The translations under genes were made by a program, and so were the position numbers. The notes under the pieces are model-generated. The model was not told where the DNA came from and did no database searches. It saw only the letters and a program-made list of their open reading frames with translations. From IMG/VR virus record IMGVR_UViG_3300011113_000415: a stretch of DNA of 64,000 nt, one strand, 5' to 3'. The DNA is from a virus (Duplodnaviria > Caudoviricetes). This document shows positions 1 to 64,000 of this stretch, piece after piece. Position 1 is the first letter of the stretch, and every line of letters starts with the position of its first letter.

Positions 1-75
1 AGGCGCCAATGGCGACTCGGAGTATTTTTGTTTCACCCAGGGCTTGCCCTATGGTTATTTTAGAAAGGTAGCATA

Positions 76-339
76 ATGAAAGCACTCACAGCATACATTG
101 AACAAAAGAACCAGTGGACTGCAATCTTCAAAGGCAAGCAATTTGAAATTAAAACTGCTGAAGGTCGCCGGCGTGTGGCCGAGAGCATTGACTGTGAACT
201 GAGCCCAGAGAACTTGACCTGCGATGGTGAATTGCCTCGTAGCCAAGTGCAGGCTCGCTACCGAGCACTGACCAGTGCCGCACAGGATCTGATCCAATTG
301 GATCCTAGTGTTGCTCAATACATGTACGAATTCAACTAA
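76..339 (+). CDS. hypothetical phage protein (87 aa)
   Basis: ORF with AGAAAGG RBS, tightly packed with downstream ORFs. Confidence 0.75.
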   Translation: MKALTAYIEQKNQWTAIFKGKQFEIKTAEGRRRVAESIDCELSPENLTCDGELPRSQVQARYRALTSAAQDLIQLDPSVAQYMYEFN

Positions 340-349
340 GGAGCCCTCC

Positions 350-697
350 ATGACAGTAACAGTAAACGGTGTCAAAGTAGACACAATCATAGCCGAAGCC
401 AAGTCAGCCGCTAGACAGGCCGCTGAAAAGTTTTTCCAAGAAAAACTAAACGGACGAGATCAGTTTGCCTGTGGCTTTGCCTGGGTTGACATCTTTGGTG
501 TTCGAGGCAATACCAAACTGGGCCGGGCTCTAAAAGAAGCAGGCGTGAGCAAGAGCCACACAGGTGCTTTCCAAATCTGGAATCCATCCAACATGTACGT
601 GCAAAACGTAGACACCCTGGAAGCCGGTGCCCAAGCGGCGGCTGATGTGTTCAACAAATACGGCTTCAAGGCCTACGCTGGTAGCCGTTTGGATTAA
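350..697 (+). CDS. hypothetical phage protein
   Basis: AAGGAG RBS then ATG 350, in frame with the 308..697 ORF. Confidence 0.8.
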   Translation: MTVTVNGVKVDTIIAEAKSAARQAAEKFFQEKLNGRDQFACGFAWVDIFGVRGNTKLGRALKEAGVSKSHTGAFQIWNPSNMYVQNVDTLEAGAQAAADVFNKYGFKAYAGSRLD

Positions 698-706
698 GGA
701 AACGTC

Positions 707-778
707 ATGATTGAAATGTTCTTATTCCTGGCCATTACCTTTGTGATCAAAGTTTGGTTCATCAACCGATACATGTAA
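707..778 (+). CDS. very small hydrophobic membrane peptide MIEMFLFLAITFVIKVWFINRYM
   Basis: TAAGGA RBS, fills the gap between ORFs, single TM-like stretch. Confidence 0.5.
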   Translation: MIEMFLFLAITFVIKVWFINRYM

Positions 779-789
779 AGAGAAAACAT

Positions 790-972
790 ATGAGACTATC
801 ACCACTTGACGAGCGCATGAATGCAGACATTGATGCGCTGATTGCCAAATTAGAAGCGGCAAAAACAAGTAGAACCTATCTACAACGTGCCAGCCTTGTG
901 GGCAAAGTTGCCGAACAATGCCAAAGTTATGAATTTTATTGGGAAGATAGACTTTACAGTCTAATGGATTGA
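790..972 (+). CDS. hypothetical protein
   Basis: ORF in co-directional early cluster. Confidence 0.65.
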   Translation: MRLSPLDERMNADIDALIAKLEAAKTSRTYLQRASLVGKVAEQCQSYEFYWEDRLYSLMD

Positions 973-1176
973 ATGTATAATGTAGCAAGCCCAACTCAAC
1001 AACAAGATTTTGAATCTTTAGATCTAGCCATGGCGCATGCCCGGGCGTTGGGTGAGTTTGTTACTATCACAGGTAATGGCATGGAGATTGTGGGTGTGTT
1101 TGGCGCTGACAGCATTCGAGATGGTCGGTGCCCTGACGGTGAGGCATACACATGGATGAAGCGGAGATCGCAGTGA
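973..1176 (+). CDS. hypothetical protein
   Basis: abuts upstream ORF and overlaps the next start (GTGA). Confidence 0.7.
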   Translation: MYNVASPTQQQDFESLDLAMAHARALGEFVTITGNGMEIVGVFGADSIRDGRCPDGEAYTWMKRRSQ

Positions 1177-1397
1177 ACAGGCGTATCAAACAACTAATGG
1201 GGCAGACTCTAGACGAGCGGTTCAAGGAAACTTGGAGCACCATGACGCCTGAGGACTTGGAACGGTTTGTGAAACACTTTGCCGAACTGCTGATTTGTGA
1301 CTGTGCTGACGTTGCCTATCGCTTTGATGGTGTCACACTGGGACAAGGCTACACCATTGCCAAGCATATCAAAAAGAACTATGAGATTGAACTATGA
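1173..1397 (+). CDS. hypothetical protein, FAELIxxxC family
   Basis: GTG start with GGAG RBS; motif shared with 1394..1651 and 29653..29871. Confidence 0.65.
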   Translation: MNRRIKQLMGQTLDERFKETWSTMTPEDLERFVKHFAELLICDCADVAYRFDGVTLGQGYTIAKHIKKNYEIEL

Positions 1398-1651
1398 CGC
1401 ATTATTCGAACACAAATAATCCCATTGACTTTCCAAAAAAGAAAGAGATACCAATGTTGGAACGGTTCGCCGCACAGAGTCTTGTGGACCATGGCGGTGA
1501 ATTAATCTTCAGTAAAGAAAAGTTCGCCGAGTTGATTGTGCAGGAATGTGCTCGGGTAGCGGACCAATGGGTCGATGATGAAGACAATGGCCACAACTTG
1601 GTCAGTGAACGATTGCGACAACATTTTGGAGTTGAAGAATGTACGAACTAA
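1394..1651 (+). CDS. hypothetical protein, FAELIVQEC...HFGVE family
   Basis: start overlaps upstream stop codon; shared motif. Confidence 0.7.
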   Translation: MTHYSNTNNPIDFPKKKEIPMLERFAAQSLVDHGGELIFSKEKFAELIVQECARVADQWVDDEDNGHNLVSERLRQHFGVEECTN

Positions 1652-1836
1652 TATTTACATTTTTGGTTGTGACCAAAGCCGGGCTTCCGGGCTTTCACAT
1701 GGAACGCATGAGTCAGTTTCGTGAAATAGAAGACTGTGAAAAGACCAAGACCGCCATGGTTGCATACATGGATCGGTTAGTGCGAGAGAACAAGATGTTC
1801 CCTGGTGTGTTTGAATGTCAAAAGGTACAACGATGA
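1639..1836 (+). CDS. small protein with hydrophobic N-terminus
   Basis: ORF in operon; GGAG upstream. Confidence 0.65.
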   Translation: MYELIFTFLVVTKAGLPGFHMERMSQFREIEDCEKTKTAMVAYMDRLVRENKMFPGVFECQKVQR

Positions 1837-2102
1837 ACCGAGAAATTACACTCACACCCGAAGGTGGTCGATTCTATCGTGCCATGACATTCCACTGGGT
1901 CACGGTGGCCATATGTTTGCCGCCCTTGATGGCACTCATGATTGTGGCCATATTGAATCCCTTGTGGTTCCGTGACTCAATGTTTAACTGGGTTGAACGA
2001 CAAGTCAACGCATTCACACGTTGGCGCAACAATGTCAAATACCGCATCTATCTCAACTGTGACCCTGTAGTTTGGCACACCCTCAAAGGAGACTTGAAAT
2101 GA
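1833..2102 (+). CDS. hypothetical membrane protein
   Basis: ATGA overlap; hydrophobic segment WVTVAICLPPLMALMIVAIL. Confidence 0.7.
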   Translation: MNREITLTPEGGRFYRAMTFHWVTVAICLPPLMALMIVAILNPLWFRDSMFNWVERQVNAFTRWRNNVKYRIYLNCDPVVWHTLKGDLK

Positions 2103-2497
2103 CCATGCCCGCTGGAAAATATTACATTGGTGACTTGTGCTATGTTATGCACCCTGAATGGGACGAGGCTGTGAGCCTCATGTTCCCTGACAATCATTCG
2201 GGACGTGGTGTAGATGGCGAGTTTGTTCTACGAGATGGCCGCAGATTTGCAAATTTTGGAACTCGCTGGGGCGACGGTACTTACACAAGTAACATTAGAA
2301 CACGTCACCTAGTGGACTCTGGGTCAATTGGTTGCATACGTGTAGAAGACATTCGAGACAACACCTATGACAACATTGAAACCCTGGGTGCTGTGGTAGA
2401 GTTTGCACAGCCTTTTGAAGTGTCAGAAGATTCAGGCTTGATTTGCTTTGGTGCAGTGGAAATTGAAACCAACCCCGAATACGAATTTGATGAATAA
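2099..2497 (+). CDS. hypothetical phage protein (YYIGDLCYV...VDSGSIG)
   Basis: ATGA overlap, GGAG RBS. Confidence 0.8.
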   Translation: MTMPAGKYYIGDLCYVMHPEWDEAVSLMFPDNHSGRGVDGEFVLRDGRRFANFGTRWGDGTYTSNIRTRHLVDSGSIGCIRVEDIRDNTYDNIETLGAVVEFAQPFEVSEDSGLICFGAVEIETNPEYEFDE

Positions 2498-2798
2498 ACT
2501 AATCCGTGATGGCCGTGTAGCAGTACTGTATTCGCCTAAGTATGGAGGCGGATGGTATTCGTGGAATCCAAATCACCCTGAAATCTTGTTTGATCCTGCC
2601 ATAGTGGACTTTTTGGAAAAGAAACAACTTGAAGAATTGCAGGTATATGTTACACTGAAATATCCCGATGTTAGTCAATGGGGCTTGGAGGGATTAGCAA
2701 TTGAGTGGATTCCCCAAGGTGTTCATTTCCGGGTGAAGGAATACGATGGCAGCGAAAGCATTGAATTAAGAGACGGAGTAAACTGGATACAGGCTTGA
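2490..2798 (+). CDS. hypothetical phage protein (VAVLYSP.YGGGW...EYDGSE)
   Basis: ORF in operon. Confidence 0.8.
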   Translation: MNKLIRDGRVAVLYSPKYGGGWYSWNPNHPEILFDPAIVDFLEKKQLEELQVYVTLKYPDVSQWGLEGLAIEWIPQGVHFRVKEYDGSESIELRDGVNWIQA

Positions 2799-2823
2799 CA
2801 CTAAATAGATTTCCTAGTATAGT
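2795..2823 (+). promoter_or_regulatory. sigma70-type promoter for the isolated CAT tRNA
   Basis: TTGACA-N17-TATAGT ending 10 nt before the tRNA. Confidence 0.75.
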
Positions 2824-2832
2824 ATTTGATAC

Positions 2833-2918
2833 ACAACGGACGCCGTATTGGTCGCAGGCCCTAGACTCATAATCTAGTTCGAAAGACACTGTGGGTTCGA
2901 ATCCCACCCGTTGTACCA
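2833..2918 (+). tRNA. tRNA with CAT anticodon and class II (Leu-like) body
   Basis: acceptor ACAACGG/CCGTTGT, A73, CCA; anticodon stem CTAGA/TCTAG with loop CTCATAA; T arm GTGGG-TTCGAAT-CCCAC; 13-nt variable region. Confidence 0.85.
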
Positions 2919-2926
2919 CAATAACC

Positions 2927-3406
2927 ATGACCAAAGTAAATTCCAGTCCCCAACGTCACACATTCCAACACAGCAAAATTGAGTTGGAAGCAGTGCTGGA
3001 AGATATCCGCAATCAGGATCGCCTGAAATTGGCCGACCCAGAGTGGCAAAAAGACAATCTAGAGTACGACTTGCGTAGTACCAAATGGATCTGCGACCGA
3101 GTCAAAAGCACCAAGACCTATGCTCAAAACTTGTATGCGGCCCTGTGCAACAATGACTTTCAAAAGAACGCGGTATGGACCAGACTTGAAGACAAAGTAT
3201 GGGGTTGTAGTTGGCGACATGCTGGAGGTATCGTAGCCGACATGCGTGAAGAAGGTGACTACATTGATTGGTACTGTTCGGGCATACAAGGCGAGCCTGA
3301 TGAGTCCTGGATAGATCTAGGGCATGTTCCTGAAGGCACTGTTACAGACCAAATCCGTGAAGACTTGTTTCGCCTGGGATGGCTTGTGCTAGAGTCCCGA
3401 GACTAA
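2927..3406 (+). CDS. conserved hypothetical phage protein (YAQNLYAALCNN...CSWR.AGGIVA...DWYCSG)
   Basis: ORF; ATG at 2927. Confidence 0.85.
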   Translation: MTKVNSSPQRHTFQHSKIELEAVLEDIRNQDRLKLADPEWQKDNLEYDLRSTKWICDRVKSTKTYAQNLYAALCNNDFQKNAVWTRLEDKVWGCSWRHAGGIVADMREEGDYIDWYCSGIQGEPDESWIDLGHVPEGTVTDQIREDLFRLGWLVLESRD

Positions 3407-3413
3407 ATTTTTT

Positions 3414-3488
3414 CTATTGCCAACATAGATAATCTCAATAGCAAAAACCTATTTTTTGCTTGACTTCATTGATATATACTATTATAAT
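3414..3488 (+). promoter_or_regulatory. sigma70 promoter of ahpC with upstream OxyR-like ATAG-N7-CTAT repeats
   Basis: TTGACT 3460-65, N17, TATAAT 3483-88; CTAT-N7-ATAG 3414-28 and ATAG-N7-CTAT 3438-52. Confidence 0.6.
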
Positions 3489-3535
3489 AAACACTCAGTA
3501 CAAACACTGAGTTTCATTTCAACAAGGAGAAAAAT

Positions 3536-4075
3536 ATGAAAACTGTAGGCGATAAGTTAACCCCGTTTGCTGTCACTGGCGTCCGTCCTGGACAACCCGA
3601 AGACGCTTTTTATACCATTACCGACGAATCATTTGAAGGCAAGTGGAAAGTGATTGTGTACTATCCCAAAGACTTCACATTCGTTTGCCCCACCGAGATT
3701 GTGGCCTATGACAAGTTGGCTGATGACTTTGCTGACCGTGATGCAGTATTGCTAACAGGATCAACAGACAACGAGTTCTGCAAAGTGGCATGGCAAAAAT
3801 CGCATGATGACCTGCGCAAGATCACACATCATCAGTTTGCTGATACACAGCGTGGCGAGTTATCATTGATTGAACAACTGGGCGTGTTCTATGCGCCAGC
3901 AGGTGCCGCACTTCGTGCAACATTCATTGTTGATCCCAACAACGAAATCCAACACGTTACTGTCAACAACTTGAATGTTGGTCGCTCACCAGAAGAAACA
4001 CTCCGTGTGTTAGACGCTCTACAAACAGGCGAACTGTGTGCATGTAACCGTACAGTTGGTGGCGAAACCCTGTGA
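3536..4075 (+). CDS. ahpC: peroxiredoxin, alkyl hydroperoxide reductase C
   Basis: YPKDFTFVCPTE peroxidatic motif, GRSPEETLR, GELC; AAGGAG RBS. Confidence 0.95.
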   Translation: MKTVGDKLTPFAVTGVRPGQPEDAFYTITDESFEGKWKVIVYYPKDFTFVCPTEIVAYDKLADDFADRDAVLLTGSTDNEFCKVAWQKSHDDLRKITHHQFADTQRGELSLIEQLGVFYAPAGAALRATFIVDPNNEIQHVTVNNLNVGRSPEETLRVLDALQTGELCACNRTVGGETL

Positions 4076-4254
4076 AGATAAACTTCTTTAGTCGCGGCGT
4101 AGAAACTCTACGCCAACCTGATCGCAAACCTAGATGTTATGAACTAACCGAGCAAGAACGTCTGGACAAGATTCGTGAATGGAACAATCGTAATGTTTGG
4201 AACACTCCTGAGTTGGCTGAACAAGACCTTGAGTCCACTTATTACGGAGCATAA
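4072..4254 (+). CDS. hypothetical protein
   Basis: GTGA overlap with the ahpC stop. Confidence 0.6.
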   Translation: MKINFFSRGVETLRQPDRKPRCYELTEQERLDKIREWNNRNVWNTPELAEQDLESTYYGA

Positions 4255-4256
4255 TC

Positions 4257-4910
4257 ATGTTAGAAACCATTTGCGAAACATTGGTAGAAGCCTATCGTAG
4301 AAACTGGATTACCAGTCGTGATGGCAATGTCAGTATCCGTCATCACGACCGTGATCACTTTTATATCACCCCGTCGGGTGTGCGCAAGCAGACCATGCAA
4401 CCAGATCAGTTTAAGAAGATACGATTGGTCAACAGCATCAGTGCCACACCTCCGTTCTTGACACAGTCATGGCAAGAAGATGACTATACTGACATCAGTA
4501 GCAATCTAAAGCCTAGTGGTGAGATACCCTTGCACTTTGGTTTACAGCGAGCCATGGGCCAACATGCCAATGATGTGCGTGTGGTAGTACACTTGCATCC
4601 TACCTATTGTGTGGCGGCCATGCATGCTGGTATTGATTTGTCAACTATTGTGAATGACTTTCCTGAACTGAGTCGTTACACAAGGGTGGCGCCCAATGTG
4701 GGCGATGTGCCGCCTATCAGTCAAGAACTTGCAGATCGTTGTCACCAAAATCTACAACTGGATTCCGCGGGTAACATTGCCTACGATATTGTGGGCATCA
4801 AAGGTCACGGGGTGGTGGCCATTGATACCAGTCCCTGGCGTGCATTTGAGCATATAGAGAGGTTGGAACATATTTCAAAAATTGTATTATCATCAAGGAG
4901 ATTTCAATGA
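4257..4910 (+). CDS. class II aldolase/adducin family protein
   Basis: DGNVS, ITPSG, PSGEIPLH, VHLHP and GHG metal-binding motifs. Confidence 0.9.
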   Translation: MLETICETLVEAYRRNWITSRDGNVSIRHHDRDHFYITPSGVRKQTMQPDQFKKIRLVNSISATPPFLTQSWQEDDYTDISSNLKPSGEIPLHFGLQRAMGQHANDVRVVVHLHPTYCVAAMHAGIDLSTIVNDFPELSRYTRVAPNVGDVPPISQELADRCHQNLQLDSAGNIAYDIVGIKGHGVVAIDTSPWRAFEHIERLEHISKIVLSSRRFQ

Positions 4911-5422
4911 CAGCATGGGTTGATCAACTCAAAGAAGGCCTGCCCGAGTATGCCAAAGATACAAAGTTAAACTTGGACGCTGTGATCAAGCGTGGCACCA
5001 TTGATCCAGAACAAGCAGAAGCCATTGCCTTGGCGGCGGCTTTTGCTACAGGCAATGGTAAATTGGTCTCATTCATTCAAAGCAACGTTGCCAATGGGGT
5101 AGAGCGTGATGCGGCACTCACAGCCGGTTCAATCATGTCAATGAACAATACTTGGTATCCTTACGTTGAAATGGCGGAAGATCCTGCACTCAAAGGCTTG
5201 CCAGCACAACTTAGAATGAATGCCATTGCCACACACGGTGGTACTACAAAGGCTCGTTTTGAAGCCTACAGTCTAGCCGCTTCAATAATAGGCAAGTGCC
5301 ATTTCTGTGTCAAAGCACATTATGATACCTTGAAAAAGGAAGGCTACTCAGTTGAACAACTGAGAGACATTGGTCGTATTGCGTCTGTGATTGCCAGCGT
5401 TGCTCGTGTGCTGAACAGTTGA
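4907..5422 (+). CDS. ahpD: alkyl hydroperoxide reductase D (carboxymuconolactone decarboxylase family)
   Basis: SIIGKCHFCVKAH (CxxC..H) motif; same operon as ahpC. Confidence 0.85.
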   Translation: MTAWVDQLKEGLPEYAKDTKLNLDAVIKRGTIDPEQAEAIALAAAFATGNGKLVSFIQSNVANGVERDAALTAGSIMSMNNTWYPYVEMAEDPALKGLPAQLRMNAIATHGGTTKARFEAYSLAASIIGKCHFCVKAHYDTLKKEGYSVEQLRDIGRIASVIASVARVLNS

Positions 5423-5566
5423 GCAAGCGGCAAAACCAGTTGACCGGTGTTGGTTATTGAAACTGTTGCGAAGCACTTCACACTGAATCAAGGTCTCAAC
5501 GGGTCTTGATTCTTTGATCAAGGCATGATCGGCAGTGAAAATAAACAAAGTCAATATGTATTCCAT
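5348..5566 (-). CDS. possible small protein with hydrophobic N-terminus
   Basis: ORF convergent with and overlapping the ahpD end; N-terminus resembles other small ORFs here. Confidence 0.4.
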   Translation of the reverse strand: MEYILTLFIFTADHALIKESRPVETLIQCEVLRNSFNNQHRSTGFAACSTVQHTSNAGNHRRNTTNVSQLFN

Positions 5567-5644
5567 ATGATTATATATCCTACTAAACGTTGGAAATTGT
5601 GTTGTTTGTTATACAGAGTTCTTGGATTAATATAACCTGCAAAA

Positions 5645-5690
5645 CTAATACTTTTGTGTTATTGACCCAAATTGGATCCTGTGTTATAAT
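5645..5690 (+). promoter_or_regulatory. sigma70 promoter with degenerate upstream 7-4-7 palindrome
   Basis: TTGACC 5662-67, N17, TATAAT 5685-90; CTAATAC-TTTT-GTGTTAT. Confidence 0.7.
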
Positions 5691-5707
5691 TACAAACTAA
5701 GGAGAAT

Positions 5708-6178
5708 GTGATGCCATGGATCGAAAATGTAGCCGCCGCAGATGTGCCCCAAAGGCATCATCACGAGGCTGGCGACAATGCCATGCTGATCCAGATCATG
5801 GATCCGTGTCCCACCTGGTGGCCCGCTCCTGCACACAACTTTCGAGAAACACATCGTTTTGAATTTTTGGATGCAGAAGATGGTGATCGTTTTCCTGAAG
5901 AATGTTTGATCAGCGATGCCCAGGCTGAAAAAATTGTAGGCCTGTTGCAACATGCCTTGGCCAATCGCATGAACGTGGTTGTGCATTGTGTGGCAGGATT
6001 GTGTCGCTCAGGTGCAGTGGCTGAAGTTGGCGTGATGATGGGCTTTGATGAGTGTGAACGCACTCGCATACCCAACATTAGAGTCAAGCATAGGTTGATG
6101 AAGGCCTTGGGCTGGACCTATGATGCGAATGAACAGCCAGATGCAGAAGCCTGGCGTAAGATGAACCTAGATTATTAA
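5708..6178 (+). CDS. protein-tyrosine/dual-specificity phosphatase-like protein
   Basis: VHCVAGLCRS = HCxxGxxRS catalytic loop. Confidence 0.85.
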   Translation: MMPWIENVAAADVPQRHHHEAGDNAMLIQIMDPCPTWWPAPAHNFRETHRFEFLDAEDGDRFPEECLISDAQAEKIVGLLQHALANRMNVVVHCVAGLCRSGAVAEVGVMMGFDECERTRIPNIRVKHRLMKALGWTYDANEQPDAEAWRKMNLDY

Positions 6179-6188
6179 GGAGGCAATA

Positions 6189-6794
6189 ATGCCCGCAGTA
6201 TTTTTGACAAGCGACACGCACTTTGGACACGCAGGTGTCTGTCGCTTCACGCACCCAGATGATCCTGAAGTGAAATTGCGTCCCTGGACTGATCCAGACG
6301 AGATGGATGAGGCAATGATCAAGAAATGGAACGAACGTGTTCGTCCCAACGACAAGGTCTATCACTTGGGCGATGTTGTGATCAATCGCAAGGCTTTGAA
6401 GACCTTGGCACGTTTGAACGGCGACAAGGTGTTGATCCGTGGCAACCACGACATCTTTAGAGATGACGAGTATCGTGAATACTTTCGTGAATTGCGAGCC
6501 TACCATGTGATGAACGGCATGATCTTGAGTCACATTCCTGTGCATGAGGCTTCGTTGGGTCGCTTTGGAGTTAACATTCACGGACACTTGCATGCCACTC
6601 GTGTGAAAAAAGCACGTGGGGTTGACGCCAAGACCGGAACTGTTTTGTACAGCACTGAAATTGACCCACGCTACCATTGCGTGTGTGTGGAGCAAACTGA
6701 CTTTGCACCCATCTTGTTTGAAGATGTTATCAAACGGATTGAAGCAGAAGGTGGTAAAGTTGGCTTTCAAAATGGCAATGGACCCACAATGTAG
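6189..6794 (+). CDS. calcineurin-like metallophosphoesterase
   Basis: SDTHFGH, HLGD, GNHD, SHIP and HGHLH motifs. Confidence 0.92.
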   Translation: MPAVFLTSDTHFGHAGVCRFTHPDDPEVKLRPWTDPDEMDEAMIKKWNERVRPNDKVYHLGDVVINRKALKTLARLNGDKVLIRGNHDIFRDDEYREYFRELRAYHVMNGMILSHIPVHEASLGRFGVNIHGHLHATRVKKARGVDAKTGTVLYSTEIDPRYHCVCVEQTDFAPILFEDVIKRIEAEGGKVGFQNGNGPTM

Positions 6795-6797
6795 GGG

Positions 6798-6826
6798 TTG
6801 ACAAGGTATAAATAAACCTGTATAAT
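6798..6826 (+). promoter_or_regulatory. perfect consensus sigma70 promoter at the head of the tRNA array
   Basis: TTGACA-N17-TATAAT. Confidence 0.9.
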
Positions 6827-6835
6827 TAGCACATT

Positions 6836-6973
6836 ATGAAAACATTTGGACCTTATTCGTTATCAGTCCGTCCACAGAGTCTGGGCACATGCCCCGCCTT
6901 GTGGTCCACGATTGAGAACATGCATAATGGTCGTGAACTAGATCACAACAGGGTCCAAGGAGATCGGGAGTAG
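6836..6973 (+). CDS. putative 45-aa attenuator leader peptide MKTFGPYSLSVRPQSLGTCPALWSTIENMHNGRELDHNRVQGDRE
   Basis: ATG 9 nt after the -10 box (near-leaderless); all 20 amino acids and 37 distinct codons; followed by an intrinsic terminator. Confidence 0.7.
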   Translation: MKTFGPYSLSVRPQSLGTCPALWSTIENMHNGRELDHNRVQGDRE

Positions 6974-6999
6974 GTCAATACATACTCCAACTTCGAAGA

Positions 7000-7034
7000 C
7001 CCTGGAACTCGAAACTCCAGGGTTTTTTATTTTT
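7000..7034 (+). terminator. intrinsic terminator (attenuator 3:4 hairpin)
   Basis: CCCTGGA-actcgaaac-TCCAGGG followed by TTTTTTATTTTT. Confidence 0.85.
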
Positions 7035-7047
7035 AAAAAAGGAAAAA

Positions 7048-7203
7048 ATGACAGATACAAAATGTAAACGTCAGGCAGAGTACACGCGACAACACACACT
7101 AACTGAAGCAGATCTTCGCAGAATGATGGCAGAAAAATTAGAACGTGCTCGAGCGTGGCATAATGCCATGATCAAGCGACGAGTTCTTCAAGAGAACCGT
7201 TGA
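7048..7203 (+). CDS. small basic helical protein (51 aa), first gene after the attenuator
   Basis: AAGGA RBS; MTDTKCKRQAEYTRQHTLTEADLRRMMAEKLERARAWHNAMIKRRVLQENR. Confidence 0.6.
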   Translation: MTDTKCKRQAEYTRQHTLTEADLRRMMAEKLERARAWHNAMIKRRVLQENR

Positions 7204-7204
7204 T

Positions 7205-7390
7205 TCATGTAGTGGCGACAGGAAACGAGATCCTGCAACACACTTTAAACAGTTGCAAATGGGCGGCCTCGGGGATGGATTATCTTCTTGTAGACAAAAA
7301 AATCCGAGCGTATCGAAGCACTTTATCCTTCGGCTCTCTAGCACAAGGGCTAGAGCAAGGTAACCATAGAGTGCTTCGATACACGCATTC
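7205..7390 (+). ncRNA. structured intergenic RNA of unknown class
   Basis: hairpins CAGGA/TCCTG and TGCAAC/GTTGCA; 12-bp perfect stem 7311-7322/7370-7381 enclosing CTCTAGC/GCTAGAG. Confidence 0.4.
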
Positions 7391-7408
7391 ACAAGAGTGT
7401 GTTTATAT

Positions 7409-7486
7409 GCCCCTATGGACAAATTGGTAAAGTCATCTCTCTCAAAAGGAGAAGTCGTCTCTGTTCGAATCAGAGTAGGGGTACCA
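7409..7486 (+). tRNA. tRNA-Leu(CAA), short variable region
   Basis: cloverleaf, loop CTCAAAA, A73, CCA. Confidence 0.9.
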
Positions 7487-7490
7487 TCAT

Positions 7491-7582
7491 GGAAGATGAT
7501 GCAGGTGGGATGGTCCGCCGACGAGCCTTGAAAACTCGGTTCCGAGAAATCGGATGGGGTTCGACTCCTCCGTCTTCCGCCA
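7491..7582 (+). tRNA. tRNA-Ser(TGA)
   Basis: cloverleaf, long variable arm, G73, CCA. Confidence 0.92.
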
Positions 7583-7587
7583 ATTGT

Positions 7588-7664
7588 TGGGGATTCGCCA
7601 AGTTGGTTAAGGCATCGGATTTTGATTCCGACATGCATAGGTTCGAATCCTATATCCCCTACCA
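7588..7664 (+). tRNA. tRNA-Gln(TTG)
   Basis: TCGGA-TTTTGAT-TCCGA anticodon arm; U1:U72 mismatch; CCA. Confidence 0.9.
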
Positions 7665-7669
7665 AATTT

Positions 7670-8860
7670 TCAAACGTAAGGTTTGATCAATTCGTAAAAC
7701 TCAGGAAACGTAGATTCAAAAGACTGGTCGCGCATGCGATCTAAATCTTTTGTCATGTGCCAAAACCATTCCCAAGCATTTACATCATAGGATATGTATT
7801 CAGGTATACTTTGCATCATGAAATTAACTGTGGCAGTATCTTGAAGTATTTTTTCAGCGACTATTTTTTTCAATGACATTGGCATGTGTCGTATATCATA
7901 CTCAGGTGGACTGTAGACAAAATTACAGCCTACTATTATTCCAAATTTTGCTAAATTTTTTTTGATTTCATCAATATAAAATACATTTAGTGGTGTGACT
8001 GTGACACAGATGTTAATTTCTGTGTTGGGATGATTTGCGGTCCAGTCTTTGTAGCGTTGCAGATTTTCAAATACCACGTTAGCGTCAACTGGATATCTAA
8101 TATATTCAAGATGTTTGTGGACATGACTGTCTATGCTAATTCCAATTTTTACATATTTGTATTTGACCAGTGTGTCTAGATATGCTGGGTTCCATATTGT
8201 AGCATTGGTATGAAGTCTTAAACTAACTTTGGAACTCTTGCCAGCATCGGCCACTGTTTTTAATACACGAAACAACCCAGGTGTTAGGAATGGCTCACCA
8301 CCGTATATATCAAAAAACTCCAAGTTTGGTAACCATTGCTCCGTAGTCTCCCATATGGGATTATCTCTATCAAATGCAGATCTTATGCTTTCAAATCGTT
8401 TGGTATACTCTTGTTGTGTGCCTTTAAATCCATCGTGTTCTATCGCAAATTGATAGGCATTGTTATACCAACCTGTACTAGTGGCCGGATTGCACATTCT
8501 ACAGGCAAGATTACAAACGTTGCCAGGTTTCATAATCAGCACACGAGGCTGATCAGGCAATGACTCAAGATGACCAAACATGTGGTTGAATCGCTGTCTA
8601 CTACTGATTTTTCCACTGGCTTCTAGGTCCTGGCAAGGTCTGCAACTTTCAATGGTTTTTCCGTGGTCTAATCCAGCAGCCAACATTTTTCTAGTGGGAC
8701 TAGACCAGGCTTCAGCCAAGGTATTTTTGTCAGCAAACAGCACCTGTTGTTGACGATTGGTAAAACTCCAATTGTTTATGTTGCAGGCACAGAAGTCACC
8801 ATCGTTTTGAATGGCCAGGCCCATATGTGGCATCACACAAAAAGTGTCAGATTTAAGCAT
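7670..8860 (-). CDS. radical SAM protein with N-terminal twitch/SPASM-like domain
   Basis: CNLACRMC, GGEPF, N-terminal FCVMPH..CAC..CRPC; antisense within the tRNA array. Confidence 0.9.
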   Translation of the reverse strand: MLKSDTFCVMPHMGLAIQNDGDFCACNINNWSFTNRQQQVLFADKNTLAEAWSSPTRKMLAAGLDHGKTIESCRPCQDLEASGKISSRQRFNHMFGHLESLPDQPRVLIMKPGNVCNLACRMCNPATSTGWYNNAYQFAIEHDGFKGTQQEYTKRFESIRSAFDRDNPIWETTEQWLPNLEFFDIYGGEPFLTPGLFRVLKTVADAGKSSKVSLRLHTNATIWNPAYLDTLVKYKYVKIGISIDSHVHKHLEYIRYPVDANVVFENLQRYKDWTANHPNTEINICVTVTPLNVFYIDEIKKNLAKFGIIVGCNFVYSPPEYDIRHMPMSLKKIVAEKILQDTATVNFMMQSIPEYISYDVNAWEWFWHMTKDLDRMRDQSFESTFPEFYELIKPYV

Positions 8861-8909
8861 CCTTTATTTAACTGCTAGATATTGTGTTGTAAAAATACAA
8901 CAATCAGCA

Positions 8910-8938
8910 TTGACCAATAATTGGTAAACTGCTACAAT
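8910..8938 (+). promoter_or_regulatory. sigma70 promoter
   Basis: TTGACC-N17-TACAAT; upstream inverted repeat TGTTGTA-AAAA-TACAACA. Confidence 0.75.
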
Positions 8939-8944
8939 AGAACT

Positions 8945-9180
8945 TAACAAAGCAACAAAGTCGATCGAGACTGGTTGCACTAGATCTTTAAAATACTCAA
9001 AGAGGTTACCAGACCCGTTAGAGGCATTGGTAGAAGTGAACAAGGCATCGGCGGGTGCCCACTTGCTATCAGTCATGAAATAGGCTCTCACTCCCCCTCG
9101 GGAGGTGATCCGGTAGAAGCGGCGGACCGTCTGGCAGTAATGACCGTGGTGACTTGGCCTCGCAAGCCAAGCAGAATAAG
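8945..9180 (+). ncRNA. multi-stem structured RNA of unknown class
   Basis: own promoter; helices 9009-14/9129-34, 9026-33/9066-73, 9044-49/9054-59, 9088-95/9100-08, 9153-58/9166-71. Confidence 0.6.
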
Positions 9181-9212
9181 ATCCACAATGGTTCCTCAAT
9201 GTACAAAAACAT

Positions 9213-9288
9213 GCTCCGTTCGTCTATCGGTTAGGACACCGGCCTTTCACGTCGGTAAGGAGGGGTTCGATTCCCCCACGGAGTACCA
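9213..9288 (+). tRNA. tRNA-Glu(TTC)
   Basis: cloverleaf, CCA. Confidence 0.93.
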
Positions 9289-9291
9289 TTG

Positions 9292-9445
9292 TTTTTATAG
9301 TCAAGCATCGATAAGGTACCGTGTTGGGACGCCAACACTATTCGGGTCAAAGCGGCCGGCGACTGATCCTGACATAACTGCCTCGGCTTTGGAACTGTTA
9401 GCGCAGGACTCCTAAATTGGCATTCTCGGTGCTTGACTATAAAAA
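9292..9445 (+). ncRNA. structured RNA closed by a 20-bp terminal helix
   Basis: 9292-9311 pairs with 9426-9445 (one G-U); internal hairpin GTGTTGG-gacg-CCAACAC. Confidence 0.55.
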
Positions 9446-9448
9446 TTT

Positions 9449-9526
9449 GGTCTGTTAGTATAGTTGGCCTAATACGCCTGCCTGTCACGCAGGAGATCAG
9501 GGATTCGAATTCCCTACAGACCGCCA
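9449..9526 (+). tRNA. tRNA-Asp(GTC)
   Basis: cloverleaf, G73, CCA. Confidence 0.93.
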
Positions 9527-9532
9527 AGTTTT

Positions 9533-9595
9533 GAAGCCACATCGCCTGGGCACTTCTCTCAGCAATGAGACACTAGGTCCTGCAACCGTGGCTTC
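9533..9595 (+). promoter_or_regulatory. structured 5' element upstream of feoA
   Basis: nested helices GAAGCCAC/GTGGCTTC, CCTGG/CTAGG, TCTCA-GCAA-TGAGA. Confidence 0.4.
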
Positions 9596-9614
9596 TCCCT
9601 TTATGGAGTTGACT

Positions 9615-9857
9615 ATGACACTACACAATTTGACAGCCGGTGGTGTTGCTATCATTGAAACTGTCGACGGCAACTACAGTGCAAGGTTGAAATCAATGGG
9701 ATTTCGATCAGGACAAATGGTTCAAGTTCTTAGAAGAACCGCTCATGTCATGCATGTTCGTGTTGGTAGCACCGAGTGGGCCATACGTGATCGCGATGCT
9801 GAGTCAGTAAAAATTATTCCGGAAAACCCGAGCAAGGTGCATGGGCGTGACTGTTAA
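9615..9857 (+). CDS. feoA: FeoA (SH3-like ferrous iron transport A) domain protein
   Basis: RLKSMGFRSGQMVQVLRR..MHVRVGSTEWAIR matches the FeoA pattern; GGAG RBS; stop lies inside tRNA-Asn. Confidence 0.8.
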   Translation: MTLHNLTAGGVAIIETVDGNYSARLKSMGFRSGQMVQVLRRTAHVMHVRVGSTEWAIRDRDAESVKIIPENPSKVHGRDC

Positions 9858-9896
9858 TCACTGGTTAGAAGGGTTCGATTCCCTTATCCGGAGCCA
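9818..9896 (+). tRNA. tRNA-Asn(GTT)
   Basis: TCCGGA/TCCGGA acceptor, loop CTGTTAA, G73, CCA. Confidence 0.88.
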
Positions 9897-9900
9897 AATT

Positions 9901-9975
9901 GCCTCTGTAGTATAATGGATAATACACTGGCCTACGAAGCCGGCGATTGTGGTTCAATTCCCCACAGAGGCTCCA
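9901..9975 (+). tRNA. tRNA-Arg(ACG)
   Basis: cloverleaf, CCA. Confidence 0.9.
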
Positions 9976-9976
9976 T

Positions 9977-10050
9977 GCCCCTTTAGTTTAAAAGTAAAAC
10001 AGACGCTTGATAAGCGTCAGTCGGAGGAGCGTTACCTCCCGGGGGTACCA
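9977..10050 (+). tRNA. tRNA-Ile(GAT), non-canonical D and T loops
   Basis: GACGC-TTGATAA-GCGTC; T loop AGCGTTA; CCA. Confidence 0.85.
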
Positions 10051-10071
10051 TGTTTTTAAAAGGAGAATGCG

Positions 10072-10212
10072 ATGAAACGCAAGATAACCGTCCGGCAACG
10101 TAACCCCTTCGTTGCATTGGCCATGAAACGTAAAGCGGGTAGCCATCGAAAGACTAACAAAGCAGTTCGTCGATGGGACAAAGTAAGGGATCGTAATTCA
10201 AAGGTAGAATAG
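10072..10212 (+). CDS. small very basic protein (46 aa; RNPFVALAMKRKAGSHRKTNKAVRR)
   Basis: AAGGAG RBS; stop codon inside tRNA-Lys. Confidence 0.65.
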   Translation: MKRKITVRQRNPFVALAMKRKAGSHRKTNKAVRRWDKVRDRNSKVE

Positions 10213-10260
10213 TGGGCTTTTAACTCATCTATCCCAGTTCGAGTCTGGGCGGTCCTACCA
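10187..10260 (+). tRNA. tRNA-Lys(TTT)
   Basis: cloverleaf, loop CTTTTAA, CCA. Confidence 0.9.
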
Positions 10261-10289
10261 TATAAAAATATATTGTTTCAGTGTATTTC

Positions 10290-10333
10290 TATATGGTGTC
10301 AATAGTCTAGTGGCAAAACCGCGGGTTGTGATT
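10290..10333 (+). repeat. duplicated 5' half of tRNA-His (direct repeat with 12257-12300)
   Basis: 44-nt repeat with 2 mismatches, ending in the anticodon loop. Confidence 0.9.
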
Positions 10334-10348
10334 TAGATATGCTCGAAA

Positions 10349-10918
10349 CTATGCGATTATTTGTTGACTTAGTTCTTTTAATTTAGCCACTGTAGGAGCA
10401 TCATCTTTGAAACCGATTTGTAAGGCAGTTCTTGATCCGTCAACCATGTTTTCAACACTGTGCAAACATTGTGTGCTGAAAAATACCCACTGCCCAACTT
10501 GAAAGCGATGACGACATATTTCAATTAAATTACTGTAGTCTGTGCCAAAGGTAAAAGGTACCCTAATGTAAGGTTGGTTTTTTTCACGCCAGTGTACAGT
10601 ATCAACTTCGGAACCGCCGGTTTCGAATAACCACATTAACGCCCAATAACGCGACTGATCGGTATGCGGAGGTGATATTCCTTTGCCCATAACACTGATG
10701 CCAATATCTTGATTATGATCACTGCCTACATTTTCATCTACCCAGTCTTGGATTCTTTTACTAACTTTATATTTTGTATAATCCATTGGTAAAATTTCTT
10801 TACCATCTCTTATGGTTATCCTAGGTGTACACTTTATGTCATAAGTGTCATTTCCTAAAAAAAGTTGTTCAGGAAATGGGGGCAAGTCAGGGAAAAAAAC
10901 TAATTCATCTTTGGTCAT
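10349..10918 (-). CDS. 2OG-Fe(II) oxygenase/cupin-like protein
   Basis: PHTD...HSV...RTALQ (HxD..H..R) pattern; GAGG RBS. Confidence 0.6.
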   Translation of the reverse strand: MTKDELVFFPDLPPFPEQLFLGNDTYDIKCTPRITIRDGKEILPMDYTKYKVSKRIQDWVDENVGSDHNQDIGISVMGKGISPPHTDQSRYWALMWLFETGGSEVDTVHWREKNQPYIRVPFTFGTDYSNLIEICRHRFQVGQWVFFSTQCLHSVENMVDGSRTALQIGFKDDAPTVAKLKELSQQIIA

Positions 10919-10987
10919 AAAAGCCTCTCTCAACTATTTATCCTGCAAAATCTGCATCTTCAAAATCGCGTATATTAAATATAAATT

Positions 10988-12223
10988 ATGCTTACAAAAA
11001 ACATCTATTTACTGTATCCAGCAGGTTATTCAGGCAACTTCATCAAATGGGCCATTAGTGCCAGTGACATAGATTTGCAAAAAATCACAGTCAATGACCC
11101 TATAAACAAAACGTTTAGTCACAAATACGGTGGGCCCGGGACAACACATTTAGAGGACAGAGTACCCACACATCAAGACATTTATAGGCATCTTATTTGG
11201 ATGGCATACAATCGTCCGGTAGCCAATCAAATCTATATACTTTTTACAACTTCACAATCAATGAGTCAAACCTTAGACGGAATTTTGAGCACAGATCCTG
11301 ATCCATTGATTATTATCATACATGACAACAGAGATAGAGACACAAGAACCTACGGAAATTTAAATGCTATAACCAAATGGCCTACCTACATGCACACTAG
11401 ACAAACTCTTTGGAACTTTGAAAAACAATCAAGATTAGAATACAGTTTGATGACAAATCATGACTTTTTCAATTGTGAAAATGATATGAATTTGAGAAAT
11501 ATGATTGCTCTGAAGAGTTTTGCATGGCTAGTAGAACTTGATCCGTTTGACGATCAGTCAAAAAATCAATACCTTGAGGATTTGTTAAAAAATAAACTTT
11601 GGTTTGATACGAGACAGCAATATCAACCACATGAATTGCTGCCGCACATGTATGCGGTACATGAAGCACTGCCAAATAATGCAGTTCATCAACTGAGTTG
11701 TAAAGATGTGGTCAGTGAAAATTTTCCAAATATTTTATATGATATTTTAAAGACCAGTGGTTGTTGTAGTGAATTTGATATATCACCAGTCAAACAGATA
11801 CATGAAAAGTATATCTCTGCTCAGAAAAATTTAGATTGGTTCTCTTCAATTGCGCATTGGAGAAAAACTGGTTATCTTGATCAATACCTAGTAAGTCATG
11901 CAGTCATTCAAGGCTTTGTAATTCAAGAAATTTTAGAAAAGTTGAAATTCATTGATTACATCAAGTTTGATCCACATTACAAATGGTACGATTTTTATCA
12001 GGCTGTTCGTGACCAGGGTTGGCCGGATTGTGATCAAGAAAAAGATTTTTTGACATTGCCTTTACATATTAGAGAAGAATTAATTACAAAATTTAATTAC
12101 AAATTTGAACCTATACAGGTACAAAATAATCAAATTTTAAAAGCATTAGAAAATTGGGAATCAATGTCTATACAAGAAATCAATGATTTGTATCTACAAA
12201 GTGATGTTTGGTCTATTTATTAA
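10988..12223 (+). CDS. hypothetical protein, possible P-loop/sulfotransferase-like N-terminus, with C-terminal FY..RD..WPDC module
   Basis: long AT-rich ORF; YPAGYSGNF; WYDFYQAVRDQGWPDC. Confidence 0.75.
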   Translation: MLTKNIYLLYPAGYSGNFIKWAISASDIDLQKITVNDPINKTFSHKYGGPGTTHLEDRVPTHQDIYRHLIWMAYNRPVANQIYILFTTSQSMSQTLDGILSTDPDPLIIIIHDNRDRDTRTYGNLNAITKWPTYMHTRQTLWNFEKQSRLEYSLMTNHDFFNCENDMNLRNMIALKSFAWLVELDPFDDQSKNQYLEDLLKNKLWFDTRQQYQPHELLPHMYAVHEALPNNAVHQLSCKDVVSENFPNILYDILKTSGCCSEFDISPVKQIHEKYISAQKNLDWFSSIAHWRKTGYLDQYLVSHAVIQGFVIQEILEKLKFIDYIKFDPHYKWYDFYQAVRDQGWPDCDQEKDFLTLPLHIREELITKFNYKFEPIQVQNNQILKALENWESMSIQEINDLYLQSDVWSIY

Positions 12224-12261
12224 ACAAAAAACATCGTAATTCCTTAATTTATCAATTATAT

Positions 12262-12336
12262 GGTGTCCATAGTTTAGTGGCAAAACCGCGGGTTGTGATT
12301 CCGCTATCATGAGTTCGATTCTCATTGGATACCCCA
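12262..12336 (+). tRNA. tRNA-His(GTG)
   Basis: G-1:C73, loop TTGTGAT, CCA. Confidence 0.92.
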
Positions 12337-12337
12337 G

Positions 12338-12412
12338 GGATGAGTAGCATAATGGTAGTGCGCCTCCTTCATACGGAGTCAGGTGGTAGTTCGATTCTAC
12401 CTTCATCCACCA
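12338..12412 (+). tRNA. tRNA CAT (elongator Met or Ile2)
   Basis: cloverleaf, loop TTCATAC, paired 1:72, CCA. Confidence 0.88.
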
Positions 12413-12415
12413 TGA

Positions 12416-12613
12416 TTATTCGCCGGAGCGGTTGGCCACTTCTTGTGCGTCACCCATGACTTCAGGCGGGGCACCTGGCACATTGTTTGTGGTTGGGTCC
12501 AGCAACATTTCATTTGCCGCAAGTGCCGCAATTAGGTAATGTACTTTTTTCTCAAGATCCCGAAGTGCGCTGTTGGGATCAATACGTGTGTCTCTAGCAA
12601 AAAAATTGTCCAT
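12416..12613 (-). CDS. hypothetical protein
   Basis: AAGGA RBS; antisense insert in the tRNA array. Confidence 0.65.
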   Translation of the reverse strand: MDNFFARDTRIDPNSALRDLEKKVHYLIAALAANEMLLDPTTNNVPGAPPEVMGDAQEVANRSGE

Positions 12614-12646
12614 AATAGTTTCCTTTGTAGAGTATTCAACACGTTT

Positions 12647-12730
12647 GCCCCGGTGGTGTAATGGCAGCCACGATGGTCTTAGAAACCATTGCTTAACAGC
12701 GTGTCGGTTCGAGTCCGACCTGGGGCACCA
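12647..12730 (+). tRNA. tRNA-Leu(TAG)
   Basis: cloverleaf, long variable arm, A73, CCA. Confidence 0.93.
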
Positions 12731-12736
12731 TGATAT

Positions 12737-12810
12737 GGCTCGTTAGTATAGTGGCAGTGCGGAAGTCTCCAAAACTTCTAGCGGTGGTTCGATTCCATCA
12801 CGAGTCGCCA
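12737..12810 (+). tRNA. tRNA-Trp(CCA)
   Basis: GAAGT-CTCCAAA-ACTTC, G73, CCA. Confidence 0.92.
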
Positions 12811-12817
12811 AAAATTT

Positions 12818-12892
12818 GGGCTGTTGGTATAGTTGGGAACACAGTGGCTTTGCAAGCCTCAGTCCCCGGTTCGAACCCGGGACGGTCCACCA
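12818..12892 (+). tRNA. tRNA-Ala(TGC)
   Basis: G3:U70 pair, A73, CCA. Confidence 0.92.
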
Positions 12893-12900
12893 TAAAATTC

Positions 12901-12988
12901 GGAGGTATCGCATAGCGGTCGATTGCACGGGACTGTAAATCCTGCGCCCTTAGGGGCCTCGGTGGTTCAAATCCATCTACCTCCACCA
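12901..12988 (+). tRNA. tRNA-Tyr(GTA)
   Basis: cloverleaf with long variable arm, CCA. Confidence 0.93.
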
Positions 12989-12991
12989 CTT

Positions 12992-13065
12992 GCCTCGTTA
13001 GTTTAATGGTAGAACTCCGTCTTTACACGGCGGTTACGGCAGTTCGATTCTGTCACGAGGTACCA
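12992..13065 (+). tRNA. tRNA-Val(TAC)
   Basis: cloverleaf, CCA. Confidence 0.93.
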
Positions 13066-13094
13066 TTGACACATAATTAAATATTGTATATAAT
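13066..13094 (+). promoter_or_regulatory. internal consensus sigma70 promoter
   Basis: TTGACA-N17-TATAAT. Confidence 0.85.
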
Positions 13095-13109
13095 ACAACA
13101 AGAAACAAT

Positions 13110-13187
13110 GCAACGGTGGCAGAGTGGTCCAATGCATGGGATTGCAAATCCCAAAAACCGCTGGTTCAAATCCAGCCCGTTGCTCCA
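13110..13187 (+). tRNA. tRNA-Cys(GCA)
   Basis: cloverleaf, U73, CCA. Confidence 0.93.
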
Positions 13188-13189
13188 TA

Positions 13190-13432
13190 CGTTCCAGCGT
13201 CACTGGATAGTCCGACCCAGACGATGAGAAGTGCAATGACATGCACGGGTGGTTCTGAAGAGGCGAATCTTCACAGTAGAGATACTGCGGTCCAACCAAA
13301 CCGGCGTTAGCAACACGAGAGCGGTCCCTGTCGGGAAGCGGGTGGAGGGTGTAAGTGATGAATAGACTAGTTGGGGCAACTTGACGAAATTTCTGATACA
13401 CTATAATTACCGCCGGGGGACGTCAGAGCAAT
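13190..13432 (+). ncRNA. GC-rich, probably pseudoknotted RNA of unknown class
   Basis: long-range pairs 13252-58/13423-29, 13301-06/13411-16, 13324-28/13417-21 (crossing), plus several hairpins. Confidence 0.6.
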
Positions 13433-13439
13433 CAAATAC

Positions 13440-13514
13440 CGCGGGATGGAGAAGCGGTAACTCGTCAGGCTCATAACCTGAAGATCGGCGGTTCGATTCC
13501 GCCTCCCGCAACCA
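13440..13514 (+). tRNA. initiator tRNA-fMet(CAT)
   Basis: C1:A72 mismatch, loop CTCATAA, CCA. Confidence 0.9.
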
Positions 13515-13517
13515 ACT

Positions 13518-13591
13518 GCCCTTTTAGTTAAATGGTATAACAGTTGATTTGTAATCATCAATTGGCAGTTCGATTCTGTCAAGGGGCACCA
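13518..13591 (+). tRNA. tRNA-Thr(TGT)
   Basis: cloverleaf, CCA. Confidence 0.92.
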
Positions 13592-13596
13592 CAATT

Positions 13597-13845
13597 ATGC
13601 TAGATTATATCATTACTTTTGTTGCTGTGTTTGCTACTGATTTGATTTACATTCTTTTTGTAAAGTCAATTCAGGACAACCAGCCTTGGCGTGCCGCATG
13701 GTGGTCAATGGTTTGTACACTCACAGCCTCAGTGGCCGTGATCAACTACATTGAAAATCATTGGGCCTTGATTCCGGCCCTGGCAGGTGCATTCTTCGGT
13801 GCCTATGTAGGCATGAAGTACAAGAAAAAAATCATCTCCGATTAG
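13597..13845 (+). CDS. small multi-TM membrane protein
   Basis: three hydrophobic segments; stop codon inside tRNA-Pro. Confidence 0.75.
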   Translation: MLDYIITFVAVFATDLIYILFVKSIQDNQPWRAAWWSMVCTLTASVAVINYIENHWALIPALAGAFFGAYVGMKYKKKIISD

Positions 13846-13911
13846 TATAGCCTGGTAGTACCCGTGGTTTGGGACCATGAAGCGGGAGTTCAAATCTCTC
13901 ATCGGAGACCA
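13836..13911 (+). tRNA. tRNA-Pro(TGG)
   Basis: CGTGG-TTTGGGA-CCATG, CCA. Confidence 0.9.
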
Positions 13912-14081
13912 TAAGTGTGGTATCAGGCACAAACTCACGTGGAGGATTTATCAGCATGGGATCTGGCACAAAGTCTCTACGCACAGTAGAGTAACCATGC
14001 TCTTGATAAACAACTTCAGCGGCCACACAATACAAGGCTTCAATGCCCAATTCATTGTCATATTTCATAGCCCTATTTATT

Positions 14082-14157
14082 CTGGCGTTAGTATAATGGA
14101 TCAATACAGCGGGCTTCTACCCCGCGAATGTGGGTTCGATTCCTGCACGCCGGACCA
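14082..14157 (+). tRNA. tRNA-Arg(TCT)
   Basis: GCGGG-CTTCTAC-CCCGC, CCA. Confidence 0.92.
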
Positions 14158-14160
14158 CTC

Positions 14161-14168
14161 TATAAATA
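14161..14168 (+). promoter_or_regulatory. T4-like late promoter TATAAATA (representative copy)
   Basis: TATAAATA 14 nt before the ATG; TAAATA-like motifs sit just before many other starts (e.g. near 17345, 21146, 29937 and on the minus strand near 10940, 57147). Confidence 0.6.
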
Positions 14169-14181
14169 AAAGAAAGACCAT

Positions 14182-14649
14182 ATGAAAAAACTTGACCTAG
14201 ACCAAGTGAAAAATTATATACGGGCACAAACGCCCCAAACTGCTGTGTATCTTGGTTGCGACAGTGAACGTGTGAAAGTTCGCGGACGCTGGTATGCTGA
14301 CTATGCTTTGGCCATTGTGGTTCACATTGACAGTTGCCATGGTTGCAAAATCTTTGGCGAAGTTCAAAGAGAACTGGACTGGGATCAACGAAGTGATCGT
14401 CCCAGCATGAGACTCATGAACGAAGTATACAAAGTGGGTGACCTTTTTCAGAGTCTGGCAGATGTGTTGGAAGATAGATTGGTTGAAGTACACCTTGACA
14501 TCAATCCTGATCAAATGTACAAGTCAAGCATGGTGATCAATCAGGCCATTGGCTATATCAAAGGCACCTGCAATGTTACTCCCATGGTCAAGCCACTCTC
14601 TTTCGCGGCAAGTTACGCGGCGGACCGTTTACTTGTAGTTAACGGTTAG
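14182..14649 (+). CDS. ribonuclease H-like YkuK family protein
   Basis: VYLGCDS, RLMNEV, VHLDIN and AASYAAD motifs. Confidence 0.8.
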   Translation: MKKLDLDQVKNYIRAQTPQTAVYLGCDSERVKVRGRWYADYALAIVVHIDSCHGCKIFGEVQRELDWDQRSDRPSMRLMNEVYKVGDLFQSLADVLEDRLVEVHLDINPDQMYKSSMVINQAIGYIKGTCNVTPMVKPLSFAASYAADRLLVVNG

Positions 14650-14717
14650 AGACTGCTACCTATGCCGCAGATGATTAGATTTAATATAAAAGTTCAATTA
14701 AAAATTCCGCTCCAGAA

Positions 14718-14746
14718 TTGACAACACACACAGTTTGTTGTATAAT
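14718..14746 (+). promoter_or_regulatory. internal consensus sigma70 promoter
   Basis: TTGACA-N17-TATAAT. Confidence 0.85.
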
Positions 14747-14755
14747 TACATTGAA

Positions 14756-14845
14756 GGAACGGTCCCATAATGGTATTGGAGCAGATTGCTAATCTGTCGG
14801 CTGGTTTAATCCGGCTTCGGGGTTCAAGTCCCCGTCGTTCCGCCA
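14756..14845 (+). tRNA. tRNA-Ser(GCT)
   Basis: long variable arm, G73, CCA. Confidence 0.93.
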
Positions 14846-14851
14846 AGTAAA

Positions 14852-14926
14852 GCGGGTATTATTCAGTGGTAGAATATCTCGTTGCCAACGAGACTGTCGT
14901 CGGTTCGAACCCGACTACCCGCTCCA
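14852..14926 (+). tRNA. tRNA-Gly(GCC)
   Basis: GCGGGTA/TACCCGC, U73, CCA. Confidence 0.93.
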
Positions 14927-14931
14927 AGTTG

Positions 14932-15120
14932 AGTAAAGAAAGCGTGTTAAAAACTCATTGACGATGGGCCCAACTATCAGGGACACTATTTAATCCAGAG
15001 CCGCTGACCGGGCGAAAGCCGCAGGAGGACTGCTAGTCACAGTAGAATCATGCTTGTGGAGGGAAGGGAGTGCAGACATGTATTCCGCACCCTTAAACAT
15101 GGGATAGTGCTTTCTTTATT
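14932..15120 (+). ncRNA. structured RNA closed by a 14-bp terminal helix
   Basis: 14932-45 pairs with 15107-20; internal GGC-GAAA-GCC and AAGGG..GTGC/GCAC..CCCTT helices. Confidence 0.5.
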
Positions 15121-15125
15121 TCACT

Positions 15126-15199
15126 GCTCCTATAGTATAAAGGAATTACACCGTCTTGGTAAGGCGGAAACCCAGGATCGTTACCCGGTAGGAGCACCA
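15126..15199 (+). tRNA. tRNA-Thr(GGT), non-canonical T loop
   Basis: CCGTC-TTGGTAA-GGCGG; T loop ATCGTTA; CCA. Confidence 0.85.
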
Positions 15200-15200
15200 A

Positions 15201-15902
15201 TTACTTGACTGTGGCCAATCCAAGGTTCCGAAGAATACAAATGTACATCCAACCTATGTCAAACTCCCACCAGTTTCTACTGAGGCGAGCACTGGCTGGA
15301 TCCAAGTGGTGGTTGTTGTGTAGTTCTTCGCCACCAATCACGATACCCCAGGGACTGATATTTCTACTGAGATCTCGGGTTTCTCCATTTCTATAGCCCC
15401 ACCAGTGTGCTAGACCGTTGACGACACCAGCGGCCCAGAACGGTATCCATATTATCTGTATGAGCCAAATTATGGCGCCAACCCAACCAAAGAGCCAGAG
15501 GTTGAACACAAGGCAAATGCCAAGCCCAAGTCCGGAGTGAGGAGTGTATATGTTACGCTCCAACCAGTCACTAGGAGTGCCACGACCATATGTATCAACC
15601 ATGTCCGTATCTTTTGCGGCTTCATTGTATAACCATGCTCCTCGAAACAAAACTTGCCAGATTCCATACACATGTGGACTGTGCGGATCACCTGCCCGAT
15701 CACTGTATCTATGATGCTTGCGGTGTATGGCCACCCATTGCTTTGTGACCATGCCTGTTGTGAGCCACAGCCAGGTTCGCATGAAGTGTTCTATTAGGGG
15801 ATGAAATGTCACAGATCGGTGTGCTTGTGATCTATGCAAATACAGTGTGACGCAGGCTATGGTGATGTGTGTGGCGATTAAAGTGTATAGGAGTTCTGTC
15901 AT
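15201..15902 (-). CDS. membrane fatty acid (delta-9 acyl-CoA/acyl-lipid) desaturase
   Basis: three His boxes HRSQAH, HRKHH, HNNHH plus TM segments. Confidence 0.93.
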   Translation of the reverse strand: MTELLYTLIATHITIACVTLYLHRSQAHRSVTFHPLIEHFMRTWLWLTTGMVTKQWVAIHRKHHRYSDRAGDPHSPHVYGIWQVLFRGAWLYNEAAKDTDMVDTYGRGTPSDWLERNIYTPHSGLGLGICLVFNLWLFGWVGAIIWLIQIIWIPFWAAGVVNGLAHWWGYRNGETRDLSRNISPWGIVIGGEELHNNHHLDPASARLSRNWWEFDIGWMYICILRNLGLATVK

Positions 15903-15913
15903 CTCTTACTTAT

Positions 15914-15988
15914 GGGTCCTTAGTTCAATGGATAGAATGCCTGGCTTCGAACCAGGTGGTGTGGGTTCAATTCCTGCAGGACCTGCCA
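15914..15988 (+). tRNA. tRNA-Arg(TCG)
   Basis: CCTGG-CTTCGAA-CCAGG, CCA. Confidence 0.9.
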
Positions 15989-15991
15989 AAT

Positions 15992-16067
15992 GCCCCTTAA
16001 ACTAATCTAGTGAAAGTGCGGGACTGAAAATCCCGAAAGCCAGGAGCGTAACCTGGAGGGGGCACCA
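15992..16067 (+). tRNA. tRNA-Phe(GAA), non-canonical T loop
   Basis: CGGGA-CTGAAAA-TCCCG; T loop AGCGTAA; CCA. Confidence 0.88.
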
Positions 16068-16079
16068 ACTAAATATCAT

Positions 16080-16463
16080 ATGTCTTACAAAACCTACTAC
16101 TGCGAGCACTGTAGATCCCCTTATGGCTGGGTGCAACAAGAACAAACACCGGGCTATTGCAGTACCCGATGCCGCAGTGCAGACTCAAGTCGTCAGGCAA
16201 AGAAATCATTTGATCAGATACAACTGGATCGAATAGCCAGTAGAATTCCAGCAAGTGCAAAAAATTCAGAAACCCTGGCACCGCGTCAAGACCGTGAGCC
16301 AACGCCGTTGCGCGAACAACGCTGTGAGTGCTGTGGTATAACAGAACACAATGGCCTGCCCATCCGGTTTCGTTGGTTCCGCATTGATGGCAACGAGTAC
16401 AATGACAATCCGCCCAATTTAAGACTGTTATGCCCTAACTGCTTGAGTCAACAAACTACCTAG
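16080..16463 (+). CDS. zinc-binding, degenerate HNH-like protein
   Basis: CEHC, CSTRC, CECCG...IDG...NLRLLCPNCLSQ; catalytic His positions substituted. Confidence 0.65.
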   Translation: MSYKTYYCEHCRSPYGWVQQEQTPGYCSTRCRSADSSRQAKKSFDQIQLDRIASRIPASAKNSETLAPRQDREPTPLREQRCECCGITEHNGLPIRFRWFRIDGNEYNDNPPNLRLLCPNCLSQQTT

Positions 16464-16472
16464 GATTTTGCT

Positions 16473-16655
16473 ATGACCCGGACCTTGATTTGGGTGTTAT
16501 CGTTTAGTGTGCTGGGCCCTGTACCCGAAAGCGGAGAACTGGCCAAGTACAAAACTCAAGCAGAATGCGAACAAGCAAAAATTCAAAAACGCGAAGAGTA
16601 TCAGGCTCAGAAAAAACGCATTGTGGCCAGTTGTCATCCCAGCACCAAAGGTTGA
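16473..16655 (+). CDS. small protein with hydrophobic N-terminus
   Basis: AGGA RBS. Confidence 0.6.
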   Translation: MTRTLIWVLSFSVLGPVPESGELAKYKTQAECEQAKIQKREEYQAQKKRIVASCHPSTKG

Positions 16656-16680
16656 CAAACAATCAAAATAAATATATAAT
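16652..16680 (+). promoter_or_regulatory. consensus sigma70 promoter of the permuted tmRNA
   Basis: TTGACA-N17-TATAAT. Confidence 0.88.
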
Positions 16681-16686
16681 ACTGAG

Positions 16687-16751
16687 AACAGCGTAAACTG
16701 CGATTCAGAAAAGGATTCAAGACGGCGGGGCAGTGCCGCCCAGGTCCACCA
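16687..16751 (+). ncRNA. ssrA: two-piece tmRNA, acceptor piece
   Basis: GAC-GGCGG-GGCAGTG-CCGCC T arm then CAGGTCC-A-CCA, complementary to 17134-40 with G3:U70. Confidence 0.85.
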
Positions 16752-16763
16752 TAAGGAAGTTTG

Positions 16764-17132
16764 ATGCGTATTACTGAGATTGCTAATACAAAACTATCAT
16801 TTAAAACAACAAAAGGCAGTAATGCTATTGGTGTTGAAATGAACGTTGACGGGCAATACGCAGGGATGTTTCAATACGATGCAGGTAACGGAAGAAGTTT
16901 AGTAGAGTTAGATCCAGACTTTCAAGGCAAAGGTTTGGGTAAAATTCTAATACTAAAAGAAATCTATACTGCTATCATGTCTGGATTAGACTATGTAGAA
17001 GATGAGTCACGCACCCAAGCATTTGATAATGCTATGAATAGTTTGGCAGACGCTGGTTACATAGTCAATGATGACGAGTATTGGTATGTCACTAGTGAAG
17101 GTGAGCAATATCTCAAACAAGTTTCTTTATGA
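16764..17132 (+). CDS. GNAT-like acetyltransferase inside the tmRNA intervening segment
   Basis: ELDPDFQGKGLGKIL acetyl-CoA motif A; AAGGA RBS right after the CCA; stop 1 nt before tmRNA G1. Confidence 0.75.
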   Translation: MRITEIANTKLSFKTTKGSNAIGVEMNVDGQYAGMFQYDAGNGRSLVELDPDFQGKGLGKILILKEIYTAIMSGLDYVEDESRTQAFDNAMNSLADAGYIVNDDEYWYVTSEGEQYLKQVSL

Positions 17133-17133
17133 T

Positions 17134-17314
17134 GGGCCTGACACAGGATCGATTGGGTCAAGAGTAGGGATAGTGGCGCTCGGTAAGGTAGAAGCCGTTA
17201 GGGTTGGGAGTTCCCAGCCGAAGAAGCAAAAAAAGTAAAGGCAAACGACTCACAGTTCCAATTGGCCGCGTAAAGTAGCCTAGGGTAGGAAATACCTCGT
17301 AACAGAAACCACCA
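17134..17314 (+). ncRNA. ssrA: two-piece tmRNA, coding piece (tag ANDSQFQLAA)
   Basis: GGGCCTGA..GGATCGA 5' end; tag frame 17241-17273 GCAAACGAC...GCCGCGTAA; TTGGGTC pairs with GATTCAA 16714-20. Confidence 0.9.
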
Positions 17315-17315
17315 A

Positions 17316-17339
17316 GGCCCGCTTCGGTGGGCTTTTTTC
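17316..17339 (+). terminator. intrinsic terminator after the tmRNA
   Basis: GGCCCGC-TTCG-GTGGGCT followed by a T run. Confidence 0.85.
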
Positions 17340-17355
17340 TTGGCTAAATATCGGC

Positions 17356-17940
17356 ATGATAGTTTATATTCACGGTGCCAGTGCCACTGCCGAAAGTTTC
17401 ACACACATAAGAGAATACGTTAGAGAGCATACAGAACTGCCAGACACTGCCTTGGAATACAAGAGCGATGATGGTTTTGATCATAACCTTGGCCGCATGA
17501 TGGGACAACTGGATGACGCTGAACGGCTGTTCTTTGTGAGTCACAGCCTGGGTGGTATCTATGCCTTGTGCTTGGCCAACCACTATCGTGATCGTACCTT
17601 GGGCGGGGTGAGTCTCTCAACACCCTATGGTGGAAGCAAACAAGCAGACTTTGCCAGATACTTTTTGCCATTCAATCAACTGATGAAAGACATTGGTACC
17701 ATGAGTGAGCCCATGGCCGAATCAAGACGACTACCAGCACCCCCACGTTGGACCAATGTTGTGACCACAGTGGGCGACAGTCCTTGGATAACCGAGCCCA
17801 ATGATGGCGTGGTCACACTGGCCAGCATGCGAGCAAGAAAAGACTTTGAACTGGTAGAACTGCCACTGAACCACTATGAAGTGGTACTCAGCAATCAAGT
17901 GGTGCGCTTGATCCTAGACAGAATCAATGGTGCCTTATGA
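17356..17940 (+). CDS. alpha/beta hydrolase
   Basis: IHGA, SHSLGG nucleophile elbow, NDGVV, NHYE. Confidence 0.88.
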   Translation: MIVYIHGASATAESFTHIREYVREHTELPDTALEYKSDDGFDHNLGRMMGQLDDAERLFFVSHSLGGIYALCLANHYRDRTLGGVSLSTPYGGSKQADFARYFLPFNQLMKDIGTMSEPMAESRRLPAPPRWTNVVTTVGDSPWITEPNDGVVTLASMRARKDFELVELPLNHYEVVLSNQVVRLILDRINGAL

Positions 17941-18659
17941 AACCTGTACTGATCCTACAACATCAAACACCCGAACGTCCGGCTTATCTTGTGACATGGT
18001 TGACGCAACATAACATTCCTTATGAAACACGCTGTGCTGGCAGTGGTCAAGAGTTTCCCCAAAGCATAGAACCTTACTCGGCCCTGGCTGTGATGGGTGG
18101 TGGCATGAGTGCCAATGATCCGTTGTTGAGCAATCGTCAAGCAGAAATACTAATACTACAGGCCGTGAGGCAAGACCGTCCAGTGATAGGACATTGCTTG
18201 GGCGGACAACTGATGACTCGTGCCCTGGGCGGGCATGTGAGCCTGTCACCACAGCCCGAAATAGGCTGGCAACACATAGACTACGAAGATAATTCCTTGG
18301 TCACTCATTGGTTTGGTGCTGACCCCACACCCCGGGTAATACAGTGGCACTATGAAGCATTCAGCGTACCCCCGGGTGCCACACGATTGGCAGGATCACG
18401 ATCTTGCCCCAACCAAGCCTGGTGCCTGGGCCCGCATTTGGCCATGCAATTTCACATCGAAATTGATGCAGTCAAAGCCCAGGAATGGGCTGGAGACGAA
18501 GATCCCAAATGGGCCGCGGCCCGTGCCCAGTATGTCTCAGTGCAGGACAGCAAGGCCATCCTGGAGGGAATTGAGCCTTATCTTGCGCACCATCAGGCCA
18601 CTGCTGATCATGTTTACCAAACTTGGCTAAAAACCACACACTGGGCCAGAAACTTGTAA
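17937..18659 (+). CDS. type 1 glutamine amidotransferase-like protein
   Basis: GHCLGGQ, QWHYE, MQFHIE. Confidence 0.9.
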   Translation: MKPVLILQHQTPERPAYLVTWLTQHNIPYETRCAGSGQEFPQSIEPYSALAVMGGGMSANDPLLSNRQAEILILQAVRQDRPVIGHCLGGQLMTRALGGHVSLSPQPEIGWQHIDYEDNSLVTHWFGADPTPRVIQWHYEAFSVPPGATRLAGSRSCPNQAWCLGPHLAMQFHIEIDAVKAQEWAGDEDPKWAAARAQYVSVQDSKAILEGIEPYLAHHQATADHVYQTWLKTTHWARNL

Positions 18660-18702
18660 ACCAAATAGTTGGCTGTGGCGTTGTATATGTAAGGAGACAG
18701 CA

Positions 18703-18867
18703 ATGAAACCCATATACAACTGTTTTGCACACAAGCCCGGCAAAAATGAAATACCTCGTCAAACATTTGACTGGAGTAGAGTACAATATCTTCCAGATTG
18801 TGATCGCAAAAGAACTACCATGTGCCGTGTTCCTTCAAATCGTAGTGTTCAAAAAACTTTGATTTGA
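18703..18867 (+). CDS. small hypothetical protein
   Basis: TAAGGAG RBS, 54 codons. Confidence 0.4.
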   Translation: MKPIYNCFAHKPGKNEIPRQTFDWSRVQYLPDCDRKRTTMCRVPSNRSVQKTLI

Positions 18868-18914
18868 TTTTTCTAGACCAATAAATATCTGCCAAACAAC
18901 TCAGTAAGGCAGCA

Positions 18915-20588
18915 ATGAAAAATAGATTTGAAGAACTTGAAACACTAGTATCAAAATTTACCAAACAACTACCCCCTGGCACACACTACGCCAACAGACT
19001 TGAGCAAGAACTAGAACTCATAGTTCAACTCAACTTTGCCAAACACTTTTTGCGTGTGAGAGAAATACTAGATCTCACCCAAGACATACCACACATCACT
19101 CGAGGTTCAGCAGGTTCCAGCCTGGTGTGCTGGATGATGGGCATAAGTGATGTGGATCCTGTGGCCGAACACATACCACTTTCACGGTTCATGAATCCGC
19201 GTCGTGACGATTTGCCGGACATTGATCTTGACTTCCCACACTGGCAACAGGAAGAAGTCATGAATCGCATATATCGACGCTGGCCCGGACAGAGTGCTAG
19301 AGTATCAAACTATGTGACCTACAAAGAAAAATCAGCACGTCGTGAAGCAGCCAAACGCCTGGGTGCCGAAGGCCGGTTGGATCGCAACTTTCGCTTTGAA
19401 GATGTTGTGCCCGACTATGTGGCAGATGCTGAACGACTCACAAACAAGTTGCTGGGCAAGAAACGTTGTATATCAAAGCACTGTGGTGGCATATTGATTT
19501 TTGATCGACCAGTGCCGCCCAGTTTGATCAATGGTGAAAATCAAATCTTGTTGGACAAGTATGAGATTGAAGATCTAGAACACTTCAAGATCGACATTTT
19601 GGCCAATCGTGGTTTAAGTCAACTGTGGGAAATAGACCAGCGTGACCTGTTGGACTACCCTGAGCAGGACGAAGCCACTGCTCAACTGCTTGGTAGTGGC
19701 AATGTGCTGGGTGTGACACAGGCTGAGTCACCGGCCATGCGACGCCTGTTTCGAGCCATAAGGCCACAAAGTCGTGCTGACTGTGTGTTGGGCACTGCAC
19801 TCATACGCCCGGTGGCCACACAAGGGCGCAGGCGAGCCAGTTTCTTTCAAGACTGGTCAAAAGATCGTTTTGAAGATACCATTGTGTTTGAAGACGATGC
19901 CATAAGACTCATTGCCGACATCTTGAACTGCGATGAGTACACAGCCGACATGTGGCGTCGTGCGTTTGCCAAAAAGAACGAAGAAAAAATGTTTGAGTTC
20001 ATGACCTTGGTGGGTGATCATCCCCGGCGTGATGATGTGTTTGCCGCACTACGAGAACTCAGTCACTTTGGCTTGTGTCGTGCTCATGCCATCAACCTGG
20101 GTAGGTTGATCTGGGCCTTGGCCTATCAAAAAGCACACAACCCTATCAAGTTTTGGCAGGCCGCACTCAAGCACTGTCAAGGTAGTTATGCTAGATGGGT
20201 GTATTGGCAAGAGGCCAAACTGGCCGGTGCGGTGCCTGCCTTGATCGAAGGCAACGAAGTGGCAGACCTGGCTGCCACCGGGCGTTGGCAGTCACCACGA
20301 TTTATTCCGGTATGTCAGGAAATACGCAGGCCCGGAGAAGTGGAATTTTGTGGCTTGGTGGCCAACTATCGTGTGTTCAAGAGTTCGCCCAAAGAGTACA
20401 TTACCTTTGTGACCCTGGGCACAGGCAATGGTCGATATTTGGATGTGGTTGTGCCACGTGCCATGAGTTTTCAAGAACATCCAATCTTGTGGGGAATGGG
20501 CAAATTGGACTACAAAAACAACACAGAATATGTTATACTTAAACGTCATAAAAGACTACGATTACAAGAAGTTGCTCACATACAATGA
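18915..20588 (+). CDS. dnaE: compact DnaE-type (C-family) DNA polymerase without PHP domain
   Basis: RGSAGSSL, PDIDLDF, SKHCGG, KIDILANRGL; C-terminal OB-fold-like region. Confidence 0.88.
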   Translation: MKNRFEELETLVSKFTKQLPPGTHYANRLEQELELIVQLNFAKHFLRVREILDLTQDIPHITRGSAGSSLVCWMMGISDVDPVAEHIPLSRFMNPRRDDLPDIDLDFPHWQQEEVMNRIYRRWPGQSARVSNYVTYKEKSARREAAKRLGAEGRLDRNFRFEDVVPDYVADAERLTNKLLGKKRCISKHCGGILIFDRPVPPSLINGENQILLDKYEIEDLEHFKIDILANRGLSQLWEIDQRDLLDYPEQDEATAQLLGSGNVLGVTQAESPAMRRLFRAIRPQSRADCVLGTALIRPVATQGRRRASFFQDWSKDRFEDTIVFEDDAIRLIADILNCDEYTADMWRRAFAKKNEEKMFEFMTLVGDHPRRDDVFAALRELSHFGLCRAHAINLGRLIWALAYQKAHNPIKFWQAALKHCQGSYARWVYWQEAKLAGAVPALIEGNEVADLAATGRWQSPRFIPVCQEIRRPGEVEFCGLVANYRVFKSSPKEYITFVTLGTGNGRYLDVVVPRAMSFQEHPILWGMGKLDYKNNTEYVILKRHKRLRLQEVAHIQ

Positions 20589-20926
20589 AAACCTACGCTA
20601 GGCTCCATGTTTATCCGCATCAGGAACCCCAGGGTCGTGCCTATATAGTGGCTGACGCTCAAGCCTTGAGGGCTCTTGCAGATCTGTGCAGAACAGCCAG
20701 CCATAGTATGACCGGTATGGAAACAGCCACTTTCTTTGGCAGTGATGGTCATGAGTATGAATTGGCTGTGGTTTCTGATACCACTGAATCAGAATGGCAA
20801 CAGTTGCGTTTGCCTGGACTTGATATTCAAGCACCAAAAAAACTACTTGTGGTCCAGAATTTTGATGAACTTGTTAAACAATCTCAAAAGGAGAAAAACT
20901 CATGTCAACACTCAGTAGTGAACTAG
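20585..20926 (+). CDS. hypothetical protein
   Basis: ATGA overlap with dnaE. Confidence 0.7.
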   Translation: MKTYARLHVYPHQEPQGRAYIVADAQALRALADLCRTASHSMTGMETATFFGSDGHEYELAVVSDTTESEWQQLRLPGLDIQAPKKLLVVQNFDELVKQSQKEKNSCQHSVVN

Positions 20927-21135
20927 CAGTAGAACGCATTGGCAATCGTTATGATTTAATTTTGGTTGCCAGTCGCCGTGCCCGCGAACTTGGTCGCGGA
21001 GATAAGCCACGTGTAAACGCAGGAAGTAGCAATATCAGCACCGCCTTGATGGAAATCGAAGCAGGTGCTGTGGACCGTAGTTGGCTGTACAAGCCACAAG
21101 ATTTGTTAACAGCCAGTCACCACAGAAAATATTGA
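20902..21135 (+). CDS. rpoZ: RNA polymerase omega subunit homolog
   Basis: AVERIGNRYDLILVASRRAREL...TALMEIEAG. Confidence 0.88.
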   Translation: MSTLSSELAVERIGNRYDLILVASRRARELGRGDKPRVNAGSSNISTALMEIEAGAVDRSWLYKPQDLLTASHHRKY

Positions 21136-21180
21136 TTTTTTAGATAAATATTTTGATAATTAAAATACAAGGAAATCAAA

Positions 21181-21441
21181 ATGTATACAAAACTTACCAC
21201 AATGACTTGGTCAACTGCTGAAGCCCAACTACTTCAACCCATTATGGATGCCAGGATTACATATTTAAACACTGCTATAACCTTGGGCACTACCGATGGC
21301 ATTCCAATAGTAATTTCTCCAACTGTGACCAAAAGAGTATGGACCACTCAGGCAGCAGCCGACGACTGGGCAACATTTATATCAGGACTGGCCACTGATA
21401 ATGGTGTAACATGTGATGTGGCTATCACTGACAACGTTTAA
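21181..21441 (+). CDS. hypothetical protein
   Basis: AAGGA RBS. Confidence 0.65.
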   Translation: MYTKLTTMTWSTAEAQLLQPIMDARITYLNTAITLGTTDGIPIVISPTVTKRVWTTQAAADDWATFISGLATDNGVTCDVAITDNV

Positions 21442-21446
21442 AACTT

Positions 21447-21611
21447 ATGACACTAAAACCAGGATCTTCTTATCGAATGAGCCGTGCCAACAAACGAATG
21501 TTGGCCACTATTGTTGATCGCCATAAACAAGGCGAGATCAAACGCACTGTGATTTCTGCAGATCTTTATGGTCGACAGTTTGTTTCCAAAAGTACCACAA
21601 AAAACAAATAG
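21447..21611 (+). CDS. small basic hypothetical protein
   Basis: 54-codon ORF filling the gap. Confidence 0.5.
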   Translation: MTLKPGSSYRMSRANKRMLATIVDRHKQGEIKRTVISADLYGRQFVSKSTTKNK

Positions 21612-21771
21612 TAAATCAATAGATTAATAAATAACTCAGCAACGCCGGGTACTTCCGACGTCAGTATCTAAGACGCTTGGAGTATTGACTCCTTTACCAT
21701 TGTGTTACAAATGGAACGCCGACTGTGTGTAGAATTCTTCTACTAGCAATTTTCCAATCAAAATAAGTCTA

Positions 21772-22923
21772 ATGATTTTTTACGATTTGAACGGTATAAA
21801 ATTCCATAGTCCTTTTGCGGCTTTTCTATACGGATCAATACATGATCCTCACACTTTTCCAAGATTTAATTTTTTTGATGCAGAATTTTCTCTCATTGAT
21901 TGGACGTCAGAACCCACGCTTAGTTTTCAAACACTGTGCGATCTACGTGCCCATCAGTTGCGAAACAAATATGACCGATTGATATTGTTATTCAGCGGCG
22001 GCACTGATTCTATCACTGTATACAACACCTTTGTGCGTAATAATATACACATAGATGAAATTGTTGTTGTGTATTCTGGCACGGACGCTGAAATATTTTT
22101 ACCAACTGATTTGGCTCGATGGGTTATAACAAATCATAAAGATAAAACAACAAAAATCACTCTAAGAACTTATCAAACCCATGATGATACTGTTGAATAT
22201 GAAAAAAGATTACTCAACGAAAATTTTCTAATAGAGGATGACGATAATTTTAGACATCAAGATGCTAAATTTTGTATGCCAGTTGTGCATAGCGAACTTA
22301 TCAACCAGTCTTACGATAACTATAGCCATTGTGTGATAACAGGCTTTGAAAAGCCTCGACTGATCGAACTTAATGATGGTTATTATTTTGAATTTTTGGA
22401 TAAAGTTTTTTCTAGTGTAATGATGCGCCAAAATATAGAATTCTTTTTTGTATCTCCTGACATGCCTGAATTACATGCCAAGCAATGCCACATGATGTTG
22501 AACTATTGTTTAAAAACCAACACAACATTTACAGAAATAGAAAAAATAGAAAATTACTATCTCAAGTGTGCTGTTCAGGGCCGCGATCCGGAACCAATGG
22601 TCTTGCGAGGACACAGTATGTTAGAGAAAACGGCTACTAGGCAGCATGCAAATAAAATTAATCAGATTAATTTTTCAAAAGAAATACCCTTGGCCTTTGT
22701 ACAACAAATGTTCCACAATCAGATCAGTTTGCCTTTTGCATCAGCAGTAGAACGTAAATCGCCTGCTTTTAGAAAATATGTCAATGGATGGAATGCAATT
22801 CAGTCCGATAAAACATTGGTATCATACATGGTACGCATGGGATTGCTTTCTTCACAAACACAACCAGTTCAATCATACCACGGCATTCGTTCAAAAGCCC
22901 ACAAAATCAAATGCCTGAACTGA
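21772..22923 (+). CDS. PP-loop (adenine nucleotide alpha-hydrolase-like) protein
   Basis: LLFSGGTDS PP-loop; ITGFEKP. Confidence 0.7.
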   Translation: MIFYDLNGIKFHSPFAAFLYGSIHDPHTFPRFNFFDAEFSLIDWTSEPTLSFQTLCDLRAHQLRNKYDRLILLFSGGTDSITVYNTFVRNNIHIDEIVVVYSGTDAEIFLPTDLARWVITNHKDKTTKITLRTYQTHDDTVEYEKRLLNENFLIEDDDNFRHQDAKFCMPVVHSELINQSYDNYSHCVITGFEKPRLIELNDGYYFEFLDKVFSSVMMRQNIEFFFVSPDMPELHAKQCHMMLNYCLKTNTTFTEIEKIENYYLKCAVQGRDPEPMVLRGHSMLEKTATRQHANKINQINFSKEIPLAFVQQMFHNQISLPFASAVERKSPAFRKYVNGWNAIQSDKTLVSYMVRMGLLSSQTQPVQSYHGIRSKAHKIKCLN

Positions 22924-24236
22924 TTCAATTACTTCCACCCATACTTCTAGGCCTGTTCATTGGGGTGGTTATAGGTGTGTTTCCTGGGCTAGGTCCTGCA
23001 TCAGGAATTTTGATTTTGTATCCTGTGTTGGCAGGATTACCGGTGATAGATTTATTTGTTTTTTATGCAGTCATGATGTCATCGGTACAATATTACGGAA
23101 GTATACCATCAATTGTTTATGGTGTTGCGGGCGAGATAACCAGCGCACCAGCAGTGCATTATGGTCATGCCGAATTCAAGCAAGGCCGAGGGGCAGAACT
23201 CCTTAGCGGCACAGCCACATCCAGTTTGATAGCATCATTGGTAGGTGTAACAATTTTTACAGTTTCAACCTACTATATTGAATTTTTAAAATATTTTATC
23301 AATAACACTCCACGATTACTGATGTTGGCCATGATCATGACATTGATAAGTGTGGCTAGTCCTAAGAAATTGTTGGCATTGTTGTTTGCTATATTAGGCT
23401 TGCTAATTGGGCATATTGGATATGATCAATTGAGAAACGAACATTTTTTGTCATCATCGAGTTTTTTGGCAAGTGGTATTCCATTTGTACCGGTATTCAT
23501 AGGTTTTTTGATGTTGCCAGAAATATTTCTTTACGCAAAAAATCAACCTTGTGTGACCAGCATTGATTTACGACATTTTGATCTCAAAAGACGTATTTCA
23601 CATCTGTTGAAATTTCCCTCAATCACTGCTTCCATGCGTGGTAGTGTACTGGGTTCTATTTTGGGATTGGTTCCTATGGTAGGGACTTCTATATCATCAA
23701 TGGTAGCGGCTGCTTTGGAAAAAAAGATAAATTCAGACAATCAAAAAATAGTAATTTCTGCAGAAGCCGCAAATAATTCAGCCAGCATCACTGTGCTTAT
23801 TCCTTTGATTTTTTTGGCTCTGCCTGTTATCCCATCTGAGGGTGTTATAATGGCCATGGCAGAACGAAACGGTTTTGGCATGTCTAATAGTTTTGATGTT
23901 TTATCAAAAATATCAACAATGTTGTTAGTAATCTTGTTGCTGATTAACTTTGTCAATTGGATTGTGGCTGGAGTATTTTATCGCGGTATGGTTTCAATTT
24001 ATCTACGATTGTACAAGGTGATTTACCCAATCATGATTGCTTTGAGTGTAATAGTGTGTGTGTATGACGGTGTGATAAACAATCAATTGCTCCTGTATGT
24101 GCTGACAGCACTGATTTCTTTGCTTATAGGTTTTTGGATCAGTGAATTTTCGGTGAGGGTGGCTTTAGTGTTTGGCATGCTGTTGTCTGCATCTGTTTCG
24201 TCGGAACTATTCCGATTTATTTTACTTAATTTTTAA
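22911..24236 (+). CDS. tctA: tripartite tricarboxylate transporter TctA-family permease
   Basis: GVFPGLG, YYGSIPSI..G..GE, GLVPMVG, AEAANNS; about 11-12 TM segments. Confidence 0.85.
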   Translation: MPELIQLLPPILLGLFIGVVIGVFPGLGPASGILILYPVLAGLPVIDLFVFYAVMMSSVQYYGSIPSIVYGVAGEITSAPAVHYGHAEFKQGRGAELLSGTATSSLIASLVGVTIFTVSTYYIEFLKYFINNTPRLLMLAMIMTLISVASPKKLLALLFAILGLLIGHIGYDQLRNEHFLSSSSFLASGIPFVPVFIGFLMLPEIFLYAKNQPCVTSIDLRHFDLKRRISHLLKFPSITASMRGSVLGSILGLVPMVGTSISSMVAAALEKKINSDNQKIVISAEAANNSASITVLIPLIFLALPVIPSEGVIMAMAERNGFGMSNSFDVLSKISTMLLVILLLINFVNWIVAGVFYRGMVSIYLRLYKVIYPIMIALSVIVCVYDGVINNQLLLYVLTALISLLIGFWISEFSVRVALVFGMLLSASVSSELFRFILLNF

Positions 24237-24246
24237 AGGAGCATTT

Positions 24247-25068
24247 ATGAATAAAATTCTGAAATATTTTTTTGCGGTTGTATTGGTCGCAAGTTCAACT
24301 TTAGCCTGGGCTGATACTTTTTATTTCAACTATTACTATCCTCCTGGCGGAGGAACCGAACAATGGTCTAATCCTTTGATCACTGGTCTGCAAAATAAAG
24401 GACACATTGTTCGACAAGAATTCTTTAAATCTTGTCATGAGGCAATAACAAAAACATCAACACAACCCAATGGATTTATTGTTGCAGGCCCAGATATTTT
24501 GCCAGATGTTTCTGGCAAATGTCCTGCGCAGAAAGATTTCCCGCAATTAAAACTGCTGACCAATTTGGCTGCTTACAACTACTATCTTTGCACCTCACCT
24601 AAAAAAACACATATCACCCTGGCAGATCTGTCAGGATCCCAAATCTACAAAGTTGCGATTTCAGCAAGTCCATCGGCAGTAACAGAATGGACAAATTTTA
24701 TCACGAATAGTACAATAAAAAATAACATTCGCACTATTCCATATGAAGCCCAGGCTGCCGCCAGGGCCGCACTAATAGCAGGAACCGATGTTGATTTAAT
24801 GTATGTTGCTACAGGTGTTGAACATGTTATCAGTGCAGGCGGCAAGTGTTTGGCGGCCTCTAGCATCAAAAACCACTATAATTTGCCAGCACTGTCACAG
24901 TTGTCAACTGGAAAATACACAGAGCAATATGTCACAATAGATTTGTGGACCATGCACCCACAATCCAAAGACAATATTAATCTATTGACTGAAATATTAA
25001 AATCAAGTGTTTTTAAAGATTTCTTGGCTCAAAGAACGTCATCTGTGCATTTGGGCATAGGACGCTAA
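24247..25068 (+). CDS. TctC/Bug-like periplasmic binding protein
   Basis: signal peptide, YPPGGGT, IPYEAQAAA; follows tctA. Confidence 0.7.
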   Translation: MNKILKYFFAVVLVASSTLAWADTFYFNYYYPPGGGTEQWSNPLITGLQNKGHIVRQEFFKSCHEAITKTSTQPNGFIVAGPDILPDVSGKCPAQKDFPQLKLLTNLAAYNYYLCTSPKKTHITLADLSGSQIYKVAISASPSAVTEWTNFITNSTIKNNIRTIPYEAQAAARAALIAGTDVDLMYVATGVEHVISAGGKCLAASSIKNHYNLPALSQLSTGKYTEQYVTIDLWTMHPQSKDNINLLTEILKSSVFKDFLAQRTSSVHLGIGR

Positions 25069-25070
25069 AG

Positions 25071-25150
25071 GTAATACTCAAGTACTACAAAACCCTACAA
25101 TTCTGTAGGGTTTTATTTTGGTTGACCAAATATGGTGCATTTGCTATAAT
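25071..25150 (+). promoter_or_regulatory. 7-4-7 palindrome, hairpin and sigma70 promoter
   Basis: GTAATAC-TCAA-GTACTAC 25071-88; AAAACCCTAC/GTAGGGTTTT hairpin; TTGACC 25122-N17-TATAAT. Confidence 0.75.
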
Positions 25151-25180
25151 ATAGGCATATTGAAACATAAAGGAGTCCAA

Positions 25181-25648
25181 ATGGGTACACGTAGTCGTAT
25201 TGGTGTCATGCATGGTGACAAAGTCAAATCAGTTTATTGTCACTGGGACGGCTATCTTGAGCACAATGGTGCCATCCTACAAGAACACTATGATTCCAGC
25301 AAGGCCAACAACCTTGTGGCACTAGGCGACTTGTCAAGCCTGCGTCCAGAGATCGGCCAAGAGCATCCGTTCAGCCGCTTTGACAGTGATATATCTGATG
25401 CAGAATACGAACGACAGTTTGGCGACATGTGTACCTTTTACGGTCGCGATCGCGGTGAAACTGGCACTGAGTGGAAAGTGGCACACTCATTTAATGAGTT
25501 TTTTGAACAATGCGACAATTGTGGTGCTGAATACTTTTATATCATGCGAGATGGTGTCTGGTACTGTGGCGACACTTATGGATCAACTGGATTAAGTAAT
25601 AAGTTAACACCACTTGCAGAGGCTCTACAAGCCTTAGAAAAAGTTTGA
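25181..25648 (+). CDS. conserved phage protein (MGTRSRIG...YCHWDGY)
   Basis: AAGGAG RBS. Confidence 0.85.
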   Translation: MGTRSRIGVMHGDKVKSVYCHWDGYLEHNGAILQEHYDSSKANNLVALGDLSSLRPEIGQEHPFSRFDSDISDAEYERQFGDMCTFYGRDRGETGTEWKVAHSFNEFFEQCDNCGAEYFYIMRDGVWYCGDTYGSTGLSNKLTPLAEALQALEKV

Positions 25649-25673
25649 CACAAAATCGCATTTCACTTATAAT
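25645..25673 (+). promoter_or_regulatory. consensus sigma70 promoter
   Basis: TTGACA-N17-TATAAT. Confidence 0.85.
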
Positions 25674-25703
25674 TGACTTATCTTAACCAGCAAAGGAAAC
25701 ACA

Positions 25704-26786
25704 ATGTCAGAAAGTCGTACAGTCACAGCCACGCAGGCTCGCAAAAGTTTGCTTCGTGCATTCCAAGTCAAACGTCCTTTGTTCTTGTGGGGTCCTCCTG
25801 GCATTGGCAAGAGTGAACTGGTAGAAGGTATTGCTCGCGAACTGGGTGGTCTCATGATTGATCTGCGTTTGGGTCAAATGGAGCCCACAGACATTCGTGG
25901 TATTCCGTTTTATAACAAGGACTCAGGCAAGATGGACTGGGCTCCTCCTGTGGAGTTGCCCGATGAGGCCACTGCCAGTCAGTATCCTATCGTTGTGTTG
26001 TTCTTGGACGAACTCAACTCAGCCGCACCCTCGGTGCAAAGTGCCGCATATCAACTTATCTTGAATCGACGCATTGGCAAGTATTACCTGCCTGACAATG
26101 TGGTAATGGTTGCGGCAGGTAATCGTGAGTCGGACAAAGGCGTTACCTATCGCATGCCAACTCCACTAGCCAATCGTTTCATCCACCAAGAGATGAAAGT
26201 GGACTTTCCTTCTTGGCAAGAGTGGGCTGTGAACAACAACATCCACAAAGACGTGGTTGGTTATTTGAGTTTTGCCAAGCAAGACTTGAATGACTTTGAC
26301 GCAAAATCAGCAAGTCGTGCATTTGCTACACCACGCTCATGGACCTTTGTGAGTCAGTTGTTGGATGATGAAAACGACACAGATACCATTACCAACTTGA
26401 TTGCTGGTACAATTGGTGAAGGTCTTGCTGTGAAGTTCATGGCTCACCGCAAGGTTGCATCAAAGATGCCCAACCCAGCAGATATTTTGAGTGGCAAGGT
26501 CAAAGACTTGGCTGTAAAAGAAGTTTCGGCCATGTACAGCCTGGTGATCTCCATGTGCTATGAACTCAAGGCCGCGGTAGAAAACAAAGTGGAAGACAAG
26601 AAGTTCCACGAAATGAGTGACAACTTCTTTGGCTACATGATGAAGAACTTTGAGACAGAGTTGGTTGTGATGGGTGCCAGAATTGCACTTACCACATATA
26701 ACCTGCCGTTCCAGCCCAGCAAGTTGAAGAACTTTGACGAGTTCCATCAACGATACGGTAAGTACATTTTGCAGGCGTCAGCCTAA
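25704..26786 (+). CDS. MoxR-like AAA+ ATPase
   Basis: GPPGIGKS Walker A, LFLDELN Walker B, AAGNR, ANRF. Confidence 0.92.
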   Translation: MSESRTVTATQARKSLLRAFQVKRPLFLWGPPGIGKSELVEGIARELGGLMIDLRLGQMEPTDIRGIPFYNKDSGKMDWAPPVELPDEATASQYPIVVLFLDELNSAAPSVQSAAYQLILNRRIGKYYLPDNVVMVAAGNRESDKGVTYRMPTPLANRFIHQEMKVDFPSWQEWAVNNNIHKDVVGYLSFAKQDLNDFDAKSASRAFATPRSWTFVSQLLDDENDTDTITNLIAGTIGEGLAVKFMAHRKVASKMPNPADILSGKVKDLAVKEVSAMYSLVISMCYELKAAVENKVEDKKFHEMSDNFFGYMMKNFETELVVMGARIALTTYNLPFQPSKLKNFDEFHQRYGKYILQASA

Positions 26787-26793
26787 ACTGGAC

Positions 26794-26815
26794 AGGGCCC
26801 TAGGGCCCTATTTTT
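26794..26815 (+). terminator. palindromic hairpin terminator
   Basis: AGGGCCCTAGGGCCCT followed by ATTTTT. Confidence 0.6.
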
Positions 26816-26818
26816 CTA

Positions 26819-27136
26819 ATGGATCTAGTGAAAGTCAAAGTCACCAAATTGGATGGTAGACACAGCCATACTGGTTTGTTCGGTCACATGTTGCAGTTTG
26901 GATTTTTGGTAGGGTACGAACCTTATCAAAGAGCCATGTGCTACTGCAACCATCAATGGGGACCCAGTGTGGATGTTGAAACCTACAGCAAAATCTACTG
27001 GGATGCCATCAAAAGAAACTACCAATTCAAATTCAACCCCACCTGGAGTTATCTTGCACGATATGGCGATCATCGCATCTACCTAACAGACGATGCCGCC
27101 ACTTGGATCAAACTTGCAGAACCTTGGAAGTCATGA
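26819..27136 (+). CDS. hypothetical protein
   Basis: ORF. Confidence 0.7.
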   Translation: MDLVKVKVTKLDGRHSHTGLFGHMLQFGFLVGYEPYQRAMCYCNHQWGPSVDVETYSKIYWDAIKRNYQFKFNPTWSYLARYGDHRIYLTDDAATWIKLAEPWKS

Positions 27137-27399
27137 GTGCCAAAATTGTTGTCAAAAAGAATCTCATTGTGTTTCGTGATCCAGAGAAAGACTGGACACC
27201 CATTCGCAAGAGGTTGATTGCAGAATACGGGCAAAGCATTGTGTTCACCTATGCCATGCGTGAGCGGCTGGGCTTTAGTTCAAGGTATCACACCGAATGG
27301 ATTCCTACTAGCCTTGGCAACCGATATCCTGAGGAACAAATACACCTGGACTTTTACAACCAAGCCGCACAAACATGGTTTCAATTGAAATACTTATAA
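27133..27399 (+). CDS. hypothetical protein (..IHLDFY.QAAQTWFQLKY)
   Basis: ATGA overlap. Confidence 0.7.
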   Translation: MSAKIVVKKNLIVFRDPEKDWTPIRKRLIAEYGQSIVFTYAMRERLGFSSRYHTEWIPTSLGNRYPEEQIHLDFYNQAAQTWFQLKYL

Positions 27400-28215
27400 T
27401 AATCGCATAGTTCTAAATGATGCTTTTTTCAGCAATTCCAACTGAGAAAGATCTTTAACTTTACCGACGCGAACATTTCCATAATAACTTAACATTTGTT
27501 CTGAAGAAAACAAAGATTCTAACTGATCACGATTGGCTTGGTACCATTCTAAAAGTCGACTGTGTTGCTGTGATCTTTGTTGGTTGTTGATTTTTTCAAA
27601 TTCTAACTCATTTACACCTTCAAGGAAAATAAAAAAACCTGGAGCACAAGCATCTGCCAATCTACAACTTTGTTGCAATTTTTGATTGTCCCCGTGCAAC
27701 ATGCTGATCCAAGGACTTTTGCCCACATGCGGATAATCCACCGTCACGTCACCTCGACGAAGCACACATTCATGAGTTGGTTCTTCGGGCCAGGCAAGGC
27801 TTGAATCATACCATTTCACCTGAATAAATGTTCTGTTTTTTACAAAACGACCTGGATTGTTTGGTTCTGCTTCATGTAGAGCATTGTGTAAATCAATAAA
27901 AAAATGGTCTTGATCTTGAGTCCAAGATGGCTGTTGACTTGGATCCAAAAGTTCTATATCTCTGTGCCATTTATTAAAGGATTCCTGTGTCAACTGAGAT
28001 AAATCCCAGTCAAAATTTAGAACTTGATTGGCTTTGTTTGCCAATACTAAAAAATTGTGCAAACTTTCTGCAGGAGATTTATTGTATTGAATACTGTCTG
28101 CAGGTCTATGCATACGAGATAAATTATCCCAAAAAAACTTAGCATTCGGTTGAGGTTCGACTATAATGGTAATCAATTCTGAAATACCATCAAATTGTAA
28201 ATATATTTCTTGCAC
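27394..28215 (-). CDS. hypothetical protein
   Basis: long AT-rich ORF; probable GTG start after an ATAAATA late motif. Confidence 0.7.
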   Translation of the reverse strand: MQEIYLQFDGISELITIIVEPQPNAKFFWDNLSRMHRPADSIQYNKSPAESLHNFLVLANKANQVLNFDWDLSQLTQESFNKWHRDIELLDPSQQPSWTQDQDHFFIDLHNALHEAEPNNPGRFVKNRTFIQVKWYDSSLAWPEEPTHECVLRRGDVTVDYPHVGKSPWISMLHGDNQKLQQSCRLADACAPGFFIFLEGVNELEFEKINNQQRSQQHSRLLEWYQANRDQLESLFSSEQMLSYYGNVRVGKVKDLSQLELLKKASFRTMRLL

Positions 28216-28300
28216 GATATAGATATTTATAAACAAAACCGTCGGTTGACCAATGATTAACAATTTGCTGTAATTCTACGAAGATAGAAATGTATAATTT

Positions 28301-28355
28301 GTAATACTTTTGTATTACTTTTGCATTTGACTGATAATTCATGACATGTTATAAT
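28301..28355 (+). promoter_or_regulatory. perfect 7-4-7 palindrome plus sigma70 promoter
   Basis: GTAATAC-TTTT-GTATTAC 28301-18; TTGACT 28327-N17-TATAAT. Confidence 0.8.
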
Positions 28356-28381
28356 ACATACATAGACAACAGAGGAACACA

Positions 28382-29653
28382 ATGACCACTACTGCCACAA
28401 AAGAAGACGCTAAAAAGTTCGCCAATCTCATTGGTCCAACTGACGCCCGACTAGATCGTGAAGTGCGTGAGACTTTGATCACTGCCCGTGTGGGTTTGTT
28501 GCTCAAGGCTTCATTCTTTGGCAATCTTGCTACTCGACTCCGACTGGTCAATGCAGATGAGTGGTGTGCCACTGCCGCAACTGATGGCAGAAACTTCTAC
28601 TACAATGCTAGATTTATCAAAATGCTCAAGCCTAAAGAAGTTGAATTCTTGTTTGGTCACGAAGTATTGCATTGTGTATATGATCACTTTGGACGTAGAG
28701 GTGATAGGAATCCACAGTTGTGGAACATTGCTGATGACTTCTGTGTCAACGCAGACTTGAAGAAGCACCATGTGGGCGAGTTTATTACTTCAGTTCCTTG
28801 CTTGTATGATCACAAGTATGATGGCATGAGTGCCGAAGAAGTGTATGACATATTGTATGCCAAAGCAGACAAGATCGACATTGATGACTTGCTGGAAAAA
28901 ATGATTGACGAGCACATGGATGGTGACGATGAATCCGGCAGTAGTGGTGGCGATGGAGATGAGCAAGATAACAAAGGTCGTCCACGACTTACCAAAGAAG
29001 AGCGTCAACAGATACGTGACGAAATCAAAGAAGCCATGTTGGCGGCCGCCAATGCCAGTGATGCAGGCAATATTCCAGCCGGTGTTAAACGCATCATACA
29101 GGAGTTGACTGAGCCCAAGATGAACTGGCGTGAACTGTTGCGTATGCAATTGGAGTCAACCATCAAGTCGGACTATACCTGGATGCGAGCCAGCCGCAAA
29201 GGTTGGCACATGGATGCTGTGATGCCTGGTATGAAACTGGATCCCATGATTGATATTGCTGTGGCATTGGATGCTTCGGGCAGTATCAGTGAAAAGATGT
29301 TGAAAGATTTTTTGGGTGAGATTCAAGGCATTATGGATTCATTCTCAGCCTATCGTATTCATGTGTTTACATTTGACACCGACGCATACAATCCTGCACA
29401 ATACAACTCCGACAACCTGGATGACATCTGTGACTACGAAGTGTCAGGTGGTGGCGGCACTGACTTTGATTGTATCTTCAAGTATTTGAAGGACGAAGAG
29501 ATTGAACCCAAACGCCTGGTGGTATTCACAGATGGCTACCCATTTGGTTCGTGGGGTGACGAGAACTATACAGATACAGTTTGGATCTTGCATGGTACCA
29601 CTAGCATTGTACCACCTTGGGGTCAGTTTGCTTACTATGATGAGGCTGAGTAA
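28382..29653 (+). CDS. metallopeptidase-like plus vWA domain protein (DUF2201-like), partner of MoxR
   Basis: TAATDG, HEVLH (HExxH), DASGS, GGGGTDF, FTDGY. Confidence 0.9.
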   Translation: MTTTATKEDAKKFANLIGPTDARLDREVRETLITARVGLLLKASFFGNLATRLRLVNADEWCATAATDGRNFYYNARFIKMLKPKEVEFLFGHEVLHCVYDHFGRRGDRNPQLWNIADDFCVNADLKKHHVGEFITSVPCLYDHKYDGMSAEEVYDILYAKADKIDIDDLLEKMIDEHMDGDDESGSSGGDGDEQDNKGRPRLTKEERQQIRDEIKEAMLAAANASDAGNIPAGVKRIIQELTEPKMNWRELLRMQLESTIKSDYTWMRASRKGWHMDAVMPGMKLDPMIDIAVALDASGSISEKMLKDFLGEIQGIMDSFSAYRIHVFTFDTDAYNPAQYNSDNLDDICDYEVSGGGGTDFDCIFKYLKDEEIEPKRLVVFTDGYPFGSWGDENYTDTVWILHGTTSIVPPWGQFAYYDEAE

Positions 29654-29871
29654 TGAACCCGCTTATTGAAAAATTTGCACGTGAGTGCGGTGCTTGGAAT
29701 CAAATGTATGGCAACAAGAACTTCATGATCGACGAGCATTTTGACATTGAGAAATTTGTAGGCTTGATTATCCAAGAATGCCAAATTGCGTTGAATCCTA
29801 TGTTGCGTGATATGATCAGCCGCGGACAAGCATACGATTTAATCAAACAACATTTTGGAGTTGAATCATAA
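29653..29871 (+). CDS. hypothetical protein, FAELIxxEC...HFGVE family
   Basis: EKFVGLIIQEC...IKQHFGVES. Confidence 0.7.
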   Translation: MNPLIEKFARECGAWNQMYGNKNFMIDEHFDIEKFVGLIIQECQIALNPMLRDMISRGQAYDLIKQHFGVES

Positions 29872-29947
29872 CAACATCTGGAGTGCCAATTTTGCCAAAA
29901 TCCCCAAGAAAATATAATCTTGGGGATTTTCCTATGTAAATATCAGC

Positions 29948-30175
29948 ATGAACGATTCAACACAATTTACCATCGCTGATCTTGCTGGAATACGCGGGAT
30001 CATTGACCTGGCCTGCCAGCGTGGCGCTTTTCGCGGAGAAGAAATGAAGGACGTGGGGCTAATATACGAACGCCTGACCAACTTCATTGTACAAGCCCAA
30101 CAAGCCGCTGAAGCACAAGCCCAGGCTCCAGATTCTGAATCTGATGAGCCAGCCACACCAACTCAAGGAGAATAA
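29948..30175 (+). CDS. hypothetical protein (IIDLACQRGAFR)
   Basis: ORF after a TAAATA motif. Confidence 0.75.
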   Translation: MNDSTQFTIADLAGIRGIIDLACQRGAFRGEEMKDVGLIYERLTNFIVQAQQAAEAQAQAPDSESDEPATPTQGE

Positions 30176-30177
30176 GC

Positions 30178-30909
30178 ATGGCATTTTTAAAACACATAGG
30201 CAAACACGGCGATCGCAAGATTGTTATTATTTTTAGACAACTTCCTGGAGATGAACACATGTGTTTGTGTATCTATCCAGACTTGTTGCCTTCACACTGG
30301 CACGACACCATTATGAAAGTGTTGGAAAGTCCTGTGGGTCAGACCGCAGAAGAATTTGCTGATGCCTTGCACCGCAATCTCTTGCCTGATGGTCGCAACA
30401 TCTTGACTGCTTTACATACTGAAAAGATGATGAAGCGTGTGAATACTGAACAAGTGTTGATAACACCAACTCCTACCAGTAATGTCAAACTCAGCGAACT
30501 TAACAACATCTTGAACGAGATGAAGAAAGGTGAAGATGCTGTGCGCAAGATGGCCGAGATTGATGGTGCGCGAGGCCTGGTCGACCCCAAACAAAAACGT
30601 GCGGCTGAAGCACAATTCAAAGCAGAACAACAGGTTCCCAAAGCACCCGGCACATATTCAGCACCACAAGATGGTGTGTTAGATGACAAAACCCTGGCTG
30701 CCAACATGCTCACACAAGCAGTGAAGATGCACAACGAAGCCACTGGCATGATCAACGAAGCCGCACGTATGCGTAAAGAAGCAGAAAAACTGTTTCCTGG
30801 TGTGAAGATGATGGACCTTCCCAAGATGGCTCCTGAGCCCACAGTAGAAACAGAATCAGCGCCCAAAAAGCGCGGACGTAAACCTGCTGTGGCTCATGCA
30901 ACTCAGTGA
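30178..30909 (+). CDS. conserved jumbo-phage hypothetical protein (FLKHIGKH)
   Basis: GGAG RBS. Confidence 0.8.
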   Translation: MAFLKHIGKHGDRKIVIIFRQLPGDEHMCLCIYPDLLPSHWHDTIMKVLESPVGQTAEEFADALHRNLLPDGRNILTALHTEKMMKRVNTEQVLITPTPTSNVKLSELNNILNEMKKGEDAVRKMAEIDGARGLVDPKQKRAAEAQFKAEQQVPKAPGTYSAPQDGVLDDKTLAANMLTQAVKMHNEATGMINEAARMRKEAEKLFPGVKMMDLPKMAPEPTVETESAPKKRGRKPAVAHATQ

Positions 30910-31198
30910 TGAATTTATTGCCCAGTGGGATCATATAATTTCCGGTGTAGACAAAACCGAAGTTCCGTTAGAGTGTATCAACAAAATTGTGATTAGATTG
31001 CAAGGTGGTCGTCAAAAGACCATCAACCTTGCTCGACTCCGACGTGATGGTTTTGATCTAGAGGAGATTGAATCCTATCTCACCAGAAATCTAGTTGAAC
31101 TAGGTGACCTTGTGCGTGACATAGACTTCTTGGTAGATGTCAATGCAGTGGCCAAACTGGTTCAACCCGAAACCGATCGACTTTTAAAAGATTTATGA
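30896..31198 (+). CDS. hypothetical protein
   Basis: overlapping operon arrangement. Confidence 0.75.
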   Translation: MQLSDEFIAQWDHIISGVDKTEVPLECINKIVIRLQGGRQKTINLARLRRDGFDLEEIESYLTRNLVELGDLVRDIDFLVDVNAVAKLVQPETDRLLKDL

Positions 31199-31866
31199 AT
31201 GTCCGCCTTGTATCCTATTCACAACCAACACCTGAGTTCGCAAATCTTGGCATATCAGATGCTCAAGAACTCATTGCCTACTGCGCTAGAGTCTCAAACC
31301 CTGCCAACCAATTCAACACCGAAACCAGTGAACGACTCATCCGCTACCTCGTGCGGCACCAACACTGGAGCCCACTTGAAATGGTCTCAGCATGCATGGA
31401 AATTACGACAACACGAGATATTGCACGGCAAATCCTACGTCATCGATCATTTAGTTTCCAAGAATTTAGTCAACGATATGCTGACCCGACAACGGATCTT
31501 GAGTTTGTTACCCGCAGTGGACGACTCCAAGACCCACAAAATCGACAGAATAGTATAGAGCACGACGACCACTTGTTGGAGAACGATTGGTATCGTGCTC
31601 AACAAAGAGTAATCTATGCGGCACGGAGAGAATATGAGTGGGCCATTGCCAATGGTATTGCCAAAGAGCAGGCCAGGGCTGTGTTACCCGAAGGCCTTAT
31701 ACAAAGTCGTATCTACATGAACGGCACCTTGAGATCATGGATTCATTTCATTGAGTTGAGGAGTGCCAATGGTACGCAACAGGAACACCAATCTGTTGCT
31801 CGTGAGTGTGCTCGAGCCATTGCTGAAATCTTTCCAATGGCTCAAGATCTAGTTGCAAAAACTTGA
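31195..31866 (+). CDS. thyX: FAD-dependent thymidylate synthase
   Basis: HWSPLE, RHRSFSFQEFSQRY, ARAVLP. Confidence 0.95.
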   Translation: MNVRLVSYSQPTPEFANLGISDAQELIAYCARVSNPANQFNTETSERLIRYLVRHQHWSPLEMVSACMEITTTRDIARQILRHRSFSFQEFSQRYADPTTDLEFVTRSGRLQDPQNRQNSIEHDDHLLENDWYRAQQRVIYAARREYEWAIANGIAKEQARAVLPEGLIQSRIYMNGTLRSWIHFIELRSANGTQQEHQSVARECARAIAEIFPMAQDLVAKT

Positions 31867-31886
31867 TCCTTGTGCTATACTAGAGT

Positions 31887-32213
31887 ATGGCCAAATACCT
31901 GCCCGAACAATCCAATCTTTCCCAACCACGCGAAGTAAAAGTTATAGATGGCATAGCCACAGCCTACAGCGATATAGTTGTGTATGACTTTCCCATGGGC
32001 GATGTGGAGGATCCAGACTTGTATGCGGCTGATCCTTTGTACAAATGGCAACAGAGTGAGGCGGGTGCTTGGGTAATGGCTCATGCTGTGGAGCCACCAT
32101 TTTGGGTCAGGCAACCCGACCTCAGCAGTTACGGACATCGCTACTATATTGTAGCCAGACTTCGAGAACAAGATCAAACTTATTTTAGACTTAAATGGAG
32201 TAATAACAAATGA
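31887..32213 (+). CDS. hypothetical protein (GDVEDPDLYAA)
   Basis: ORF. Confidence 0.75.
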   Translation: MAKYLPEQSNLSQPREVKVIDGIATAYSDIVVYDFPMGDVEDPDLYAADPLYKWQQSEAGAWVMAHAVEPPFWVRQPDLSSYGHRYYIVARLREQDQTYFRLKWSNNK

Positions 32214-33178
32214 AATTTTTAGTAACAGGCGGCTTGGGCCTTATTGGTCACAATGTGGTTGAACGTTTACAAAAGCGTGGCGAAGAAGTTGTAATTGTAG
32301 ACAATCGCACCACCTATGGTATCATACCACAGGCAGAACTAGACTATCTCATGGCCGAACGTTGGCAAAAAATTACACCAACAGATGTATACTACACTGA
32401 CATTGCTGATGGTGATAAAGTTGATCAGATTGTGGCCACTCATCAGCCTCAAATAATCATACACATGGCGTCATTCCCAAGACAAAAAGTTGTCAATGCC
32501 AACCCTGCCTGGGGTGCTAGGGTCATGATGGAAGGTTTGATGAACATCTGCGAGAGTGCCAAAAAACACCAAGTTGAGCGTGTGGTATATATAAGTTCAA
32601 GCATGGTGTACGGTGACTTTGAAGACCAAGTGGAAGAAGAAGCCCAGTGTAATCCCATTGGCCAATACGGTATCATGAAACTGGCAGGAGAAGACATTGT
32701 CAAAGACTATCATCGTCGTGGTTGTTTTGATTATGCTATTGTCCGTCCCAGTGCTGTATATGGGCCCTTGGATGTGGAGGATCGGGTGGTTGCAAAGTTT
32801 ATGCTTCAGGCCATGCGTGGTGACATTCTCCGGGTCAACGGAGCAGGAGAAACACTTGACTTCACCTATGTTGATGATGCGGCAGATGGAATTGTGGCAG
32901 CGGCCACAAGAGTTATGGCGGCAAATCGTACATATAATATCACCAAATCGCATTCAGTAAGTTTGCTAGAAGCCGCAGAAATGATTGTGAAGATTGTGGG
33001 TCGTGGAACAATTGAAGTTAGAGATCGTGATCAAGATTTTCCTAGTCGCGGCGCATTAAATATTGATCGCGCACGAGTGATCTTGGGTTTTGATCCCAAG
33101 GTAGATGTAGAACAAGGATTCAAAAATTACTACAACTGGCTTAACAATTCCCCATACTGGTCTCCGAAAACAGTATAA
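32210..33178 (+). CDS. NAD-dependent epimerase/dehydratase
   Basis: VTGGLGLIG, SSSMVYG, YGIMK (YxxxK), VYGP. Confidence 0.93.
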   Translation: MKFLVTGGLGLIGHNVVERLQKRGEEVVIVDNRTTYGIIPQAELDYLMAERWQKITPTDVYYTDIADGDKVDQIVATHQPQIIIHMASFPRQKVVNANPAWGARVMMEGLMNICESAKKHQVERVVYISSSMVYGDFEDQVEEEAQCNPIGQYGIMKLAGEDIVKDYHRRGCFDYAIVRPSAVYGPLDVEDRVVAKFMLQAMRGDILRVNGAGETLDFTYVDDAADGIVAAATRVMAANRTYNITKSHSVSLLEAAEMIVKIVGRGTIEVRDRDQDFPSRGALNIDRARVILGFDPKVDVEQGFKNYYNWLNNSPYWSPKTV

Positions 33179-34223
33179 CACGCTTCGCACAGAAATTCTG
33201 GATGTGACAGATGAAGTGTTGCGTTCAGGTGTTCTTATGAATGGCAACTACACCGCCGAATTTGAATCATGGTTAGCCAAGAAGAATAGTGTGAGTTATG
33301 CTGTGACCTGTCACTCAGGCACACAAGCACTTGAGATCTTGGCCAATTTTTATCGCGACCACGACCTGGCCTTTGTACATCCTCCCACAGTGATAGTGCC
33401 GGCCCTAACCTATCCTGCCACTGCCAATGCCTTCTTGCGATCAGGTTGGCAAGTAATCATTGGAGATACTGACCGTTATGGTCAGATTGACGTGAAAAAA
33501 ATGATCCAGGACCTAGACACACATTATCATGCTGTATGTGCTGTGGGCCTGTATGGGGCGGCCTTGCGTGACATGCCGCCAGTTGAAAATCGAGCCATCT
33601 TGATAGAAGATGCCGCACAACACTGGCTCAGCGATGGATGTAAGAGAACCGGCGTGGCCGCAGCCATCAGTTTTGATCCCACAAAGAACTTGGCCAATTA
33701 CGGCAATGGTGGTGCCATAGTGTCCAATGACAGAAATCTCTTAGACTATGCAAGAAACTGGATCAACAATGGCAAGCACACACGGCACGATCAGACTGGC
33801 ACCAACTCCCGAATGAGTGAAACAGATTGTGCTCAAATGATGATCAAAACACGACACATTGATGCCTGGCAAAAGCGGCGAGCAGACATTGCCCATTACT
33901 GGATTAGTCGACTCAAGAACACAGGCATACGTACCTTGATTGATGATTCTAACTTTTCAACTCACTGCTATCACAAATTTGTTATCGAACTAGACTCAAG
34001 AGATCGTGTGCAACGCAATCTGGCCATACGCAAGATTGAAACCCGGATACACTATGCTGAACCTTTGCACGAACTACCTGCGTATCAAAATCTTTCGGGT
34101 CCAGATCTACTGAGTCCGGCCAGTGCGCTGAGCCGCCGTTGTCTAAGCCTACCTATCTACCCGGAGTTGACAGATTTAGAGGTGGAATACATCATGGATC
34201 AACTGTTAGATTCCGCTTCATAA
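33126..34223 (+). CDS. DegT/DnrJ/EryC1/StrS PLP-dependent sugar aminotransferase; true start uncertain (ATT 33126 or GTG 33204)
   Basis: SGTQAL, IEDAAQ, SFDPTKNL..GNGG, GTNSRMSE, LSLPIYP. Confidence 0.9.
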   Translation: MTTTGLTIPHTGLRKQYNTLRTEILDVTDEVLRSGVLMNGNYTAEFESWLAKKNSVSYAVTCHSGTQALEILANFYRDHDLAFVHPPTVIVPALTYPATANAFLRSGWQVIIGDTDRYGQIDVKKMIQDLDTHYHAVCAVGLYGAALRDMPPVENRAILIEDAAQHWLSDGCKRTGVAAAISFDPTKNLANYGNGGAIVSNDRNLLDYARNWINNGKHTRHDQTGTNSRMSETDCAQMMIKTRHIDAWQKRRADIAHYWISRLKNTGIRTLIDDSNFSTHCYHKFVIELDSRDRVQRNLAIRKIETRIHYAEPLHELPAYQNLSGPDLLSPASALSRRCLSLPIYPELTDLEVEYIMDQLLDSAS

Positions 34224-36006
34224 ATGCATAGGTTGCCAACCAAGACCACTCATAACTTTTCTTGAGAGCCTCAAAGTCTCCACCAACCTGTTCATAGTAC
34301 TCTACAGCATCCTGCGCACCTTTGGAACTCCATTGTCCGGCTCCATGATCCACATCAAGCCAAACTTTCAATCTATATTCATTCTCCACATCAGGCAAAC
34401 TGGCTCGCAGTTTCAGTGCTTCACGGAACGCTGTGCGCCAAGCGATCCAGTTTGAAGTGTAATATATGGCTTCTCCTGACAAGATGGGCACAACTTCGTG
34501 TGGTTGATCCAAGGTGAAATCCAGTCCCTGTCCGGTATTTTCTAGCACCAACTTCCGATTATAGGCAATCATGCCTTGGTGACCGTATTCGAGATCGTTG
34601 ATGCTGTTTCTGGCATGAAAGATATAGTGCTTGGCCTGTTGCATGCGATCCGGCTGCCAACTCCAATCAAAGTCTTTGTTTACACGCAATTTGGCAAACA
34701 CAGCAAAGAACCAAGGTGTGGTACTCATTTCGGCCGCGGCATGATAGGCCGCCACACGCCCCGACACACCATCTGACCAGTGTATCCTATTGACAGCAGG
34801 CTGGGCCACAGTTGTTAACCAATTGAAGTTGGCTTCGGTATCCTTTTCACCATTAGAGATAAACACAATATCTAGGGGCTGATCTATATCATGTACACGA
34901 TGTGTTTTGTCTATATAGGGATAGTCATATAACTGTGTCTTGATATAAGGAACTGCTGTTTTGGGAACAATTACACTGCTGGCACCTAACGAAAGTGGTA
35001 CAACAGTTTTGGTTAGTTCTCTCCATAGCGGGATTGTTATCTTGGGCAACGATTCTGACTCACTTTTTGTAAACAGAGCCAATGGCCCTGCCCAGTCTAG
35101 GCTTCGAACAGCATCTGCTTGACTATCTAAATCATGTGTGATCACGGGTATAGGTCTACGTGGCACACTTATACTGATAAAGTTCACATCATACCATTCC
35201 AGCAAATCAACATGTTCTGCTCGAGCCGCAAATGTAGGCACATGCATAAAGAATGTGTCTCCAAATTTCTCTCCATTAGATGCAAACACATGCAACATTG
35301 TGGCTTGCCATTGCTCAGGGTGCCATGAAAAATCAAAGTTGGTGTAATCGCAAATTGAGGAACACACCCACACAAATTCATGTTCGGTGCCTATACTTCG
35401 AGCCAGTCGAATTAAAGTATCTCTATAGTTGTCAAAATATCGCACAGTGCGAGTGGTGTTGGCAATTTTCCCTGCGGCACCATCCATGTGATCAATTTCG
35501 TATATGGCTGTGGCCACTCGATTGGTGTGTACACGTATCTGATCCACAAACTTGATATCTGTGGCGCCAGGCACTCGATACTGTGGACCACCAGTGCGTT
35601 GGTGTTGTGTGCCAAATTGATATATGTAGGGAGGGTCTGTGAAGTCAGGATGCCAGGTCCAATCAAAACTTGCGGTGTCTATACCTTTAGGAACTTGCCA
35701 ACGACTTGGTTCTTTATGCACACGATTTACAACAGGTTCAGTATGATAATTAGTATCTGTGTATCCTTGTCTGGGCACAAGATACACACCAGCATCTTTT
35801 TGCCACTGGCTGGGCCAAGCATGTCTCTGATGACTTTGCCAGGGCGGGGGCTCCCAAAGAAAATCAAATGCCGAATAGTCCGCTAAGTATGTGATCCACC
35901 AAAAGTATCTAGTACGACTTTGCTTTTGTGCCTGTTCAACTGATTTTACCTGCCGTTCATGCGGAAATAAATTGGGTTTGGTGCCTGTATAAAATACATC
36001 AAACAT
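34192..36006 (-). CDS. glycosyltransferase-like phage protein
   Basis: DIVFISNGE, WRTAFREALKL; resembles 50935..51861. Confidence 0.7.
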   Translation of the reverse strand: MFDVFYTGTKPNLFPHERQVKSVEQAQKQSRTRYFWWITYLADYSAFDFLWEPPPWQSHQRHAWPSQWQKDAGVYLVPRQGYTDTNYHTEPVVNRVHKEPSRWQVPKGIDTASFDWTWHPDFTDPPYIYQFGTQHQRTGGPQYRVPGATDIKFVDQIRVHTNRVATAIYEIDHMDGAAGKIANTTRTVRYFDNYRDTLIRLARSIGTEHEFVWVCSSICDYTNFDFSWHPEQWQATMLHVFASNGEKFGDTFFMHVPTFAARAEHVDLLEWYDVNFISISVPRRPIPVITHDLDSQADAVRSLDWAGPLALFTKSESESLPKITIPLWRELTKTVVPLSLGASSVIVPKTAVPYIKTQLYDYPYIDKTHRVHDIDQPLDIVFISNGEKDTEANFNWLTTVAQPAVNRIHWSDGVSGRVAAYHAAAEMSTTPWFFAVFAKLRVNKDFDWSWQPDRMQQAKHYIFHARNSINDLEYGHQGMIAYNRKLVLENTGQGLDFTLDQPHEVVPILSGEAIYYTSNWIAWRTAFREALKLRASLPDVENEYRLKVWLDVDHGAGQWSSKGAQDAVEYYEQVGGDFEALKKSYEWSWLATYAFMKRNLTVDP

Positions 36007-37135
36007 GATTAGAATAGACGAAATTTACGAAAATACATTTTTACCCTGGGTGCAAAAAAATTGTCCCAATACTTCACTATTTTATTGTGATCCTTTTGGT
36101 CGAAGCGATCCTGACAGTATTCTCTGCAGAGGACTTGCGGATGGTGGAGAGAAAAATAGCATATTCTTTTTTGATCAGGAACCTATACAATTAACTCAAC
36201 ACATTCCAACTTTTGACCGTTATTTTATGAACACTGGCTATGCCGCTCTTGATTGTAAATTTGTAGTATCTAGTGAAACCAACAGTGACAATCTTGATTA
36301 TATATGCAAACGTTTTCATTTGCGACCTTTTTATTATTTTTTCCACGGTTGGGCGGCATTGGATTGGTATAGAGGATACGACAAAACATTTTTGATCAAA
36401 CCACCGGATCAAAGACAAATAAAAAAAACTTTCTTTAGTCCTAATCGTATCATTGGAGGGGAGAGGAAACACAGAGTTTTAGGATTGTACCATATGGCAA
36501 GGCTCAATCTATTAGACAATCATATAAGTGTTCCTGAAGTTTGTCCTGTGGAAAACCAATCTATTCAACAAATTGCTTCTTATTTTGAAAATTATTGGCC
36601 CGCGCCCAATTGGGGTATAATGGATACAATATCAGCCATGTCTGTGCCTAGACTTTTTCCTGGAGAAGATACACAGAAAATGAGTAGTTGTTGGTTAGAT
36701 CAATTCGACCTAACAGCCGAATCTTTGGTATACTATGTTAGTGAAACTGTGTATTTTGGACGTAGACAACATTTAACAGAAAAAACATTTAAACCCATTG
36801 CTATGGGAATGCCATTCATTCTCAACGCACCTGCTGGTAGTCTTGCCTATCTTAAAAAATACGGATTCAAAACCTTTGACGGCATATGGAACGAAGGTTA
36901 TGACCAAAATACCAACGATTTAAATCGAGTTGAAGACTCGGTCAAAATATTGCACGGATTAGAGAGTCTTTCTCAGAAGGAAAAACAAAAAATATTTGAA
37001 AGATGCATTCCAATTATTGAACATAACTGGAATCATTTTTATAATGGTGGATTTGAAAAACTTTTGTGGGAGGAATTAACTTCCATGTTAGACAATCTCA
37101 AGGCAGCAGTGAATGGTGATTTATCTAGCCATTGA
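36005..37135 (+). CDS. ET..TEK.FKPI family protein (possibly glycosyltransferase-like)
   Basis: SETVYF..HLTEKTFKPIAMGMPF..LKKYGFKTF. Confidence 0.75.
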   Translation: MIRIDEIYENTFLPWVQKNCPNTSLFYCDPFGRSDPDSILCRGLADGGEKNSIFFFDQEPIQLTQHIPTFDRYFMNTGYAALDCKFVVSSETNSDNLDYICKRFHLRPFYYFFHGWAALDWYRGYDKTFLIKPPDQRQIKKTFFSPNRIIGGERKHRVLGLYHMARLNLLDNHISVPEVCPVENQSIQQIASYFENYWPAPNWGIMDTISAMSVPRLFPGEDTQKMSSCWLDQFDLTAESLVYYVSETVYFGRRQHLTEKTFKPIAMGMPFILNAPAGSLAYLKKYGFKTFDGIWNEGYDQNTNDLNRVEDSVKILHGLESLSQKEKQKIFERCIPIIEHNWNHFYNGGFEKLLWEELTSMLDNLKAAVNGDLSSH

Positions 37136-38303
37136 TCATAGAGACCATATATCTGGCAGGCCCATGCCCAATGGTATTCCTTTGGAACAACATCACATGA
37201 TCGAGCATATGGATAGTTATAGATTAGATTATCCAAGGATTATATATTATCTTCACCAATGTCGTATTCCAATGCAAATTGTTTCAACAGTTGATGCGCC
37301 TTTAGGTTCTTGGTATCCGGTAGTCTTGAGTTGGTTTGATTTTTCATTAGACTATTTTACAATGATTAGTGCAGTTGCTTTTGAACGCATACAGAAAAAA
37401 CAAATGCGTCTTGTGTTTACCTATCACGAAGGAGATAATCCTAAAAGAATAAGAGAAAGAATCAATCAGTTGTGCGCTGATCACTCAGTTGATCCTACCA
37501 TGACATGGCTCATAAGCGGTAACAGTTCAGCAGATTTAGTACCCGGTTGTATATACTGGCCAGAATTAGAATTTATGTATTGGCGTACAGTTGATAGATC
37601 AGCAGGTGCTCAGTATCATGAACACGCAAGATCGCGTGCGTTTACCGGATTGTGCAGGATAGACAAATTGTGGCGCAAGGTGTTCATGAGCGAACTATGG
37701 GCCGAGAATTTACACAATAATGGATACTTTAGTTATACCCAACACTTGCTAGGCGGCGAAGACAACTACTTTGAATGTGCATTGCGTAATGGTTATCTTC
37801 AAAAAAAACAAAGTCAAGTTGATAAATTTATCAAGGCAGGCCCTTTTTATGTTGATACCTTAGACTCACATGCTCACAACAATTATTCAGTGAATATGAC
37901 TGAACTGTATGAAGACAGTTATTTTAACATTGTATTGGAGACTATGATTGATGTAGACAACTCAGGTGGACAATTTTTAACAGAAAAAACATTCAAACCC
38001 ATATTCAATAATCAATTTTTTGTAGCGGTAAGCAGTCACAATCATATGGCACACCTGCGCGAACTAGGATACCAAACTTTTGGACGTGTGATAGATGAAC
38101 ACTATGACTCAATTGACAACAATCAACAAAGATTTGAGGCTGTGTTAGAAATCACTAAGAGTCTGTGTGCTCGGCAATTATCAGAGTTGCATGAGATCTA
38201 TCACGAATTACGGCCCGAGATCACGCACAACCATCAGGTGTTCATGGCAGGTATGAGGCATAGATTACAGGCCGTAGTTGATAGAATCAACTGCAAACAG
38301 TAA
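37113..38303 (+). CDS. ET..TEK.FKPI family paralog
   Basis: LETMI..FLTEKTFKPIFNNQFF..LRELGYQTF. Confidence 0.75.
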   Translation: MVIYLAIDHRDHISGRPMPNGIPLEQHHMIEHMDSYRLDYPRIIYYLHQCRIPMQIVSTVDAPLGSWYPVVLSWFDFSLDYFTMISAVAFERIQKKQMRLVFTYHEGDNPKRIRERINQLCADHSVDPTMTWLISGNSSADLVPGCIYWPELEFMYWRTVDRSAGAQYHEHARSRAFTGLCRIDKLWRKVFMSELWAENLHNNGYFSYTQHLLGGEDNYFECALRNGYLQKKQSQVDKFIKAGPFYVDTLDSHAHNNYSVNMTELYEDSYFNIVLETMIDVDNSGGQFLTEKTFKPIFNNQFFVAVSSHNHMAHLRELGYQTFGRVIDEHYDSIDNNQQRFEAVLEITKSLCARQLSELHEIYHELRPEITHNHQVFMAGMRHRLQAVVDRINCKQ

Positions 38304-39768
38304 CACCATACAACTGTTCAAATCTATCAGCGTCTGCCCGATCATTGACCATGGGCTCACCGCGTATGTTGAGACTGGTGTTCAACAACATCGGGCAGCC
38401 AGTCATCACATACCATTTCTCAAGCAGTTCTCGTATTCCTGATCCATCTTTCGGCACAGTTTGAACACGACTAGTGTTGTCAACGTGAACAATAGCAGGA
38501 AATAACTCAGGAACCCTACAGCGAGCGACTGACTGCATATACCTACTATGATGCCAACCACTAGGCATATCAAAGTAAGTATCACATAATTCCTCCAGTA
38601 TAACTGGCGCAAAGGGTCTAAATTGTTGTCTGCGTTTGATCTCATTTACTTTCTCCTTGATCTCGCTGCCTCTAGGGTCTGCAAGGAGGCTACGGTTTCC
38701 GAGTGCGCGGGGGCCGAACTCGGCTCTTCCTGATGCCACTCCGACAATTTTATCACTAAGAAGCCGGTCCAATAACTTGTTAACAGGATAAACACCTGGA
38801 ATGCAATGGCCCAAATAACTGTCGCGCCAGTTAATTCTACGCCCAAAAGCCAAAGCGGCAGCACCGAGACTGCTACCAGCGTCACCAGGGCAAGGCATAA
38901 TCCAGATTTTGTCAAAGTAATCTCCTAACATGCGGTTGGCTGTGCAATTTAAAGCCACCCCACCCATATATACCAAGTTTGCACTAAAATTCAAGTTTCT
39001 TGCACGAATCATGACTTCGCGAATCAAATCTTCGGTGACCAACTGCGCGGCAGCCGCAATGTTTTCTGGGCTTGAATGCTCCAAAAATTCAGGATCCATG
39101 CCAGTATGAAAGTTGCGTTTCATACGTATGTCACGCTGATCTGCAATCACATGTTTGCGCATGTCCTGATACCATGTGTTGCGGCCCCAGGCTGCCATGC
39201 CCATGGTGATATATTCTTCGTCCAGGGGGTGTAGACCAATGCGTTCGGTGACTGCACTGTAGAACAAACCAATTGAGTGTGGATACAGTTGACGCCACAA
39301 CCGACGGTACTGAGCCCGACCATTTCGATCATATTCTGCACCCCATATGCTGATGGTATCCCATTCGCCTATGGCATCTATTACCACCACTGTGGCACGT
39401 TCAAACGGTGATGTTTGAAATCCTGCGGCTGCATGACTCAGGTGATGATTGTAGTTTATAAATTTGCAATAATCGGTGGCCAAGCCGGGCAACTGCGATC
39501 TCAGTATTTGTCGAACAGTTATTTTGTCTCGATCTATGCCTTGACCTGCATATAATTGTCTCAGTTGTTTGGCCCAAGGCCTTTCATAATATGCAATAAC
39601 ATCTATGTCGCGTCCATATAGTTCACTTACCAATGCAGGTGCAATGTTGGCATCATTTTTTATTTTGCTGTAGCGTTCGCTATGACTAGCAAACAAGATT
39701 TCACCTTCAGGCGAAATTACAGTGGCGGCCGCATCATGGAAACCGGCCGAAATGCCCAGTATGTTCAT
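38287..39768 (-). CDS. carbamoyltransferase (NodU/CmcH family)
   Basis: HDAAA, HHLSHAA, DAIGE, GGVALN, RAEFGPRALGNRS, RQQFRPFAP, LNTSLN. Confidence 0.95.
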   Translation of the reverse strand: MNILGISAGFHDAAATVISPEGEILFASHSERYSKIKNDANIAPALVSELYGRDIDVIAYYERPWAKQLRQLYAGQGIDRDKITVRQILRSQLPGLATDYCKFINYNHHLSHAAAGFQTSPFERATVVVIDAIGEWDTISIWGAEYDRNGRAQYRRLWRQLYPHSIGLFYSAVTERIGLHPLDEEYITMGMAAWGRNTWYQDMRKHVIADQRDIRMKRNFHTGMDPEFLEHSSPENIAAAAQLVTEDLIREVMIRARNLNFSANLVYMGGVALNCTANRMLGDYFDKIWIMPCPGDAGSSLGAAALAFGRRINWRDSYLGHCIPGVYPVNKLLDRLLSDKIVGVASGRAEFGPRALGNRSLLADPRGSEIKEKVNEIKRRQQFRPFAPVILEELCDTYFDMPSGWHHSRYMQSVARCRVPELFPAIVHVDNTSRVQTVPKDGSGIRELLEKWYVMTGCPMLLNTSLNIRGEPMVNDRADADRFEQLYGVTVCS

Positions 39769-39866
39769 TTGTAGATAAATGGATCTCGCTTGCGCAATTC
39801 TTTTAGTTTTTTACGATATCTAATTTCCAATGTAATTCTTGCCCAAAGTCTGCGTATCCAATTCAT
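39765..39866 (-). CDS. 33-aa basic protein MNWIRRLWARITLEIRYRKKLKELRKRDPFIYK
   Basis: ATGA overlaps at both ends. Confidence 0.6.
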   Translation of the reverse strand: MNWIRRLWARITLEIRYRKKLKELRKRDPFIYK

Positions 39867-40900
39867 TTCATGCTCCTGATTTGTTGTTCCATATAATCTG
39901 AGTCACTCCAGCGGTAATCATACGTGGCCTGGGCGGTACTGGTACGTATTGCGTACACATCTTGATGCTGTCTCAGTTGTGAATATATGGCTTCCCAGTT
40001 TTGCGTACCAAAGGACCTCAAGAGATCAACCTGTCCGATTTGAGGATGACCGATTGTGAGACTCGGGTCATCTGGGTCAAATCCATTCCGTTCAAGCCAT
40101 TTTCGAAATTCTGCCAACTGTTGCTTTTGCCAATGAAATGCACCGGTATCACGGGCCCATTCAATATCAAAATCACCAGTCGCTTGAGTCTGAGTACGTA
40201 ATCCTGTAGTAACCAGTTCACCGATGCGCGAATCTTTGCCTTCATCACAAAATACTTCCCAATGATGTTTGCCTACTGCTTTATTTACGCCCACATACAC
40301 CCCGCCTAATTTTCTGTTGATTGTTTCTATACCAAACATTTCAAAATCAGATTTTTCTAATTCAAAACGTGGAGCCTGCAACCAACACATGAGTTGACTA
40401 GGTCTGCGCCATTCGGGTGCCTGTATTGCTTTTCTCATGCTTAAAACTAGACTTTCCAATTCGTGACATAACAAGTTCAACTGACGTATGTGCCAGCGTG
40501 TGATATCATCTGCGGCATTATAAAGCGGACTCATTGCACCTGCTGTGCCTTGCAAATCTTCAAAATACCTATGCAATTGATTCATTTGATCATGATTGAT
40601 ATCTAGGTTTGATTGAATTACATTTGCGGGGCTAAAATAGTTTTCGATTCGATATTCCAACGTGCTGGAATTTATGGCGTTTATTGATCTATTGATTAAT
40701 GTACACAAATATTCAGCATTTCGTTCGCTCTCAGCCCAGCCCAACCAGCAGTAATTTTTTTCCAGGTGAAGATTACGATGAATAATATTGTTTAATGCAG
40801 TCAACCACTTGCGACTTAAACTATTGTCGGCCACATCTATATACACTGTCAATAATTGACTGTTGGTACTGCGTAGGTCTATTTCAATTGAATCAAGCAA
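39863..40900 (-). CDS. hypothetical protein
   Basis: long ORF in operon. Confidence 0.8.
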   Translation of the reverse strand: MLDSIEIDLRSTNSQLLTVYIDVADNSLSRKWLTALNNIIHRNLHLEKNYCWLGWAESERNAEYLCTLINRSINAINSSTLEYRIENYFSPANVIQSNLDINHDQMNQLHRYFEDLQGTAGAMSPLYNAADDITRWHIRQLNLLCHELESLVLSMRKAIQAPEWRRPSQLMCWLQAPRFELEKSDFEMFGIETINRKLGGVYVGVNKAVGKHHWEVFCDEGKDSRIGELVTTGLRTQTQATGDFDIEWARDTGAFHWQKQQLAEFRKWLERNGFDPDDPSLTIGHPQIGQVDLLRSFGTQNWEAIYSQLRQHQDVYAIRTSTAQATYDYRWSDSDYMEQQIRSMK

Positions 40901-42191
40901 TTTTCATCCACCATTGTGCCACTTCTGGGCGCTGACTTAGTATGTCTGTCATTGTTACTTTTTGTGTTCTTATTCGTTCTAGTTGCAACACACGAGCCTT
41001 GCCCTTTGCTAGACCTGCGCGATACTGATCTGGCCACTGTTCCGCAAATGTAGGCCGGATCTTTAATTGTAGCAGTACATCACGCATGGCACCTGCGGAG
41101 CGGCCTGCTAGTTCGTCTATCCAAGGGTCCAATAACTCTCTAGGCAGAGCCAGTGGACTCATTATGATATCTGGTGAAAAACTGAATATGACCTTGGCCA
41201 GTAATTCTACTTCCAACTCTTTGGCTAAAGAATTCATAGCATCTACTTCAAACATGCCAGGCAACGTGAGAGTAAAATCCAGTCGCATGTGTCTAGGATC
41301 AGTGGCTATCTCTAAACCTTTGCGGAAATTCACAAGGAATGATTCAAAACATAGGCCTGTGCGAAGATATTCTCCAATGTATCCTGTTCCGTCAAGACTT
41401 GCACAGATTTGCCAATCACGTATGTTTTGAAGTATATCTTTGTAAAGATCAATCCCATTATGAGTAATCCTACTGAGATTAGTATTGTATCTTGCATATA
41501 GTCGGTCTCCATCTCCTAATTCAATGATTCTTTGCATGTAGCGCCAATGTTGTTCATACATCAGTGGCTCTCCACCAACCCAATATACTTCTTCAACACG
41601 GTGTTCCTCAACTGCGGCAGCAAACTCGGCTTCGACCTGATTTGCTTGAAAGTGTGCTATCTTTCCACGTATATCTGATCGCATCCAATTGTTTTTTGGA
41701 TCTGCCCAGTTGACCATGTCATGAGACTTTTCTTCGCTTTCCCAACTGGACGAAAGCATATCTCCGCAGGTTCTGCATCGGAAATTGCATAAGTTTGAAA
41801 ACCTATAATCCCACGACACAGGAGTCATGGTCGTTGATCCATCCGGCAGTGTGTTATTGTAAACTTCTTCGAGTTTGTGTTGAAATAAATGATCAAAGTA
41901 AGTTCTGTACACGTTTGTATTGAGTAACTTGTCATTGCATACTTCGCATTCTGGTAAAGTTTCTCCGGCCATCATTCTGCGCCGAACTGAGCGCATGTGA
42001 TCACTATTCCAATGCTGTTCTAGTGTGATAGGAATGTAATGACCTGTGCCCGAGTCTGTGTCTATATATTGTTCAAAGTTTTGCGCAGGCTCACGGCTGG
42101 CACAGCACATGCGCCGCTCGGTTTGTGGGCTTAGATATGTATGCACCCAAGGTGCCAGGCACATGGTATCAGGCTTTTGCATAAGGTTCAA
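40893..42191 (-). CDS. radical SAM/twitch domain protein
   Basis: CLAPW..MCC..CEVC; CNFRCRTC; GGEPL. Confidence 0.9.
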   Translation of the reverse strand: MNLMQKPDTMCLAPWVHTYLSPQTERRMCCASREPAQNFEQYIDTDSGTGHYIPITLEQHWNSDHMRSVRRRMMAGETLPECEVCNDKLLNTNVYRTYFDHLFQHKLEEVYNNTLPDGSTTMTPVSWDYRFSNLCNFRCRTCGDMLSSSWESEEKSHDMVNWADPKNNWMRSDIRGKIAHFQANQVEAEFAAAVEEHRVEEVYWVGGEPLMYEQHWRYMQRIIELGDGDRLYARYNTNLSRITHNGIDLYKDILQNIRDWQICASLDGTGYIGEYLRTGLCFESFLVNFRKGLEIATDPRHMRLDFTLTLPGMFEVDAMNSLAKELEVELLAKVIFSFSPDIIMSPLALPRELLDPWIDELAGRSAGAMRDVLLQLKIRPTFAEQWPDQYRAGLAKGKARVLQLERIRTQKVTMTDILSQRPEVAQWWMKIA

Positions 42192-43302
42192 GTTCGGGGA
42201 ACACAGTCAACAAATTGTTACCTCTGTGTTGGTCATGATGTTGTAGCCATGCTAAAGCACTGGAAAAATCCCATCTGTTTTCAGCAAGACAACTAGTGAT
42301 ACAAGTGTCAATTGCAAATTCAATTCTTTCTGACACATGCCCAGCGTATTTGCTTTTTAGATTTTGATAAGCAGTCAACCGTTGATTTTTTATATCTTGT
42401 GGTAGATTTATGTAATGCATTTCTATAGGCTCATAAACCGGAGTTACAAATAAATCTGCTATAGAATTTTCTATTGCCCATTCAATCACTTGATAATAAC
42501 CCATGAGAGACAGATTGCTCAATGTCGTGGTCACCAACAAACTCATATTTGAATATTTTTGTGCAAGTAAAACACGTGACTCTAAATCTTGCCACACCGA
42601 TGGATAACGAAGATAATTATTTATTGGTCCTATTCCATCAATGCTGGCCTTGATATAAACATATTTAAAATTTTCACTTAAAAAGTCCAGTTTATCTTGA
42701 TCTATCAGTGTGGCATTTGTGTTGAGGTCCAGCGTGATATTTTTGGATTTGTTGTGTGTAACAAGATTTTCTAAACATTGAAAAGTCACTTTATCCCCAA
42801 AAGGTTCGCCTCCAAGAAATGTTATTTCTTCAAAATCAAAATTATGTACCTGGTCCAAAATTGAATTTTTTTTGAGATGTAGTATTGATCCTGATCGAAG
42901 CCCTAACTTTTTTAGTTCAATTTCTCTTACATAACTACTGTTGTTGACGCAAGACAAACACAGCAAATTGCAAGTATTACTGGTTATCACTTCTAAACTT
43001 GTCGGGGTTTGATTATAAAGCGGATTTGATAGAATCTCTTGTGTTCTTTCATCATGAAATTTATTATGAAGCAATCTAAAACTGTGTTTGTTTTCTTTTT
43101 CTTGATCCACGCAATTTTGGCATTGTACGGGGGCTTGTCCTGCCAGCAATTGAGACTTTACTTGCATTAACTCGTTAGAATCAAGATATTTTTCCAGGGT
43201 GGTCAATTGAGATTTATTTGTAGGCTTATACATGCAACAAGGAGCACAATTGGCTGGTCCTATATGCACAGCAGTCCAGGGCAAGTGACAGAAAAAACTC
43301 AC
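42169..43302 (-). CDS. radical SAM/twitch domain protein
   Basis: FCHLPW..PCC..CQNC; CNLLCLSC; GGEPF. Confidence 0.9.
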   Translation of the reverse strand: MSFFCHLPWTAVHIGPANCAPCCMYKPTNKSQLTTLEKYLDSNELMQVKSQLLAGQAPVQCQNCVDQEKENKHSFRLLHNKFHDERTQEILSNPLYNQTPTSLEVITSNTCNLLCLSCVNNSSYVREIELKKLGLRSGSILHLKKNSILDQVHNFDFEEITFLGGEPFGDKVTFQCLENLVTHNKSKNITLDLNTNATLIDQDKLDFLSENFKYVYIKASIDGIGPINNYLRYPSVWQDLESRVLLAQKYSNMSLLVTTTLSNLSLMGYYQVIEWAIENSIADLFVTPVYEPIEMHYINLPQDIKNQRLTAYQNLKSKYAGHVSERIEFAIDTCITSCLAENRWDFSSALAWLQHHDQHRGNNLLTVFPELEPYAKA

Positions 43303-44507
43303 AATTGCTCCTTTGAATAATCAAGTAATTTGGCCAATTCAGGAGCAACCGTGGCCAAATTTTGATCACGGCGTTGATCCAGTTTTAATATTTGTTTTCG
43401 AATCTCAATACCATCAGTTGATTGACCACGCATCATAAAATCTACAATGTCTGCAAAATCTTTTTTGTATACAGTGAGTGCATTATTTAAATGGTCAGCA
43501 ATGGCTTGTTTGGCTGTGTCGGGCAAGGCAGCGATTGAAAAGTACCAAGCATCATGCATGATATTCCAATACACAAAGTCAAACCCTTGTACCGTAATCC
43601 AGTCAGCCAATTGGTCAATATAACGTACATTGAAAATGTTCACAGTACTACAACATTGCAATTGGATATTGCGGCATTGTTTTCTCAATTCGCGAAAACG
43701 TTGTATATTTTCTTGCACTTCTGTCCACCGAGCCCCTGTGCGTTGGTATTCAAATCTTTCGCACAAGTCATCAATTGAGAATGCAATCTCTACTGTTTTG
43801 AAATGTTTCCAAATGTGTTCTGCGTCGGGCCACTGAGTGCCGTTTGTGTTGTAGTGTATTTCAACTTGATGTGCAATACCACAATCCACGATGCCTTGTA
43901 GCATTTCAAAATGTTCTTGGATCATAAACGGCTCGCCACCAGTAAATTCTATATAGCGTATATGCTCAAGACACTGATCAATTTGTTTCCAAAATTTTTC
44001 ATTTTCACGTGGCCATCGGCCGGCTCGTAACATTTTATATGCAAAACTGGTCTTGCTGTGTGCCTCAACAGAATTGGCAATTTCTTCTACTGCAAAACTG
44101 CTGGAACTCCAGGATCCACATATACGGCATTTCAAGTTGCAGATGTTGCCCAACTTCAAATCCAAAAATATCAAAGGTTTGGCATCATGTGTCCACTGAT
44201 CACCTAGATCATTGTGCTTCAATCGATCCAATGTGTGTTGACGCTTTGATGTACCACCAGCATCCTCTACAGCCCAACATTTGCGACAGGTAACAGGTCG
44301 TTCACCTGCCAAAAATGCCTGTCGCAACTGATACATGTATTCTGAGTTTTGAATGTCTGCAAAATCGGCAGATTTCAAATTGAATTTGACACTGTTGCTG
44401 TCTACTATTTCATCGTCGGCCAAACAACAAGGACGTACAGTGCCAATGGGACTGGCCTCAAGGCTGATCCAGGGTAATACACAGAATTGATCGTGTGGTA
44501 GGTTCAT
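43299..44507 (-). CDS. radical SAM/twitch domain protein
   Basis: FCVLPW..PCC..CRKC; CNLKCRIC; GGEPF. Confidence 0.9.
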   Translation of the reverse strand: MNLPHDQFCVLPWISLEASPIGTVRPCCLADDEIVDSNSVKFNLKSADFADIQNSEYMYQLRQAFLAGERPVTCRKCWAVEDAGGTSKRQHTLDRLKHNDLGDQWTHDAKPLIFLDLKLGNICNLKCRICGSWSSSSFAVEEIANSVEAHSKTSFAYKMLRAGRWPRENEKFWKQIDQCLEHIRYIEFTGGEPFMIQEHFEMLQGIVDCGIAHQVEIHYNTNGTQWPDAEHIWKHFKTVEIAFSIDDLCERFEYQRTGARWTEVQENIQRFRELRKQCRNIQLQCCSTVNIFNVRYIDQLADWITVQGFDFVYWNIMHDAWYFSIAALPDTAKQAIADHLNNALTVYKKDFADIVDFMMRGQSTDGIEIRKQILKLDQRRDQNLATVAPELAKLLDYSKEQL

Positions 44508-45889
44508 AATTTTAAATTGTATTGAGCAAATACATCAACCAACCAGGGGAATACATTGGGCCAATGTGTATTCCTTCTTTGGTCCATGGTATTTAAAAAT
44601 TCAAACAACTTGGCAATTTCTTTTGTGTTAGGAGGAAAGTGCTCTGACTGTTTGGCAATGCCTGCTAGATAGTTTTTACTAGATATCTCTTCGGGTGTGT
44701 TATTGGGTTTAAGTGCAAGTGCCGCATCAAAATCCTGCCGGAATATATCTCCAAATATATCAATAAACATGTAACTGGGGCTATTGACTGAATTTTGATA
44801 ATGGTACACTTTTCTAGTCTGATTCCAGATGTTTATTTTTTCCAGCATTGCTGGCAGCGTTTTAACAGTCAATGGAGTGATTGTTGAATTAATAATTAAA
44901 TTAATCCAGGGCTGAGCCAACAAGTATTCAAAATTCTTTTCCCATACGGTCAAGTTCAATGGAAATCGCACGTACTCTTGCGGTGCGCCCCAACAATCTA
45001 AACTGGCGGTTACTTCAAATTCTCTAATACAACCAAGATCTATCAATTGCTTTACTCTAGCAACAATTTTTTGCACATGACTTAATTTGGCATTTAGATT
45101 TGTAAAAATTTGTAGTTTTAATTCTGGTGCAGGGTAATGTTCAAACAAGTCAAGACACTGTTCTAATTCTGGTTGATATAAAGGTTCTCCACCTAGAATA
45201 TTGAATATTGAAAGTTCATGTGCATTTTGTTTGAGCCAATCAAACAGTTTGGCTTTGTTTGATTCAATGTTGGCGCTTTTTATAAATGCTGGATCGCCAT
45301 GACGAATGTTTTCTGCATCCCATAAACTGCTAAAGTGTGGTCCGCAGTACAGACACTTTAGATTACAGGTGTTGTCAAAATAAACTTCCAACATTCGGGG
45401 GGTTACACGTACAGCCCCAGGATTCTGATCCAGTTCAAGAGGTGCATGAACGCCCGGAAAGTCTAAGTTTGTGATTCTATCGCTGGCACCGCCTGCGGCC
45501 TCAATGTTACGACAGTAATTGCATCCTGACTCGGGCCATTCACCTGCCAACATGCGTCTACGATCATCTAATTTTGAAGGAGTGTTGTGAAAGTCAAAAG
45601 ATTTTGTGTCAAATCGGTGGTTGTTGGTTCTATGACAACTGGCTGTTGTTTCCATGGTCAAATAAACTGTGCTCCAGGTCCATTTCAGTTGGCAAGCAGT
45701 AGCAGTGTTAATGGCAAACCGTCGATTGGCCCTTTTGCTTTGTTTACGAAAACTCCCAGGAACATAACCAAATTGTTCTTGGCATTCTTTTTGAATTTCT
45801 TGCGGCAGTAGATAAAAATCTGCTTCTTGATCACAGTCGGGCCAAGCAGGATCACGTATCTGTGTGTAAAATTCTGCCCATGTGCTCAT
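44504..45889 (-). CDS. radical SAM/twitch domain protein with N-terminal FY..RD..WPDC module
   Basis: ATG 45889 overlaps upstream stop; CQLKW..SCH..CNYC; CNLKCLYC. Confidence 0.9.
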   Translation of the reverse strand: MSTWAEFYTQIRDPAWPDCDQEADFYLLPQEIQKECQEQFGYVPGSFRKQSKRANRRFAINTATACQLKWTWSTVYLTMETTASCHRTNNHRFDTKSFDFHNTPSKLDDRRRMLAGEWPESGCNYCRNIEAAGGASDRITNLDFPGVHAPLELDQNPGAVRVTPRMLEVYFDNTCNLKCLYCGPHFSSLWDAENIRHGDPAFIKSANIESNKAKLFDWLKQNAHELSIFNILGGEPLYQPELEQCLDLFEHYPAPELKLQIFTNLNAKLSHVQKIVARVKQLIDLGCIREFEVTASLDCWGAPQEYVRFPLNLTVWEKNFEYLLAQPWINLIINSTITPLTVKTLPAMLEKINIWNQTRKVYHYQNSVNSPSYMFIDIFGDIFRQDFDAALALKPNNTPEEISSKNYLAGIAKQSEHFPPNTKEIAKLFEFLNTMDQRRNTHWPNVFPWLVDVFAQYNLKL

Positions 45890-47148
45890 TTCAACGCCGC
45901 CAATTCTGGCAATGCATGATGCCATTTTTCGCCTCTAATCTCATCTAGTTCGTGTGTCTTACGCCAAAATGTATCAATCAATTGTGTGTTGTCTATGGCA
46001 TTCATAAACGTAATTGCGCTCCGAAAGCCTTGTGTGGCACGCCCTAATGGATCTCGATCACTCATCCAAGACAGATGCTTACAATATTTTTCTTCTAGAC
46101 GTTGTTTGTATTCTGTAGGAGCAATATCTATTCTATAGTATGTAGGGTCTTGCAATATGTTTACATTGAGATCTTGTGGTTGAATTAAGCCAGCCGCACA
46201 CCATTCCTGATGAAAATCGGGCAGATGCCAGGCATTTAATATGCTGAGTGTGGGCGAAATATAAAAGTCTACTTTGGGGCATACTGCAATCATGTCATGG
46301 CGATTTTTTACCACGTCATACCAACGGGTACCTTTTCGTATGTATTCTGCGGCGGTGCCCATGCCATCCAAACTAGCACCCACTGCCACTGATTCAAATT
46401 GTCGCCAATACTCAAATACACTTCGGCCTTTTAGGTCTGTATGCGTGAAGTTTGTGTTGTAAATCAAGCGCACATTAAATCTTTTTCTTTTTACAAGTTC
46501 TTCCAGGATGTTATAGTGTTCTTCCATTAGCAAGGGTTCGCCACCAGCAAAGTATATTTGCTCTACATAGTCCAAGTGTGGTTCCAATTGTGACCACATG
46601 TCTGTTTCTGTGCGGCCAGCATAATTTAAAACTGTATTGCGTTCTCGCCATTCTGGGCCTGCTAATTTTACTTGATCTTGATACCATTGGCTTGAAAAAA
46701 TATGTCCGCAACTACGGCATTTTAAATTGCAGAGATTGCTAAAGCGAATATCCCAATAGGTCATTTCAAAAGGATTTTTATCTAGTTTTTTTATATGATG
46801 TCCGTGATGCTTGTTGGCCGATCGGCGTCCTGAGAAGAATCCCGACGCTTCTTGTTCATAACAACGAGTACAGGCGGCATTGGGTGTTTCACTCAACATG
46901 TCTGCACGTAGTTTCTGCATGGCATTGCCTCGCCATATTTCTTCTAGGGTGTTGGTTCTACAGTTGCCCACAACACCCGGCTTCATTTCAGCATGGCAGC
47001 AGGGATATGCTTCGCCAGTGGGGTAAGCGTGTAGATGTATCCAAGGATAGATACAGAATGTTCGTGATTCCTCTAAGAGCCAACGCTCACGTTCAGTGAG
47101 TTCTGTAGGACGCACTAGATCTGTAGAGTTATACCGGTATTGAGTCAT
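45886..47148 (-). CDS. radical SAM/twitch domain protein
   Basis: FCIYPW..PCC..CTRC; CNLKCRSC. Confidence 0.9.
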   Translation of the reverse strand: MTQYRYNSTDLVRPTELTERERWLLEESRTFCIYPWIHLHAYPTGEAYPCCHAEMKPGVVGNCRTNTLEEIWRGNAMQKLRADMLSETPNAACTRCYEQEASGFFSGRRSANKHHGHHIKKLDKNPFEMTYWDIRFSNLCNLKCRSCGHIFSSQWYQDQVKLAGPEWRERNTVLNYAGRTETDMWSQLEPHLDYVEQIYFAGGEPLLMEEHYNILEELVKRKRFNVRLIYNTNFTHTDLKGRSVFEYWRQFESVAVGASLDGMGTAAEYIRKGTRWYDVVKNRHDMIAVCPKVDFYISPTLSILNAWHLPDFHQEWCAAGLIQPQDLNVNILQDPTYYRIDIAPTEYKQRLEEKYCKHLSWMSDRDPLGRATQGFRSAITFMNAIDNTQLIDTFWRKTHELDEIRGEKWHHALPELAALK

Positions 47149-48466
47149 ACCATTCTTTTAGTTCAGGAAAGGCAGCACCAAAGTCTTTTGATCTGCGTTG
47201 ATCATATTGTGTGTAAAACTGCCGAAAATCATGTAATAATTTAGGACGATCAAATGCTTCTGAGTGCGGAGTTTTGACCACATCCAAATAATCAATCAAG
47301 CGTTGTGTGTGATTTACTTCGTGTTCGTGAATAAATTCTGAATTAGCCCAGTGCTCCAACCAGGTCTCTAAACGTTGTCTATAGACTGTTCGCAGATGGT
47401 TGGGCAGTACCAATGGTGATTGAAATGATGGAAAGCGTAGAATATTTAGTGTGAAACTGATAGCATCACGTCCGTATTCCAGTTTCCAATTCATTATACA
47501 TTCCAACAATTGATCCAAGGTGCTTAAACACAAGGCATTGATGGTTGACATCACATGTATGCCACGAAACTGCCCAGAGTCTAGAAGTCTTTCGACATTA
47601 TTAGCCCAGTCGTCCCATACTAGCCCATCACGGATATATTCTGCTTGAGTGGAGATTGCCTCATTTGACGTGTATAAGTCGATTGCCAGCCCGGCTGTAC
47701 TGTCAAGTAATCGGTCAATGTCAACGTCGGTGCCCAGGTTACTGTTGATAGCCAAGCGTGTAGTACTCTTGCCCTGATTATCTTTAAACCAATCAATGAG
47801 TCGCCAGGTGTGGGCGGACATGAGGGGCTCTCCTCCTGTGATTCTGAGTTCTGATAGTGTACGATGTAGATCCGTTTCCCACCAACTAAAAAATGCGTTA
47901 ACATAGGCATTATCCTCACCGTACGCAAACAGTTGAGAGTTGTCATGAGTGTGAGTAAAGTGGTTACGACCATCACTGACCAAGTTAGCGTAGGGTCCAT
48001 TATTTCTAATGTCCTTAACCCAAGTTGTGCTAAATGCAGGGTTGCAGTAACTACAAGCAAACTGACAAGTACGATCAAAAGCAATTTCCAAAGTACGGAG
48101 ATTGACGTCTTCTGTGGGTAGTAGATTTCTAGCCTCATGCAATGCCTCTATAGGATAAATTTTTGATTTATATACACGGTCTGACACAGCGTCGCGACCC
48201 ATGTCTTCAATCTTCCAGCAGTACTCACAGCCTGCGGGACGTTCTCCGGCCAGCATCTGGCGACGATCTTCTTTCTTTTGATCAGTATTGTGCAACAGCC
48301 TAGGGTTGGCCTGAACTCGATCAATGTCCACCAAATGGGCTGGAGGGTGGTGACAACTTGTGGTCATACCAGAGCCTAACCAAATGGTCGCATTGTACCA
48401 TTTTGCCGCACAAAAACTAGCCGAGAGTTTGTCTAATACTTGATGTTTGAATTCTAGATCGTTCAC
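47129..48466 (-). CDS. radical SAM/twitch domain protein
   Basis: FCAAKW..SCHH..CEYC; CQFACSYC. Confidence 0.9.
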   Translation of the reverse strand: MNDLEFKHQVLDKLSASFCAAKWYNATIWLGSGMTTSCHHPPAHLVDIDRVQANPRLLHNTDQKKEDRRQMLAGERPAGCEYCWKIEDMGRDAVSDRVYKSKIYPIEALHEARNLLPTEDVNLRTLEIAFDRTCQFACSYCNPAFSTTWVKDIRNNGPYANLVSDGRNHFTHTHDNSQLFAYGEDNAYVNAFFSWWETDLHRTLSELRITGGEPLMSAHTWRLIDWFKDNQGKSTTRLAINSNLGTDVDIDRLLDSTAGLAIDLYTSNEAISTQAEYIRDGLVWDDWANNVERLLDSGQFRGIHVMSTINALCLSTLDQLLECIMNWKLEYGRDAISFTLNILRFPSFQSPLVLPNHLRTVYRQRLETWLEHWANSEFIHEHEVNHTQRLIDYLDVVKTPHSEAFDRPKLLHDFRQFYTQYDQRRSKDFGAAFPELKEWYDSIPV

Positions 48467-49572
48467 ACGTTGCTTTGGATAAAATTAACAAAGCGGTCAG
48501 GAAATTCGCTAAAGATTCTAGCACCTTCTGCCGCCAAGTGTTGTTGATTATACTTAGTTATAGCCATACTTGCAACCAGAAATTCCGCCATATCACTCCT
48601 ACACAGGTCTTGAACCACTTGGGCGATTCTATCCAATCGGTCTTGATTGTTGTCTATCAAGTCAAATGATTCGTCTATTAGATGACCAAATGTTTGATAT
48701 CCAGCACGATGCAGGTCTTGATAAAATCCGCGATTGGCCACTGCCACAAACGGATGTCCCATGGCAATGGGTTTGTAGATTTTTTCACTGCGTAGACTGT
48801 AAGGATAATCAAACACAGTTTCTGTGACCAAACTGAAATAGGTATCAATATAGGGTTCGGCACGAATGTACACGTCGCCCCATTTGTTATCAAACAGTTC
48901 ATGCTTGACAAAGGCATGTTGATATTGATTTTTCTGCCCTGAAACAAACTGTTCTACTTCGTAATTAGCGGGCAACAGTTGTATCTCACTGGGTCTTTCA
49001 AACAGATCAGTTGAGTAGGTATGATGATATACTGGAGTGGTATCTAGGTTGGTCCATAATGCATGAGTCAACAATCCTGTATCACGAATTTTTTCTATCA
49101 TGTATTTTCTGTGTGGTCTTGTGCGACCATTCAAGAACAAGAATTTATAGGGTTTGTGTAACTTGTTGTATATTTCATCTGCACGACCGCATTGTTCAGT
49201 GTTGCTTTCATAGCATGTTGCTCTGTAAGCATAATGATCGTAGACCATGCAGTTGAGTTCAGGCTCCATGTTGCCACACCCCACTAACAACAGTTTGTGA
49301 TTTTGAATTAAATCTAGCAATCCTAGCCGTTGACATTGAAGTTTGAGTGTTTGTGATCCTTCTGACGGATTGGCCAATATGGGCAAACAGGTCTCGGCCA
49401 GTTGTTTTACTCGATCGGCATAGCGATTTACAGTTTGTCTGGCTAGTATGACAATGTCACCGGGTTGAGATTCGTACTGCTCAAAATCCCAAAACGTGTC
49501 ATCCACCAGATGTTGTATTTCTGTATGTATCTCACAGGAAGTGTCACATACAAGTCTGCGATTACCTAGCAT
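48463..49572 (-). CDS. ET..EK.YKPI family paralog
   Basis: VTETVF..SEKIYKPIAMGHPF..LHRAGYQTF; ATG 49572. Confidence 0.75.
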   Translation of the reverse strand: MLGNRRLVCDTSCEIHTEIQHLVDDTFWDFEQYESQPGDIVILARQTVNRYADRVKQLAETCLPILANPSEGSQTLKLQCQRLGLLDLIQNHKLLLVGCGNMEPELNCMVYDHYAYRATCYESNTEQCGRADEIYNKLHKPYKFLFLNGRTRPHRKYMIEKIRDTGLLTHALWTNLDTTPVYHHTYSTDLFERPSEIQLLPANYEVEQFVSGQKNQYQHAFVKHELFDNKWGDVYIRAEPYIDTYFSLVTETVFDYPYSLRSEKIYKPIAMGHPFVAVANRGFYQDLHRAGYQTFGHLIDESFDLIDNNQDRLDRIAQVVQDLCRSDMAEFLVASMAITKYNQQHLAAEGARIFSEFPDRFVNFIQSNV

Positions 49573-50941
49573 GATATTGACATTCTTTCCACCATGACCG
49601 CATTTCTGGAAATGTGGCCAAGAAATCTGTGCTACGTCGACGATCGTGTTCTGCAAAGAATCTATAAAAGTCTGCTCGTGCCTGGGAATGATCCTGATCT
49701 TGAGCACTACGCATCCAGGCGATGTCTCTGTCCAGTCGTGCCACTTCGTAGTCCTTGAATCCTTGATGTGGGTATCTTGGATCTTCCATGTGTTCCAGCA
49801 TAAATGCTTTGACTTCTTCTAATTTGACTACGTAACTTGGGGGCAAGATTTGTAGACTTTGCCAAGAGGGTGTGCGTAGCACAGGAGTATCAAACCATAT
49901 GCGTTGATAGTTGCGACTGTGCGTTCTTCTTAGGAACAGGATCCAGCCCAGTAATGATTTTAATCCTGTCACAGATAGATTGTTCATGGTAATGATAAAC
50001 GTGAGACTGTTGTAGGCGGGCACTTCGGTTAGATAGCGATCCACATTGTCAAACATTCGCATGTAGTCAAGACCGTGGCGTATGTATTCGGCCTGAGCAG
50101 GTATGCCCGAATCCACACTTACGTATTGCATGAAGTGTTCAATACGCCCGTCGCAGATTTTTTTCACTGAGTCAAGATACCGTTTGAACAATTCGGGTTC
50201 TACTGAGAAGTTGCTCGTGACATTTAGATGTAGTTTCTTAGAGGGATTCTCTAGCACATAATCAAACACTCGATAAGTGTTCCGGTCCATGAGTGGCTCG
50301 CCACCAGTCATTCTAAAATGTTCTAGTTCAGGGTATAGTGTGGGCCACCATGCCCAAAATGCATCAACATAGGGATTAGCATCCTTTACCGGAATAGGTC
50401 GATTACGCCCGGTAAAATGAGTAGGATCGTTATGAGTAGTGCTAGTTGGGTAGCCGCCCCACCGATCAACTTCTGCTTGCCATGTGGAACTAAATTGTGG
50501 ACTGCAATAACTACAAGCAAGATTGCAAGCATGGTTAAAATTAACTTCAACGTAACTAGGGATAACATCTTCTTCTCCTGAGGAATTTTTTATTTTGTCA
50601 AAATCTACGGCAGCCCAAGTCTCTCCTGAACGGTAGTGTCTGTCGCTGAGTTTGCCCTGATCTTCCATATTCCAGCAGTAACTGCATTCTGAGGGGCGCT
50701 CTTGACCCAACATAATTTTACGCTGTTGTTTTTTGTGTTCAGTATTGTGTAGTGCGGCAGGATTGATTGCTATTGCTTCAGGATCAATTGGGTGTAAGGG
50801 AGGATGATAACAACTGTTGTTGAGTCCTGTAGGCAAGTGTAGACTTACCTGTTTCCATTTGGCCAAACAAAGTGCTGGACCCAACTGATCTTTCATTTGT
50901 TCAGCAGAACTCATAAAAACACTTTTGTTTTCCATTACCAA
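49562..50941 (-). CDS. radical SAM/twitch domain protein
   Basis: LCLAKW..SCYH..CSYC; CNLACSYC; GGEPL. Confidence 0.9.
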   Translation of the reverse strand: MVMENKSVFMSSAEQMKDQLGPALCLAKWKQVSLHLPTGLNNSCYHPPLHPIDPEAIAINPAALHNTEHKKQQRKIMLGQERPSECSYCWNMEDQGKLSDRHYRSGETWAAVDFDKIKNSSGEEDVIPSYVEVNFNHACNLACSYCSPQFSSTWQAEVDRWGGYPTSTTHNDPTHFTGRNRPIPVKDANPYVDAFWAWWPTLYPELEHFRMTGGEPLMDRNTYRVFDYVLENPSKKLHLNVTSNFSVEPELFKRYLDSVKKICDGRIEHFMQYVSVDSGIPAQAEYIRHGLDYMRMFDNVDRYLTEVPAYNSLTFIITMNNLSVTGLKSLLGWILFLRRTHSRNYQRIWFDTPVLRTPSWQSLQILPPSYVVKLEEVKAFMLEHMEDPRYPHQGFKDYEVARLDRDIAWMRSAQDQDHSQARADFYRFFAEHDRRRSTDFLATFPEMRSWWKECQYHAR

Positions 50942-51861
50942 CCTTCTTGAGACCTAATAACATCAATCTCTCGGATCATGATTCCTCGATTGTGCCAATT
51001 TGATCTATAGTGATGCTTGAAGAATCTGCTGGCTTCGGCTGTGAGCATGTGCATGGGCAAGTCCAGTTGTGTAGCCAAGTCATCTGCCAGTCTGTTGGCT
51101 ATGATTTCTGGCTGATCGTTTTTAACTGTTTCAAAAAGTTCAGCAAGTGCCTCAAAGTTTTGTACCTGTAGGTAGTCCCAGTTTGTGAGCATGGTCATGT
51201 AAGTGCCCTGACGTGCGCCGGCAATTGACCAGTAGCCATAGTCCACATCCCCACCTACGTTGTGCCATATAGTCAAATGATCTAGATTGCGTTGGTGCAC
51301 ACGATCACGGAACTCTGCCACACTAGGTCTTGCTCCGCGATTCAAACACATCTTTACACCTTCACGGAAACCGGCACGCCAAGCGTGAAATGCTGACCCA
51401 TTGGGATAGGTAACTGAATAGCAGTCATGCATGGCCCAGTACATAGGGTCAAAACAAAATTCTATTTGTGTTTCTGTACGACCATCTGTGGCTTCGTGTG
51501 TGCGCATGTTGCGTACAAATTCACGTGTCCAGGAACTTAGGCCACCATTGCCGTACATGAGTCCGTTTACATGATTACGTGCTCTCCATCTAAACACAGC
51601 CTGCTCATAATCACCAGCAGGAAAATCCAATGTTTGATTAAAAAACGCCGGGTCGGGGAGATTGTCTCCATCAATGAGAATAAATCTTTCTGTATCACTT
51701 GCATCAGCGGCTGCCTTGTGTGCCGCGTCAGAGCCGAATACACCATCAATTCTTTGTGCCCATGGAACCATGTTTTTGATCTTGACCCAGAATTCTTCTT
51801 TTTGTGGTTCATCATATGATAGGTAAATGCAATCTAAATCTGCTATGTCAATCTTGCTCAT
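50935..51861 (-). CDS. glycosyltransferase-like phage protein
   Basis: DCIYLSYDEP, IDGD (DxD), WRAGFREGVKM. Confidence 0.7.
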   Translation of the reverse strand: MSKIDIADLDCIYLSYDEPQKEEFWVKIKNMVPWAQRIDGVFGSDAAHKAAADASDTERFILIDGDNLPDPAFFNQTLDFPAGDYEQAVFRWRARNHVNGLMYGNGGLSSWTREFVRNMRTHEATDGRTETQIEFCFDPMYWAMHDCYSVTYPNGSAFHAWRAGFREGVKMCLNRGARPSVAEFRDRVHQRNLDHLTIWHNVGGDVDYGYWSIAGARQGTYMTMLTNWDYLQVQNFEALAELFETVKNDQPEIIANRLADDLATQLDLPMHMLTAEASRFFKHHYRSNWHNRGIMIREIDVIRSQEGW

Positions 51862-52189
51862 ATTGTTTTAATTTCCATTGTTGATTGAATTTTTGCTTAC
51901 TCACAACAACAGCAACATCATCAGGGTGACAAGGTGTTCCTGTGCTACTGGGCACTAGTTTTGGTGGGAGTGGCCGCTTGCGTGGTGTTAACACCCCATT
52001 GACTACACGCACCTGCAGGTCTCTCAATGCAAACTGTTCTGGAGTAAGGTCAATGTACTTACCAGGTTGATCTTCGTGACTGTAAAACAATGGTAGTCCT
52101 GAATCATCATAGTAAAGTCTGTAGTAAACCTTTTTCTCTTCAGGCCATTGGAAATTTTTCCAAAAGTCTAGAAATTCTTGATCATTCAC
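51848..52189 (-). CDS. hypothetical protein (YRLYYD..G)
   Basis: overlapping operon arrangement. Confidence 0.75.
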   Translation of the reverse strand: MNDQEFLDFWKNFQWPEEKKVYYRLYYDDSGLPLFYSHEDQPGKYIDLTPEQFALRDLQVRVVNGVLTPRKRPLPPKLVPSSTGTPCHPDDVAVVVSKQKFNQQWKLKQYEQD

Positions 52190-52958
52190 TGCGCCAATCC
52201 TTTACGTGATAGTGTACCGCGCCCCATTGTGCAACTGTATTGAATCTAAGTGGGTTGTATTCCCAAACCAATTCTTGTGTCCAATTGTGTGACTGCGTGG
52301 GTATCATGTGGCGTTTCATATGCACGATTCGAGGATAACTGGCAAATGGCATAGTGACTTGTTCTGGTCCTACTATCTGTGCGGCCATAGCATACACTAG
52401 ATCTGTAGAAGGCACATCGTCTGGAAACTTTAACAAAGTGCGATATTCAGTCCAGTTTTCGAATATGTTGCGTACTAATTGAAAAAACTCTTGTGCTGTT
52501 TGACTCACTCGCCAGTAGGTGATAGCATTGTAAACATCGGGTAAATGGTTAGCGTCAAACACTTTTCTGTAATATCTACTCTCAGCCGGTTGATCATAAA
52601 AGTCTCTGGCGCCTGTGGATATCACAACATCTCTATGTTCCAGCATGGTCCACCAGTGATCAATTGCGCTGGCTATGACCATGTCTGCTTCCAACTTAAT
52701 GGTTTGTCTAAATGGGCTGGCGCGAAACACCTGCCAATCATTGGCATAAGGATTATCACTAAGTGGTTGTTCAAATGTTTTGTAATAATCTATCAAATGC
52801 GGCCAATTGGCATCTGTCCTATCAGTAAGCAAACACACCTTGGCCTCAGGATGATGCGTCTTGAGTGTTTTGATCAAGTTATAGGCACAGTCTATGTAAT
52901 TGATTTCGGCAGTATTTACTGCTGTAATCAAGTAACCACGTTCATCCACTATTGGCAA
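52182..52958 (-). CDS. nucleotide-diphospho-sugar transferase-like protein
   Basis: TIKLEADM, DVYNAITYW; paralog of the next gene. Confidence 0.65.
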   Translation of the reverse strand: MPIVDERGYLITAVNTAEINYIDCAYNLIKTLKTHHPEAKVCLLTDRTDANWPHLIDYYKTFEQPLSDNPYANDWQVFRASPFRQTIKLEADMVIASAIDHWWTMLEHRDVVISTGARDFYDQPAESRYYRKVFDANHLPDVYNAITYWRVSQTAQEFFQLVRNIFENWTEYRTLLKFPDDVPSTDLVYAMAAQIVGPEQVTMPFASYPRIVHMKRHMIPTQSHNWTQELVWEYNPLRFNTVAQWGAVHYHVKDWRSE

Positions 52959-53748
52959 CTATGTCTCCTAAATGCTTTTTGCCCATGGCATGGAAACTGG
53001 TACCAGCCCAGGCTATCTTTTTTAGACGTTTGTTATCCAAATATTCTATGGCAAAAAAGTCTTCATCCAATTGTGTAAGAGTGTGTTCAGGCATGACACT
53101 GGCCAGATCAAATGGTATGTTGTCTACTGTTAGTGTATGGCCGCTTATAATGCCCAGTGCAATACTGAGAGCGTAGTCGTTACGATAGGTAGAGCCTTGT
53201 ATGTGATAAAGATCTTTGTAGTGGCGCCAGTTTTCACGTATCATACTCATGCTGTCAAAAATGTATTGTGCGGTATTTGATCGGCGAAACATCATCACAG
53301 TAGCCCACCACATGGGCATGCGATTGTGTCCAAACCAGTTGAGACCTTCAAAATCATTCATGTTGGTCATGTCCCAGGCCAATCTGTGACACATAAAGTC
53401 TTGTGGACTGTTGAGCACTGTCGATAATTCGTTGCCGCACACCACATAGTCGGCATCTAGTACTAGAGTTTGATCCCAAGGAGTAAGTGAATATGCGTCA
53501 GTTCTACCTGCGTTATGCCAAGACACAGTCGCTTGATAATCCTCAAACCAACGTGTTCCTCCTGTGGCAGCATCTGCTGTAATGACTTGATCAAATCCGC
53601 TAACTCTTGGATCTCCTGGATCTGCGTCTGTGACGATGGCCACCGGAATGTTGAGGTGGCGACGAATTCTTCGAGCACTCCAGCCAGCCATAGCAACATA
53701 GTCGGTTTGTTCATTGTCAAACGCAAATATCAATGCGCCTGTGGTCAT
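52942..53748 (-). CDS. nucleotide-diphospho-sugar transferase-like protein
   Basis: TLVLDADY (DxD), WATVMMF, RNDYALSIA. Confidence 0.7.
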   Translation of the reverse strand: MTTGALIFAFDNEQTDYVAMAGWSARRIRRHLNIPVAIVTDADPGDPRVSGFDQVITADAATGGTRWFEDYQATVSWHNAGRTDAYSLTPWDQTLVLDADYVVCGNELSTVLNSPQDFMCHRLAWDMTNMNDFEGLNWFGHNRMPMWWATVMMFRRSNTAQYIFDSMSMIRENWRHYKDLYHIQGSTYRNDYALSIALGIISGHTLTVDNIPFDLASVMPEHTLTQLDEDFFAIEYLDNKRLKKIAWAGTSFHAMGKKHLGDIVANSG

Positions 53749-54053
53749 CGTTTTTGACTTTGCTCATTATATTCTACCAACCAAGCATTCATTTGCTCTT
53801 GCCAGTGTGCATGCGCCTGGGCAAATAACTCAGGTACATTCACACGCACAGGAGTTTCATACAAGTCTAATATCACCACATCCTTGTCTTGAGCACAACT
53901 CAACAACACACATTGTAGTTCGGGTCCTGCTCGCCACATGCCGCCGGCATGAGCAAACAACATTCGAGCCTCATATTTTTCTTTTAACACACGGCGTGCG
54001 GCCACGTGATCAAAACGTGCTCGTGCATGAGCAATCAAATTGTCAGTATTCAT
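53745..54053 (-). CDS. hypothetical protein
   Basis: ORF in operon. Confidence 0.75.
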   Translation of the reverse strand: MNTDNLIAHARARFDHVAARRVLKEKYEARMLFAHAGGMWRAGPELQCVLLSCAQDKDVVILDLYETPVRVNVPELFAQAHAHWQEQMNAWLVEYNEQSQKR

Positions 54054-54064
54054 TGAGATAGTAT

Positions 54065-54096
54065 AAAAGAAAAAAGGGCAAAAGTCTACCTTTTGC
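54065..54096. terminator. hairpin terminator on the minus strand
   Basis: GGCAAAAG/CTTTTGCC stem with adjacent A tract on the + strand. Confidence 0.6.
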
Positions 54097-54114
54097 CCAG
54101 ATTGAGTTTGCCGA

Positions 54115-55116
54115 TTAGGCTACACTGGCAGCAATTGTAGGTGTTCCCCACGAACTGGTTAAGGTGGCCGAACTTGGTGGGAGATATGTGACCAAGGTGG
54201 TTGGTGCTGTGGCTACTCCAATCGAGGTGGCTGGACTAGTTACTGCTGTACCGCCTGAAATATTTGCAGTGGTGCCTGCGCCCGATGATCCATCACTGAC
54301 CCAGGTTGTGACCAAAGTCAATATTGTTGAGGTAGCATCAACTGCGGCTGTGGTCCGAATGTACTCACCCGAGTATGGTGCAGTGGCATTGGTCAACTGG
54401 AATATTGTAGTTGCCGCGGCACCAGCCACCAGTGTGTACCAACCTGTTGTGGTAGTCAACGTAGTTTGAGTGCCGCCTGTGCCGTTCAACCGTGTGGTTC
54501 CAGTGTAGGCTTGTCCTGCTATGGTCTGCGAATTGCTGTTGACTCGTCCAGAAAAATAAATTGATCCGCACTGTCCAGCAAAAGTATTCCAGTCTGGATC
54601 AGTGTCAGTGCCTGTAGAACTTTTGCCATATTGAAGGCGAACAATACCACCTGCATTCCAAAAATAACGTGCCTGAGCCGCACTTGGAAATGTCACAGTA
54701 TGTGTAAATGTAATAGTCCAAGCGGCTTGTCCTGAACCTGTAGCGGTGGTCTTGCTTGTGGTGCCTGTAAATGTTCCATATTCAGTGCCTGATGCTATTG
54801 CATTGCCACGATTGGTTGTTACACTAGTAATGTCAGCACTTACGTTGGCCAAAATACCAATCACATTTCCGGTTACAGGTGCTGTTCTTGATGTAAGAGT
54901 TGTGTTGGTTTGTGTGCCAGATGTGGCCAAATTGTTGACTAGTGTAGCCCATTGCGTGGCGGTTACGGTATTACCAGTGGTCTGTGCTACAAAAGCAGTT
55001 TGGCCCCAACCCTTATCACCCGATCCAGTGCCCCATATGTCATTCAAACCGCCTGCAGTAGTTGTAAAGGTATTGTAATCACTTGCTTGTATAATGTTAC
55101 CTGTTGAGTAAGTCAT
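54115..55116 (-). CDS. virion structural protein (tail fibre/baseplate-like, T/G/S-rich)
   Basis: low-complexity T/G/A composition; within structural operon. Confidence 0.75.
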   Translation of the reverse strand: MTYSTGNIIQASDYNTFTTTAGGLNDIWGTGSGDKGWGQTAFVAQTTGNTVTATQWATLVNNLATSGTQTNTTLTSRTAPVTGNVIGILANVSADITSVTTNRGNAIASGTEYGTFTGTTSKTTATGSGQAAWTITFTHTVTFPSAAQARYFWNAGGIVRLQYGKSSTGTDTDPDWNTFAGQCGSIYFSGRVNSNSQTIAGQAYTGTTRLNGTGGTQTTLTTTTGWYTLVAGAAATTIFQLTNATAPYSGEYIRTTAAVDATSTILTLVTTWVSDGSSGAGTTANISGGTAVTSPATSIGVATAPTTLVTYLPPSSATLTSSWGTPTIAASVA

Positions 55117-55128
55117 TGCTGTTTCCTG

Positions 55129-56352
55129 TTATTTGATTGTGACTATGGCTTCTACTGTGCCAAGTCCTGCGTCTAATTTATCTGCCAACGCACGGCCAAT
55201 GACATTAAATGCAGTGGCTTCTTCGGGTTGGGCAGATCTAGCAATACCGTCGCCTGCCGAAATCAATCTGTCACCTTTGCGCACTATGCCTGTTACACGC
55301 ACAGGCACACGACCTGTCATGGCCACTGGAGGATGTGTGTCATTTTCGCCTGCACCACCATTCATGGTAAATGCTGGGCGTGTAGAAATCACACCAAATA
55401 CTGAGTCACTGGCATCTGATTTGACTCGAGTAATTTCAGCCAAGCCGCCCAGTTCAACCACGGTACCTGGCTCGTACACTTCATCTGCGGCAAAACGTTC
55501 TGCAACGTCAGCATACAAGGCTGTGGTTGCTGTGGCAAAAATTGTGTTGAAATAACTGCCTGATGATCCAATGTTACCAATGGCGTTTCCAGCACCGTTC
55601 ACAATGGCAGTGGCAGCACCACCTGTGTTTATTGTTACAGCACCAGTCACGCTTAATGTGCCACCAGTTACTAAGTTGCCGCCAGTTACAGTACCGGTCG
55701 CCGACACAGTTCCTGAGGCTGAGAGATTGGTTCCAACCACATTGCCATACACAGCATTGTTTGAAACACCTGTTGCAAGAGTCAAACCAGGACTTATATT
55801 TTGAACACCCCAACCTCCGCCAACACTACTACCGGGAGTAAAAGTTGAATCTTTGCTGATGATGCCAACTATGGTATTGGCGGCATAGAGTTCAATTACA
55901 CTGTGTGTTACTGCGGTATTGTCAGTGATGGTAGCAACAATAGCACCTGTGGTACCTGTGCCTGGTGTGTAAGCAGGTCCTACCACAATCCAAGCAGAAC
56001 CAGTCCAAACATTCAGTTGTTGGTTGACAGTATCGTACCACAAATCACCTGTTACATTGTTACTTGGAGCACTAGATGCCGAAGTAGCACCACCAAGAGT
56101 TTTGAATCCGGTGCCATTGTATACTTGCATTGTGCCAGTGGTTTTGTTGAACCAAAGTTGACCAGTAAGTGGTGCGCCGGGCGCTGTGGTATTGGCACCA
56201 CTTTCTAGCAATCGAATAAAGTTATCGTCTAGAAATTGTCCATAGCCGGCCCAGTTTTTGCCTACCAAAGTCATGCTGGACGCAGTGTTTACAGTTCCGT
56301 CCGCTATGGTAGCAAAAATTGCGCCATCAGTTAGTGTAATTGTATATGCCAT
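55129..56352 (-). CDS. tail fibre-like structural protein
   Basis: LVGKNWAGYG..NF, GQLWFN and GDLWYD repeats, YADVAERF, GRVPV. Confidence 0.8.
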   Translation of the reverse strand: MAYTITLTDGAIFATIADGTVNTASSMTLVGKNWAGYGQFLDDNFIRLLESGANTTAPGAPLTGQLWFNKTTGTMQVYNGTGFKTLGGATSASSAPSNNVTGDLWYDTVNQQLNVWTGSAWIVVGPAYTPGTGTTGAIVATITDNTAVTHSVIELYAANTIVGIISKDSTFTPGSSVGGGWGVQNISPGLTLATGVSNNAVYGNVVGTNLSASGTVSATGTVTGGNLVTGGTLSVTGAVTINTGGAATAIVNGAGNAIGNIGSSGSYFNTIFATATTALYADVAERFAADEVYEPGTVVELGGLAEITRVKSDASDSVFGVISTRPAFTMNGGAGENDTHPPVAMTGRVPVRVTGIVRKGDRLISAGDGIARSAQPEEATAFNVIGRALADKLDAGLGTVEAIVTIK

Positions 56353-56379
56353 TTGTTACTCCGAATACTCTATCTCTAT

Positions 56380-56994
56380 TTATGCTACGCTCAAGTTGGT
56401 TAGAGTCTGTATACGCACAGTGTAATCAATTTGTATTTGGCGATTTAGACTCTTTTGCACAGGGTGAAAAATCACATGGGTCAGAAGTCGATCCGCTGTG
56501 GTTCCTGTCCATGCTTTCAACCCTAATTCATCAAACACATATTCACCATTAAAATTGGTAGAATTATCAAATGCTTGCTGTCCTGGAGGCTCTCCATAAT
56601 CCAGTAAACATGTGACCAAAATGTCAGTGTAAACCTTGCCAGACGTATGCAACACAGTCATTTTGTTGTTGGTAGGATCTGTATCGGCTGCTGAGTTGTC
56701 ATCAACAACTTTGGCATAGGTTTGATTGTAGAGATCTGCATTGATGCCAGTGGTATTTGGGGGCAAATATGTAATGATGCCAGTGGGATCTACACTGCTT
56801 CCACCATTGCCAAATGCCATTTCATAAATCCAGCCACCGCCCTGTGCGCTGGTTCTATTGCTGAGAGTTTCAGCCAGGCTAATGCTCATGTTTTCGTAAT
56901 GAATTGCATTCTTCTTGTCAACAAATACTTCTTTGGAATTTGGATCAAATATCTTTACAAATCCCTCGATTTTTACCATGCTAGGAGAAATCAT
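56380..56994 (-). CDS. virion structural protein
   Basis: MAFGNGG, LDYGEP, FDELGL, THVIFHPVQKS; within structural operon. Confidence 0.8.
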   Translation of the reverse strand: MISPSMVKIEGFVKIFDPNSKEVFVDKKNAIHYENMSISLAETLSNRTSAQGGGWIYEMAFGNGGSSVDPTGIITYLPPNTTGINADLYNQTYAKVVDDNSAADTDPTNNKMTVLHTSGKVYTDILVTCLLDYGEPPGQQAFDNSTNFNGEYVFDELGLKAWTGTTADRLLTHVIFHPVQKSLNRQIQIDYTVRIQTLTNLSVA

Positions 56995-57137
56995 GCTCTA
57001 GTCTCCACAAAAGTTTGTTTGGTTTTGGGATCAAAAATCTTCACAAATCCTGTAACCGAAACTGATCCCTGTTCATTAGGGCGTTTGGGCTGTGAGTCGG
57101 TTTTTTGTTTGACAGGTTGTTGATTATTTTGCATCAT
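56991..57137 (-). CDS. small protein with GFVKIFDP motif
   Basis: ATGA overlap; shares GFVKIFDP with the N-terminus of 56380..56994. Confidence 0.6.
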   Translation of the reverse strand: MMQNNQQPVKQKTDSQPKRPNEQGSVSVTGFVKIFDPKTKQTFVETRA

Positions 57138-57156
57138 GTTTTATTTACCTTGTTCT

Positions 57157-60100
57157 TTAGCCTCTAAAAAACTCGGCGGCTTCAGTGTTGGTATATTCCA
57201 AACCTACACCATCGTAAGCAGTGGTCGAACCCGCACCGTACCAACTGAGTCCTTGACGTACTCGAATTGTGACCTGATAACCTGCTGTGGGTGCTGTGGT
57301 AAATTGTACTGTGACTGGGTTGTCTCCAGTGACTGAGTACCCACTGGTTTGCAGAAGTCCGCCTACATAAACCAAAACAGCCTGCTCGTCAAAAGTGGAA
57401 TCTTCTTGGCTTAGATCTACATCTGCTGTGAAGATAGTGGTAGTTCCGTCTGCCAAGGTGTTAGATCCCACGTAGTGATCTTGATATATCACTGGTGCCA
57501 AATTGTCTCTATTCAAGTTATAGACAAGTATTGGGGATATTGTACGGGCCCAGTACTCTGTATCAGAAATTGGTACTGCTTCGCTAGAAGGAACATTCTG
57601 GATGGCTGTATAAAAAACATCACTATCATTGACTATCTGACCTTTAGTATAAGAATTAGCAATATTCCATATTACCGGAATTAAATGATCAGTAGCGGCA
57701 GTACCAGCAGTACCTCTTAAGAGACTGCTTACTGTGTTTGTTATAAGATTGCGTTCACGATACATGATGCGCTCGCCATTGACTGTTAGCACCCCCCATA
57801 CATTATTGGCAAGATCAGGTTCCGCAAGTGCACCTGCATCGTTGACATATATTGTGTCCTGGTCAGGATACAATGTTTGAATCAATTCAGTGGTGGTTGC
57901 TGGTGTCATTCTATATGTGGCCTGAACGCCACGCATGTCTTGGAAAATACGCAATTCCAAACCAGTTATTGGATCACTTTCAAGCACCACGATGACAGAT
58001 CCATTGGCCGGCGCAGTATTGAAAGTTACTTCGGCCACTGTACTATCACTGCTGACTGTGTATTGATCTGGAGATATCACCACATTGTTCACTGCTACCT
58101 CAACGTCCAATGAAGCAGTGGGTGCATAGTAAGGCCCAGTTGTGGAGCCGTCCCCATAAGAAAGGTTGAATTGTCTAGAGTACACACGGAAGTCCAAGGT
58201 ATCAAAGACAGCACCAGGAACAAGTTCTTCTGGAGCATGACTTTCATATGGACCAACAAATTGGCCGCCATCAACATTGATATCTGTGGCTCTGGTTCCC
58301 AAGTAGGGATCTAAAAAACTGCTTTCGTAGATGGCATCAAGTATGGCCGGATCATATGTGGGACGCCCCTCAGGTCCATAACTGATGTTGTCAAAAGGAT
58401 TGATGTCAAAATTCCCCACATCAAATCCAGTGTTTTGTGAAAATGTGGGTGCCGAAACCTGCACCCCAGGATAGGCAATTCCATCAATCAACAACGGTAA
58501 ATCCAGTCCTGGTTCATTGGGTCCTGGCACATAGTAACCCATGGTGCGGTCAACGCCACTTAGAGCACTGGCTGGAATCAACAGCCAATTGTCAGGATCA
58601 AATTCAGCAGATTGCACAGGCGTACTGTCACCGCTGTTGGCTTGCCATACTCTGTTGTCATAGCGCACTTGAACGCCGTTGTCATAAGCCACGTTGGCTT
58701 GCCAAGTTTCAATTGTCGTGGTGTATTGATAACGATCGTACCGGATAGTGGTGTTGATGCTACGAACCAAATCGTTGCCCATGACAGCCACGATCCGTCC
58801 TCCTGTACCGTTACCACCCGAAACAGTTATGATGGCTGTTGAGGTATAACCTGACCCTGGGTCAGTTATAGTTACAGAACTGATCGCGCCTGCGCTGTTG
58901 ACAGTGGCTGTCATTGTGGCCTGAGACACACAGTCTCCTGTGACAGTAAGTTCAGGTGCAACTGTGTAGCCACTGCCGCCGTCGGCAATGACCACATCCT
59001 GAATGCTGAGAGTGTAGTTTTCAAACCAAAAACTGTAAGGTTGAGTTTGCCATAAAGCACTGTCAGGATCAACGTCACTGTAGGTACTGGGATGGCCTGT
59101 TCCTGTGGCTGTACTTAAAGTATAAGGAGTCAACACAGGACTCATGTACTGATTGGGCACTTGTGTGGTATTGTAAAATGCCGGCAAATCAAAATCGGCT
59201 AGGGTACCTTGATACACATCAAGACCGTTGTAGATCAAATTGAATTCACGTATTTGCACATGATAGGGTTTGACTTCTTGAATATAGTTCAACACAAAGT
59301 CTTGATTGTCTCTTTGATATGTTTGATAAGGAATCAACTGACGAATTTTGTGGTCAACGTCAATCAAACTGGTCTTGGTCAGCCACTCAGGTGCTTCAAA
59401 TTCGCTCAGCACAAAGTTGAACATAAGGATCAATGCACGGTTGCGTTCGATCAGTAGATCTCCAATCAACAACTGCTCGTTGATTGCCTGTATAATCTTC
59501 CTGGTTTCTGTCACAGGCTCTTGATCAAAGTGCTGTGCATCAAAAACCTCAACATCAAATCCATAACGACCCAAAGCATAATCCCACAGTTGTGCTAGGA
59601 ACTGTATGGTTCCGTCCTGTAAACCCACTCGATCCCATCCTGTGTTGGTTCTCAAGTATATTTCAAATTTGCCTTGACTGTTGGCAGTAACTTTGACACT
59701 ACTGCCCACAGGAGCCGCTGTCAAACTTAGAGTGTTGAGAGTGGTCACATTGGACACTTCAGCAATGATCTTGACACTTGAATTGTAGCCCGGCAAATAC
59801 CATGTGACATATTCCCAATAGTTCCTAGTGTCATAATTTTGCACACGACTCAAGAACAGAGTAGCAAAAGTCTTGGGAGTGGTTATTGTGTAAATGGTCC
59901 ACAAACCGTTTTGAGTGCTGTCGCTGACCACCAGATACTTGTAGCCTACTGGTACTTGAGCCAGGTCTTGATAACTGAGTTCTTCGATGTTGGCCACACG
60001 CTTGTTCCAGGCTCCAGTGCCTGCTTGAGGTTCTGGTTCACTGCTGTTCAACAAATTAAAACTGCGAATTTCTGATATAGGATACTGTAGCAACACTGCA

Positions 60101-63100
60101 TTCACGTACTGCAAATAATTTTGCAAAGCCAAAAATCTGTTGTCAAACATGCTTTGTCTAGGGCGGAACTGCACACCATAGCGTTGTGCAGGACTCAACC
60201 CAGGATCAGGCACAAGAGCCCCCAATGGATCTGCACCACATAAACTGTCCTGTAATTTTTGATAGAGATTGTCTGGTAAAAATCCATTAGCACGATCTTG
60301 TGGCAACAAATCATATTGCACATGAACATTGTCATCAGTATACTGTCTATCAAACTCAATGCTGAGCACAGTATCGTAGGCACTGAGTTGATCCATTCCG
60401 TTGTAGATGGCTGTGGCACTAGGGCTCACAAATGCCACATAAGGGATACCACTGCTACGAGGATCAGCAATGTATCTAGCAACGCCAGTAGGACTCAGAG
60501 TCTTTCCGGCTGTGGTATTGATTGTGACGATATTTTTTACCCAGAAATAGTATGTGGTTCCAAACACACCTGTGGTGTTTAATCCAGTGGTCACACAGTA
60601 GTTGGTTACGTTTCTAGGTATACCAGGACCTGTGTAGTTGGCAGGAGGTACTGTGCTCGAGACCCACTGATAAACGTCCACTGTACTTCCTGGGAATATT
60701 TGAGCCCAGCGTCGTGCGGCGTACACAATGTCGTCCTGGTTGGGGTCAATGAATCTCACTGAGTTAGTGTCCCACCACATTTGGCCTTCGTGTGTGGCTG
60801 CCCAAATTCTACCGTTGTTGTTTTTGGCGCCCACGTTGTAGGCAGCAGGATCAACTGCGCCGATGTAGTCAATGTTTTGACGTGCGGCACCCAATATCTT
60901 GCCTTGTAGCGGATCAACAAAATCAAAGAATGCAGTTTTGGCGCTGGTGATACGATCGTATGTGAATACTCCGTTGATTAGATCAATGTCTACCACTGGC
61001 TGTTGCACGTTGGTTACCGTCCAGGCAGGAGAAAGATCTGGATTGTTGAAGATAGAAACTGCTCCATAGTTGTGAGGATCTAACGTGCTATCGCCGAGGT
61101 CATCTCCAGGACTGCCTGCTAACAATATGCCATTAGTATAATCAACTGAGGTGCCGTATTGATCCAACTCACTTACTGTTTGATCGTAAACTTGTTGTCC
61201 AAATGCAAACTTGCCAGGGTTTGAGACAGAACTTTCTGCACTGGCAAAGTAATCGTATGTGTATACTGCACCGCTTTGAATTAATGGTCCATTGAATATT
61301 GTGGTCTTGCTGTCAAAATATGTATCGCCGGCATCAAAGGTTGTGGGGCGGTACAGATTACCACGTGGTGCTCCTACTGTGAGTGTGAGCGCCGTGGTGT
61401 CAATGTTCACGGCACTACCAAATCCTGCATAAGCCACTGGGTATGGACTGGTGATAGTCTGAGTGTATACAAAAGTCTCAAAGCCCAGGCTGCTAAAGAT
61501 GCTACCAACCAGGCCAGGAAGCACAGTCAACTTGTTGCCGGCCACTGCGGCATCTGTGTTCTTGACGCTGACTGTGAGTAGGCCAAACGTTTGTGTTCCT
61601 GAGGCGCCGGCACGAGCAATCACGTTGGGAACTGTGCTAGAGTTGATGTCTTGAGCAAGTTGTGCGGCCCAACTGCTGACCTGCCAATATGTGGTGTCAG
61701 TCAATGCTGTGCCTGTTGGTACTGCCTTGATAGCAACATAAAGATCAGCACCGTCAATAACAATAGTACCAACAGTATAGGTCAACCCAATCAACCAGGT
61801 AGTGGGTGCGCTTAACTCAACTTCCATATTGTTGATTCTAATGGTGTCGCCAACAGTCAATGTGGCGTTTGTTGTTGACGTTGTTATACCATAAACGCGA
61901 CTTTGATTCACTTGACGTTCTACAGAACCTGCGTATGGTAAAACACTACTGTCTTGTGGTGCACCAGCGTACAGACTACAATTGTAAAGGCAAAGATCCA
62001 CTGCCTGCCCAAAGTTTGCATTGTACAATGGACTTGCAGATCCAACTTTCTGAATCAGAGAAAATGTGTTGACGTCAATCTCTAGTATGTCTCCCACTGC
62101 GGCAGATGCGGCCAAGGTGATTTCATTGGCACCAGTTACTGTATACTGTCCTGTTGGATTGCCAGCACTGTTGGTCAAGAATTGATTGTTCAACATCACT
62201 GAAGTTGGTGACACCAAAGACGTATCTGTTTGATACACTGTTTGTGTAGCACTTGTAACAATAAATCTCTGTACTGATCGATCATACACGTAAACTGACC
62301 CTGCATCACCTACAGAATCATATGTGTCATTTGGACAACCAATCATTATTTGTCTGCCATCTGTGGAACAACTGATTGATTCACCAAATCTTGCATCGGC
62401 AGCAAGTCCTGTCGGGGCCAAGGTGGTGACATAATTGTAATAACTTTGTGTGCTAACATTGATAGAGCCAGTTGGTATATGGGCAGAATCAAATGTTATG
62501 TCTCTAGTGCTGTTGCTAAATGTGTAATCTATGTTGGGGCGTTGCACAATGCCGTTTACTTCAACTCTAAAACTGTAGATATTGGTAGCACTGTACAAGT
62601 ATTCATTCAATGAGAACACCTGTGTGACTCCATTGCCTGTGAACGTTTGGGCAATACGACGACCAATCTTCAACACAAGATCTTGTACCGGAGTCGAATT
62701 CAAAGAAACGCTGGTTCCGTTTACAGTATAGTCAGTTGTGTAAGTTAGCAGTTGATTGTTCAGCACCACAAACAACTGTTCGTACTCTCCAGAATCAATT
62801 ATTACATCATTGTTGTATTGGAAAACAGATTGTGTTCCATCTGTGACATATTCTACAAGTTGTGCCTCTATGTCTACTCGTCCATAGGCAAACACTTGAT
62901 TGATGCCAGGAGCACCAATATACATCCATTGTTCGTCTGGACTTACCACAACGCTGGTTCCAAATTTACTGCCCGAATCTATGTAACTGGGATTTGGAAC
63001 AGTCAGCAGATTTGATAACAAGAAAGTTGGACTGTTGGGAAATCTATAAATTATCGCGGCGTATCCAGAATTTGCACTGGAGTCAGATCCGATACTGTCG

Positions 63101-64000
63101 GGTGCTCCAACTGCTCCCCAGGTCTGATTACCAATGCTGACAACTGATCCAAACCCATATGTTCCTGGGTTGTTACACTCAATGATACTGTTTTGAGTAA
63201 ATGGGTTACCTGAAGTTCTTACATAGGTATACAGTGCGCCTGATTGTGTGTCTCCATAGCCTGGGGCGCCTACAAAAGCAAACACATTGTCATGAGCCTG
63301 GGCAACACTTGTGCCAAACTCACTACCTGCCACAGGAGAAGTTACCAGAATTTGTCCACTGGTATGGAATACTTCTTGTTTTTGTACCACTTCCCACAAA
63401 CCTGCACCGTTGTCATCGATCCAGGCGCGATCTCCTGGTATTAGATTGTTAACATATGGCAGTGTAATAATATCACTGCCTTGTGCTATCCGTTGACTCT
63501 GTAGTGTAAAGGGTGTGCCTGTTCCTGAGGCCACAATTTGGTCTGACTGCAAGAATGTGAAAGCAATAGTAACCTGGAAAATGTTAGGCACATTGATCAC
63601 TCGGTACACACCATCTACACCAGAGCCAAAATACTTGATCAACAAAATATTGTCTGCTACCAACCCGTGAGCCTGACTGAAAGTAACCACAGCAGTACCA
63701 TTGAGGTTTGAATTAACTTGCGTGACTTTGCCTGACACTTGCGCTGTTCTGTAAATGCCCCAGTCGTAGTCATTGATCTTGGCCACCCATACTATGGATC
63801 CCACATTTACATTGTTTAAATCTGCTGCCAACGAAGCAGTGTTATCAATGTTGAACACTGTGATGTCAACATCGTCAATGTTCACGTATCCAGCACTGGG
63901 CAACACAGTGTCAGTTTTTTTGACCAAAGTTGTGGTCAAAATATCAGGACTAGTTATTTTGTAACTTTGATTCCAGATATCGTTGACTAAAACTGTTTGT
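57157..64000 (-). CDS. very large baseplate wedge-like structural protein, 5' truncated by the window edge
   Basis: more than 2260 aa; frame stays open from 63939 to 64000; GSGYT repeats, beta-propeller-like FG-x-S-V repeats, VKPYH. Confidence 0.85.
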   Translation of the reverse strand, partial: QTVLVNDIWNQSYKITSPDILTTTLVKKTDTVLPSAGYVNIDDVDITVFNIDNTASLAADLNNVNVGSIVWVAKINDYDWGIYRTAQVSGKVTQVNSNLNGTAVVTFSQAHGLVADNILLIKYFGSGVDGVYRVINVPNIFQVTIAFTFLQSDQIVASGTGTPFTLQSQRIAQGSDIITLPYVNNLIPGDRAWIDDNGAGLWEVVQKQEVFHTSGQILVTSPVAGSEFGTSVAQAHDNVFAFVGAPGYGDTQSGALYTYVRTSGNPFTQNSIIECNNPGTYGFGSVVSIGNQTWGAVGAPDSIGSDSSANSGYAAIIYRFPNSPTFLLSNLLTVPNPSYIDSGSKFGTSVVVSPDEQWMYIGAPGINQVFAYGRVDIEAQLVEYVTDGTQSVFQYNNDVIIDSGEYEQLFVVLNNQLLTYTTDYTVNGTSVSLNSTPVQDLVLKIGRRIAQTFTGNGVTQVFSLNEYLYSATNIYSFRVEVNGIVQRPNIDYTFSNSTRDITFDSAHIPTGSINVSTQSYYNYVTTLAPTGLAADARFGESISCSTDGRQIMIGCPNDTYDSVGDAGSVYVYDRSVQRFIVTSATQTVYQTDTSLVSPTSVMLNNQFLTNSAGNPTGQYTVTGANEITLAASAAVGDILEIDVNTFSLIQKVGSASPLYNANFGQAVDLCLYNCSLYAGAPQDSSVLPYAGSVERQVNQSRVYGITTSTTNATLTVGDTIRINNMEVELSAPTTWLIGLTYTVGTIVIDGADLYVAIKAVPTGTALTDTTYWQVSSWAAQLAQDINSSTVPNVIARAGASGTQTFGLLTVSVKNTDAAVAGNKLTVLPGLVGSIFSSLGFETFVYTQTITSPYPVAYAGFGSAVNIDTTALTLTVGAPRGNLYRPTTFDAGDTYFDSKTTIFNGPLIQSGAVYTYDYFASAESSVSNPGKFAFGQQVYDQTVSELDQYGTSVDYTNGILLAGSPGDDLGDSTLDPHNYGAVSIFNNPDLSPAWTVTNVQQPVVDIDLINGVFTYDRITSAKTAFFDFVDPLQGKILGAARQNIDYIGAVDPAAYNVGAKNNNGRIWAATHEGQMWWDTNSVRFIDPNQDDIVYAARRWAQIFPGSTVDVYQWVSSTVPPANYTGPGIPRNVTNYCVTTGLNTTGVFGTTYYFWVKNIVTINTTAGKTLSPTGVARYIADPRSSGIPYVAFVSPSATAIYNGMDQLSAYDTVLSIEFDRQYTDDNVHVQYDLLPQDRANGFLPDNLYQKLQDSLCGADPLGALVPDPGLSPAQRYGVQFRPRQSMFDNRFLALQNYLQYVNAVLLQYPISEIRSFNLLNSSEPEPQAGTGAWNKRVANIEELSYQDLAQVPVGYKYLVVSDSTQNGLWTIYTITTPKTFATLFLSRVQNYDTRNYWEYVTWYLPGYNSSVKIIAEVSNVTTLNTLSLTAAPVGSSVKVTANSQGKFEIYLRTNTGWDRVGLQDGTIQFLAQLWDYALGRYGFDVEVFDAQHFDQEPVTETRKIIQAINEQLLIGDLLIERNRALILMFNFVLSEFEAPEWLTKTSLIDVDHKIRQLIPYQTYQRDNQDFVLNYIQEVKPYHVQIREFNLIYNGLDVYQGTLADFDLPAFYNTTQVPNQYMSPVLTPYTLSTATGTGHPSTYSDVDPDSALWQTQPYSFWFENYTLSIQDVVIADGGSGYTVAPELTVTGDCVSQATMTATVNSAGAISSVTITDPGSGYTSTAIITVSGGNGTGGRIVAVMGNDLVRSINTTIRYDRYQYTTTIETWQANVAYDNGVQVRYDNRVWQANSGDSTPVQSAEFDPDNWLLIPASALSGVDRTMGYYVPGPNEPGLDLPLLIDGIAYPGVQVSAPTFSQNTGFDVGNFDINPFDNISYGPEGRPTYDPAILDAIYESSFLDPYLGTRATDINVDGGQFVGPYESHAPEELVPGAVFDTLDFRVYSRQFNLSYGDGSTTGPYYAPTASLDVEVAVNNVVISPDQYTVSSDSTVAEVTFNTAPANGSVIVVLESDPITGLELRIFQDMRGVQATYRMTPATTTELIQTLYPDQDTIYVNDAGALAEPDLANNVWGVLTVNGERIMYRERNLITNTVSSLLRGTAGTAATDHLIPVIWNIANSYTKGQIVNDSDVFYTAIQNVPSSEAVPISDTEYWARTISPILVYNLNRDNLAPVIYQDHYVGSNTLADGTTTIFTADVDLSQEDSTFDEQAVLVYVGGLLQTSGYSVTGDNPVTVQFTTAPTAGYQVTIRVRQGLSWYGAGSTTAYDGVGLEYTNTEAAEFFRG

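What the first reader, a model, noticed from the sequence alone, without database searches (positions are those of the whole stretch)
2795..2918. Stand-alone CAU-anticodon tRNA with a Leu-like class II body
It has its own promoter, a 3-bp D stem with a large D loop, a 13-nt variable region with a small hairpin, A73 and an A at position 8, but the anticodon is CAT. The array already has an initiator (13440) and another CAT tRNA (12338). Established: bacterial LeuRS largely ignores the anticodon, while MetRS and TilS read CAU. Inference: it could be an atypical elongator Met/Ile2 that escapes host nucleases, or a mistranslating tRNA that inserts Leu at AUG/AUA codons.
Basis: partly seen in the sequence, partly recalled or inferred. 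Interest (0 to 1): 0.6.

Follow-up and report, generated by a model that had tools for sequence, protein, structure and literature searches.

The report
Long-armed phage tRNA for isoleucine AUA
A giant lake phage carries a real tRNA gene with the "methionine" anticodon CAU on a long-armed, leucine-like body. It belongs to a conserved family that most likely reads the isoleucine codon AUA, so it bends the textbook rule on which bacterial tRNAs have a long arm and is unlikely to be a mistranslation device.

Summary
Window 2833-2918 (+) is an 86-nt tRNA(CAU) behind its own promoter (TTGACA-17-TATAGT, 2795-2823). It has a 3-bp D stem, a 13-nt variable arm, A73, and A8 paired with U14.

It is not a one-off. 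I found 52 distinct relatives in phage contigs and in Paraburkholderia, Cupriavidus and Ralstonia genomes. All 117 copies found by scans that left the anticodon free carry CAU. All helices, including the variable-arm stem and the 15:48 pair, show compensatory changes.

In 31 Paraburkholderia genomes, 25 carry this tRNA. The 6 without it carry an intron-split ordinary tRNA-Ile2. Only one genome has both, and none lacks both. TilS is present.

In sister phages the same slot, with a matching promoter in the one sister checked, holds an ordinary tRNA-Ile2-like gene, often followed by Arg(UCU) and Leu(UAA). The window's 26 tRNAs have no other AUA reader, although ATA makes up 33% of Ile codons. ATA columns align with Ile in relatives, and ATG columns with Met.

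Best reading, about 0.7: a lysidine-dependent AUA-decoding tRNA-Ile2 on a class II scaffold that depends on host TilS. Leu mistranslation is unlikely. Charging and modification are inferred, not shown.

This scan has met the same family before on other DNA (Cupriavidus megaplasmid, other phages).

The parts
2795..2823 (+). sigma-70-type promoter TTGACA-17-TATAGT, ending 9 nt before the tRNA
   Evidence: 11 of 12 consensus positions. Conserved in L043 and L008, where it also precedes a CAU tRNA.
2833..2918 (+). tRNA(CAU), 86 nt with encoded CCA, on a class-II-like body
   Evidence: Identical in L001/L043. Member of the 52-sequence family A2.
2840..2846 (+). A8 (2840) and U14 (2846): the tertiary 8:14 pair, swapped relative to the usual U8:A14
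   Evidence: A8:U14 in all 52 distinct family members. A8 was never part of a search pattern; U14 was fixed in the family-specific patterns.
2868..2870 (+). anticodon CAT within A31-CUCAUAA-U39
   Evidence: CAT in 80 of 80 genomic and 37 of 37 viral family copies found with the anticodon left free.
2878..2890 (+). 13-nt variable region: 2-bp stem (U-A, C-G) closed by a GAAA loop, then CACU
   Evidence: Relatives have a 3-bp stem, and all three pairs show changes on both sides.
2927..3406 (+). downstream ORF that starts 9 nt after the tRNA; right-hand border of the conserved slot
   Evidence: Homologues flank the CAU tRNA in relatives.
2448..2798 (+). upstream ORF; left-hand border of the conserved slot
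12338..12412 (+). second CAU tRNA, elongator-Met-like (loop UUCAUAC)
   Evidence: The same loop occurs in the S. pneumoniae tRNA-Met listed in the supplement of PMC12514573.
13440..13514 (+). third CAU tRNA, initiator type (C1xA72 mismatch)
   Evidence: 82% identical to a Paraburkholderia initiator tRNA.
9977..10047 (+). tRNA-Ile(GAU), found by Rfam only; reads AUU/AUC, not AUA

Best explanation
The gene is the phage's AUA-decoding isoleucine tRNA (tRNA-Ile2 type), built on a long-variable-arm scaffold instead of the usual short-arm body. Shown: it is a well-formed tRNA behind its own promoter. It belongs to a conserved family whose helices and 15:48 pair covary and whose anticodon is always CAU. 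It sits in the slot where sister phages keep an ordinary tRNA-Ile2-like gene. Inferred: host TilS converts C34 to lysidine, since no TilS was found in the window or in two complete sister-type jumbo phages. IleRS then charges the tRNA, and it reads AUA, a codon the 40%-GC3 phage uses heavily. Any copies left unmodified would be charged by MetRS and read AUG, which does no harm. The swapped A8:U14 pair may keep LeuRS off this Leu-shaped body; that is speculation.
For: (1) Real tRNA. The tRNA and promoter are identical in L043 while the flanks are about 91% identical. (2) Family: 52 distinct sequences, 99.4% of cells paired, 18 of 25 pairs with double-sided changes, none of 500 shuffles as high. 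The variable-arm stem covaries at all 3 pairs. The 15:48 pair is G:C in 32 sequences and A:U in 20, with no mismatch. (3) The anticodon is CAT in 80 of 80 genomic and 37 of 37 viral copies found with the anticodon unconstrained. (4) Either/or with ordinary tRNA-Ile2: of 31 Paraburkholderia genomes, 25 have the long-armed gene. The 6 without it all have a class I tRNA-Ile2 split 1-36/37-79 by about 250 nt. One genome has both and none lacks both. (5) A complete genome, G001, has 3 initiators, 1 elongator Met and this gene as its only CAU tRNAs. It has no class I Ile2, and its one group I intron lies in tRNA-Leu(UAA). TilS is present in three such genomes. (6) Synteny: the order ORF2072 - ORF2448 - tRNA(CAU) - ORF2927 is kept in relatives. 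Their tRNA is class I and up to 89% identical to Ralstonia tRNA-Ile2. The promoter is conserved in L008, which has a class I CAU tRNA in the slot. (7) In other phages the long-armed gene sits directly beside Arg(UCU) and Leu(UAA). This is the same trio as with class I Ile2-like genes. (8) Elimination: the window has tRNAs for all 20 amino acids. Its CAU set is an initiator, an elongator-Met type and this one, and there is no UAU tRNA. (9) Need: ATA is used at 20.6 per 1000 codons and makes up 33% of Ile codons. ATA columns align to Ile 68% of the time, like ATT (67%) and ATC (71%). (10) The arm A31-CUCAUAA-U39 equals that of E. coli, B. cenocepacia, P. aeruginosa and the 'Bb'-labelled tRNA-Ile2 and differs from the three tRNA-Met listed there.
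Against: No modification or charging data exist for any family member. The focal gene lacks acceptor-stem features that TilS uses elsewhere: C4:G69 for E. coli TilS and G3:C70 for B. cenocepacia TilS (PMC12514573). It has A4:U69 and A3:U70 and keeps only C5:G68. The chromosomal members keep all three. It also lacks E. coli IleRS elements recalled from memory (U12:A23, C29:G41). CAU plus A73 alone can make a MetRS substrate. The phage's host is unknown, and 200 genomes sampled across the order lacked the family, so the host's TilS may never have met this scaffold. Two phages (L101, L325) carry a UAU tRNA next to the long-armed gene, which would make it redundant there.
Confidence: 0.7

Rival explanations
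1. It is an extra elongator tRNA-Met. MetRS recognises CAU and A73, C34 stays a cytidine, and the tRNA reads AUG. The long arm is a neutral or nuclease-evading decoration.
For: The CAU anticodon and A73 are present. The focal acceptor stem lacks C4:G69 and G3:C70, which TilS enzymes use. [quoted passage not shown]
Against: The phage already has an elongator-Met-type tRNA at 12338, and under this reading it would have no AUA reader despite 33% ATA among Ile codons. The slot holds Ile2-like genes in relatives. The family is mutually exclusive with tRNA-Ile2, not with tRNA-Met, in Paraburkholderia. Overall identity to a Burkholderiaceae tRNA-Met is only 62%.
Confidence: 0.15
2. It is a mistranslating tRNA. 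LeuRS ignores anticodons and charges the Leu-like body, so Leu goes in at AUG, or at AUA after lysidinylation. This would parallel the nematode nev-tRNAs.
For: The body is class-II-like, with A73, A15:U48, G18G19, a 3-bp D stem and G13.A22. Class II tRNAs with Gly or Ile anticodons are charged only with Leu in nematodes (PMC3333845).
Against: The U8:A14 pair that LeuRS depends on is swapped to A8:U14 in every member. A14U alone cuts A. aeolicus LeuRS efficiency about 40-fold (PMC2377443), although the compensated swap has not been tested. An anticodon-blind identity predicts anticodon drift, yet 117 of 117 copies are CAU. ATA columns align to Leu only 5% of the time and ATG columns 6%, against Ile 68% and Met 67%. 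The family is the sole Ile2 candidate in most Paraburkholderia, where Leu at every AUA or AUG would be very costly.
Confidence: 0.04
3. It does not work in translation. It could be an integration target (att site), a decoy for tRNA-cleaving defence nucleases, or a decaying gene.
For: Several family members lie at the very ends of prophage contigs, and one copy (L314) is cut off right after CUCAUA, as at an att junction. Some genomes hold several copies.
Against: It has its own conserved promoter, an encoded CCA and a perfect cloverleaf. Compensatory changes occur in every helix except the invariant D stem, including within the phage subgroup with the 13-nt arm, where pairs 1:72 and 2:71 change together. 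It is a single-copy chromosomal gene in 25 of 31 Paraburkholderia genomes.
Confidence: 0.06

Closest known systems
Bacterial tRNA-Ile2 (ileX type, lysidine-CAU) with TilS, for example in E. coli and B. cenocepacia (PMC12514573)
   Same: CAU anticodon, the arm A31-CUCAUAA-U39, and A73. The chromosomal family members share G1-C72 to C5-G68 with the B. cenocepacia and Ralstonia tRNA-Ile2. The gene occupies the genomic slot and fills the genome-wide role of tRNA-Ile2.
   Different: It has a 13-15-nt hairpinned variable arm instead of 5 nt, and a 3-bp D stem with a 12-nt loop instead of 4 bp with 8-11 nt. It has A8:U14 instead of U8:A14. The focal phage copy has A3:U70 and A4:U69.
Bacterial class II tRNA-Leu
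   Same: Long variable arm with a short stem and a GAAA-type loop, a 3-bp D stem with G13.A22, UUGGU placement in the D loop, A15:U48 and A73. One allele of the family shares the arm sequence UCC-GAAA-GGA with the Paraburkholderia tRNA-Leu(CAA).
   Different: The anticodon is CAU in all copies. The 8:14 pair is swapped and the acceptor stem is Ile2-like. Domain-by-domain identity to tRNA-Leu is only about 60%, no higher than to other tRNAs, so descent from tRNA-Leu is not shown.
Nematode nev-tRNAs (PMC3333845) and other natural tRNAs whose body and anticodon disagree
   Same: A class II body carries an anticodon outside the Leu/Ser/Tyr set.
   Different: nev-tRNAs are charged with Leu and are weakly expressed extras. 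Here the comparative evidence says the tRNA follows its anticodon (Ile after modification) and is the main or only gene for that job in many genomes.
Phage tRNA sets for A-ending rare codons (Ile2-CAU, Arg-UCU, Leu-UAA) in T4-like and jumbo phages
   Same: The same trio and the same logic: an AT-richer phage supplies readers for AUA, AGA and UUA.
   Different: In part of this phage group the Ile2 member of the trio has been replaced by the long-armed version.

Membership tests
tRNA (Rfam RF00005) | Cloverleaf scoring above the family threshold | tested here: met
   45.5 bits against a gathering score of 29; also called by ARAGORN.
tRNA (Rfam RF00005) | Conserved tertiary U8:A14 | tested here: not met
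   A8:U14 in the focal gene and in all 52 family members. The pair is kept but its orientation is swapped.
Bacterial tRNA-Ile2 (lysidine-CAU) | CAU anticodon in the loop CUCAUAA with A31:U39, plus A73 | tested here: met
   Same as the E. coli, B. cenocepacia, P. aeruginosa and 'Bb'-labelled tRNA-Ile2 sequences in the supplement of PMC12514573.
Bacterial tRNA-Ile2 (lysidine-CAU) | Acceptor-stem TilS determinants C4:G69 and C5:G68 (E. coli) and G3:C70 (B. cenocepacia) | tested here: inconclusive
   The focal gene has only C5:G68 (A3:U70, A4:U69). Chromosomal family members have all three. The determinants of the unknown host's TilS are not known.
Bacterial tRNA-Ile2 (lysidine-CAU) | Class I body (short variable loop, 4-bp D stem) | tested here: not met
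   13-nt variable arm and 3-bp D stem.
Bacterial tRNA-Ile2 (lysidine-CAU) | It is the genome's third CAU tRNA and its only candidate AUA reader | tested here: met
   In the window. In Paraburkholderia: with TilS present.
Bacterial tRNA-Ile2 (lysidine-CAU) | Lysidine at C34 and charging by IleRS | not testable with these tools
   Needs mass spectrometry or enzyme assays.
Bacterial class II tRNA-Leu | A73 and a long variable arm | tested here: met
   The arm is short (2 bp here, 3 bp in relatives).
Bacterial class II tRNA-Leu | U8:A14 core pair needed by LeuRS | tested here: not met
   A8:U14. The A14U effect is reported in PMC2377443.
Bacterial class II tRNA-Leu | Leucine anticodon (NAG or NAA) | tested here: not met
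   CAU in 117 of 117 copies.
Elongator tRNA-Met | CAU and A73 on a class I body resembling the lineage's tRNA-Met | tested here: inconclusive
   CAU and A73 are present, but the body is class-II-like and identity to a Burkholderiaceae tRNA-Met is 62%. A separate Met-type tRNA exists at 12338.
tRNA-Ser / tRNA-Tyr (other bacterial class II tRNAs) | For Ser, G73 and a long (5-7 bp) arm; for Tyr, a G34-U35 anticodon (from memory of E. coli identity sets) | tested here: not met
   A73, a 2-3-bp arm, and C34-A35.
Mistranslating tRNAs (nev-tRNA type) | Codons of the anticodon behave as the amino acid of the body | tested here: not met
   ATA aligns to Ile 68% and Leu 5%; ATG aligns to Met 67% and Leu 6%, in alignments with relatives.

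The most novel reading that the evidence does not exclude
Isoleucine (AUA) is a further class II tRNA identity in bacteria. A Leu-shaped scaffold, kept away from LeuRS by the swapped A8:U14 pair, was recruited as tRNA-Ile2. It circulates in phage tRNA cassettes and has displaced the intron-bearing ordinary tRNA-Ile2 in most Paraburkholderia. TilS and IleRS therefore accept a tRNA architecture thought to be reserved for Leu, Ser and Tyr.
Probability: 0.5. Interest if true: 0.75.

Novelty: new variant of a known kind. Interest (0 to 1): 0.6.

Why it matters
Textbook bacterial tRNA biology reserves the long variable arm for Leu, Ser and Tyr (plus Sec), and treats U8:A14 as nearly universal. A conserved, apparently essential CAU tRNA that breaks both rules would show that TilS, IleRS, EF-Tu and the ribosome tolerate a class II Ile tRNA. 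It would be a natural case of tRNA scaffold replacement, with the A8:U14 swap as a candidate antideterminant against LeuRS. It would also give a tidy system for testing tRNA identity rules, because phage and Paraburkholderia genomes carry either the ordinary or the long-armed gene. In practice, annotation pipelines probably label these genes tRNA-Met, which hides the AUA decoder of many genomes and phages.

Tried and rejected
(1) I first took the B. cenocepacia tRNA-Ile2 of PMC12514573 (G3:C70, 11-nt D loop) to be a member of this family. The supplement shows it is an ordinary 79-nt class I tRNA, so that paper gives no direct biochemical support.

(2) I suspected a hidden intron-split Ile2 in the complete Paraburkholderia genome. 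Its only group I intron hit lies in tRNA-Leu(UAA), and neither BLAST nor a pattern search finds class I Ile2 halves.

(3) I tested descent from the host tRNA-Leu(CAA). The anticodon arm and one variable-arm allele look alike, but domain-wise identity is about 60% to many tRNAs, so this is inconclusive.

(4) I looked for a phage TilS. phmmer with a Paraburkholderia TilS found nothing in any ORF of 70 aa or more. The one PP-loop ORF (21772-22923, SGGTDS) folds with high confidence (pLDDT 92.7). It is closest to asparagine synthetase B and beta-lactam synthetase (Z 8-10 over the whole protein). TilS reaches Z 7.8 over the N-domain only, so I did not take it as a TilS. There is no PF01171 hit in two complete 336-337-kb phages that carry the family.

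(5) The public phage collection holds no close relative and no annotated copy.

(6) Five of the ten allowed literature searches found no paper describing a long-armed CAU or Ile2 tRNA. The library is incomplete, so prior description cannot be excluded.

(7) A 7-base anticodon-loop pattern search of phage genomes was too unspecific to use.

(8) The idea that the family is general to Burkholderiales is rejected: none of 200 genomes sampled across the order has it.

Full report
WHAT IS THERE

ARAGORN finds 24 tRNAs in the window, the first at 2833-2918 (+) with anticodon CAT. Rfam's tRNA model scores that gene 45.5 bits against a gathering score of 29. It also finds two further tRNAs that ARAGORN missed and a permuted tmRNA at 16690-17273.

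The cloverleaf, read from the sequence, has these parts:
- acceptor stem ACAACGG/CCGUUGU
- A8 and C9
- D stem GCC/GGC with a G13.A22 mismatch and a 12-nt loop containing U14, A15 and G18G19
- anticodon arm CUAGA-CUCAUAA-UCUAG
- a 13-nt variable region with a 2-bp stem and a GAAA loop
- a canonical T arm
- A73 and an encoded CCA

A TTGACA-17-TATAGT promoter ends 9 nt upstream.

The window looks like part of a jumbo phage. It has small, densely packed ORFs with PHROG hits, DNA polymerase III alpha, ThyX and sugar-modifying enzymes. One of its proteins lies on a contig of 334,901 bp. No whole genome is held for the window.

IT IS NOT A ONE-OFF

An identical 86-nt copy, with its promoter, lies in IMG/VR contig 3300023184_003849 (L001/L043). 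The flanking genes there are only about 91% identical.

I scanned viral contigs for CAU anticodon arms followed by an extra-long spacer before the T loop. That scan found dozens of CAU tRNAs with a hairpinned variable arm. Many share the D arm GCC-GU(A/G)(U/C)UGGUUGCA-GGC and A8.

All but one of the 120 loci carry a betaproteobacterial title, mostly Paraburkholderia, Cupriavidus, Ralstonia and Trinickia. The exception is an Acidobacteriaceae-labelled MAG contig. All 80 copies I inspected carry CAT. The same free-anticodon scan of viral contigs gave 37 copies, all CAT.

I aligned the 52 distinct sequences (A2) and counted pairs:
- 99.4% of cells form standard pairs.
- 18 of 25 pairs show changes on both sides.
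- No shuffle out of 500 reaches the observed values, and slid controls collapse.
- All three pairs of the variable-arm stem covary.
- The 15:48 pair is G:C in 32 sequences and A:U in 20, with no mismatch.
- A8:U14 is invariant. U14 was fixed by the family-specific search patterns, but A8 was never part of a pattern.

Within the phage subgroup that has the 13-nt arm (window, L094, L117), pairs 1:72 and 2:71 change together. These are working RNAs under selection.

WHICH AMINO ACID?

Four independent lines point to tRNA-Ile2, the AUA reader whose C34 is turned into lysidine by TilS.

(a) Either/or distribution in Paraburkholderia.
- A complete genome (G001) has 67 tRNA hits. I fetched every hit with a distinct score and length (54 genes). 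Among them the CAU tRNAs are three initiators, one elongator Met and the 88-nt long-armed gene.
- G001 has no class I tRNA-Ile2 by pattern search or BLAST. Its single group I intron hit is in tRNA-Leu(UAA).
- TilS is present above the curated cut-off in three such genomes.
- Across 31 genomes of the genus, 25 have exactly one long-armed gene.
- The six genomes without it all have a class I tRNA-Ile2 split at 36/37 by about 250 nt. This fits the group I introns reported in Burkholderia tRNA-Ile2 (PMC8450103).
- Only one genome has both forms and none lacks both. By hypergeometric count the probability is about 1e-5, not corrected for shared ancestry.
- Ralstonia and Cupriavidus carry both forms.

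(b) Synteny in the phage group.
- The order ORF2072-2497, ORF2448-2798, tRNA(CAU), ORF2927-3406 is kept in relatives.
- In those relatives the tRNA is class I. In L031, L046 and L029 it is 89%, 86% and 82% identical to the Ralstonia tRNA-Ile2.
- In L008 the promoter aligns with the window's but precedes a 75-nt class I CAU tRNA. The tRNA body was exchanged inside a conserved expression slot.

(c) Company.
- In many relatives the class I gene is followed by Arg(UCU) and Leu(UAA).
- In L134, L142, L101, L325, L084 and L083 the long-armed gene sits in that same group.
- These three tRNAs read AUA, AGA and UUA.

(d) Elimination and need.
- The two Rfam-only tRNAs are Ile(GAU) and Phe(GAA), so the window encodes tRNAs for all 20 amino acids.
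- Of its three CAU tRNAs, the one at 13440 is initiator-type (C1xA72; 82% identical to a Paraburkholderia initiator).
- The one at 12338 has the UUCAUAC loop seen in S. pneumoniae tRNA-Met.
- No UAU tRNA exists in the window.
- ATA is used at 20.6 per 1000 codons and makes up 33% of Ile codons.
- Where window genes align with relatives below 85% identity, ATA columns hold Ile 68% of the time. ATT gives 67% and ATC 71%. Leu appears at 5% and Met at 2% of ATA columns.
- ATG columns hold Met 67% and Leu 6% of the time.
- These counts are not independent, but they show no recoding.

WHAT ARGUES FOR CAUTION

Nothing here shows modification or charging.

The paper I first thought gave biochemical support used an ordinary class I B. 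cenocepacia tRNA-Ile2. It still matters, because it shows that TilS enzymes differ in the determinants they use: C4:G69 and C5:G68 for E. coli TilS, G3:C70 plus the D loop for B. cenocepacia TilS.

The chromosomal long-armed genes keep G1-C72 to C5-G68 like the class I gene of the lineage. The focal phage gene keeps only C5:G68.

The family is narrow in cellular genomes. None of 200 genomes sampled across the order has it. The host of this lake phage is unknown.

I found no TilS in the window. The only PP-loop ORF is asparagine-synthetase-like. Two complete 336-337-kb phages that carry the family lack PF01171. The phage must therefore rely on the host enzyme.

THE LEU HYPOTHESIS

The body does resemble tRNA-Leu. 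LeuRS does ignore anticodons, and nematode nev-tRNAs set a precedent. Several points count against it:
- Work on E. coli and A. aeolicus LeuRS finds that charging depends on the U8:A14 core pair. A14U alone lowers efficiency about 40-fold in A. aeolicus. Every family member has the swapped A8:U14. The compensated swap has not been tested, so this is suggestive only.
- The invariant anticodon and the codon-column profile fit Ile and Met, not Leu.
- The gene is the sole Ile2 candidate in most Paraburkholderia.

Domain-wise identity does not show descent from any particular host tRNA.

COMPARISON AND NOVELTY

Functionally this is a phage tRNA-Ile2 of the well-known rare-codon set. Structurally it fails two defining features of that family, the class I body and U8:A14, so I file it as a new variant and not as a plain member.

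I found no paper describing it, but the library is incomplete.

This scan has met the same family before. Others describe long-armed CAU tRNAs beside a small TilS in other phages. Those notes prompted my TilS check, which was negative here.

VERDICT

The best reading is a TilS-dependent, AUA-decoding Ile tRNA on a class II scaffold, at about 0.7. The alternatives are elongator Met at about 0.15, a non-translational role at about 0.06, and Leu mistranslation at about 0.04.

Noticed in passing
window 9977-10047 and 15992-16064: tRNA-Ile(GAU) and tRNA-Phe(GAA) are found by Rfam (43.9 and 43.6 bits) but missed by ARAGORN. Both have non-canonical T loops (AGCGUUA and AGCGUAA, with no UUC).
   Followed up: partly
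window 7409-7486; L043 10204-10294: The window's tRNA-Leu(CAA) has only a 6-nt variable loop. Its orthologue in L043 is 13 nt longer in the variable region. So in this phage the Leu tRNA is short-armed while the CAU tRNA is long-armed.
   Followed up: partly
window 21772-22923 (+): A 383-aa protein with an SGGTDS PP-loop has no Pfam match and more than 100 metagenomic homologues. The AlphaFold model is confident (pLDDT 92.7) and closest to the asparagine synthetase B / beta-lactam synthetase synthetase domain (Z 8-10). It is an unnamed amidoligase-like phage family.
   Followed up: yes
window 16690-17273: A permuted (two-piece) tmRNA scoring 80.2 bits sits at the end of the tRNA array.
   Followed up: no
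L101 10039-10129; L325 1238-1329 (-): A 91-92-nt tRNA with anticodon UAU and a variable region of about 20 nt lies next to the long-armed CAU tRNA, Arg(UCU) and Leu(UAA). It may be a second, TilS-independent AUA reader.
   Followed up: no
L314 around 870-900: A family copy matches up to CUCAUA in the anticodon loop and then diverges completely. This is either an integration junction or an intron.
   Followed up: no
L309 1478-1840 (Paraburkholderia G001 C1:1278416-1278673): A group I intron (49.1 bits, just under the cut-off) is inserted in the anticodon loop of tRNA-Leu(UAA). Six other Paraburkholderia genomes have a similar-sized insertion after position 36 of class I tRNA-Ile2.
   Followed up: partly
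window 2916-2929: The downstream ORF's ATG lies 9 nt after the tRNA's CCA with no visible Shine-Dalgarno sequence. The tRNA promoter may therefore also drive this mRNA, whose 5' end would be made by tRNA processing.
   Followed up: no
window 13110-13187 compared with 2833-2918: The focal acceptor stem matches the phage's own tRNA-Cys stem at 12 of 14 positions. The variants in L094 and L134 match it at 14 of 14 (GCAACGG/CCGUUGC).
   Followed up: no

What the first reader, a model, noticed from the sequence alone, without database searches (positions are those of the whole stretch)
6798..7034. Pan-codon leader-peptide attenuator at the head of a phage tRNA array: candidate general tRNA-depletion sensor
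Seen: a perfect TTGACA-N17-TATAAT promoter, an ATG 9 nt after the -10 box, and a 45-codon ORF (6836-6973). The ORF uses all 20 amino acids and 37 distinct codons; 34 of the first 37 are different, against about 28 expected from uniform random draws. It has four different Ser, four Leu, three Pro, three Gly and three Arg codons. Mutually exclusive helices follow the classic 1:2 / 2:3 / 3:4 plan: TTGGACCTT 6846-54 with AGGGTCCAA 6950-58 (9 bp); CAGGGTC 6949-55 with GACCCTG 6998-7004 (antiterminator); CCCTGGA/TCCAGGG plus a U tract (terminator). A hairpin GGAGTA/TACTCC (6967-72/6983-88) covers the stop codon. Established: trp/his-type attenuators use leader peptides rich in one amino acid, and hosts deplete tRNAs with anticodon nucleases during infection. 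Inference: this leader samples almost every isoacceptor, so a stall on any depleted tRNA frees segment 2 and allows read-through into the tRNA array, while full translation terminates.
Basis: partly seen in the sequence, partly recalled or inferred. Interest (0 to 1): 0.93.

Follow-up and report, generated by a model that had tools for sequence, protein, structure and literature searches.

The report
All-amino-acid leader attenuator before phage tRNAs
A strong promoter, a tiny gene with no ribosome-binding site that uses nearly every amino acid once, and a stop signal that folds two ways sit at the start of the tRNA gene cluster in a family of uncultured giant lake phages. It looks like a switch that turns on the phage tRNAs when protein synthesis slows, but this has not been tested.

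Summary

A promoter-only scan, with no requirement for an ORF, found 73 complete homologous elements in lake and river metagenomes. They fall into 19 peptide clusters with a median identity of 27%. There is one copy in each complete 343-353 kb phage genome.

- **ORF:** every copy keeps a 30-50 codon ORF that starts 6-10 nt after the -10 box, so no Shine-Dalgarno sequence is possible. It ends inside a hairpin. Stops per frame are 0, 233 and 195.
- **Switch:** the last ~9 codons pair with the 5' arm of an intrinsic terminator, and this pairing covaries. The two folds are close in energy.
- **Position:** 38 of 44 copies with enough flank have a same-strand tRNA within 1 kb downstream. Almost none have one upstream.
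- **Composition:** the peptides use amino acids unusually evenly, 19.0 kinds in about 41 codons against 16.6 expected, and 10 of 19 clusters have all 20. Synonymous codons are also over-diverse. A neighbouring small protein shows no such effect.

The element heads an operon of a conserved ~55-aa protein, a new ~200-nt structured RNA, and tRNAs. No RNA or ribosome data exist. I found no published equivalent. Another window of this scan had already flagged the same stretch.

The parts
6798..6826 (+). Sigma-70-type promoter: TTGACA, 17-nt spacer, TATAAT. The spacer ATAAATAAA is conserved in the family.
   Evidence: One search gives a 12/12 match. Searches recover the same promoter in all family members, but it was the search pattern, so its conservation there is by construction.
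6833..6835 (+). Predicted transcription start, about A6833, leaving 0-3 nt before the AUG (a leaderless or near-leaderless mRNA).
   Evidence: Inferred from the spacing to the -10 box. In the family the ATG lies 6-10 nt after the -10 box, often as ATGATG. No transcription-start data exist.
6836..6973 (+). Leader ORF of 45 codons with no Shine-Dalgarno sequence, all 20 amino acids and 37 distinct codons.
   Evidence: The ORF is kept in 73 of 73 homologues, with 0 stops in frame against 233 and 195 in the other frames. pN/pS is 0.3-0.7.
6846..6854 (+). It is specific to this window.
   Evidence: Present in the minimum-free-energy fold. Not conserved.
6872..6904 (+). Central hairpin inside the ORF: CCACAG 6872-77 with CTTGTGG 6898-6904, tip GGGC 6883-86 with GCCC 6891-94. 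It holds the only positionally fixed residue, Trp (TGG 6902-04).
   Evidence: fold. Related hairpins were seen by eye in other subfamilies. Its role as a pause hairpin is inference.
6949..6955 (+). Segment 2: the 5' strand of the antiterminator, lying in codons 38-40, 16-22 nt before the stop codon.
6967..6988 (+). Inner hairpin of the antiterminator. Its 5' arm holds the stop codon TAG 6971-6973.
   Evidence: Conserved in all subfamilies.
6998..7004 (+). Segment 3: the 3' strand of the antiterminator. It shares 6 nt with the terminator's 5' arm.
6999..7035 (+). Intrinsic terminator: stem 6999-7006 with 7016-7023, 9-nt loop, then the U tract TTTTTTATTTTT.
   Evidence: In the family 95.9% of cells are paired and 5 pairs show double changes.
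7048..7203 (+). First gene downstream: a 51-aa basic protein ('Y') with an AAGGA ribosome-binding site and no promoter of its own.
   Evidence: A conserved family in 41 of 68 loci, with motif L[TD]x6L[IL]xxK[IL]xRA. No Pfam, PHROG or PDB match.
7205..7408 (+). Conserved ~200-nt structured RNA ('X') that abuts the first tRNA. It is not in Rfam.
   Evidence: Homologues follow the element in at least 40 of 68 loci. 18 of 30 predicted pairs show compensatory changes. No Rfam match.
7409..7664 (+). tRNA-Leu(CAA) 7409-7486 and tRNA-Gln(UUG) 7588-7664: the tRNAs reachable by read-through before the convergent radical-SAM gene.
   Evidence: The radical-SAM gene is on the minus strand at 7670-8860.

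Best explanation
This is a ribosome-mediated transcription attenuator that couples expression of a phage tRNA operon to how well the infected cell is translating.

**Proposed sequence of events**
1. RNA polymerase starts at the consensus promoter. The transcript begins 0-3 nt before an AUG, so ribosomes must load by the leaderless route and follow the polymerase closely.
2. The last ~9 codons and the stop codon form the 5' arm of a long hairpin. Its 3' arm contains most of the 5' arm of an intrinsic terminator, so this hairpin is an antiterminator.
3. If a ribosome reaches the stop codon in time, it holds that arm open, the terminator folds and transcription ends at about 7030.
4. If no ribosome has loaded, or one is delayed anywhere in the ORF, the antiterminator forms first. 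The polymerase then reads on into the small protein Y, the structured RNA X, and tRNA-Leu and tRNA-Gln.

Because a delay at any codon gives read-through, the whole ORF is the sensor. The leader appears to be under selection to contain every amino acid about once and to vary its synonymous codons. That fits a sensor for a shortage of any charged tRNA, or for a general translation failure, feeding back on phage tRNA supply.

**Shown by sequence and comparison:** the conserved promoter-ORF-hairpin-terminator layout, the covarying alternative helices, the position before tRNA arrays, and the composition bias.

**Inferred:** that the ORF is translated, the direction of the switch, and the trigger.
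For: **Family.** There are 73 complete homologues from a promoter-only pattern scan, in 19 clusters with a median peptide identity of 27%. There is one copy per complete 343-353 kb genome.

**ORF.**
- Every copy with the 3' module keeps the frame open: 0 in-frame stops against 233 and 195 in the other frames.
- Indels are in frame.
- pN/pS is 0.3-0.7, so the frame is kept more strictly than the sequence.

**Switch.**
- In folds of the nascent RNA, the terminator's 5' arm pairs with positions -27 to 0 from the stop codon in most of the 68 distinct sequences.
- Full-length minimum-energy folds split 41 terminator to 24 antiterminator.
- Cognate arms are 7.1 kcal/mol more stable than non-cognate ones (p = 8e-6).
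- The helix extends 3.58 pairs beyond the invariant GGG:CCC core, against 2.35 for permuted partners (P < 2e-4).
- 89% of cells are paired, against 25-49% when the partner is slid.
- RNAalifold chooses the antiterminator for the subfamily.
- The terminator covaries.

**Context.**
- 38 of 44 copies have a same-strand tRNA within 1 kb, with up to 16 tRNAs in 3 kb and almost none upstream.
- Protein Y has no promoter of its own, so it needs read-through.
- The 5' hairpins of RNA X appear by eye to covary across a promoter-like site. If so, RNA X is transcribed from upstream.

**Composition.**
- 19.0 distinct amino acids against 16.6 for random draws from the family's own composition (z = 7.6). 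Ten of 19 clusters have all 20, against 0.35 expected.
- The excess holds against stop-free shuffles (t-test p = 8e-5) and against the other two frames (p = 7e-4).
- Synonymous codons are over-diverse (z = 4.85).
- Rare residues change position between clusters.
- Protein Y from the same loci gives z = -0.4.

**Background.** Leader-peptide attenuators register the decoding speed of single codons (PMC4046918). Leaderless sensory short ORFs exist in mycobacteria (10.1101/834739). Phage tRNAs counter host tRNA-cleaving defences (PMC10264068, PMC11555353).
Against: - There is no direct evidence of a transcript start, of termination at ~7030, or of ribosomes on the ORF. The runs labelled RNA-Seq are probably DNA, and one contig starts upstream of the promoter.
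- The host is unknown, so the efficiency of leaderless translation is unknown. Other genes of this phage use Shine-Dalgarno sites.
- One codon per amino acid should be far less sensitive than the tandem codon runs of known attenuators.
- Some family members have interrupted U tracts, such as GGGGTTCGTCTTT.
- In this window read-through reaches only two tRNAs before a convergent gene. Later array segments have their own perfect promoters at 13066 and 14718.
- pN/pS below 1 and a fixed Cys/Trp core leave room for a function of the peptide itself.
- The 19 clusters are homologous, so they are not fully independent samples for the composition test.
Confidence: 0.58

Rival explanations
1. It is a translation-sensing attenuator as described, but it reports only whether ribosomes load and run at all, for example availability of ribosomes able to initiate without a leader, or host shut-off. 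The codon and amino-acid evenness would then be a by-product rather than a designed pan-tRNA sensor.
For: All the structural and context evidence applies. The leaderless start is unique among the phage genes examined. Single codons give weak sensitivity, which rests on established knowledge of the trp, his and leu leaders.
Against: The composition bias is strong and frame-specific. It persists despite positional turnover of residues and is absent from the neighbouring small protein. A by-product does not explain this.
Confidence: 0.18
2. It is an ordinary stand-alone small-protein gene with its own promoter and a leaky terminator. The 45-aa peptide acts in trans, and the hairpin over the stop codon serves mRNA stability or translation control.
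For: pN/pS is 0.3-0.7. Some changes between close relatives are synonymous. The Cys/Trp core is conserved. The unit has a promoter, an ORF and a terminator.
Against: Peptide identity between clusters has a median of 27%, with only Trp fixed in position. The even use of all 20 amino acids is unlike the neighbouring real small protein Y, the control tested. The ORF's 3' end specifically pairs with the terminator arm, and the pairing covaries. Protein Y downstream depends on read-through. There is no Pfam match and no homologue in the protein search.
Confidence: 0.12
3. It is the classic three-helix, trp-type attenuator that the first reader proposed. Segment 1 (6846-54) sequesters segment 2, so an untranslated leader terminates, and only a ribosome stalled early frees segment 2.
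For: In this window the 9-bp helix is in the minimum-energy fold. The terminator plus 1:2 state is 4.1 kcal/mol below the antiterminator state.
Against: The helix is not conserved: family mean z = -0.02 and 2 of 59 at p <= 0.05. It is absent in the closest relatives. In this window it reaches only p = 0.07 against shuffles. The nascent RNA up to 7015 already prefers the antiterminator.
Confidence: 0.08
4. It is a non-coding riboswitch or small RNA whose terminator/antiterminator choice is set by a ligand, a protein or a tRNA. The ORF would be incidental.
For: The RNA is strongly structured (z = -3.85). There is no Shine-Dalgarno sequence.
Against: The frame is open in 73 of 73 copies, from an ATG at a fixed distance from the promoter to a stop at a fixed place in the hairpin, against 195-233 stops in the other frames. 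The diversity is frame-specific. There is no Rfam family match, including T-box.
Confidence: 0.04

Closest known systems
Leader-peptide transcription attenuators of amino-acid biosynthesis operons (trp, his, leu, thr, pheA, ilv)
   Same: A short translated ORF lies upstream of an intrinsic terminator. An alternative helix overlaps the terminator's 5' arm, and its partner strand lies where ribosome position decides the fold. A ribosome at the stop codon favours termination, and a delayed ribosome favours read-through.
   Different: There is no run of codons for one amino acid; instead nearly every amino acid appears once. There is no conserved 1:2 (anti-antiterminator) helix. The start is leaderless rather than Shine-Dalgarno-led. 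The element is viral, and the regulated genes are tRNAs, a structured RNA and a small protein rather than biosynthetic enzymes.
Polycysteine leaderless short ORFs of mycobacteria, the 'Cys ribulon' (10.1101/834739)
   Same: A leaderless sensory short ORF is the first cistron of an operon, and ribosome pausing in it controls the downstream genes.
   Different: Those ORFs sense one amino acid through a Cys tract. They act on translation by unmasking a ribosome-binding site. This element has a terminator/antiterminator pair and no enriched codon.
T-box riboswitches
   Same: A terminator/antiterminator leader that responds to the tRNA charging state.
   Different: T-box leaders bind one uncharged tRNA directly and are not translated. 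No T-box match was found, and this element has a conserved ORF.
Attenuator-derived small RNA and peptide, rnTrpL and peTrpL, of Sinorhizobium (PMC6614838, PMC7968998)
   Same: The terminated leader is a ~200-nt structured RNA with a terminator hairpin, so it could have a second life in trans, as could its peptide.
   Different: There is no evidence here for trans targets. This is mentioned only as a possibility.

Membership tests
Ribosome-mediated (leader-peptide) transcription attenuator | A short ORF in the leader that is maintained as an open frame | tested here: met
   73 of 73 homologues have it. In-frame stops are 0, against 233 and 195 in the other frames.
Ribosome-mediated (leader-peptide) transcription attenuator | An intrinsic terminator between the leader ORF and the regulated genes | tested here: met
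   Stem 6999-7006 with 7016-7023 plus a U tract. In the family 95.9% of cells are paired, with compensatory changes. Some members have weak U tracts.
Ribosome-mediated (leader-peptide) transcription attenuator | An antiterminator helix mutually exclusive with the terminator, with one strand inside or next to the ORF | tested here: met
   6949-55 pairs with 6998-7004. The partner lies -27 to 0 from the stop codon in most of the 68 distinct sequences, and the pairing covaries.
Ribosome-mediated (leader-peptide) transcription attenuator | Regulatory codons: a run or enrichment of codons for the sensed amino acid | tested here: not met
   No amino acid is enriched as a run. The opposite holds, with significantly even use of all 20.
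Ribosome-mediated (leader-peptide) transcription attenuator | A 1:2 helix (anti-antiterminator or pause hairpin) as in trp | tested here: not met
   It is present only in this window (p = 0.07). Family mean z = -0.02, and it is absent from the consensus fold.
Ribosome-mediated (leader-peptide) transcription attenuator | Translation of the leader and condition-dependent termination shown experimentally | not testable with these tools
   The only runs labelled RNA are probably DNA and exist only as contigs.
Leaderless sensory short ORFs (mycobacterial type) | The start codon lies at or within a few nt of the transcript's 5' end, with no Shine-Dalgarno sequence | tested here: inconclusive
   The ATG lies 6-10 nt after the -10 box in all members, so a Shine-Dalgarno sequence is impossible. 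The transcription start itself is inferred, not mapped.
Leaderless sensory short ORFs (mycobacterial type) | A structure that masks the ribosome-binding site and is relieved by a paused ribosome (translational control) | tested here: not met
   The ribosome-binding site of protein Y (7037-7047) lies beyond the terminator and is unpaired in the folds. tRNAs need no ribosome-binding site.
T-box riboswitch and other Rfam leaders | A match to the family covariance model | tested here: not met
   There was no match at the gathering threshold across the window. Nothing relevant appeared at E <= 10 in 6600-7450.

The most novel reading that the evidence does not exclude
A virus-encoded 'pan-tRNA' attenuator. 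The leaderless leader peptide is kept by selection to contain every amino acid about once, with varied synonymous codons. A shortage of any charged tRNA would then switch on the phage's own tRNA operon. Such a shortage could come from host anticodon nucleases, starvation or phage-induced host shut-off. The operon also carries a conserved small protein and a new structured RNA. This would be demand-driven feedback control of a viral translation back-up system.
Probability: 0.42. Interest if true: 0.92.

Novelty: new variant of a known kind. Interest (0 to 1): 0.82.

Why it matters
How phages regulate their tRNA arrays is, to my knowledge, essentially unknown. Recent work sees these tRNAs as counter-measures to tRNA-cleaving host defences (PMC10264068, PMC11555353).

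An attenuator whose sensor is 'one of each amino acid' would be a new design principle for leader peptides: a generalist sensor rather than a specialist one. It would also be, as far as I could find, the first attenuator reported to control tRNA genes.

It would show that huge phages monitor the translation state of the cell and adjust their own tRNA supply.

The element is short (about 240 bp) and carries a consensus sigma-70 promoter. Its predictions are clear-cut: start-codon knockout, stem swaps, depletion of single tRNAs, and recoded leaders. It can therefore be tested with reporters even though the phages are uncultured. The same locus also yields two further unknowns, protein Y and RNA X.

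Tried and rejected
**Searches that found nothing**
- DNA searches of deposited phage genomes with the element, two other family members and RNA X gave no match. The family is so far known only from metagenomes.
- A protein search with the 45-aa peptide found no homologue. Pfam gave no hit for the peptide or protein Y. PHROGs and PDB profile searches for protein Y gave nothing credible.
- Rfam gave nothing for the element or RNA X.
- No whole genome is held for this window.
- My literature searches found no description of such a system.

**Ideas considered and dropped**
- *RiPP (ribosomally made, modified peptide) precursor paired with the nearby radical-SAM/SPASM gene (7670-8860, minus strand).* Rejected because that gene is absent next to the element in relatives such as L083.
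- *An arrest peptide of the TnaC type.* Unlikely, because by inspection the distance from the fixed Trp to the stop codon varies widely between clusters, from about 6 to over 20 residues.
- *Coding potential of the RNA X region (the apparent 'MxYLxVDKKIR').* Rejected because the apparently synonymous changes appear to be compensatory base pairs.

**Inconclusive**
- Expression evidence. The runs labelled RNA-Seq hold fragments covering 6765-7028 and 6996-7146. They are probably DNA and exist only as contigs.
- I could not confirm the E. coli boxA sequence from the two papers opened. That comparison rests on my own knowledge.
Full report
**1. The observation**

- The promoter is TTGACA (6798-6803), a 17-nt spacer and TATAAT (6821-6826). 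It is one of only four perfect 12/12 matches in 2000-17000.
- ATG 6836 follows the -10 box by 9 nt, with no Shine-Dalgarno sequence.
- The ORF 6836-6973 encodes 45 residues. It has all 20 amino acids and 37 distinct codons, and 34 of the first 37 codons differ. There are four Ser, four Leu, three Pro, three Gly and three Arg codons.
- The helices 6846-54 with 6950-58, 6949-55 with 6998-7004, the terminator 6999-7006 with 7016-7023 plus its U tract, and the hairpin 6967-72 with 6983-88 over the stop codon are all real.
- The 203-nt transcript folds better than its shuffles (z = -3.85).

**2. It is a family**

The window has no DNA relative among deposited phages. No whole genome is held for it.

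The flanking phosphoesterase gene led to many IMG/VR contigs of up to 364 kb. Two of those loci (three records) carried the element at the same place, and one carried it elsewhere.

I then scanned IMG/VR and the metagenome collection with the promoter alone, putting no requirement on what follows. This gave 117 distinct hits.
- 73 have a complete element, and 4 more are cut by contig ends.
- The rest are unrelated AT-rich promoters with ordinary ribosome-binding sites.
- The 73 give 68 distinct 3' modules. Their peptides fall into 19 clusters at 60% identity, with a median pairwise identity of 27%.
- Two essentially complete genomes of 353 and 344 kb, one with terminal repeats, each hold exactly one copy.
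- The sources are lake, river and other freshwater metagenomes.

**3. The ORF is kept open, but the peptide is only loosely constrained**
- Every sequence that has the 3' module has an uninterrupted frame. It runs from an ATG 6-10 nt after the -10 box to a stop in the 5' arm of a hairpin.
- Stops in the three frames number 0, 233 and 195.
- Indels between relatives are in frame.
- pN/pS within clusters is 0.3-0.7, with only a slight excess of third-position changes.

This is what one expects if being translated matters more than the product. Only one Trp is fixed in position. Its codon lies in the 3' arm of a central hairpin (6872-6904), so RNA constraints may explain it.

**4. A conserved two-way switch**

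I folded each RNA up to the point just before the terminator's 3' arm emerges.
- In most of the 68 sequences, most nucleotides of the terminator's 5' arm pair with a partner lying -27 to 0 nt from the stop codon.
- For completed transcripts the minimum-energy fold is the terminator in 41 and the antiterminator in 24. That balance is the mark of a bistable element.
- Among the 19 clusters, the two arms of the antiterminator hairpin fit their own partner 7.1 kcal/mol better than partners from other clusters (Wilcoxon p = 8e-6).
- Anchored on the invariant GGG:CCC core, the helix continues for 3.58 pairs, against 2.35 +/- 0.20 with permuted partners (P < 2e-4). The pair types alternate, for example C:G 45, U:A 15 and U-G 5 at the second position.
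- On tool-made alignments, the window's subfamily has 89% of cells paired, against 25-49% when the partner is slid.
- The terminator has 95.9% of cells paired and five pairs with double changes.
- RNAalifold on the full-length subfamily alignment itself chose the antiterminator.
- The MAFFT alignment of the remaining subfamilies is less clean: 65.5% of cells are paired, and the same fraction at a shift of +1. I therefore rely on the per-sequence folds for those.

**5. The 1:2 helix is not part of the family design**
- The best pairing of segment 2 with the upstream ORF is no better than with shuffled upstream sequence. Mean z is -0.02, and 2 of 59 reach p <= 0.05. For the window, z = -1.56 and p = 0.07.
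- The closest relatives lack TTGGACC.
- In the window the helix does tip the balance. The terminator plus 1:2 state is -67.4 kcal/mol and the antiterminator state is -63.3. With segment 1 masked, the values are -58.1 (antiterminator) and -57.3 (terminator).

It may modulate this copy, but the family works with two states.

**6. Where it sits and what it controls**
- Of 44 members with at least 700 nt of downstream sequence, 38 have a same-strand tRNA starting within 1 kb. There are up to 16 tRNAs in the next 3 kb.
- In the 3 kb upstream there are almost none.

Between the terminator and the first tRNA lie two conserved parts.
- **Protein Y.** This small protein (51 aa, 7048-7203) has a ribosome-binding site and starts 8-31 nt after the U tract. 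It has no promoter of its own. It is present in 41 of 68 loci, and 38 of these link into one sequence cluster and 3 into a second. Its motif is L[TD]x6L[IL]xxK[IL]xRA, and it has no known relatives.
- **RNA X.** This ~200-nt structured RNA (7205-7408) is present in at least 40 of 68 loci. It follows either protein Y or the terminator directly, and it abuts the first tRNA. Of 30 predicted pairs, 18 show compensatory changes. It is not in Rfam.

Protein Y cannot be made without read-through. By eye, the first hairpins of RNA X covary across a promoter-like sequence; RNAalifold did not pick them up. If that holds, RNA X must also be transcribed from upstream.

In this window, read-through would reach protein Y, RNA X, tRNA-Leu(CAA) and tRNA-Gln(UUG). 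It would then meet the convergent radical-SAM gene. Later tRNAs have their own promoters.

**7. The 'pan-codon' claim holds up, unexpectedly well**

For the window:
- 37 distinct codons compares with 28.7 +/- 2.5 in 45-codon windows of this phage's long ORFs (0 of 20,000 reach 37).
- It compares with 32.2 in stop-free shuffles of the same nucleotides (p = 0.03).

For the 19 cluster representatives:
- Mean z against stop-free shuffles is +1.19 for codons (t-test p = 8e-5) and +1.67 for amino acids.
- Frame 0 has 32.2 distinct triplets, against 28.8 and 29.8 in the other frames (p = 7e-4).
- Against random draws from the family's own pooled composition, the peptides hold 19.0 distinct amino acids in about 41 residues. 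The expectation is 16.6 (z = 7.6).
- Ten of 19 have all 20, against 0.35 expected and a maximum of 3 in 5,000 simulations.
- Cys, Trp and His occur in 19 of 19 and Tyr in 18 of 19, with mean counts near one.
- When an amino acid recurs, it uses different synonymous codons more often than pooled usage predicts (453 against 414.9 +/- 7.9; z = 4.85).
- Apart from Trp, the rare residues sit at very different positions in different clusters (SD of 7-13 residues). So presence is maintained, not position.
- Protein Y from the same loci shows no such effect (z = -0.4, and none of the 15 has all 20).

Caveat: the clusters share ancestry, so a phylogeny-aware test is still needed.

**8. Mechanism**

The best reading is a two-state ribosome-mediated attenuator.
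- A ribosome that reaches the stop codon covers or separates the 5' arm of the antiterminator. Segment 2 lies 3-27 nt upstream of the stop. The terminator then forms.
- A ribosome that is absent, or delayed anywhere in the ORF, lets the antiterminator form first, and the polymerase reads through.
- Every codon is therefore a sensing position, which gives a rationale for a leader that samples all amino acids and many isoacceptors.
- Leader-peptide attenuators are known to register the decoding speed of single codons (PMC4046918). Leaderless sensory ORFs are known in mycobacteria (10.1101/834739). Phage tRNAs are known to offset tRNA-targeting defences (PMC10264068, PMC11555353).

Translation of the ORF, the direction of the switch and the natural trigger remain inference.

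**9. What is missing**

The only runs labelled RNA-Seq that hold the region are probably DNA and are kept as contigs. One piece begins upstream of the promoter and another spans the terminator. The host is unknown. The nearest phage relatives of two genes are uncultured huge phages and phages of alphaproteobacteria and cyanobacteria. The window also carries a permuted tmRNA.

**10. Comparison and novelty**

It works like a leader-peptide attenuator and meets three structural criteria of that class: an ORF, a terminator and an overlapping antiterminator. It fails two: there is no codon run and no 1:2 helix. It shares the leaderless start with the mycobacterial Cys short ORFs but not their translational mechanism.

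I found no report of an attenuator before tRNA genes, or of a leader selected for amino-acid evenness. I rate it a new variant of a known kind.

An earlier first-stage note of this scan (e1-5373970) flagged the same stretch in an overlapping window. Note e1-5373981 flagged the 51-aa ORF. Neither is independent evidence.

Noticed in passing
window 7205-7408 (homologues include L085:1090-1287 and L100:6749-6976, minus strand): A conserved ~200-nt structured RNA ('X') lies between the attenuator (or protein Y) and the first tRNA in at least 40 of 68 loci. Of 30 predicted pairs, 18 show compensatory changes. It has a hairpin with loop AACGAG, a hairpin with loop CACUNUAAACA, and a conserved GGGCGG. 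A long helix encloses a variable insert that in L100 and L133 looks like a tRNA T-arm. It is not in Rfam.
   Followed up: partly
window 7048-7203: The 51-aa basic ORF right after the terminator belongs to a conserved family present in 41 of 68 loci. Lys30 and Arg33 are invariant, and the motif is L[TD]x6L[IL]xxK[IL]xRA. It has no promoter of its own and no Pfam, PHROG or PDB relative.
   Followed up: partly
L108, L095, L145 and L160: the ~30 nt between the terminator and tRNA-Gly. Also window ~7249-7261.: In one subfamily the spacer reads CGCTCTTT(A/T)ACAAT. To my knowledge this matches the E. coli rrn boxA sequence (UGCUCUUUAACAA). The second hairpin loop of RNA X (CACUUUAAACA) resembles it. 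This suggests Nus-factor antitermination of the tRNA operon after read-through. I could not verify the boxA consensus from the papers I opened.
   Followed up: partly
window 13066-13094, 14718-14746, 16652-16680, 2795-2823: The other perfect or near-perfect sigma-70 promoters each sit 10-16 nt upstream of a stable-RNA gene (tRNA-Cys, tRNA-Ser, the tmRNA and tRNA-Met). Protein genes have weaker promoters and 5' untranslated regions with Shine-Dalgarno sites.
   Followed up: no
window 16690-17273: Rfam finds a permuted (two-piece) tmRNA at 80 bits. The match spans 584 nt for a 213-position model, so it has a long intervening segment.
   Followed up: no
window 9977-10047 and 15992-16064: Rfam finds two further tRNA-like genes (43.9 and 43.6 bits) that ARAGORN did not report.
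   Followed up: no
window 7670-8860 (minus strand): A radical-SAM/SPASM protein gene converges on the first two tRNAs. It is absent at this place in the relative L083, where the promoter equivalent to window 8910 follows the element almost directly.
   Followed up: partly
window 6891-6895 and 7019-7023: In the subfamily consensus fold, the conserved GCCCC inside the ORF pairs with the GGGGU of the terminator's 3' arm when the antiterminator is formed. This could further lock the read-through state.
   Followed up: no

What the first reader, a model, noticed from the sequence alone, without database searches (positions are those of the whole stretch)
9615..13911. Three ORFs whose stop codons lie inside the downstream tRNA: tRNA processing would create non-stop mRNAs
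Seen: the feoA stop (9855-57) is in the tRNA-Asn anticodon loop (tRNA starts 9818); the stop of the 46-aa basic ORF (10210-12) is inside tRNA-Lys (starts 10187); the membrane ORF stop (13843-45) is inside tRNA-Pro (starts 13836). Established: RNase P cuts at tRNA +1, non-stop mRNAs are tagged by tmRNA, and E. coli arfA is regulated by being made non-stop. Inference: these proteins are degraded while tRNA processing and trans-translation work, and accumulate when either fails. That would be a second translation-status circuit, linked to the phage tmRNA.
Basis: partly seen in the sequence, partly recalled or inferred. Interest (0 to 1): 0.7.

Follow-up and report, generated by a model that had tools for sequence, protein, structure and literature searches.

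The report
Phage genes that end inside tRNAs
In a freshwater phage's tRNA cluster three real protein genes take their stop codon from the next tRNA; two look like ordinary tight packing, but the third, a tiny basic protein, is built without a stop of its own in dozens of phages that also carry their own ribosome-rescue RNA (tmRNA).

Summary
The FeoA, 46-aa basic and 82-aa membrane ORFs all have their stop inside the downstream tRNA (Asn, Lys, Pro), and all three are under purifying selection.

The idea of one three-gene circuit is only partly supported.
- In related phage tRNA arrays, about 18% of recurrent ORFs next to a tRNA overlap it, so overlaps are common.
- The FeoA overlap occurs only in four related contigs.
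- Membrane-ORF homologs elsewhere have their own stops.
- These two are best read as tolerated compaction.

The 46-aa ORF is different.
- It belongs to a large family of phage proteins, with 54-56-aa chromosomal homologs in Comamonadaceae.
- In 41 of 41 non-redundant phage modules where tRNA-Lys(UUU) follows, the ORF has no stop before the tRNA. Tails run 2-42 junk codons, and up to about 150 in database entries.
- All six complete genomes with this form encode a tmRNA. None of four complete or near-complete genomes with an own-stop form does. This contrast is not phylogenetically independent.

The best reading is ArfA/BrfA-like control, with RNase P cleavage making the non-stop mRNA. Homology to ArfA was tested and not found, and function is inferred only. 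First-stage readers of this scan had already noted the same 46-aa ORF with ArfA-like logic (two notes: one on this window, one on an overlapping window of the same genome).

The parts
9449..9526 (+). tRNA-Asp(GUC). Its 3' processing would create the 5' end of the FeoA message.
   Evidence: ARAGORN; Rfam 64.7 bits.
9615..9857 (+). FeoA-domain ORF of 80 aa. After RNase P cleavage, 67 complete codons remain. The stop TAA 9855-9857 lies in the tRNA-Asn anticodon loop.
   Evidence: Pfam FeoA E 1.5e-11. Sequence. Start and Shine-Dalgarno site conserved in L003 and L005. dN/dS 0.22-0.38.
9818..9896 (+). Atypical 79-nt tRNA-Asn(GUU) with an encoded CCA end.
   Evidence: ARAGORN. Below the Rfam tRNA threshold. 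90-100% identical in 36 IMG/VR contigs.
9977..10050 (+). tRNA-Ile(GAU), missed by ARAGORN. It lies directly upstream of the small ORF.
   Evidence: Rfam tRNA 43.9 bits at 9977-10047. Anticodon and CCA end read from the sequence.
10072..10212 (+). 46-aa basic ORF with AAGGAG at 10060-10065. The conserved core is residues 1-38. The stop TAG 10210-10212 is inside tRNA-Lys. RNase P cleavage leaves 38 codons plus 1 nt and no stop.
   Evidence: Family alignments A3, A4 and A6. 635 representative clusters at E<=1e-3. dN/dS 0.06-0.67.
10187..10260 (+). tRNA-Lys(UUU). This tRNA follows every stop-less copy of the small ORF (41 of 41 non-redundant modules); own-stop copies are followed by other tRNAs.
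   Evidence: ARAGORN. Rfam 59.8 bits. 41 of 41 non-redundant modules.
13518..13591 (+). tRNA-Thr(UGU). It ends 5 nt before the membrane-ORF ATG, so the only Shine-Dalgarno-like GGGG (13583-13586) lies inside this tRNA.
13597..13845 (+). 82-aa membrane ORF with three hydrophobic segments and only weak holin-like hits. The stop TAG 13843-13845 is inside tRNA-Pro.
   Evidence: Pfam Phage_holin_9 E 0.0017, below cut-off. PHROG holin E 0.036. dN/dS 0.045 against L121.
13836..13911 (+). tRNA-Pro(UGG).
   Evidence: ARAGORN; Rfam 55.1 bits.
16690..17273 (+). Phage two-piece (permuted) tmRNA with tag ANDSQFQLAA. It lies 6.5 kb downstream on the same strand in the same array.
   Evidence: Rfam RF04321 80.2 bits. 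Tag read from the sequence.

Best explanation
The window holds the tRNA/tmRNA array of a freshwater jumbo-type phage whose hosts are probably Comamonadaceae. Protein genes are wedged between the tRNA genes so tightly that roughly one in five runs into the next tRNA and borrows its stop codon.

Shown by sequence:
- All three ORFs here do this.
- The RNase P site lies at the end of each conserved protein part.

Inferred from established RNase P and trans-translation biology:
- Each matured tRNA leaves an upstream mRNA without a stop codon.
- Ribosomes reaching its 3' end are rescued by host or phage tmRNA, and the product is tagged for degradation.
- Only ribosomes that pass before processing terminate normally.

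FeoA and the membrane protein are most likely cases of tolerated compaction, with no dedicated regulation.

The 46-aa ORF looks like a conserved design.
- It is the phage copy of an uncharacterised small basic host protein.
- It is cut back to its 38-aa core and fused in frame to tRNA-Lys(UUU) with no stop of its own.
- The stop-terminated read-through product is variable junk.
- The form that matters is probably the core made from the RNase P-generated non-stop mRNA.
- Its level would then rise when trans-translation is saturated, as for ArfA and BrfA.

My guess is that the peptide binds the ribosome, possibly as a rescue factor.
For: Overlaps and reality of the genes.

Background compaction:
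- Across 29 recurrent ORF families next to tRNAs, 119 distinct members stop before the tRNA, often only 1-6 nt before it.
- 26 distinct members overlap the tRNA by 7-34 nt. These include homing-endonuclease-like genes.

Small ORF, junction and tails:
- 81 loci reduce to 64 non-redundant ones.
- In all 41 non-redundant modules followed by tRNA-Lys(UUU), the stop lies inside the tRNA (31) or beyond it (10).
- The distance from the His codon to tRNA +1 is 36-50 nt, with one case at 62 nt.
- These modules carry 37 distinct tRNA-Lys sequences in 17 clusters at 85% identity, with differing upstream neighbours. Tails are 2-42 codons.
- Gene-called family members range from 42 to 192 aa. The long ones are read-through of further tRNAs.

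Small ORF, host homologs:
- Host chromosomal homologs are a uniform 54-56 aa and have their own stop.
- The phage core ends exactly before the host C-terminal ALKKQL segment.

tmRNA co-occurrence:
- Stop-less form: tmRNA present in 6 of 6 complete genomes, and in 20 of 31 records counting fragments and the window.
- Own-stop form: 0 of 13 records, including 4 complete or near-complete genomes.
- Fisher p is 0.005 for complete genomes and 5e-5 for all records.

Other support:
- ArfA (PF03889) was not found in 61 sampled genomes of the probable host family.
- ArfA and BrfA regulation by non-stop mRNA is established (PMC8012679).
Against: - There is no expression or 3'-end data.
- In 24 of the 41 modules the tail is 5 codons or fewer, so normal termination on unprocessed transcripts would give a nearly identical protein. 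Non-stop synthesis is therefore not required.
- The ORF plus tRNA-Lys pair may simply be an inherited module.
- The tmRNA correlation is confounded by descent. The tree gave only 2 supported independent pairs, and the sign test cannot reach significance.
- Homology to ArfA is not supported: no Pfam hit; hhalign probability 0.2-0.3%; no PDB hit.
- The host homolog sits after an EamA transporter gene, which says nothing about translation.
- Own-stop versions exist, so the protein works without the device.
Confidence: 0.5

Rival explanations
1. Pure compaction for all three genes, the small ORF included. Genes inserted into the array lose their own stops by small deletions and are translated co-transcriptionally before tRNA processing. 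The ORF plus tRNA-Lys unit and the tmRNA are inherited together in one jumbo-phage lineage, with no functional link.
For: - 18% of ORF-to-tRNA junctions overlap in related arrays, and many gaps are only 1-6 nt.
- Most tails are short.
- The tmRNA association has no support from independent pairs.
- Membrane-ORF and FeoA overlaps are restricted to particular lineages.
Against: - The downstream neighbour is tRNA-Lys(UUU) in all 41 stop-less modules, while upstream neighbours and the tRNA-Lys sequence itself vary widely (17 clusters, median 62% identity).
- Ten of the 41 modules, and many database entries, would add 26-150 junk residues to a 38-aa protein.
- On the tree, own-stop versions are derived and lie in records where no tmRNA was found.
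Confidence: 0.28
2. FeoA, the basic peptide and the membrane protein together form one translation-status circuit. All three are degraded while tRNA processing and trans-translation work, and all accumulate when either fails.
For: - All three overlaps are kept in the syntenic relative L003, despite synonymous divergence of 0.36-0.85.
- The RNase P site lies at the end of each conserved protein part.
- A tmRNA is present in the same array.
Against: - The three overlaps have different evolutionary depths.
- FeoA and membrane-ORF homologs normally have their own stops.
- The number of overlaps is within background (P about 0.075).
- No shared regulatory element was seen.
Confidence: 0.07
3. The small ORF serves tRNA-Lys rather than ribosome rescue. 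One possibility is a translated leader whose ribosomes invade the tRNA-Lys precursor and tune its maturation. Another is a peptide that acts on or protects tRNA-Lys(UUU), for example against anticodon nucleases.
For: - The stop-less form is linked exclusively to tRNA-Lys(UUU).
- Two own-stop lineages are followed by tRNA-Lys(CUU).
- The ORF is rich in Lys and Arg and its spacing to the tRNA is fixed.
- From my own knowledge, phage tRNA-Lys is a known target and counter-measure in anticodon-nuclease defence.
Against: - The amino-acid sequence, not just Lys codons, is conserved (invariant N, RKAGSH, K, K and R).
- Homologs exist far from any tRNA in ACP17 and V45v66 and on host chromosomes.
- Lys and Arg interchange at several positions.
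- No PADLOC hit.
Confidence: 0.12
4. Artefact: the ORFs are not genes, or the tRNA boundaries are miscalled.
For: - The tRNA-Asn fails the Rfam threshold.
- A 38-codon open frame running into a tRNA is not rare by chance.
Against: - There is a Pfam FeoA hit, dN/dS is below 1, and Shine-Dalgarno sites and start codons are conserved.
- The small ORF has hundreds of homologs, including GC-rich host genes that keep the protein sequence.
- tRNA-Lys and tRNA-Pro are confirmed by two programs.
Confidence: 0.02

Closest known systems
ArfA (E. coli alternative ribosome-rescue factor A, PF03889)
   Same: - It is a small, very basic protein.
- Its active form is made from an mRNA that loses its stop codon by RNA processing.
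- The product is tagged by tmRNA unless trans-translation is saturated.
- The full-length read-through product is useless (PMC8012679).
- There is motif-level resemblance only: N-x-x-x-A-L, LFR, and a basic stretch around an invariant His.
   Different: - The truncating device would be RNase P at a tRNA 5' end, not RNase III or a terminator hairpin.
- No detectable homology.
- The family motif is RKAGSH(R/K)K, not KGKGSY...KH.
- It is encoded by a phage.
- RF2 recruitment is untested.
BrfA (Bacillus) and ArfT (Francisella)
   Same: They are independent inventions of small basic release-factor-dependent rescue factors. BrfA is also made from a non-stop mRNA, and ArfT is about 40 aa. They show that such factors cannot be recognised by sequence.
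   Different: They are different sequences in different taxa. BrfA is truncated by an intrinsic terminator. Neither is linked to a tRNA gene.
tRNA punctuation of mitochondrial transcripts (my own knowledge)
   Same: ORFs abut or overlap tRNAs in a polycistronic precursor, and tRNA excision defines the mRNA ends.
   Different: In mitochondria, polyadenylation completes partial stop codons. Here, adding A residues to the three predicted 3' ends (...AT...A...AT) would not create a stop (read).
tmRNA genes of large phages (my own knowledge; a literature search found no paper linking them to stop-less ORFs)
   Same: A tmRNA sits within a large phage tRNA array.
   Different: The co-occurrence with a stop-less small ORF fused to tRNA-Lys has not, to my knowledge, been described.

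Membership tests
ArfA (PF03889) | Match to the family profile and the KGKGSY...KH motif. | tested here: not met
   - No Pfam hit at E<=10 for 19 members or in a six-frame search of the L003 contig.
- hhalign probability 0.2-0.3%, P 0.22.
- The family motif is RKAGSH(R/K)K.
ArfA/BrfA-type regulation (works like, not membership) | The stop codon is separated from the ORF by RNA processing, so the message is non-stop. | tested here: inconclusive
   By sequence, the stop lies 24 nt past the RNase P site here, and inside or beyond the tRNA in 41 of 41 modules. Actual cleavage and tagging were not observable, because no usable RNA runs were found.
ArfA/BrfA/ArfT | Binds the empty mRNA channel and recruits RF1 or RF2 to release the peptide. 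| not testable with these tools
This needs biochemistry.
FeoA (PF04023) | Profile match above the gathering score over the whole domain. | tested here: met
   44.7 bits against a cut-off of 23, E 1.5e-11, profile positions 1-72 of 74.
tRNA (RF00005): tRNA-Lys and tRNA-Pro | Covariance-model score above 29 bits and a cloverleaf called by ARAGORN. | tested here: met
   59.8 and 55.1 bits; ARAGORN.
tRNA (RF00005): tRNA-Asn | Covariance-model score above 29 bits. | tested here: not met
   - It is not listed at gathering threshold. Its best score is 26.7 bits to tRNA-Sec.
- ARAGORN calls it in the window and L003 but not in L004 or L005.
- Conservation, the CCA end, the anticodon loop and a compensatory T-stem change argue that it is a functional but atypical tRNA.
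Phage holin (PF23809 / phrog_7045) | Profile match above cut-off, with a lysis-gene neighbourhood. | tested here: not met
   18.6 bits against a cut-off of 27. PHROG E 0.036. No endolysin-like neighbour was evident among the ORFs beside the homologs in L122 and L124, by reading their translations only; no family search was run.
tmRNA (RF04321) | Covariance-model score above 47 bits and a tag reading frame ending in LAA. | tested here: met
   80.2 bits. Tag ANDSQFQLAA followed by a stop.

The most novel reading that the evidence does not exclude
The RN-x-(F/L)-V...RKAGSH(R/K)K proteins are a new, independently evolved family of alternative ribosome-rescue (or ribosome-status) factors shared by Comamonadaceae and their phages. 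Jumbo phages that carry their own tmRNA have rewired the gene so that RNase P processing of tRNA-Lys makes its mRNA non-stop. This would be a third way, after RNase III cleavage and an internal terminator, of placing a backup factor under control of trans-translation.
Probability: 0.25. Interest if true: 0.85.

Novelty: new variant of a known kind. Interest (0 to 1): 0.6.

Why it matters
- If the small protein is gated by RNase P-made non-stop mRNA, tRNA processing would serve as a regulatory truncation device. It would also show phages managing ribosome rescue with two linked parts: a tmRNA and a backup factor.
- It would point to an unrecognised rescue factor in a bacterial family where ArfA was not found in the genomes sampled.
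- More broadly, about a fifth of ORFs in these arrays lose their stop when the neighbouring tRNA is excised. This offers a simple, testable reason why such phages carry a tmRNA at all.
- If the overlaps are only compaction, the result still warns annotators that ORF/tRNA overlaps in phage arrays can be real genes.

Tried and rejected
- **ArfA homology.** Pfam and NCBIfam, a six-frame PF03889 search, PDB sequence and profile searches and hhalign against E. coli ArfA and an ArfA alignment were all negative.
- **ESM Atlas.** It gave only sub-threshold leads: DUF7230 at 0.82-0.89 and an ArfA cluster at 0.76.
- **PHROGs and PADLOC.** Nothing for the small ORF.
- **Near-identical DNA in cultured phages.** None. 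tblastn found only weak hits in Acidovorax phage ACP17 and Variovorax phage V45v66.
- **RNA evidence.** No RNA holder was listed. The four runs labelled RNA-Seq are contigs, probably DNA, and gave no usable ends.
- **Hairpin before the stop in host homologs (ArfA-style).** No consistent structure.
- **Collecting diverse ArfA sequences through genome searches.** Only 2 of 201 sampled class members matched.
- **Phylogenetically independent test of the tmRNA link.** There were too few supported pairs.
- **General ORF/tRNA overlaps in tmRNA-bearing loci.** They are enriched (11/26 against 4/28, p 0.03), but by my count about five of the eleven are the FeoA and membrane ORFs of this finding. By my arithmetic (not recomputed) this leaves roughly 6/21 against 4/28, which would no longer be significant.

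Full report
**What is there.** The window carries a dense same-strand array of at least 26 tRNA genes. ARAGORN finds 24, and Rfam adds tRNA-Ile(GAU) at 9977-10047 and another tRNA at 15992-16064. A two-piece tmRNA lies at 16690-17273 with tag ANDSQFQLAA. No whole genome is held for the window and no cultured phage matches it. Public runs that hold the stretch are lake, river and viral-fraction metagenomes. Relatives are IMG/VR contigs of up to 350 kb.

**The observation.** All three coordinates are right.
- FeoA runs from ATG 9615 to TAA 9855-9857. The stop lies in the CTGTTAA anticodon loop of tRNA-Asn (9818-9896).
- The 46-aa ORF spans 10072-10212 and ends at nt 24-26 of tRNA-Lys(UUU) (10187-10260).
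- The 82-aa ORF spans 13597-13845 and ends at nt 8-10 of tRNA-Pro (13836-13911).

tRNA-Lys and tRNA-Pro are confirmed by Rfam. The 79-nt tRNA-Asn is atypical and falls below the Rfam threshold. It is nevertheless 90-100% conserved in 36 viral contigs and shows a compensatory T-stem change.

The ORFs are genes.
- FeoA matches Pfam at E 1.5e-11.
- dN/dS is 0.22-0.38 for FeoA, 0.06-0.67 for the small ORF and 0.045 for the membrane ORF, with synonymous divergence up to 0.85, 1.5 and 0.36 respectively.

RNase P cleavage would leave 67, 38 and 79 complete codons. In each case this is essentially the whole conserved protein part.

**Is it unusual?** I took about 150 related array regions and collected ORFs of at least 45 codons that end within 150 nt of, or overlap, a same-strand tRNA. 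I kept only families with at least three distinct members, as a proxy for real genes. Setting the small basic family aside left 29 families.
- 119 distinct members stop before the tRNA, often only 1-6 nt before it.
- 26 (18%) overlap it by 7-34 nt. These include homing-endonuclease-like genes.

Three overlaps at about six such junctions in the window gives P about 0.075. Overlap as such is a routine consequence of packing in these arrays.

**FeoA and the membrane ORF.** The same tRNA-Asn occurs in 36 contigs, but a FeoA gene abuts it only in L003 and in L004/L005, at 67-75% protein identity. The overlap is kept there but is confined to this lineage.

The membrane ORF overlaps tRNA-Pro by the same 10 nt in L003/L121 and in the L041 contig.
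- Homologs in L138 and L056 stop 4-6 nt before a different tRNA.
- Homologs in L122, L123 and L124 (70-39% identity) are not near any tRNA and have ordinary stops. One is followed by a terminator.
- In the window the ATG sits 5 nt after tRNA-Thr, so its only Shine-Dalgarno-like sequence lies inside that tRNA. That suggests it is translated mainly from unprocessed precursor.

I read both overlaps as tolerated compaction.

**The 46-aa ORF.** This is the interesting part.

*The family.*
- A word-based search found 16 relatives with a conserved N-terminal core and very different tails.
- A scan of viral contigs gave 80 loci.
- An exhaustive profile search gave 635 representative clusters at E<=1e-3, with lengths of 42-192 aa.
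- The long "proteins" are translations straight through tRNA-Lys and further tRNAs.

*The junction with tRNA-Lys.*
- 81 loci reduce to 64 non-redundant ones.
- Wherever the next tRNA is tRNA-Lys(UUU) (41 non-redundant modules), the stop lies inside the tRNA (31) or beyond it (10), never before it.
- tRNA +1 lies 36-50 nt after the invariant His codon, with one case at 62 nt.
- These modules hold 37 distinct tRNA-Lys sequences in 17 clusters at 85% identity (median pairwise identity 62%). Their upstream neighbours differ. Tails are 2-42 codons.

*Own-stop forms.* Where another tRNA follows (Met, Arg, Thr, Val or Lys-CUU), the ORF mostly has its own stop 4-84 nt before that tRNA. In Acidovorax phage ACP17 and Variovorax phage V45v66 no tRNA is nearby.

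*Tree.* A poorly resolved tree of the core places the own-stop forms as several derived lineages within the stop-less majority, with 7 changes of state.

**Host homologs.** The pattern-based scan of 185,579 species genomes found only three MAG contigs, labelled Rhodoferax, Polaromonas and Pseudomonadota. A profile search of 151 genomes of that bacterial family hit 45 of them, on chromosomal contigs without tRNAs nearby.
- These genes encode uniform 54-56-aa proteins with their own stop. They often sit right after an EamA transporter gene.
- They are named only "hypothetical protein" in Polaromonas, Ramlibacter and Variovorax.
- They have no Pfam or NCBIfam family.
- In the joint alignment, the phage stop-less core ends exactly before the host C-terminal ALKKQL segment.

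**Link to tmRNA.**
- All six complete genomes with the stop-less module encode a tmRNA (G205-G209 and G215). Counting fragments and the window, the figure is 20 of 31. The tmRNA usually lies 3-6.5 kb downstream on the same strand.
- No record with an own-stop form has one (0 of 13). These include G210 (100% complete), G223 (96% complete), ACP17 and V45v66, tested with two tmRNA models.
- Fisher p is 0.005 for complete genomes and 5e-5 for all records.
- These records are related, and the tree offers only two supported independent contrasts. The association is therefore suggestive, not demonstrated.

**Mechanism.**
- Shown: the ORF and tRNA overlap on one strand, the stop lies past the RNase P site, and the read-through tail is unconstrained junk.
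- Inferred from established knowledge: RNase P cuts at +1. The upstream fragment has no stop, and adding A residues would not create one. Ribosomes stalled at its end are substrates for tmRNA-SmpB, and the tagged product is degraded. This is how ArfA and BrfA are kept low until trans-translation is saturated (PMC8012679).
- Speculative: the peptide itself acts on ribosomes. ArfA homology was tested and not found. The resemblance is limited to size, charge, an N-x-x-x-A-L/LFR patch and an invariant His within a basic stretch. ArfA was also not found in 61 sampled genomes of the probable host family.

**Counter-arguments.**
- Most tails are five codons or shorter, so ordinary termination on unprocessed RNA would give a near-identical protein.
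- The ORF-tRNA-Lys unit may persist simply because it is inherited as one block.
- The specific tie to tRNA-Lys could mean a tRNA-Lys-related function instead.

**Verdict.** The three-gene circuit is not supported as a unit. The small basic ORF is a credible new variant of ArfA/BrfA-type control, in which a tRNA gene and RNase P provide the truncation. Two first-stage notes had already proposed this logic for the same ORF. The comparative evidence added here supports the arrangement but not yet the function.

Noticed in passing
window 9533-9598 (also L138-L185): A structured RNA of about 65 nt sits right after tRNA-Asp and 10 nt before the FeoA Shine-Dalgarno site. Its exact 23-mer CACTAGGTCCTGCAACCGTGGCT occurs in 48 IMG/VR contigs. 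The apical stem covaries (TCTC/GAGA, CTTC/GAAG, CCTC/GAGG, GCTG/CAGC). There is no Rfam family. In most contigs tRNA-Glu follows 11 nt later, so FeoA looks like an insertion behind it.
   Followed up: partly
window 16690-17273: The tmRNA is two-piece (permuted). A 123-aa ORF (16761-17132) with weak GNAT and winged-helix hits lies between the acceptor piece, which ends in CCA at about 16752, and the tag-coding piece.
   Followed up: partly
window 9818-9896; L003-L038: An atypical 79-nt tRNA-Asn has an 11-nt D-loop and an anticodon-stem mismatch. It fails the Rfam tRNA threshold, and ARAGORN misses it in L004 and L005. It is nevertheless 90-100% conserved across 36 viral contigs.
   Followed up: partly
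window 9977-10050 and 15992-16064: Two tRNAs are found by Rfam only and not by ARAGORN. One is tRNA-Ile(GAU).
   Followed up: no
L187-L195 (host-family genomes): Comamonadaceae chromosomes carry an unannotated family of basic proteins of mostly 54-56 aa (MxSARKxKLKL..PRNPLVAAA.QRKAGSHRKS...ALKKQL). It often lies directly after an EamA transporter gene. It was found in 45 of 151 sampled genomes.
   Followed up: partly
L001 2962-3126 (Acidovorax phage ACP17), L002 2956-3114 (V45v66): The small-ORF homolog is unannotated in ACP17 and seems to lack an ATG at the family start. In V45v66 it overlaps the end of the upstream ORF by 56 nt.
   Followed up: no
window 12416-12613 (- strand); L005 5750-5947: A conserved 65-aa ORF lies on the opposite strand inside the tRNA array, between tRNA-Met and tRNA-Leu. 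It has no family hit.
   Followed up: no
related arrays, e.g. L100 1740-2414, L010 6850-7359, L068 3402-4013: Homing-endonuclease-like ORFs in these arrays repeatedly overlap the next tRNA by 7-34 nt.
   Followed up: partly
window 15201-15902 (- strand), 7670-8860 (- strand): A fatty-acid desaturase-like gene and a radical SAM/SPASM gene are embedded in the tRNA array on the opposite strand.
   Followed up: no
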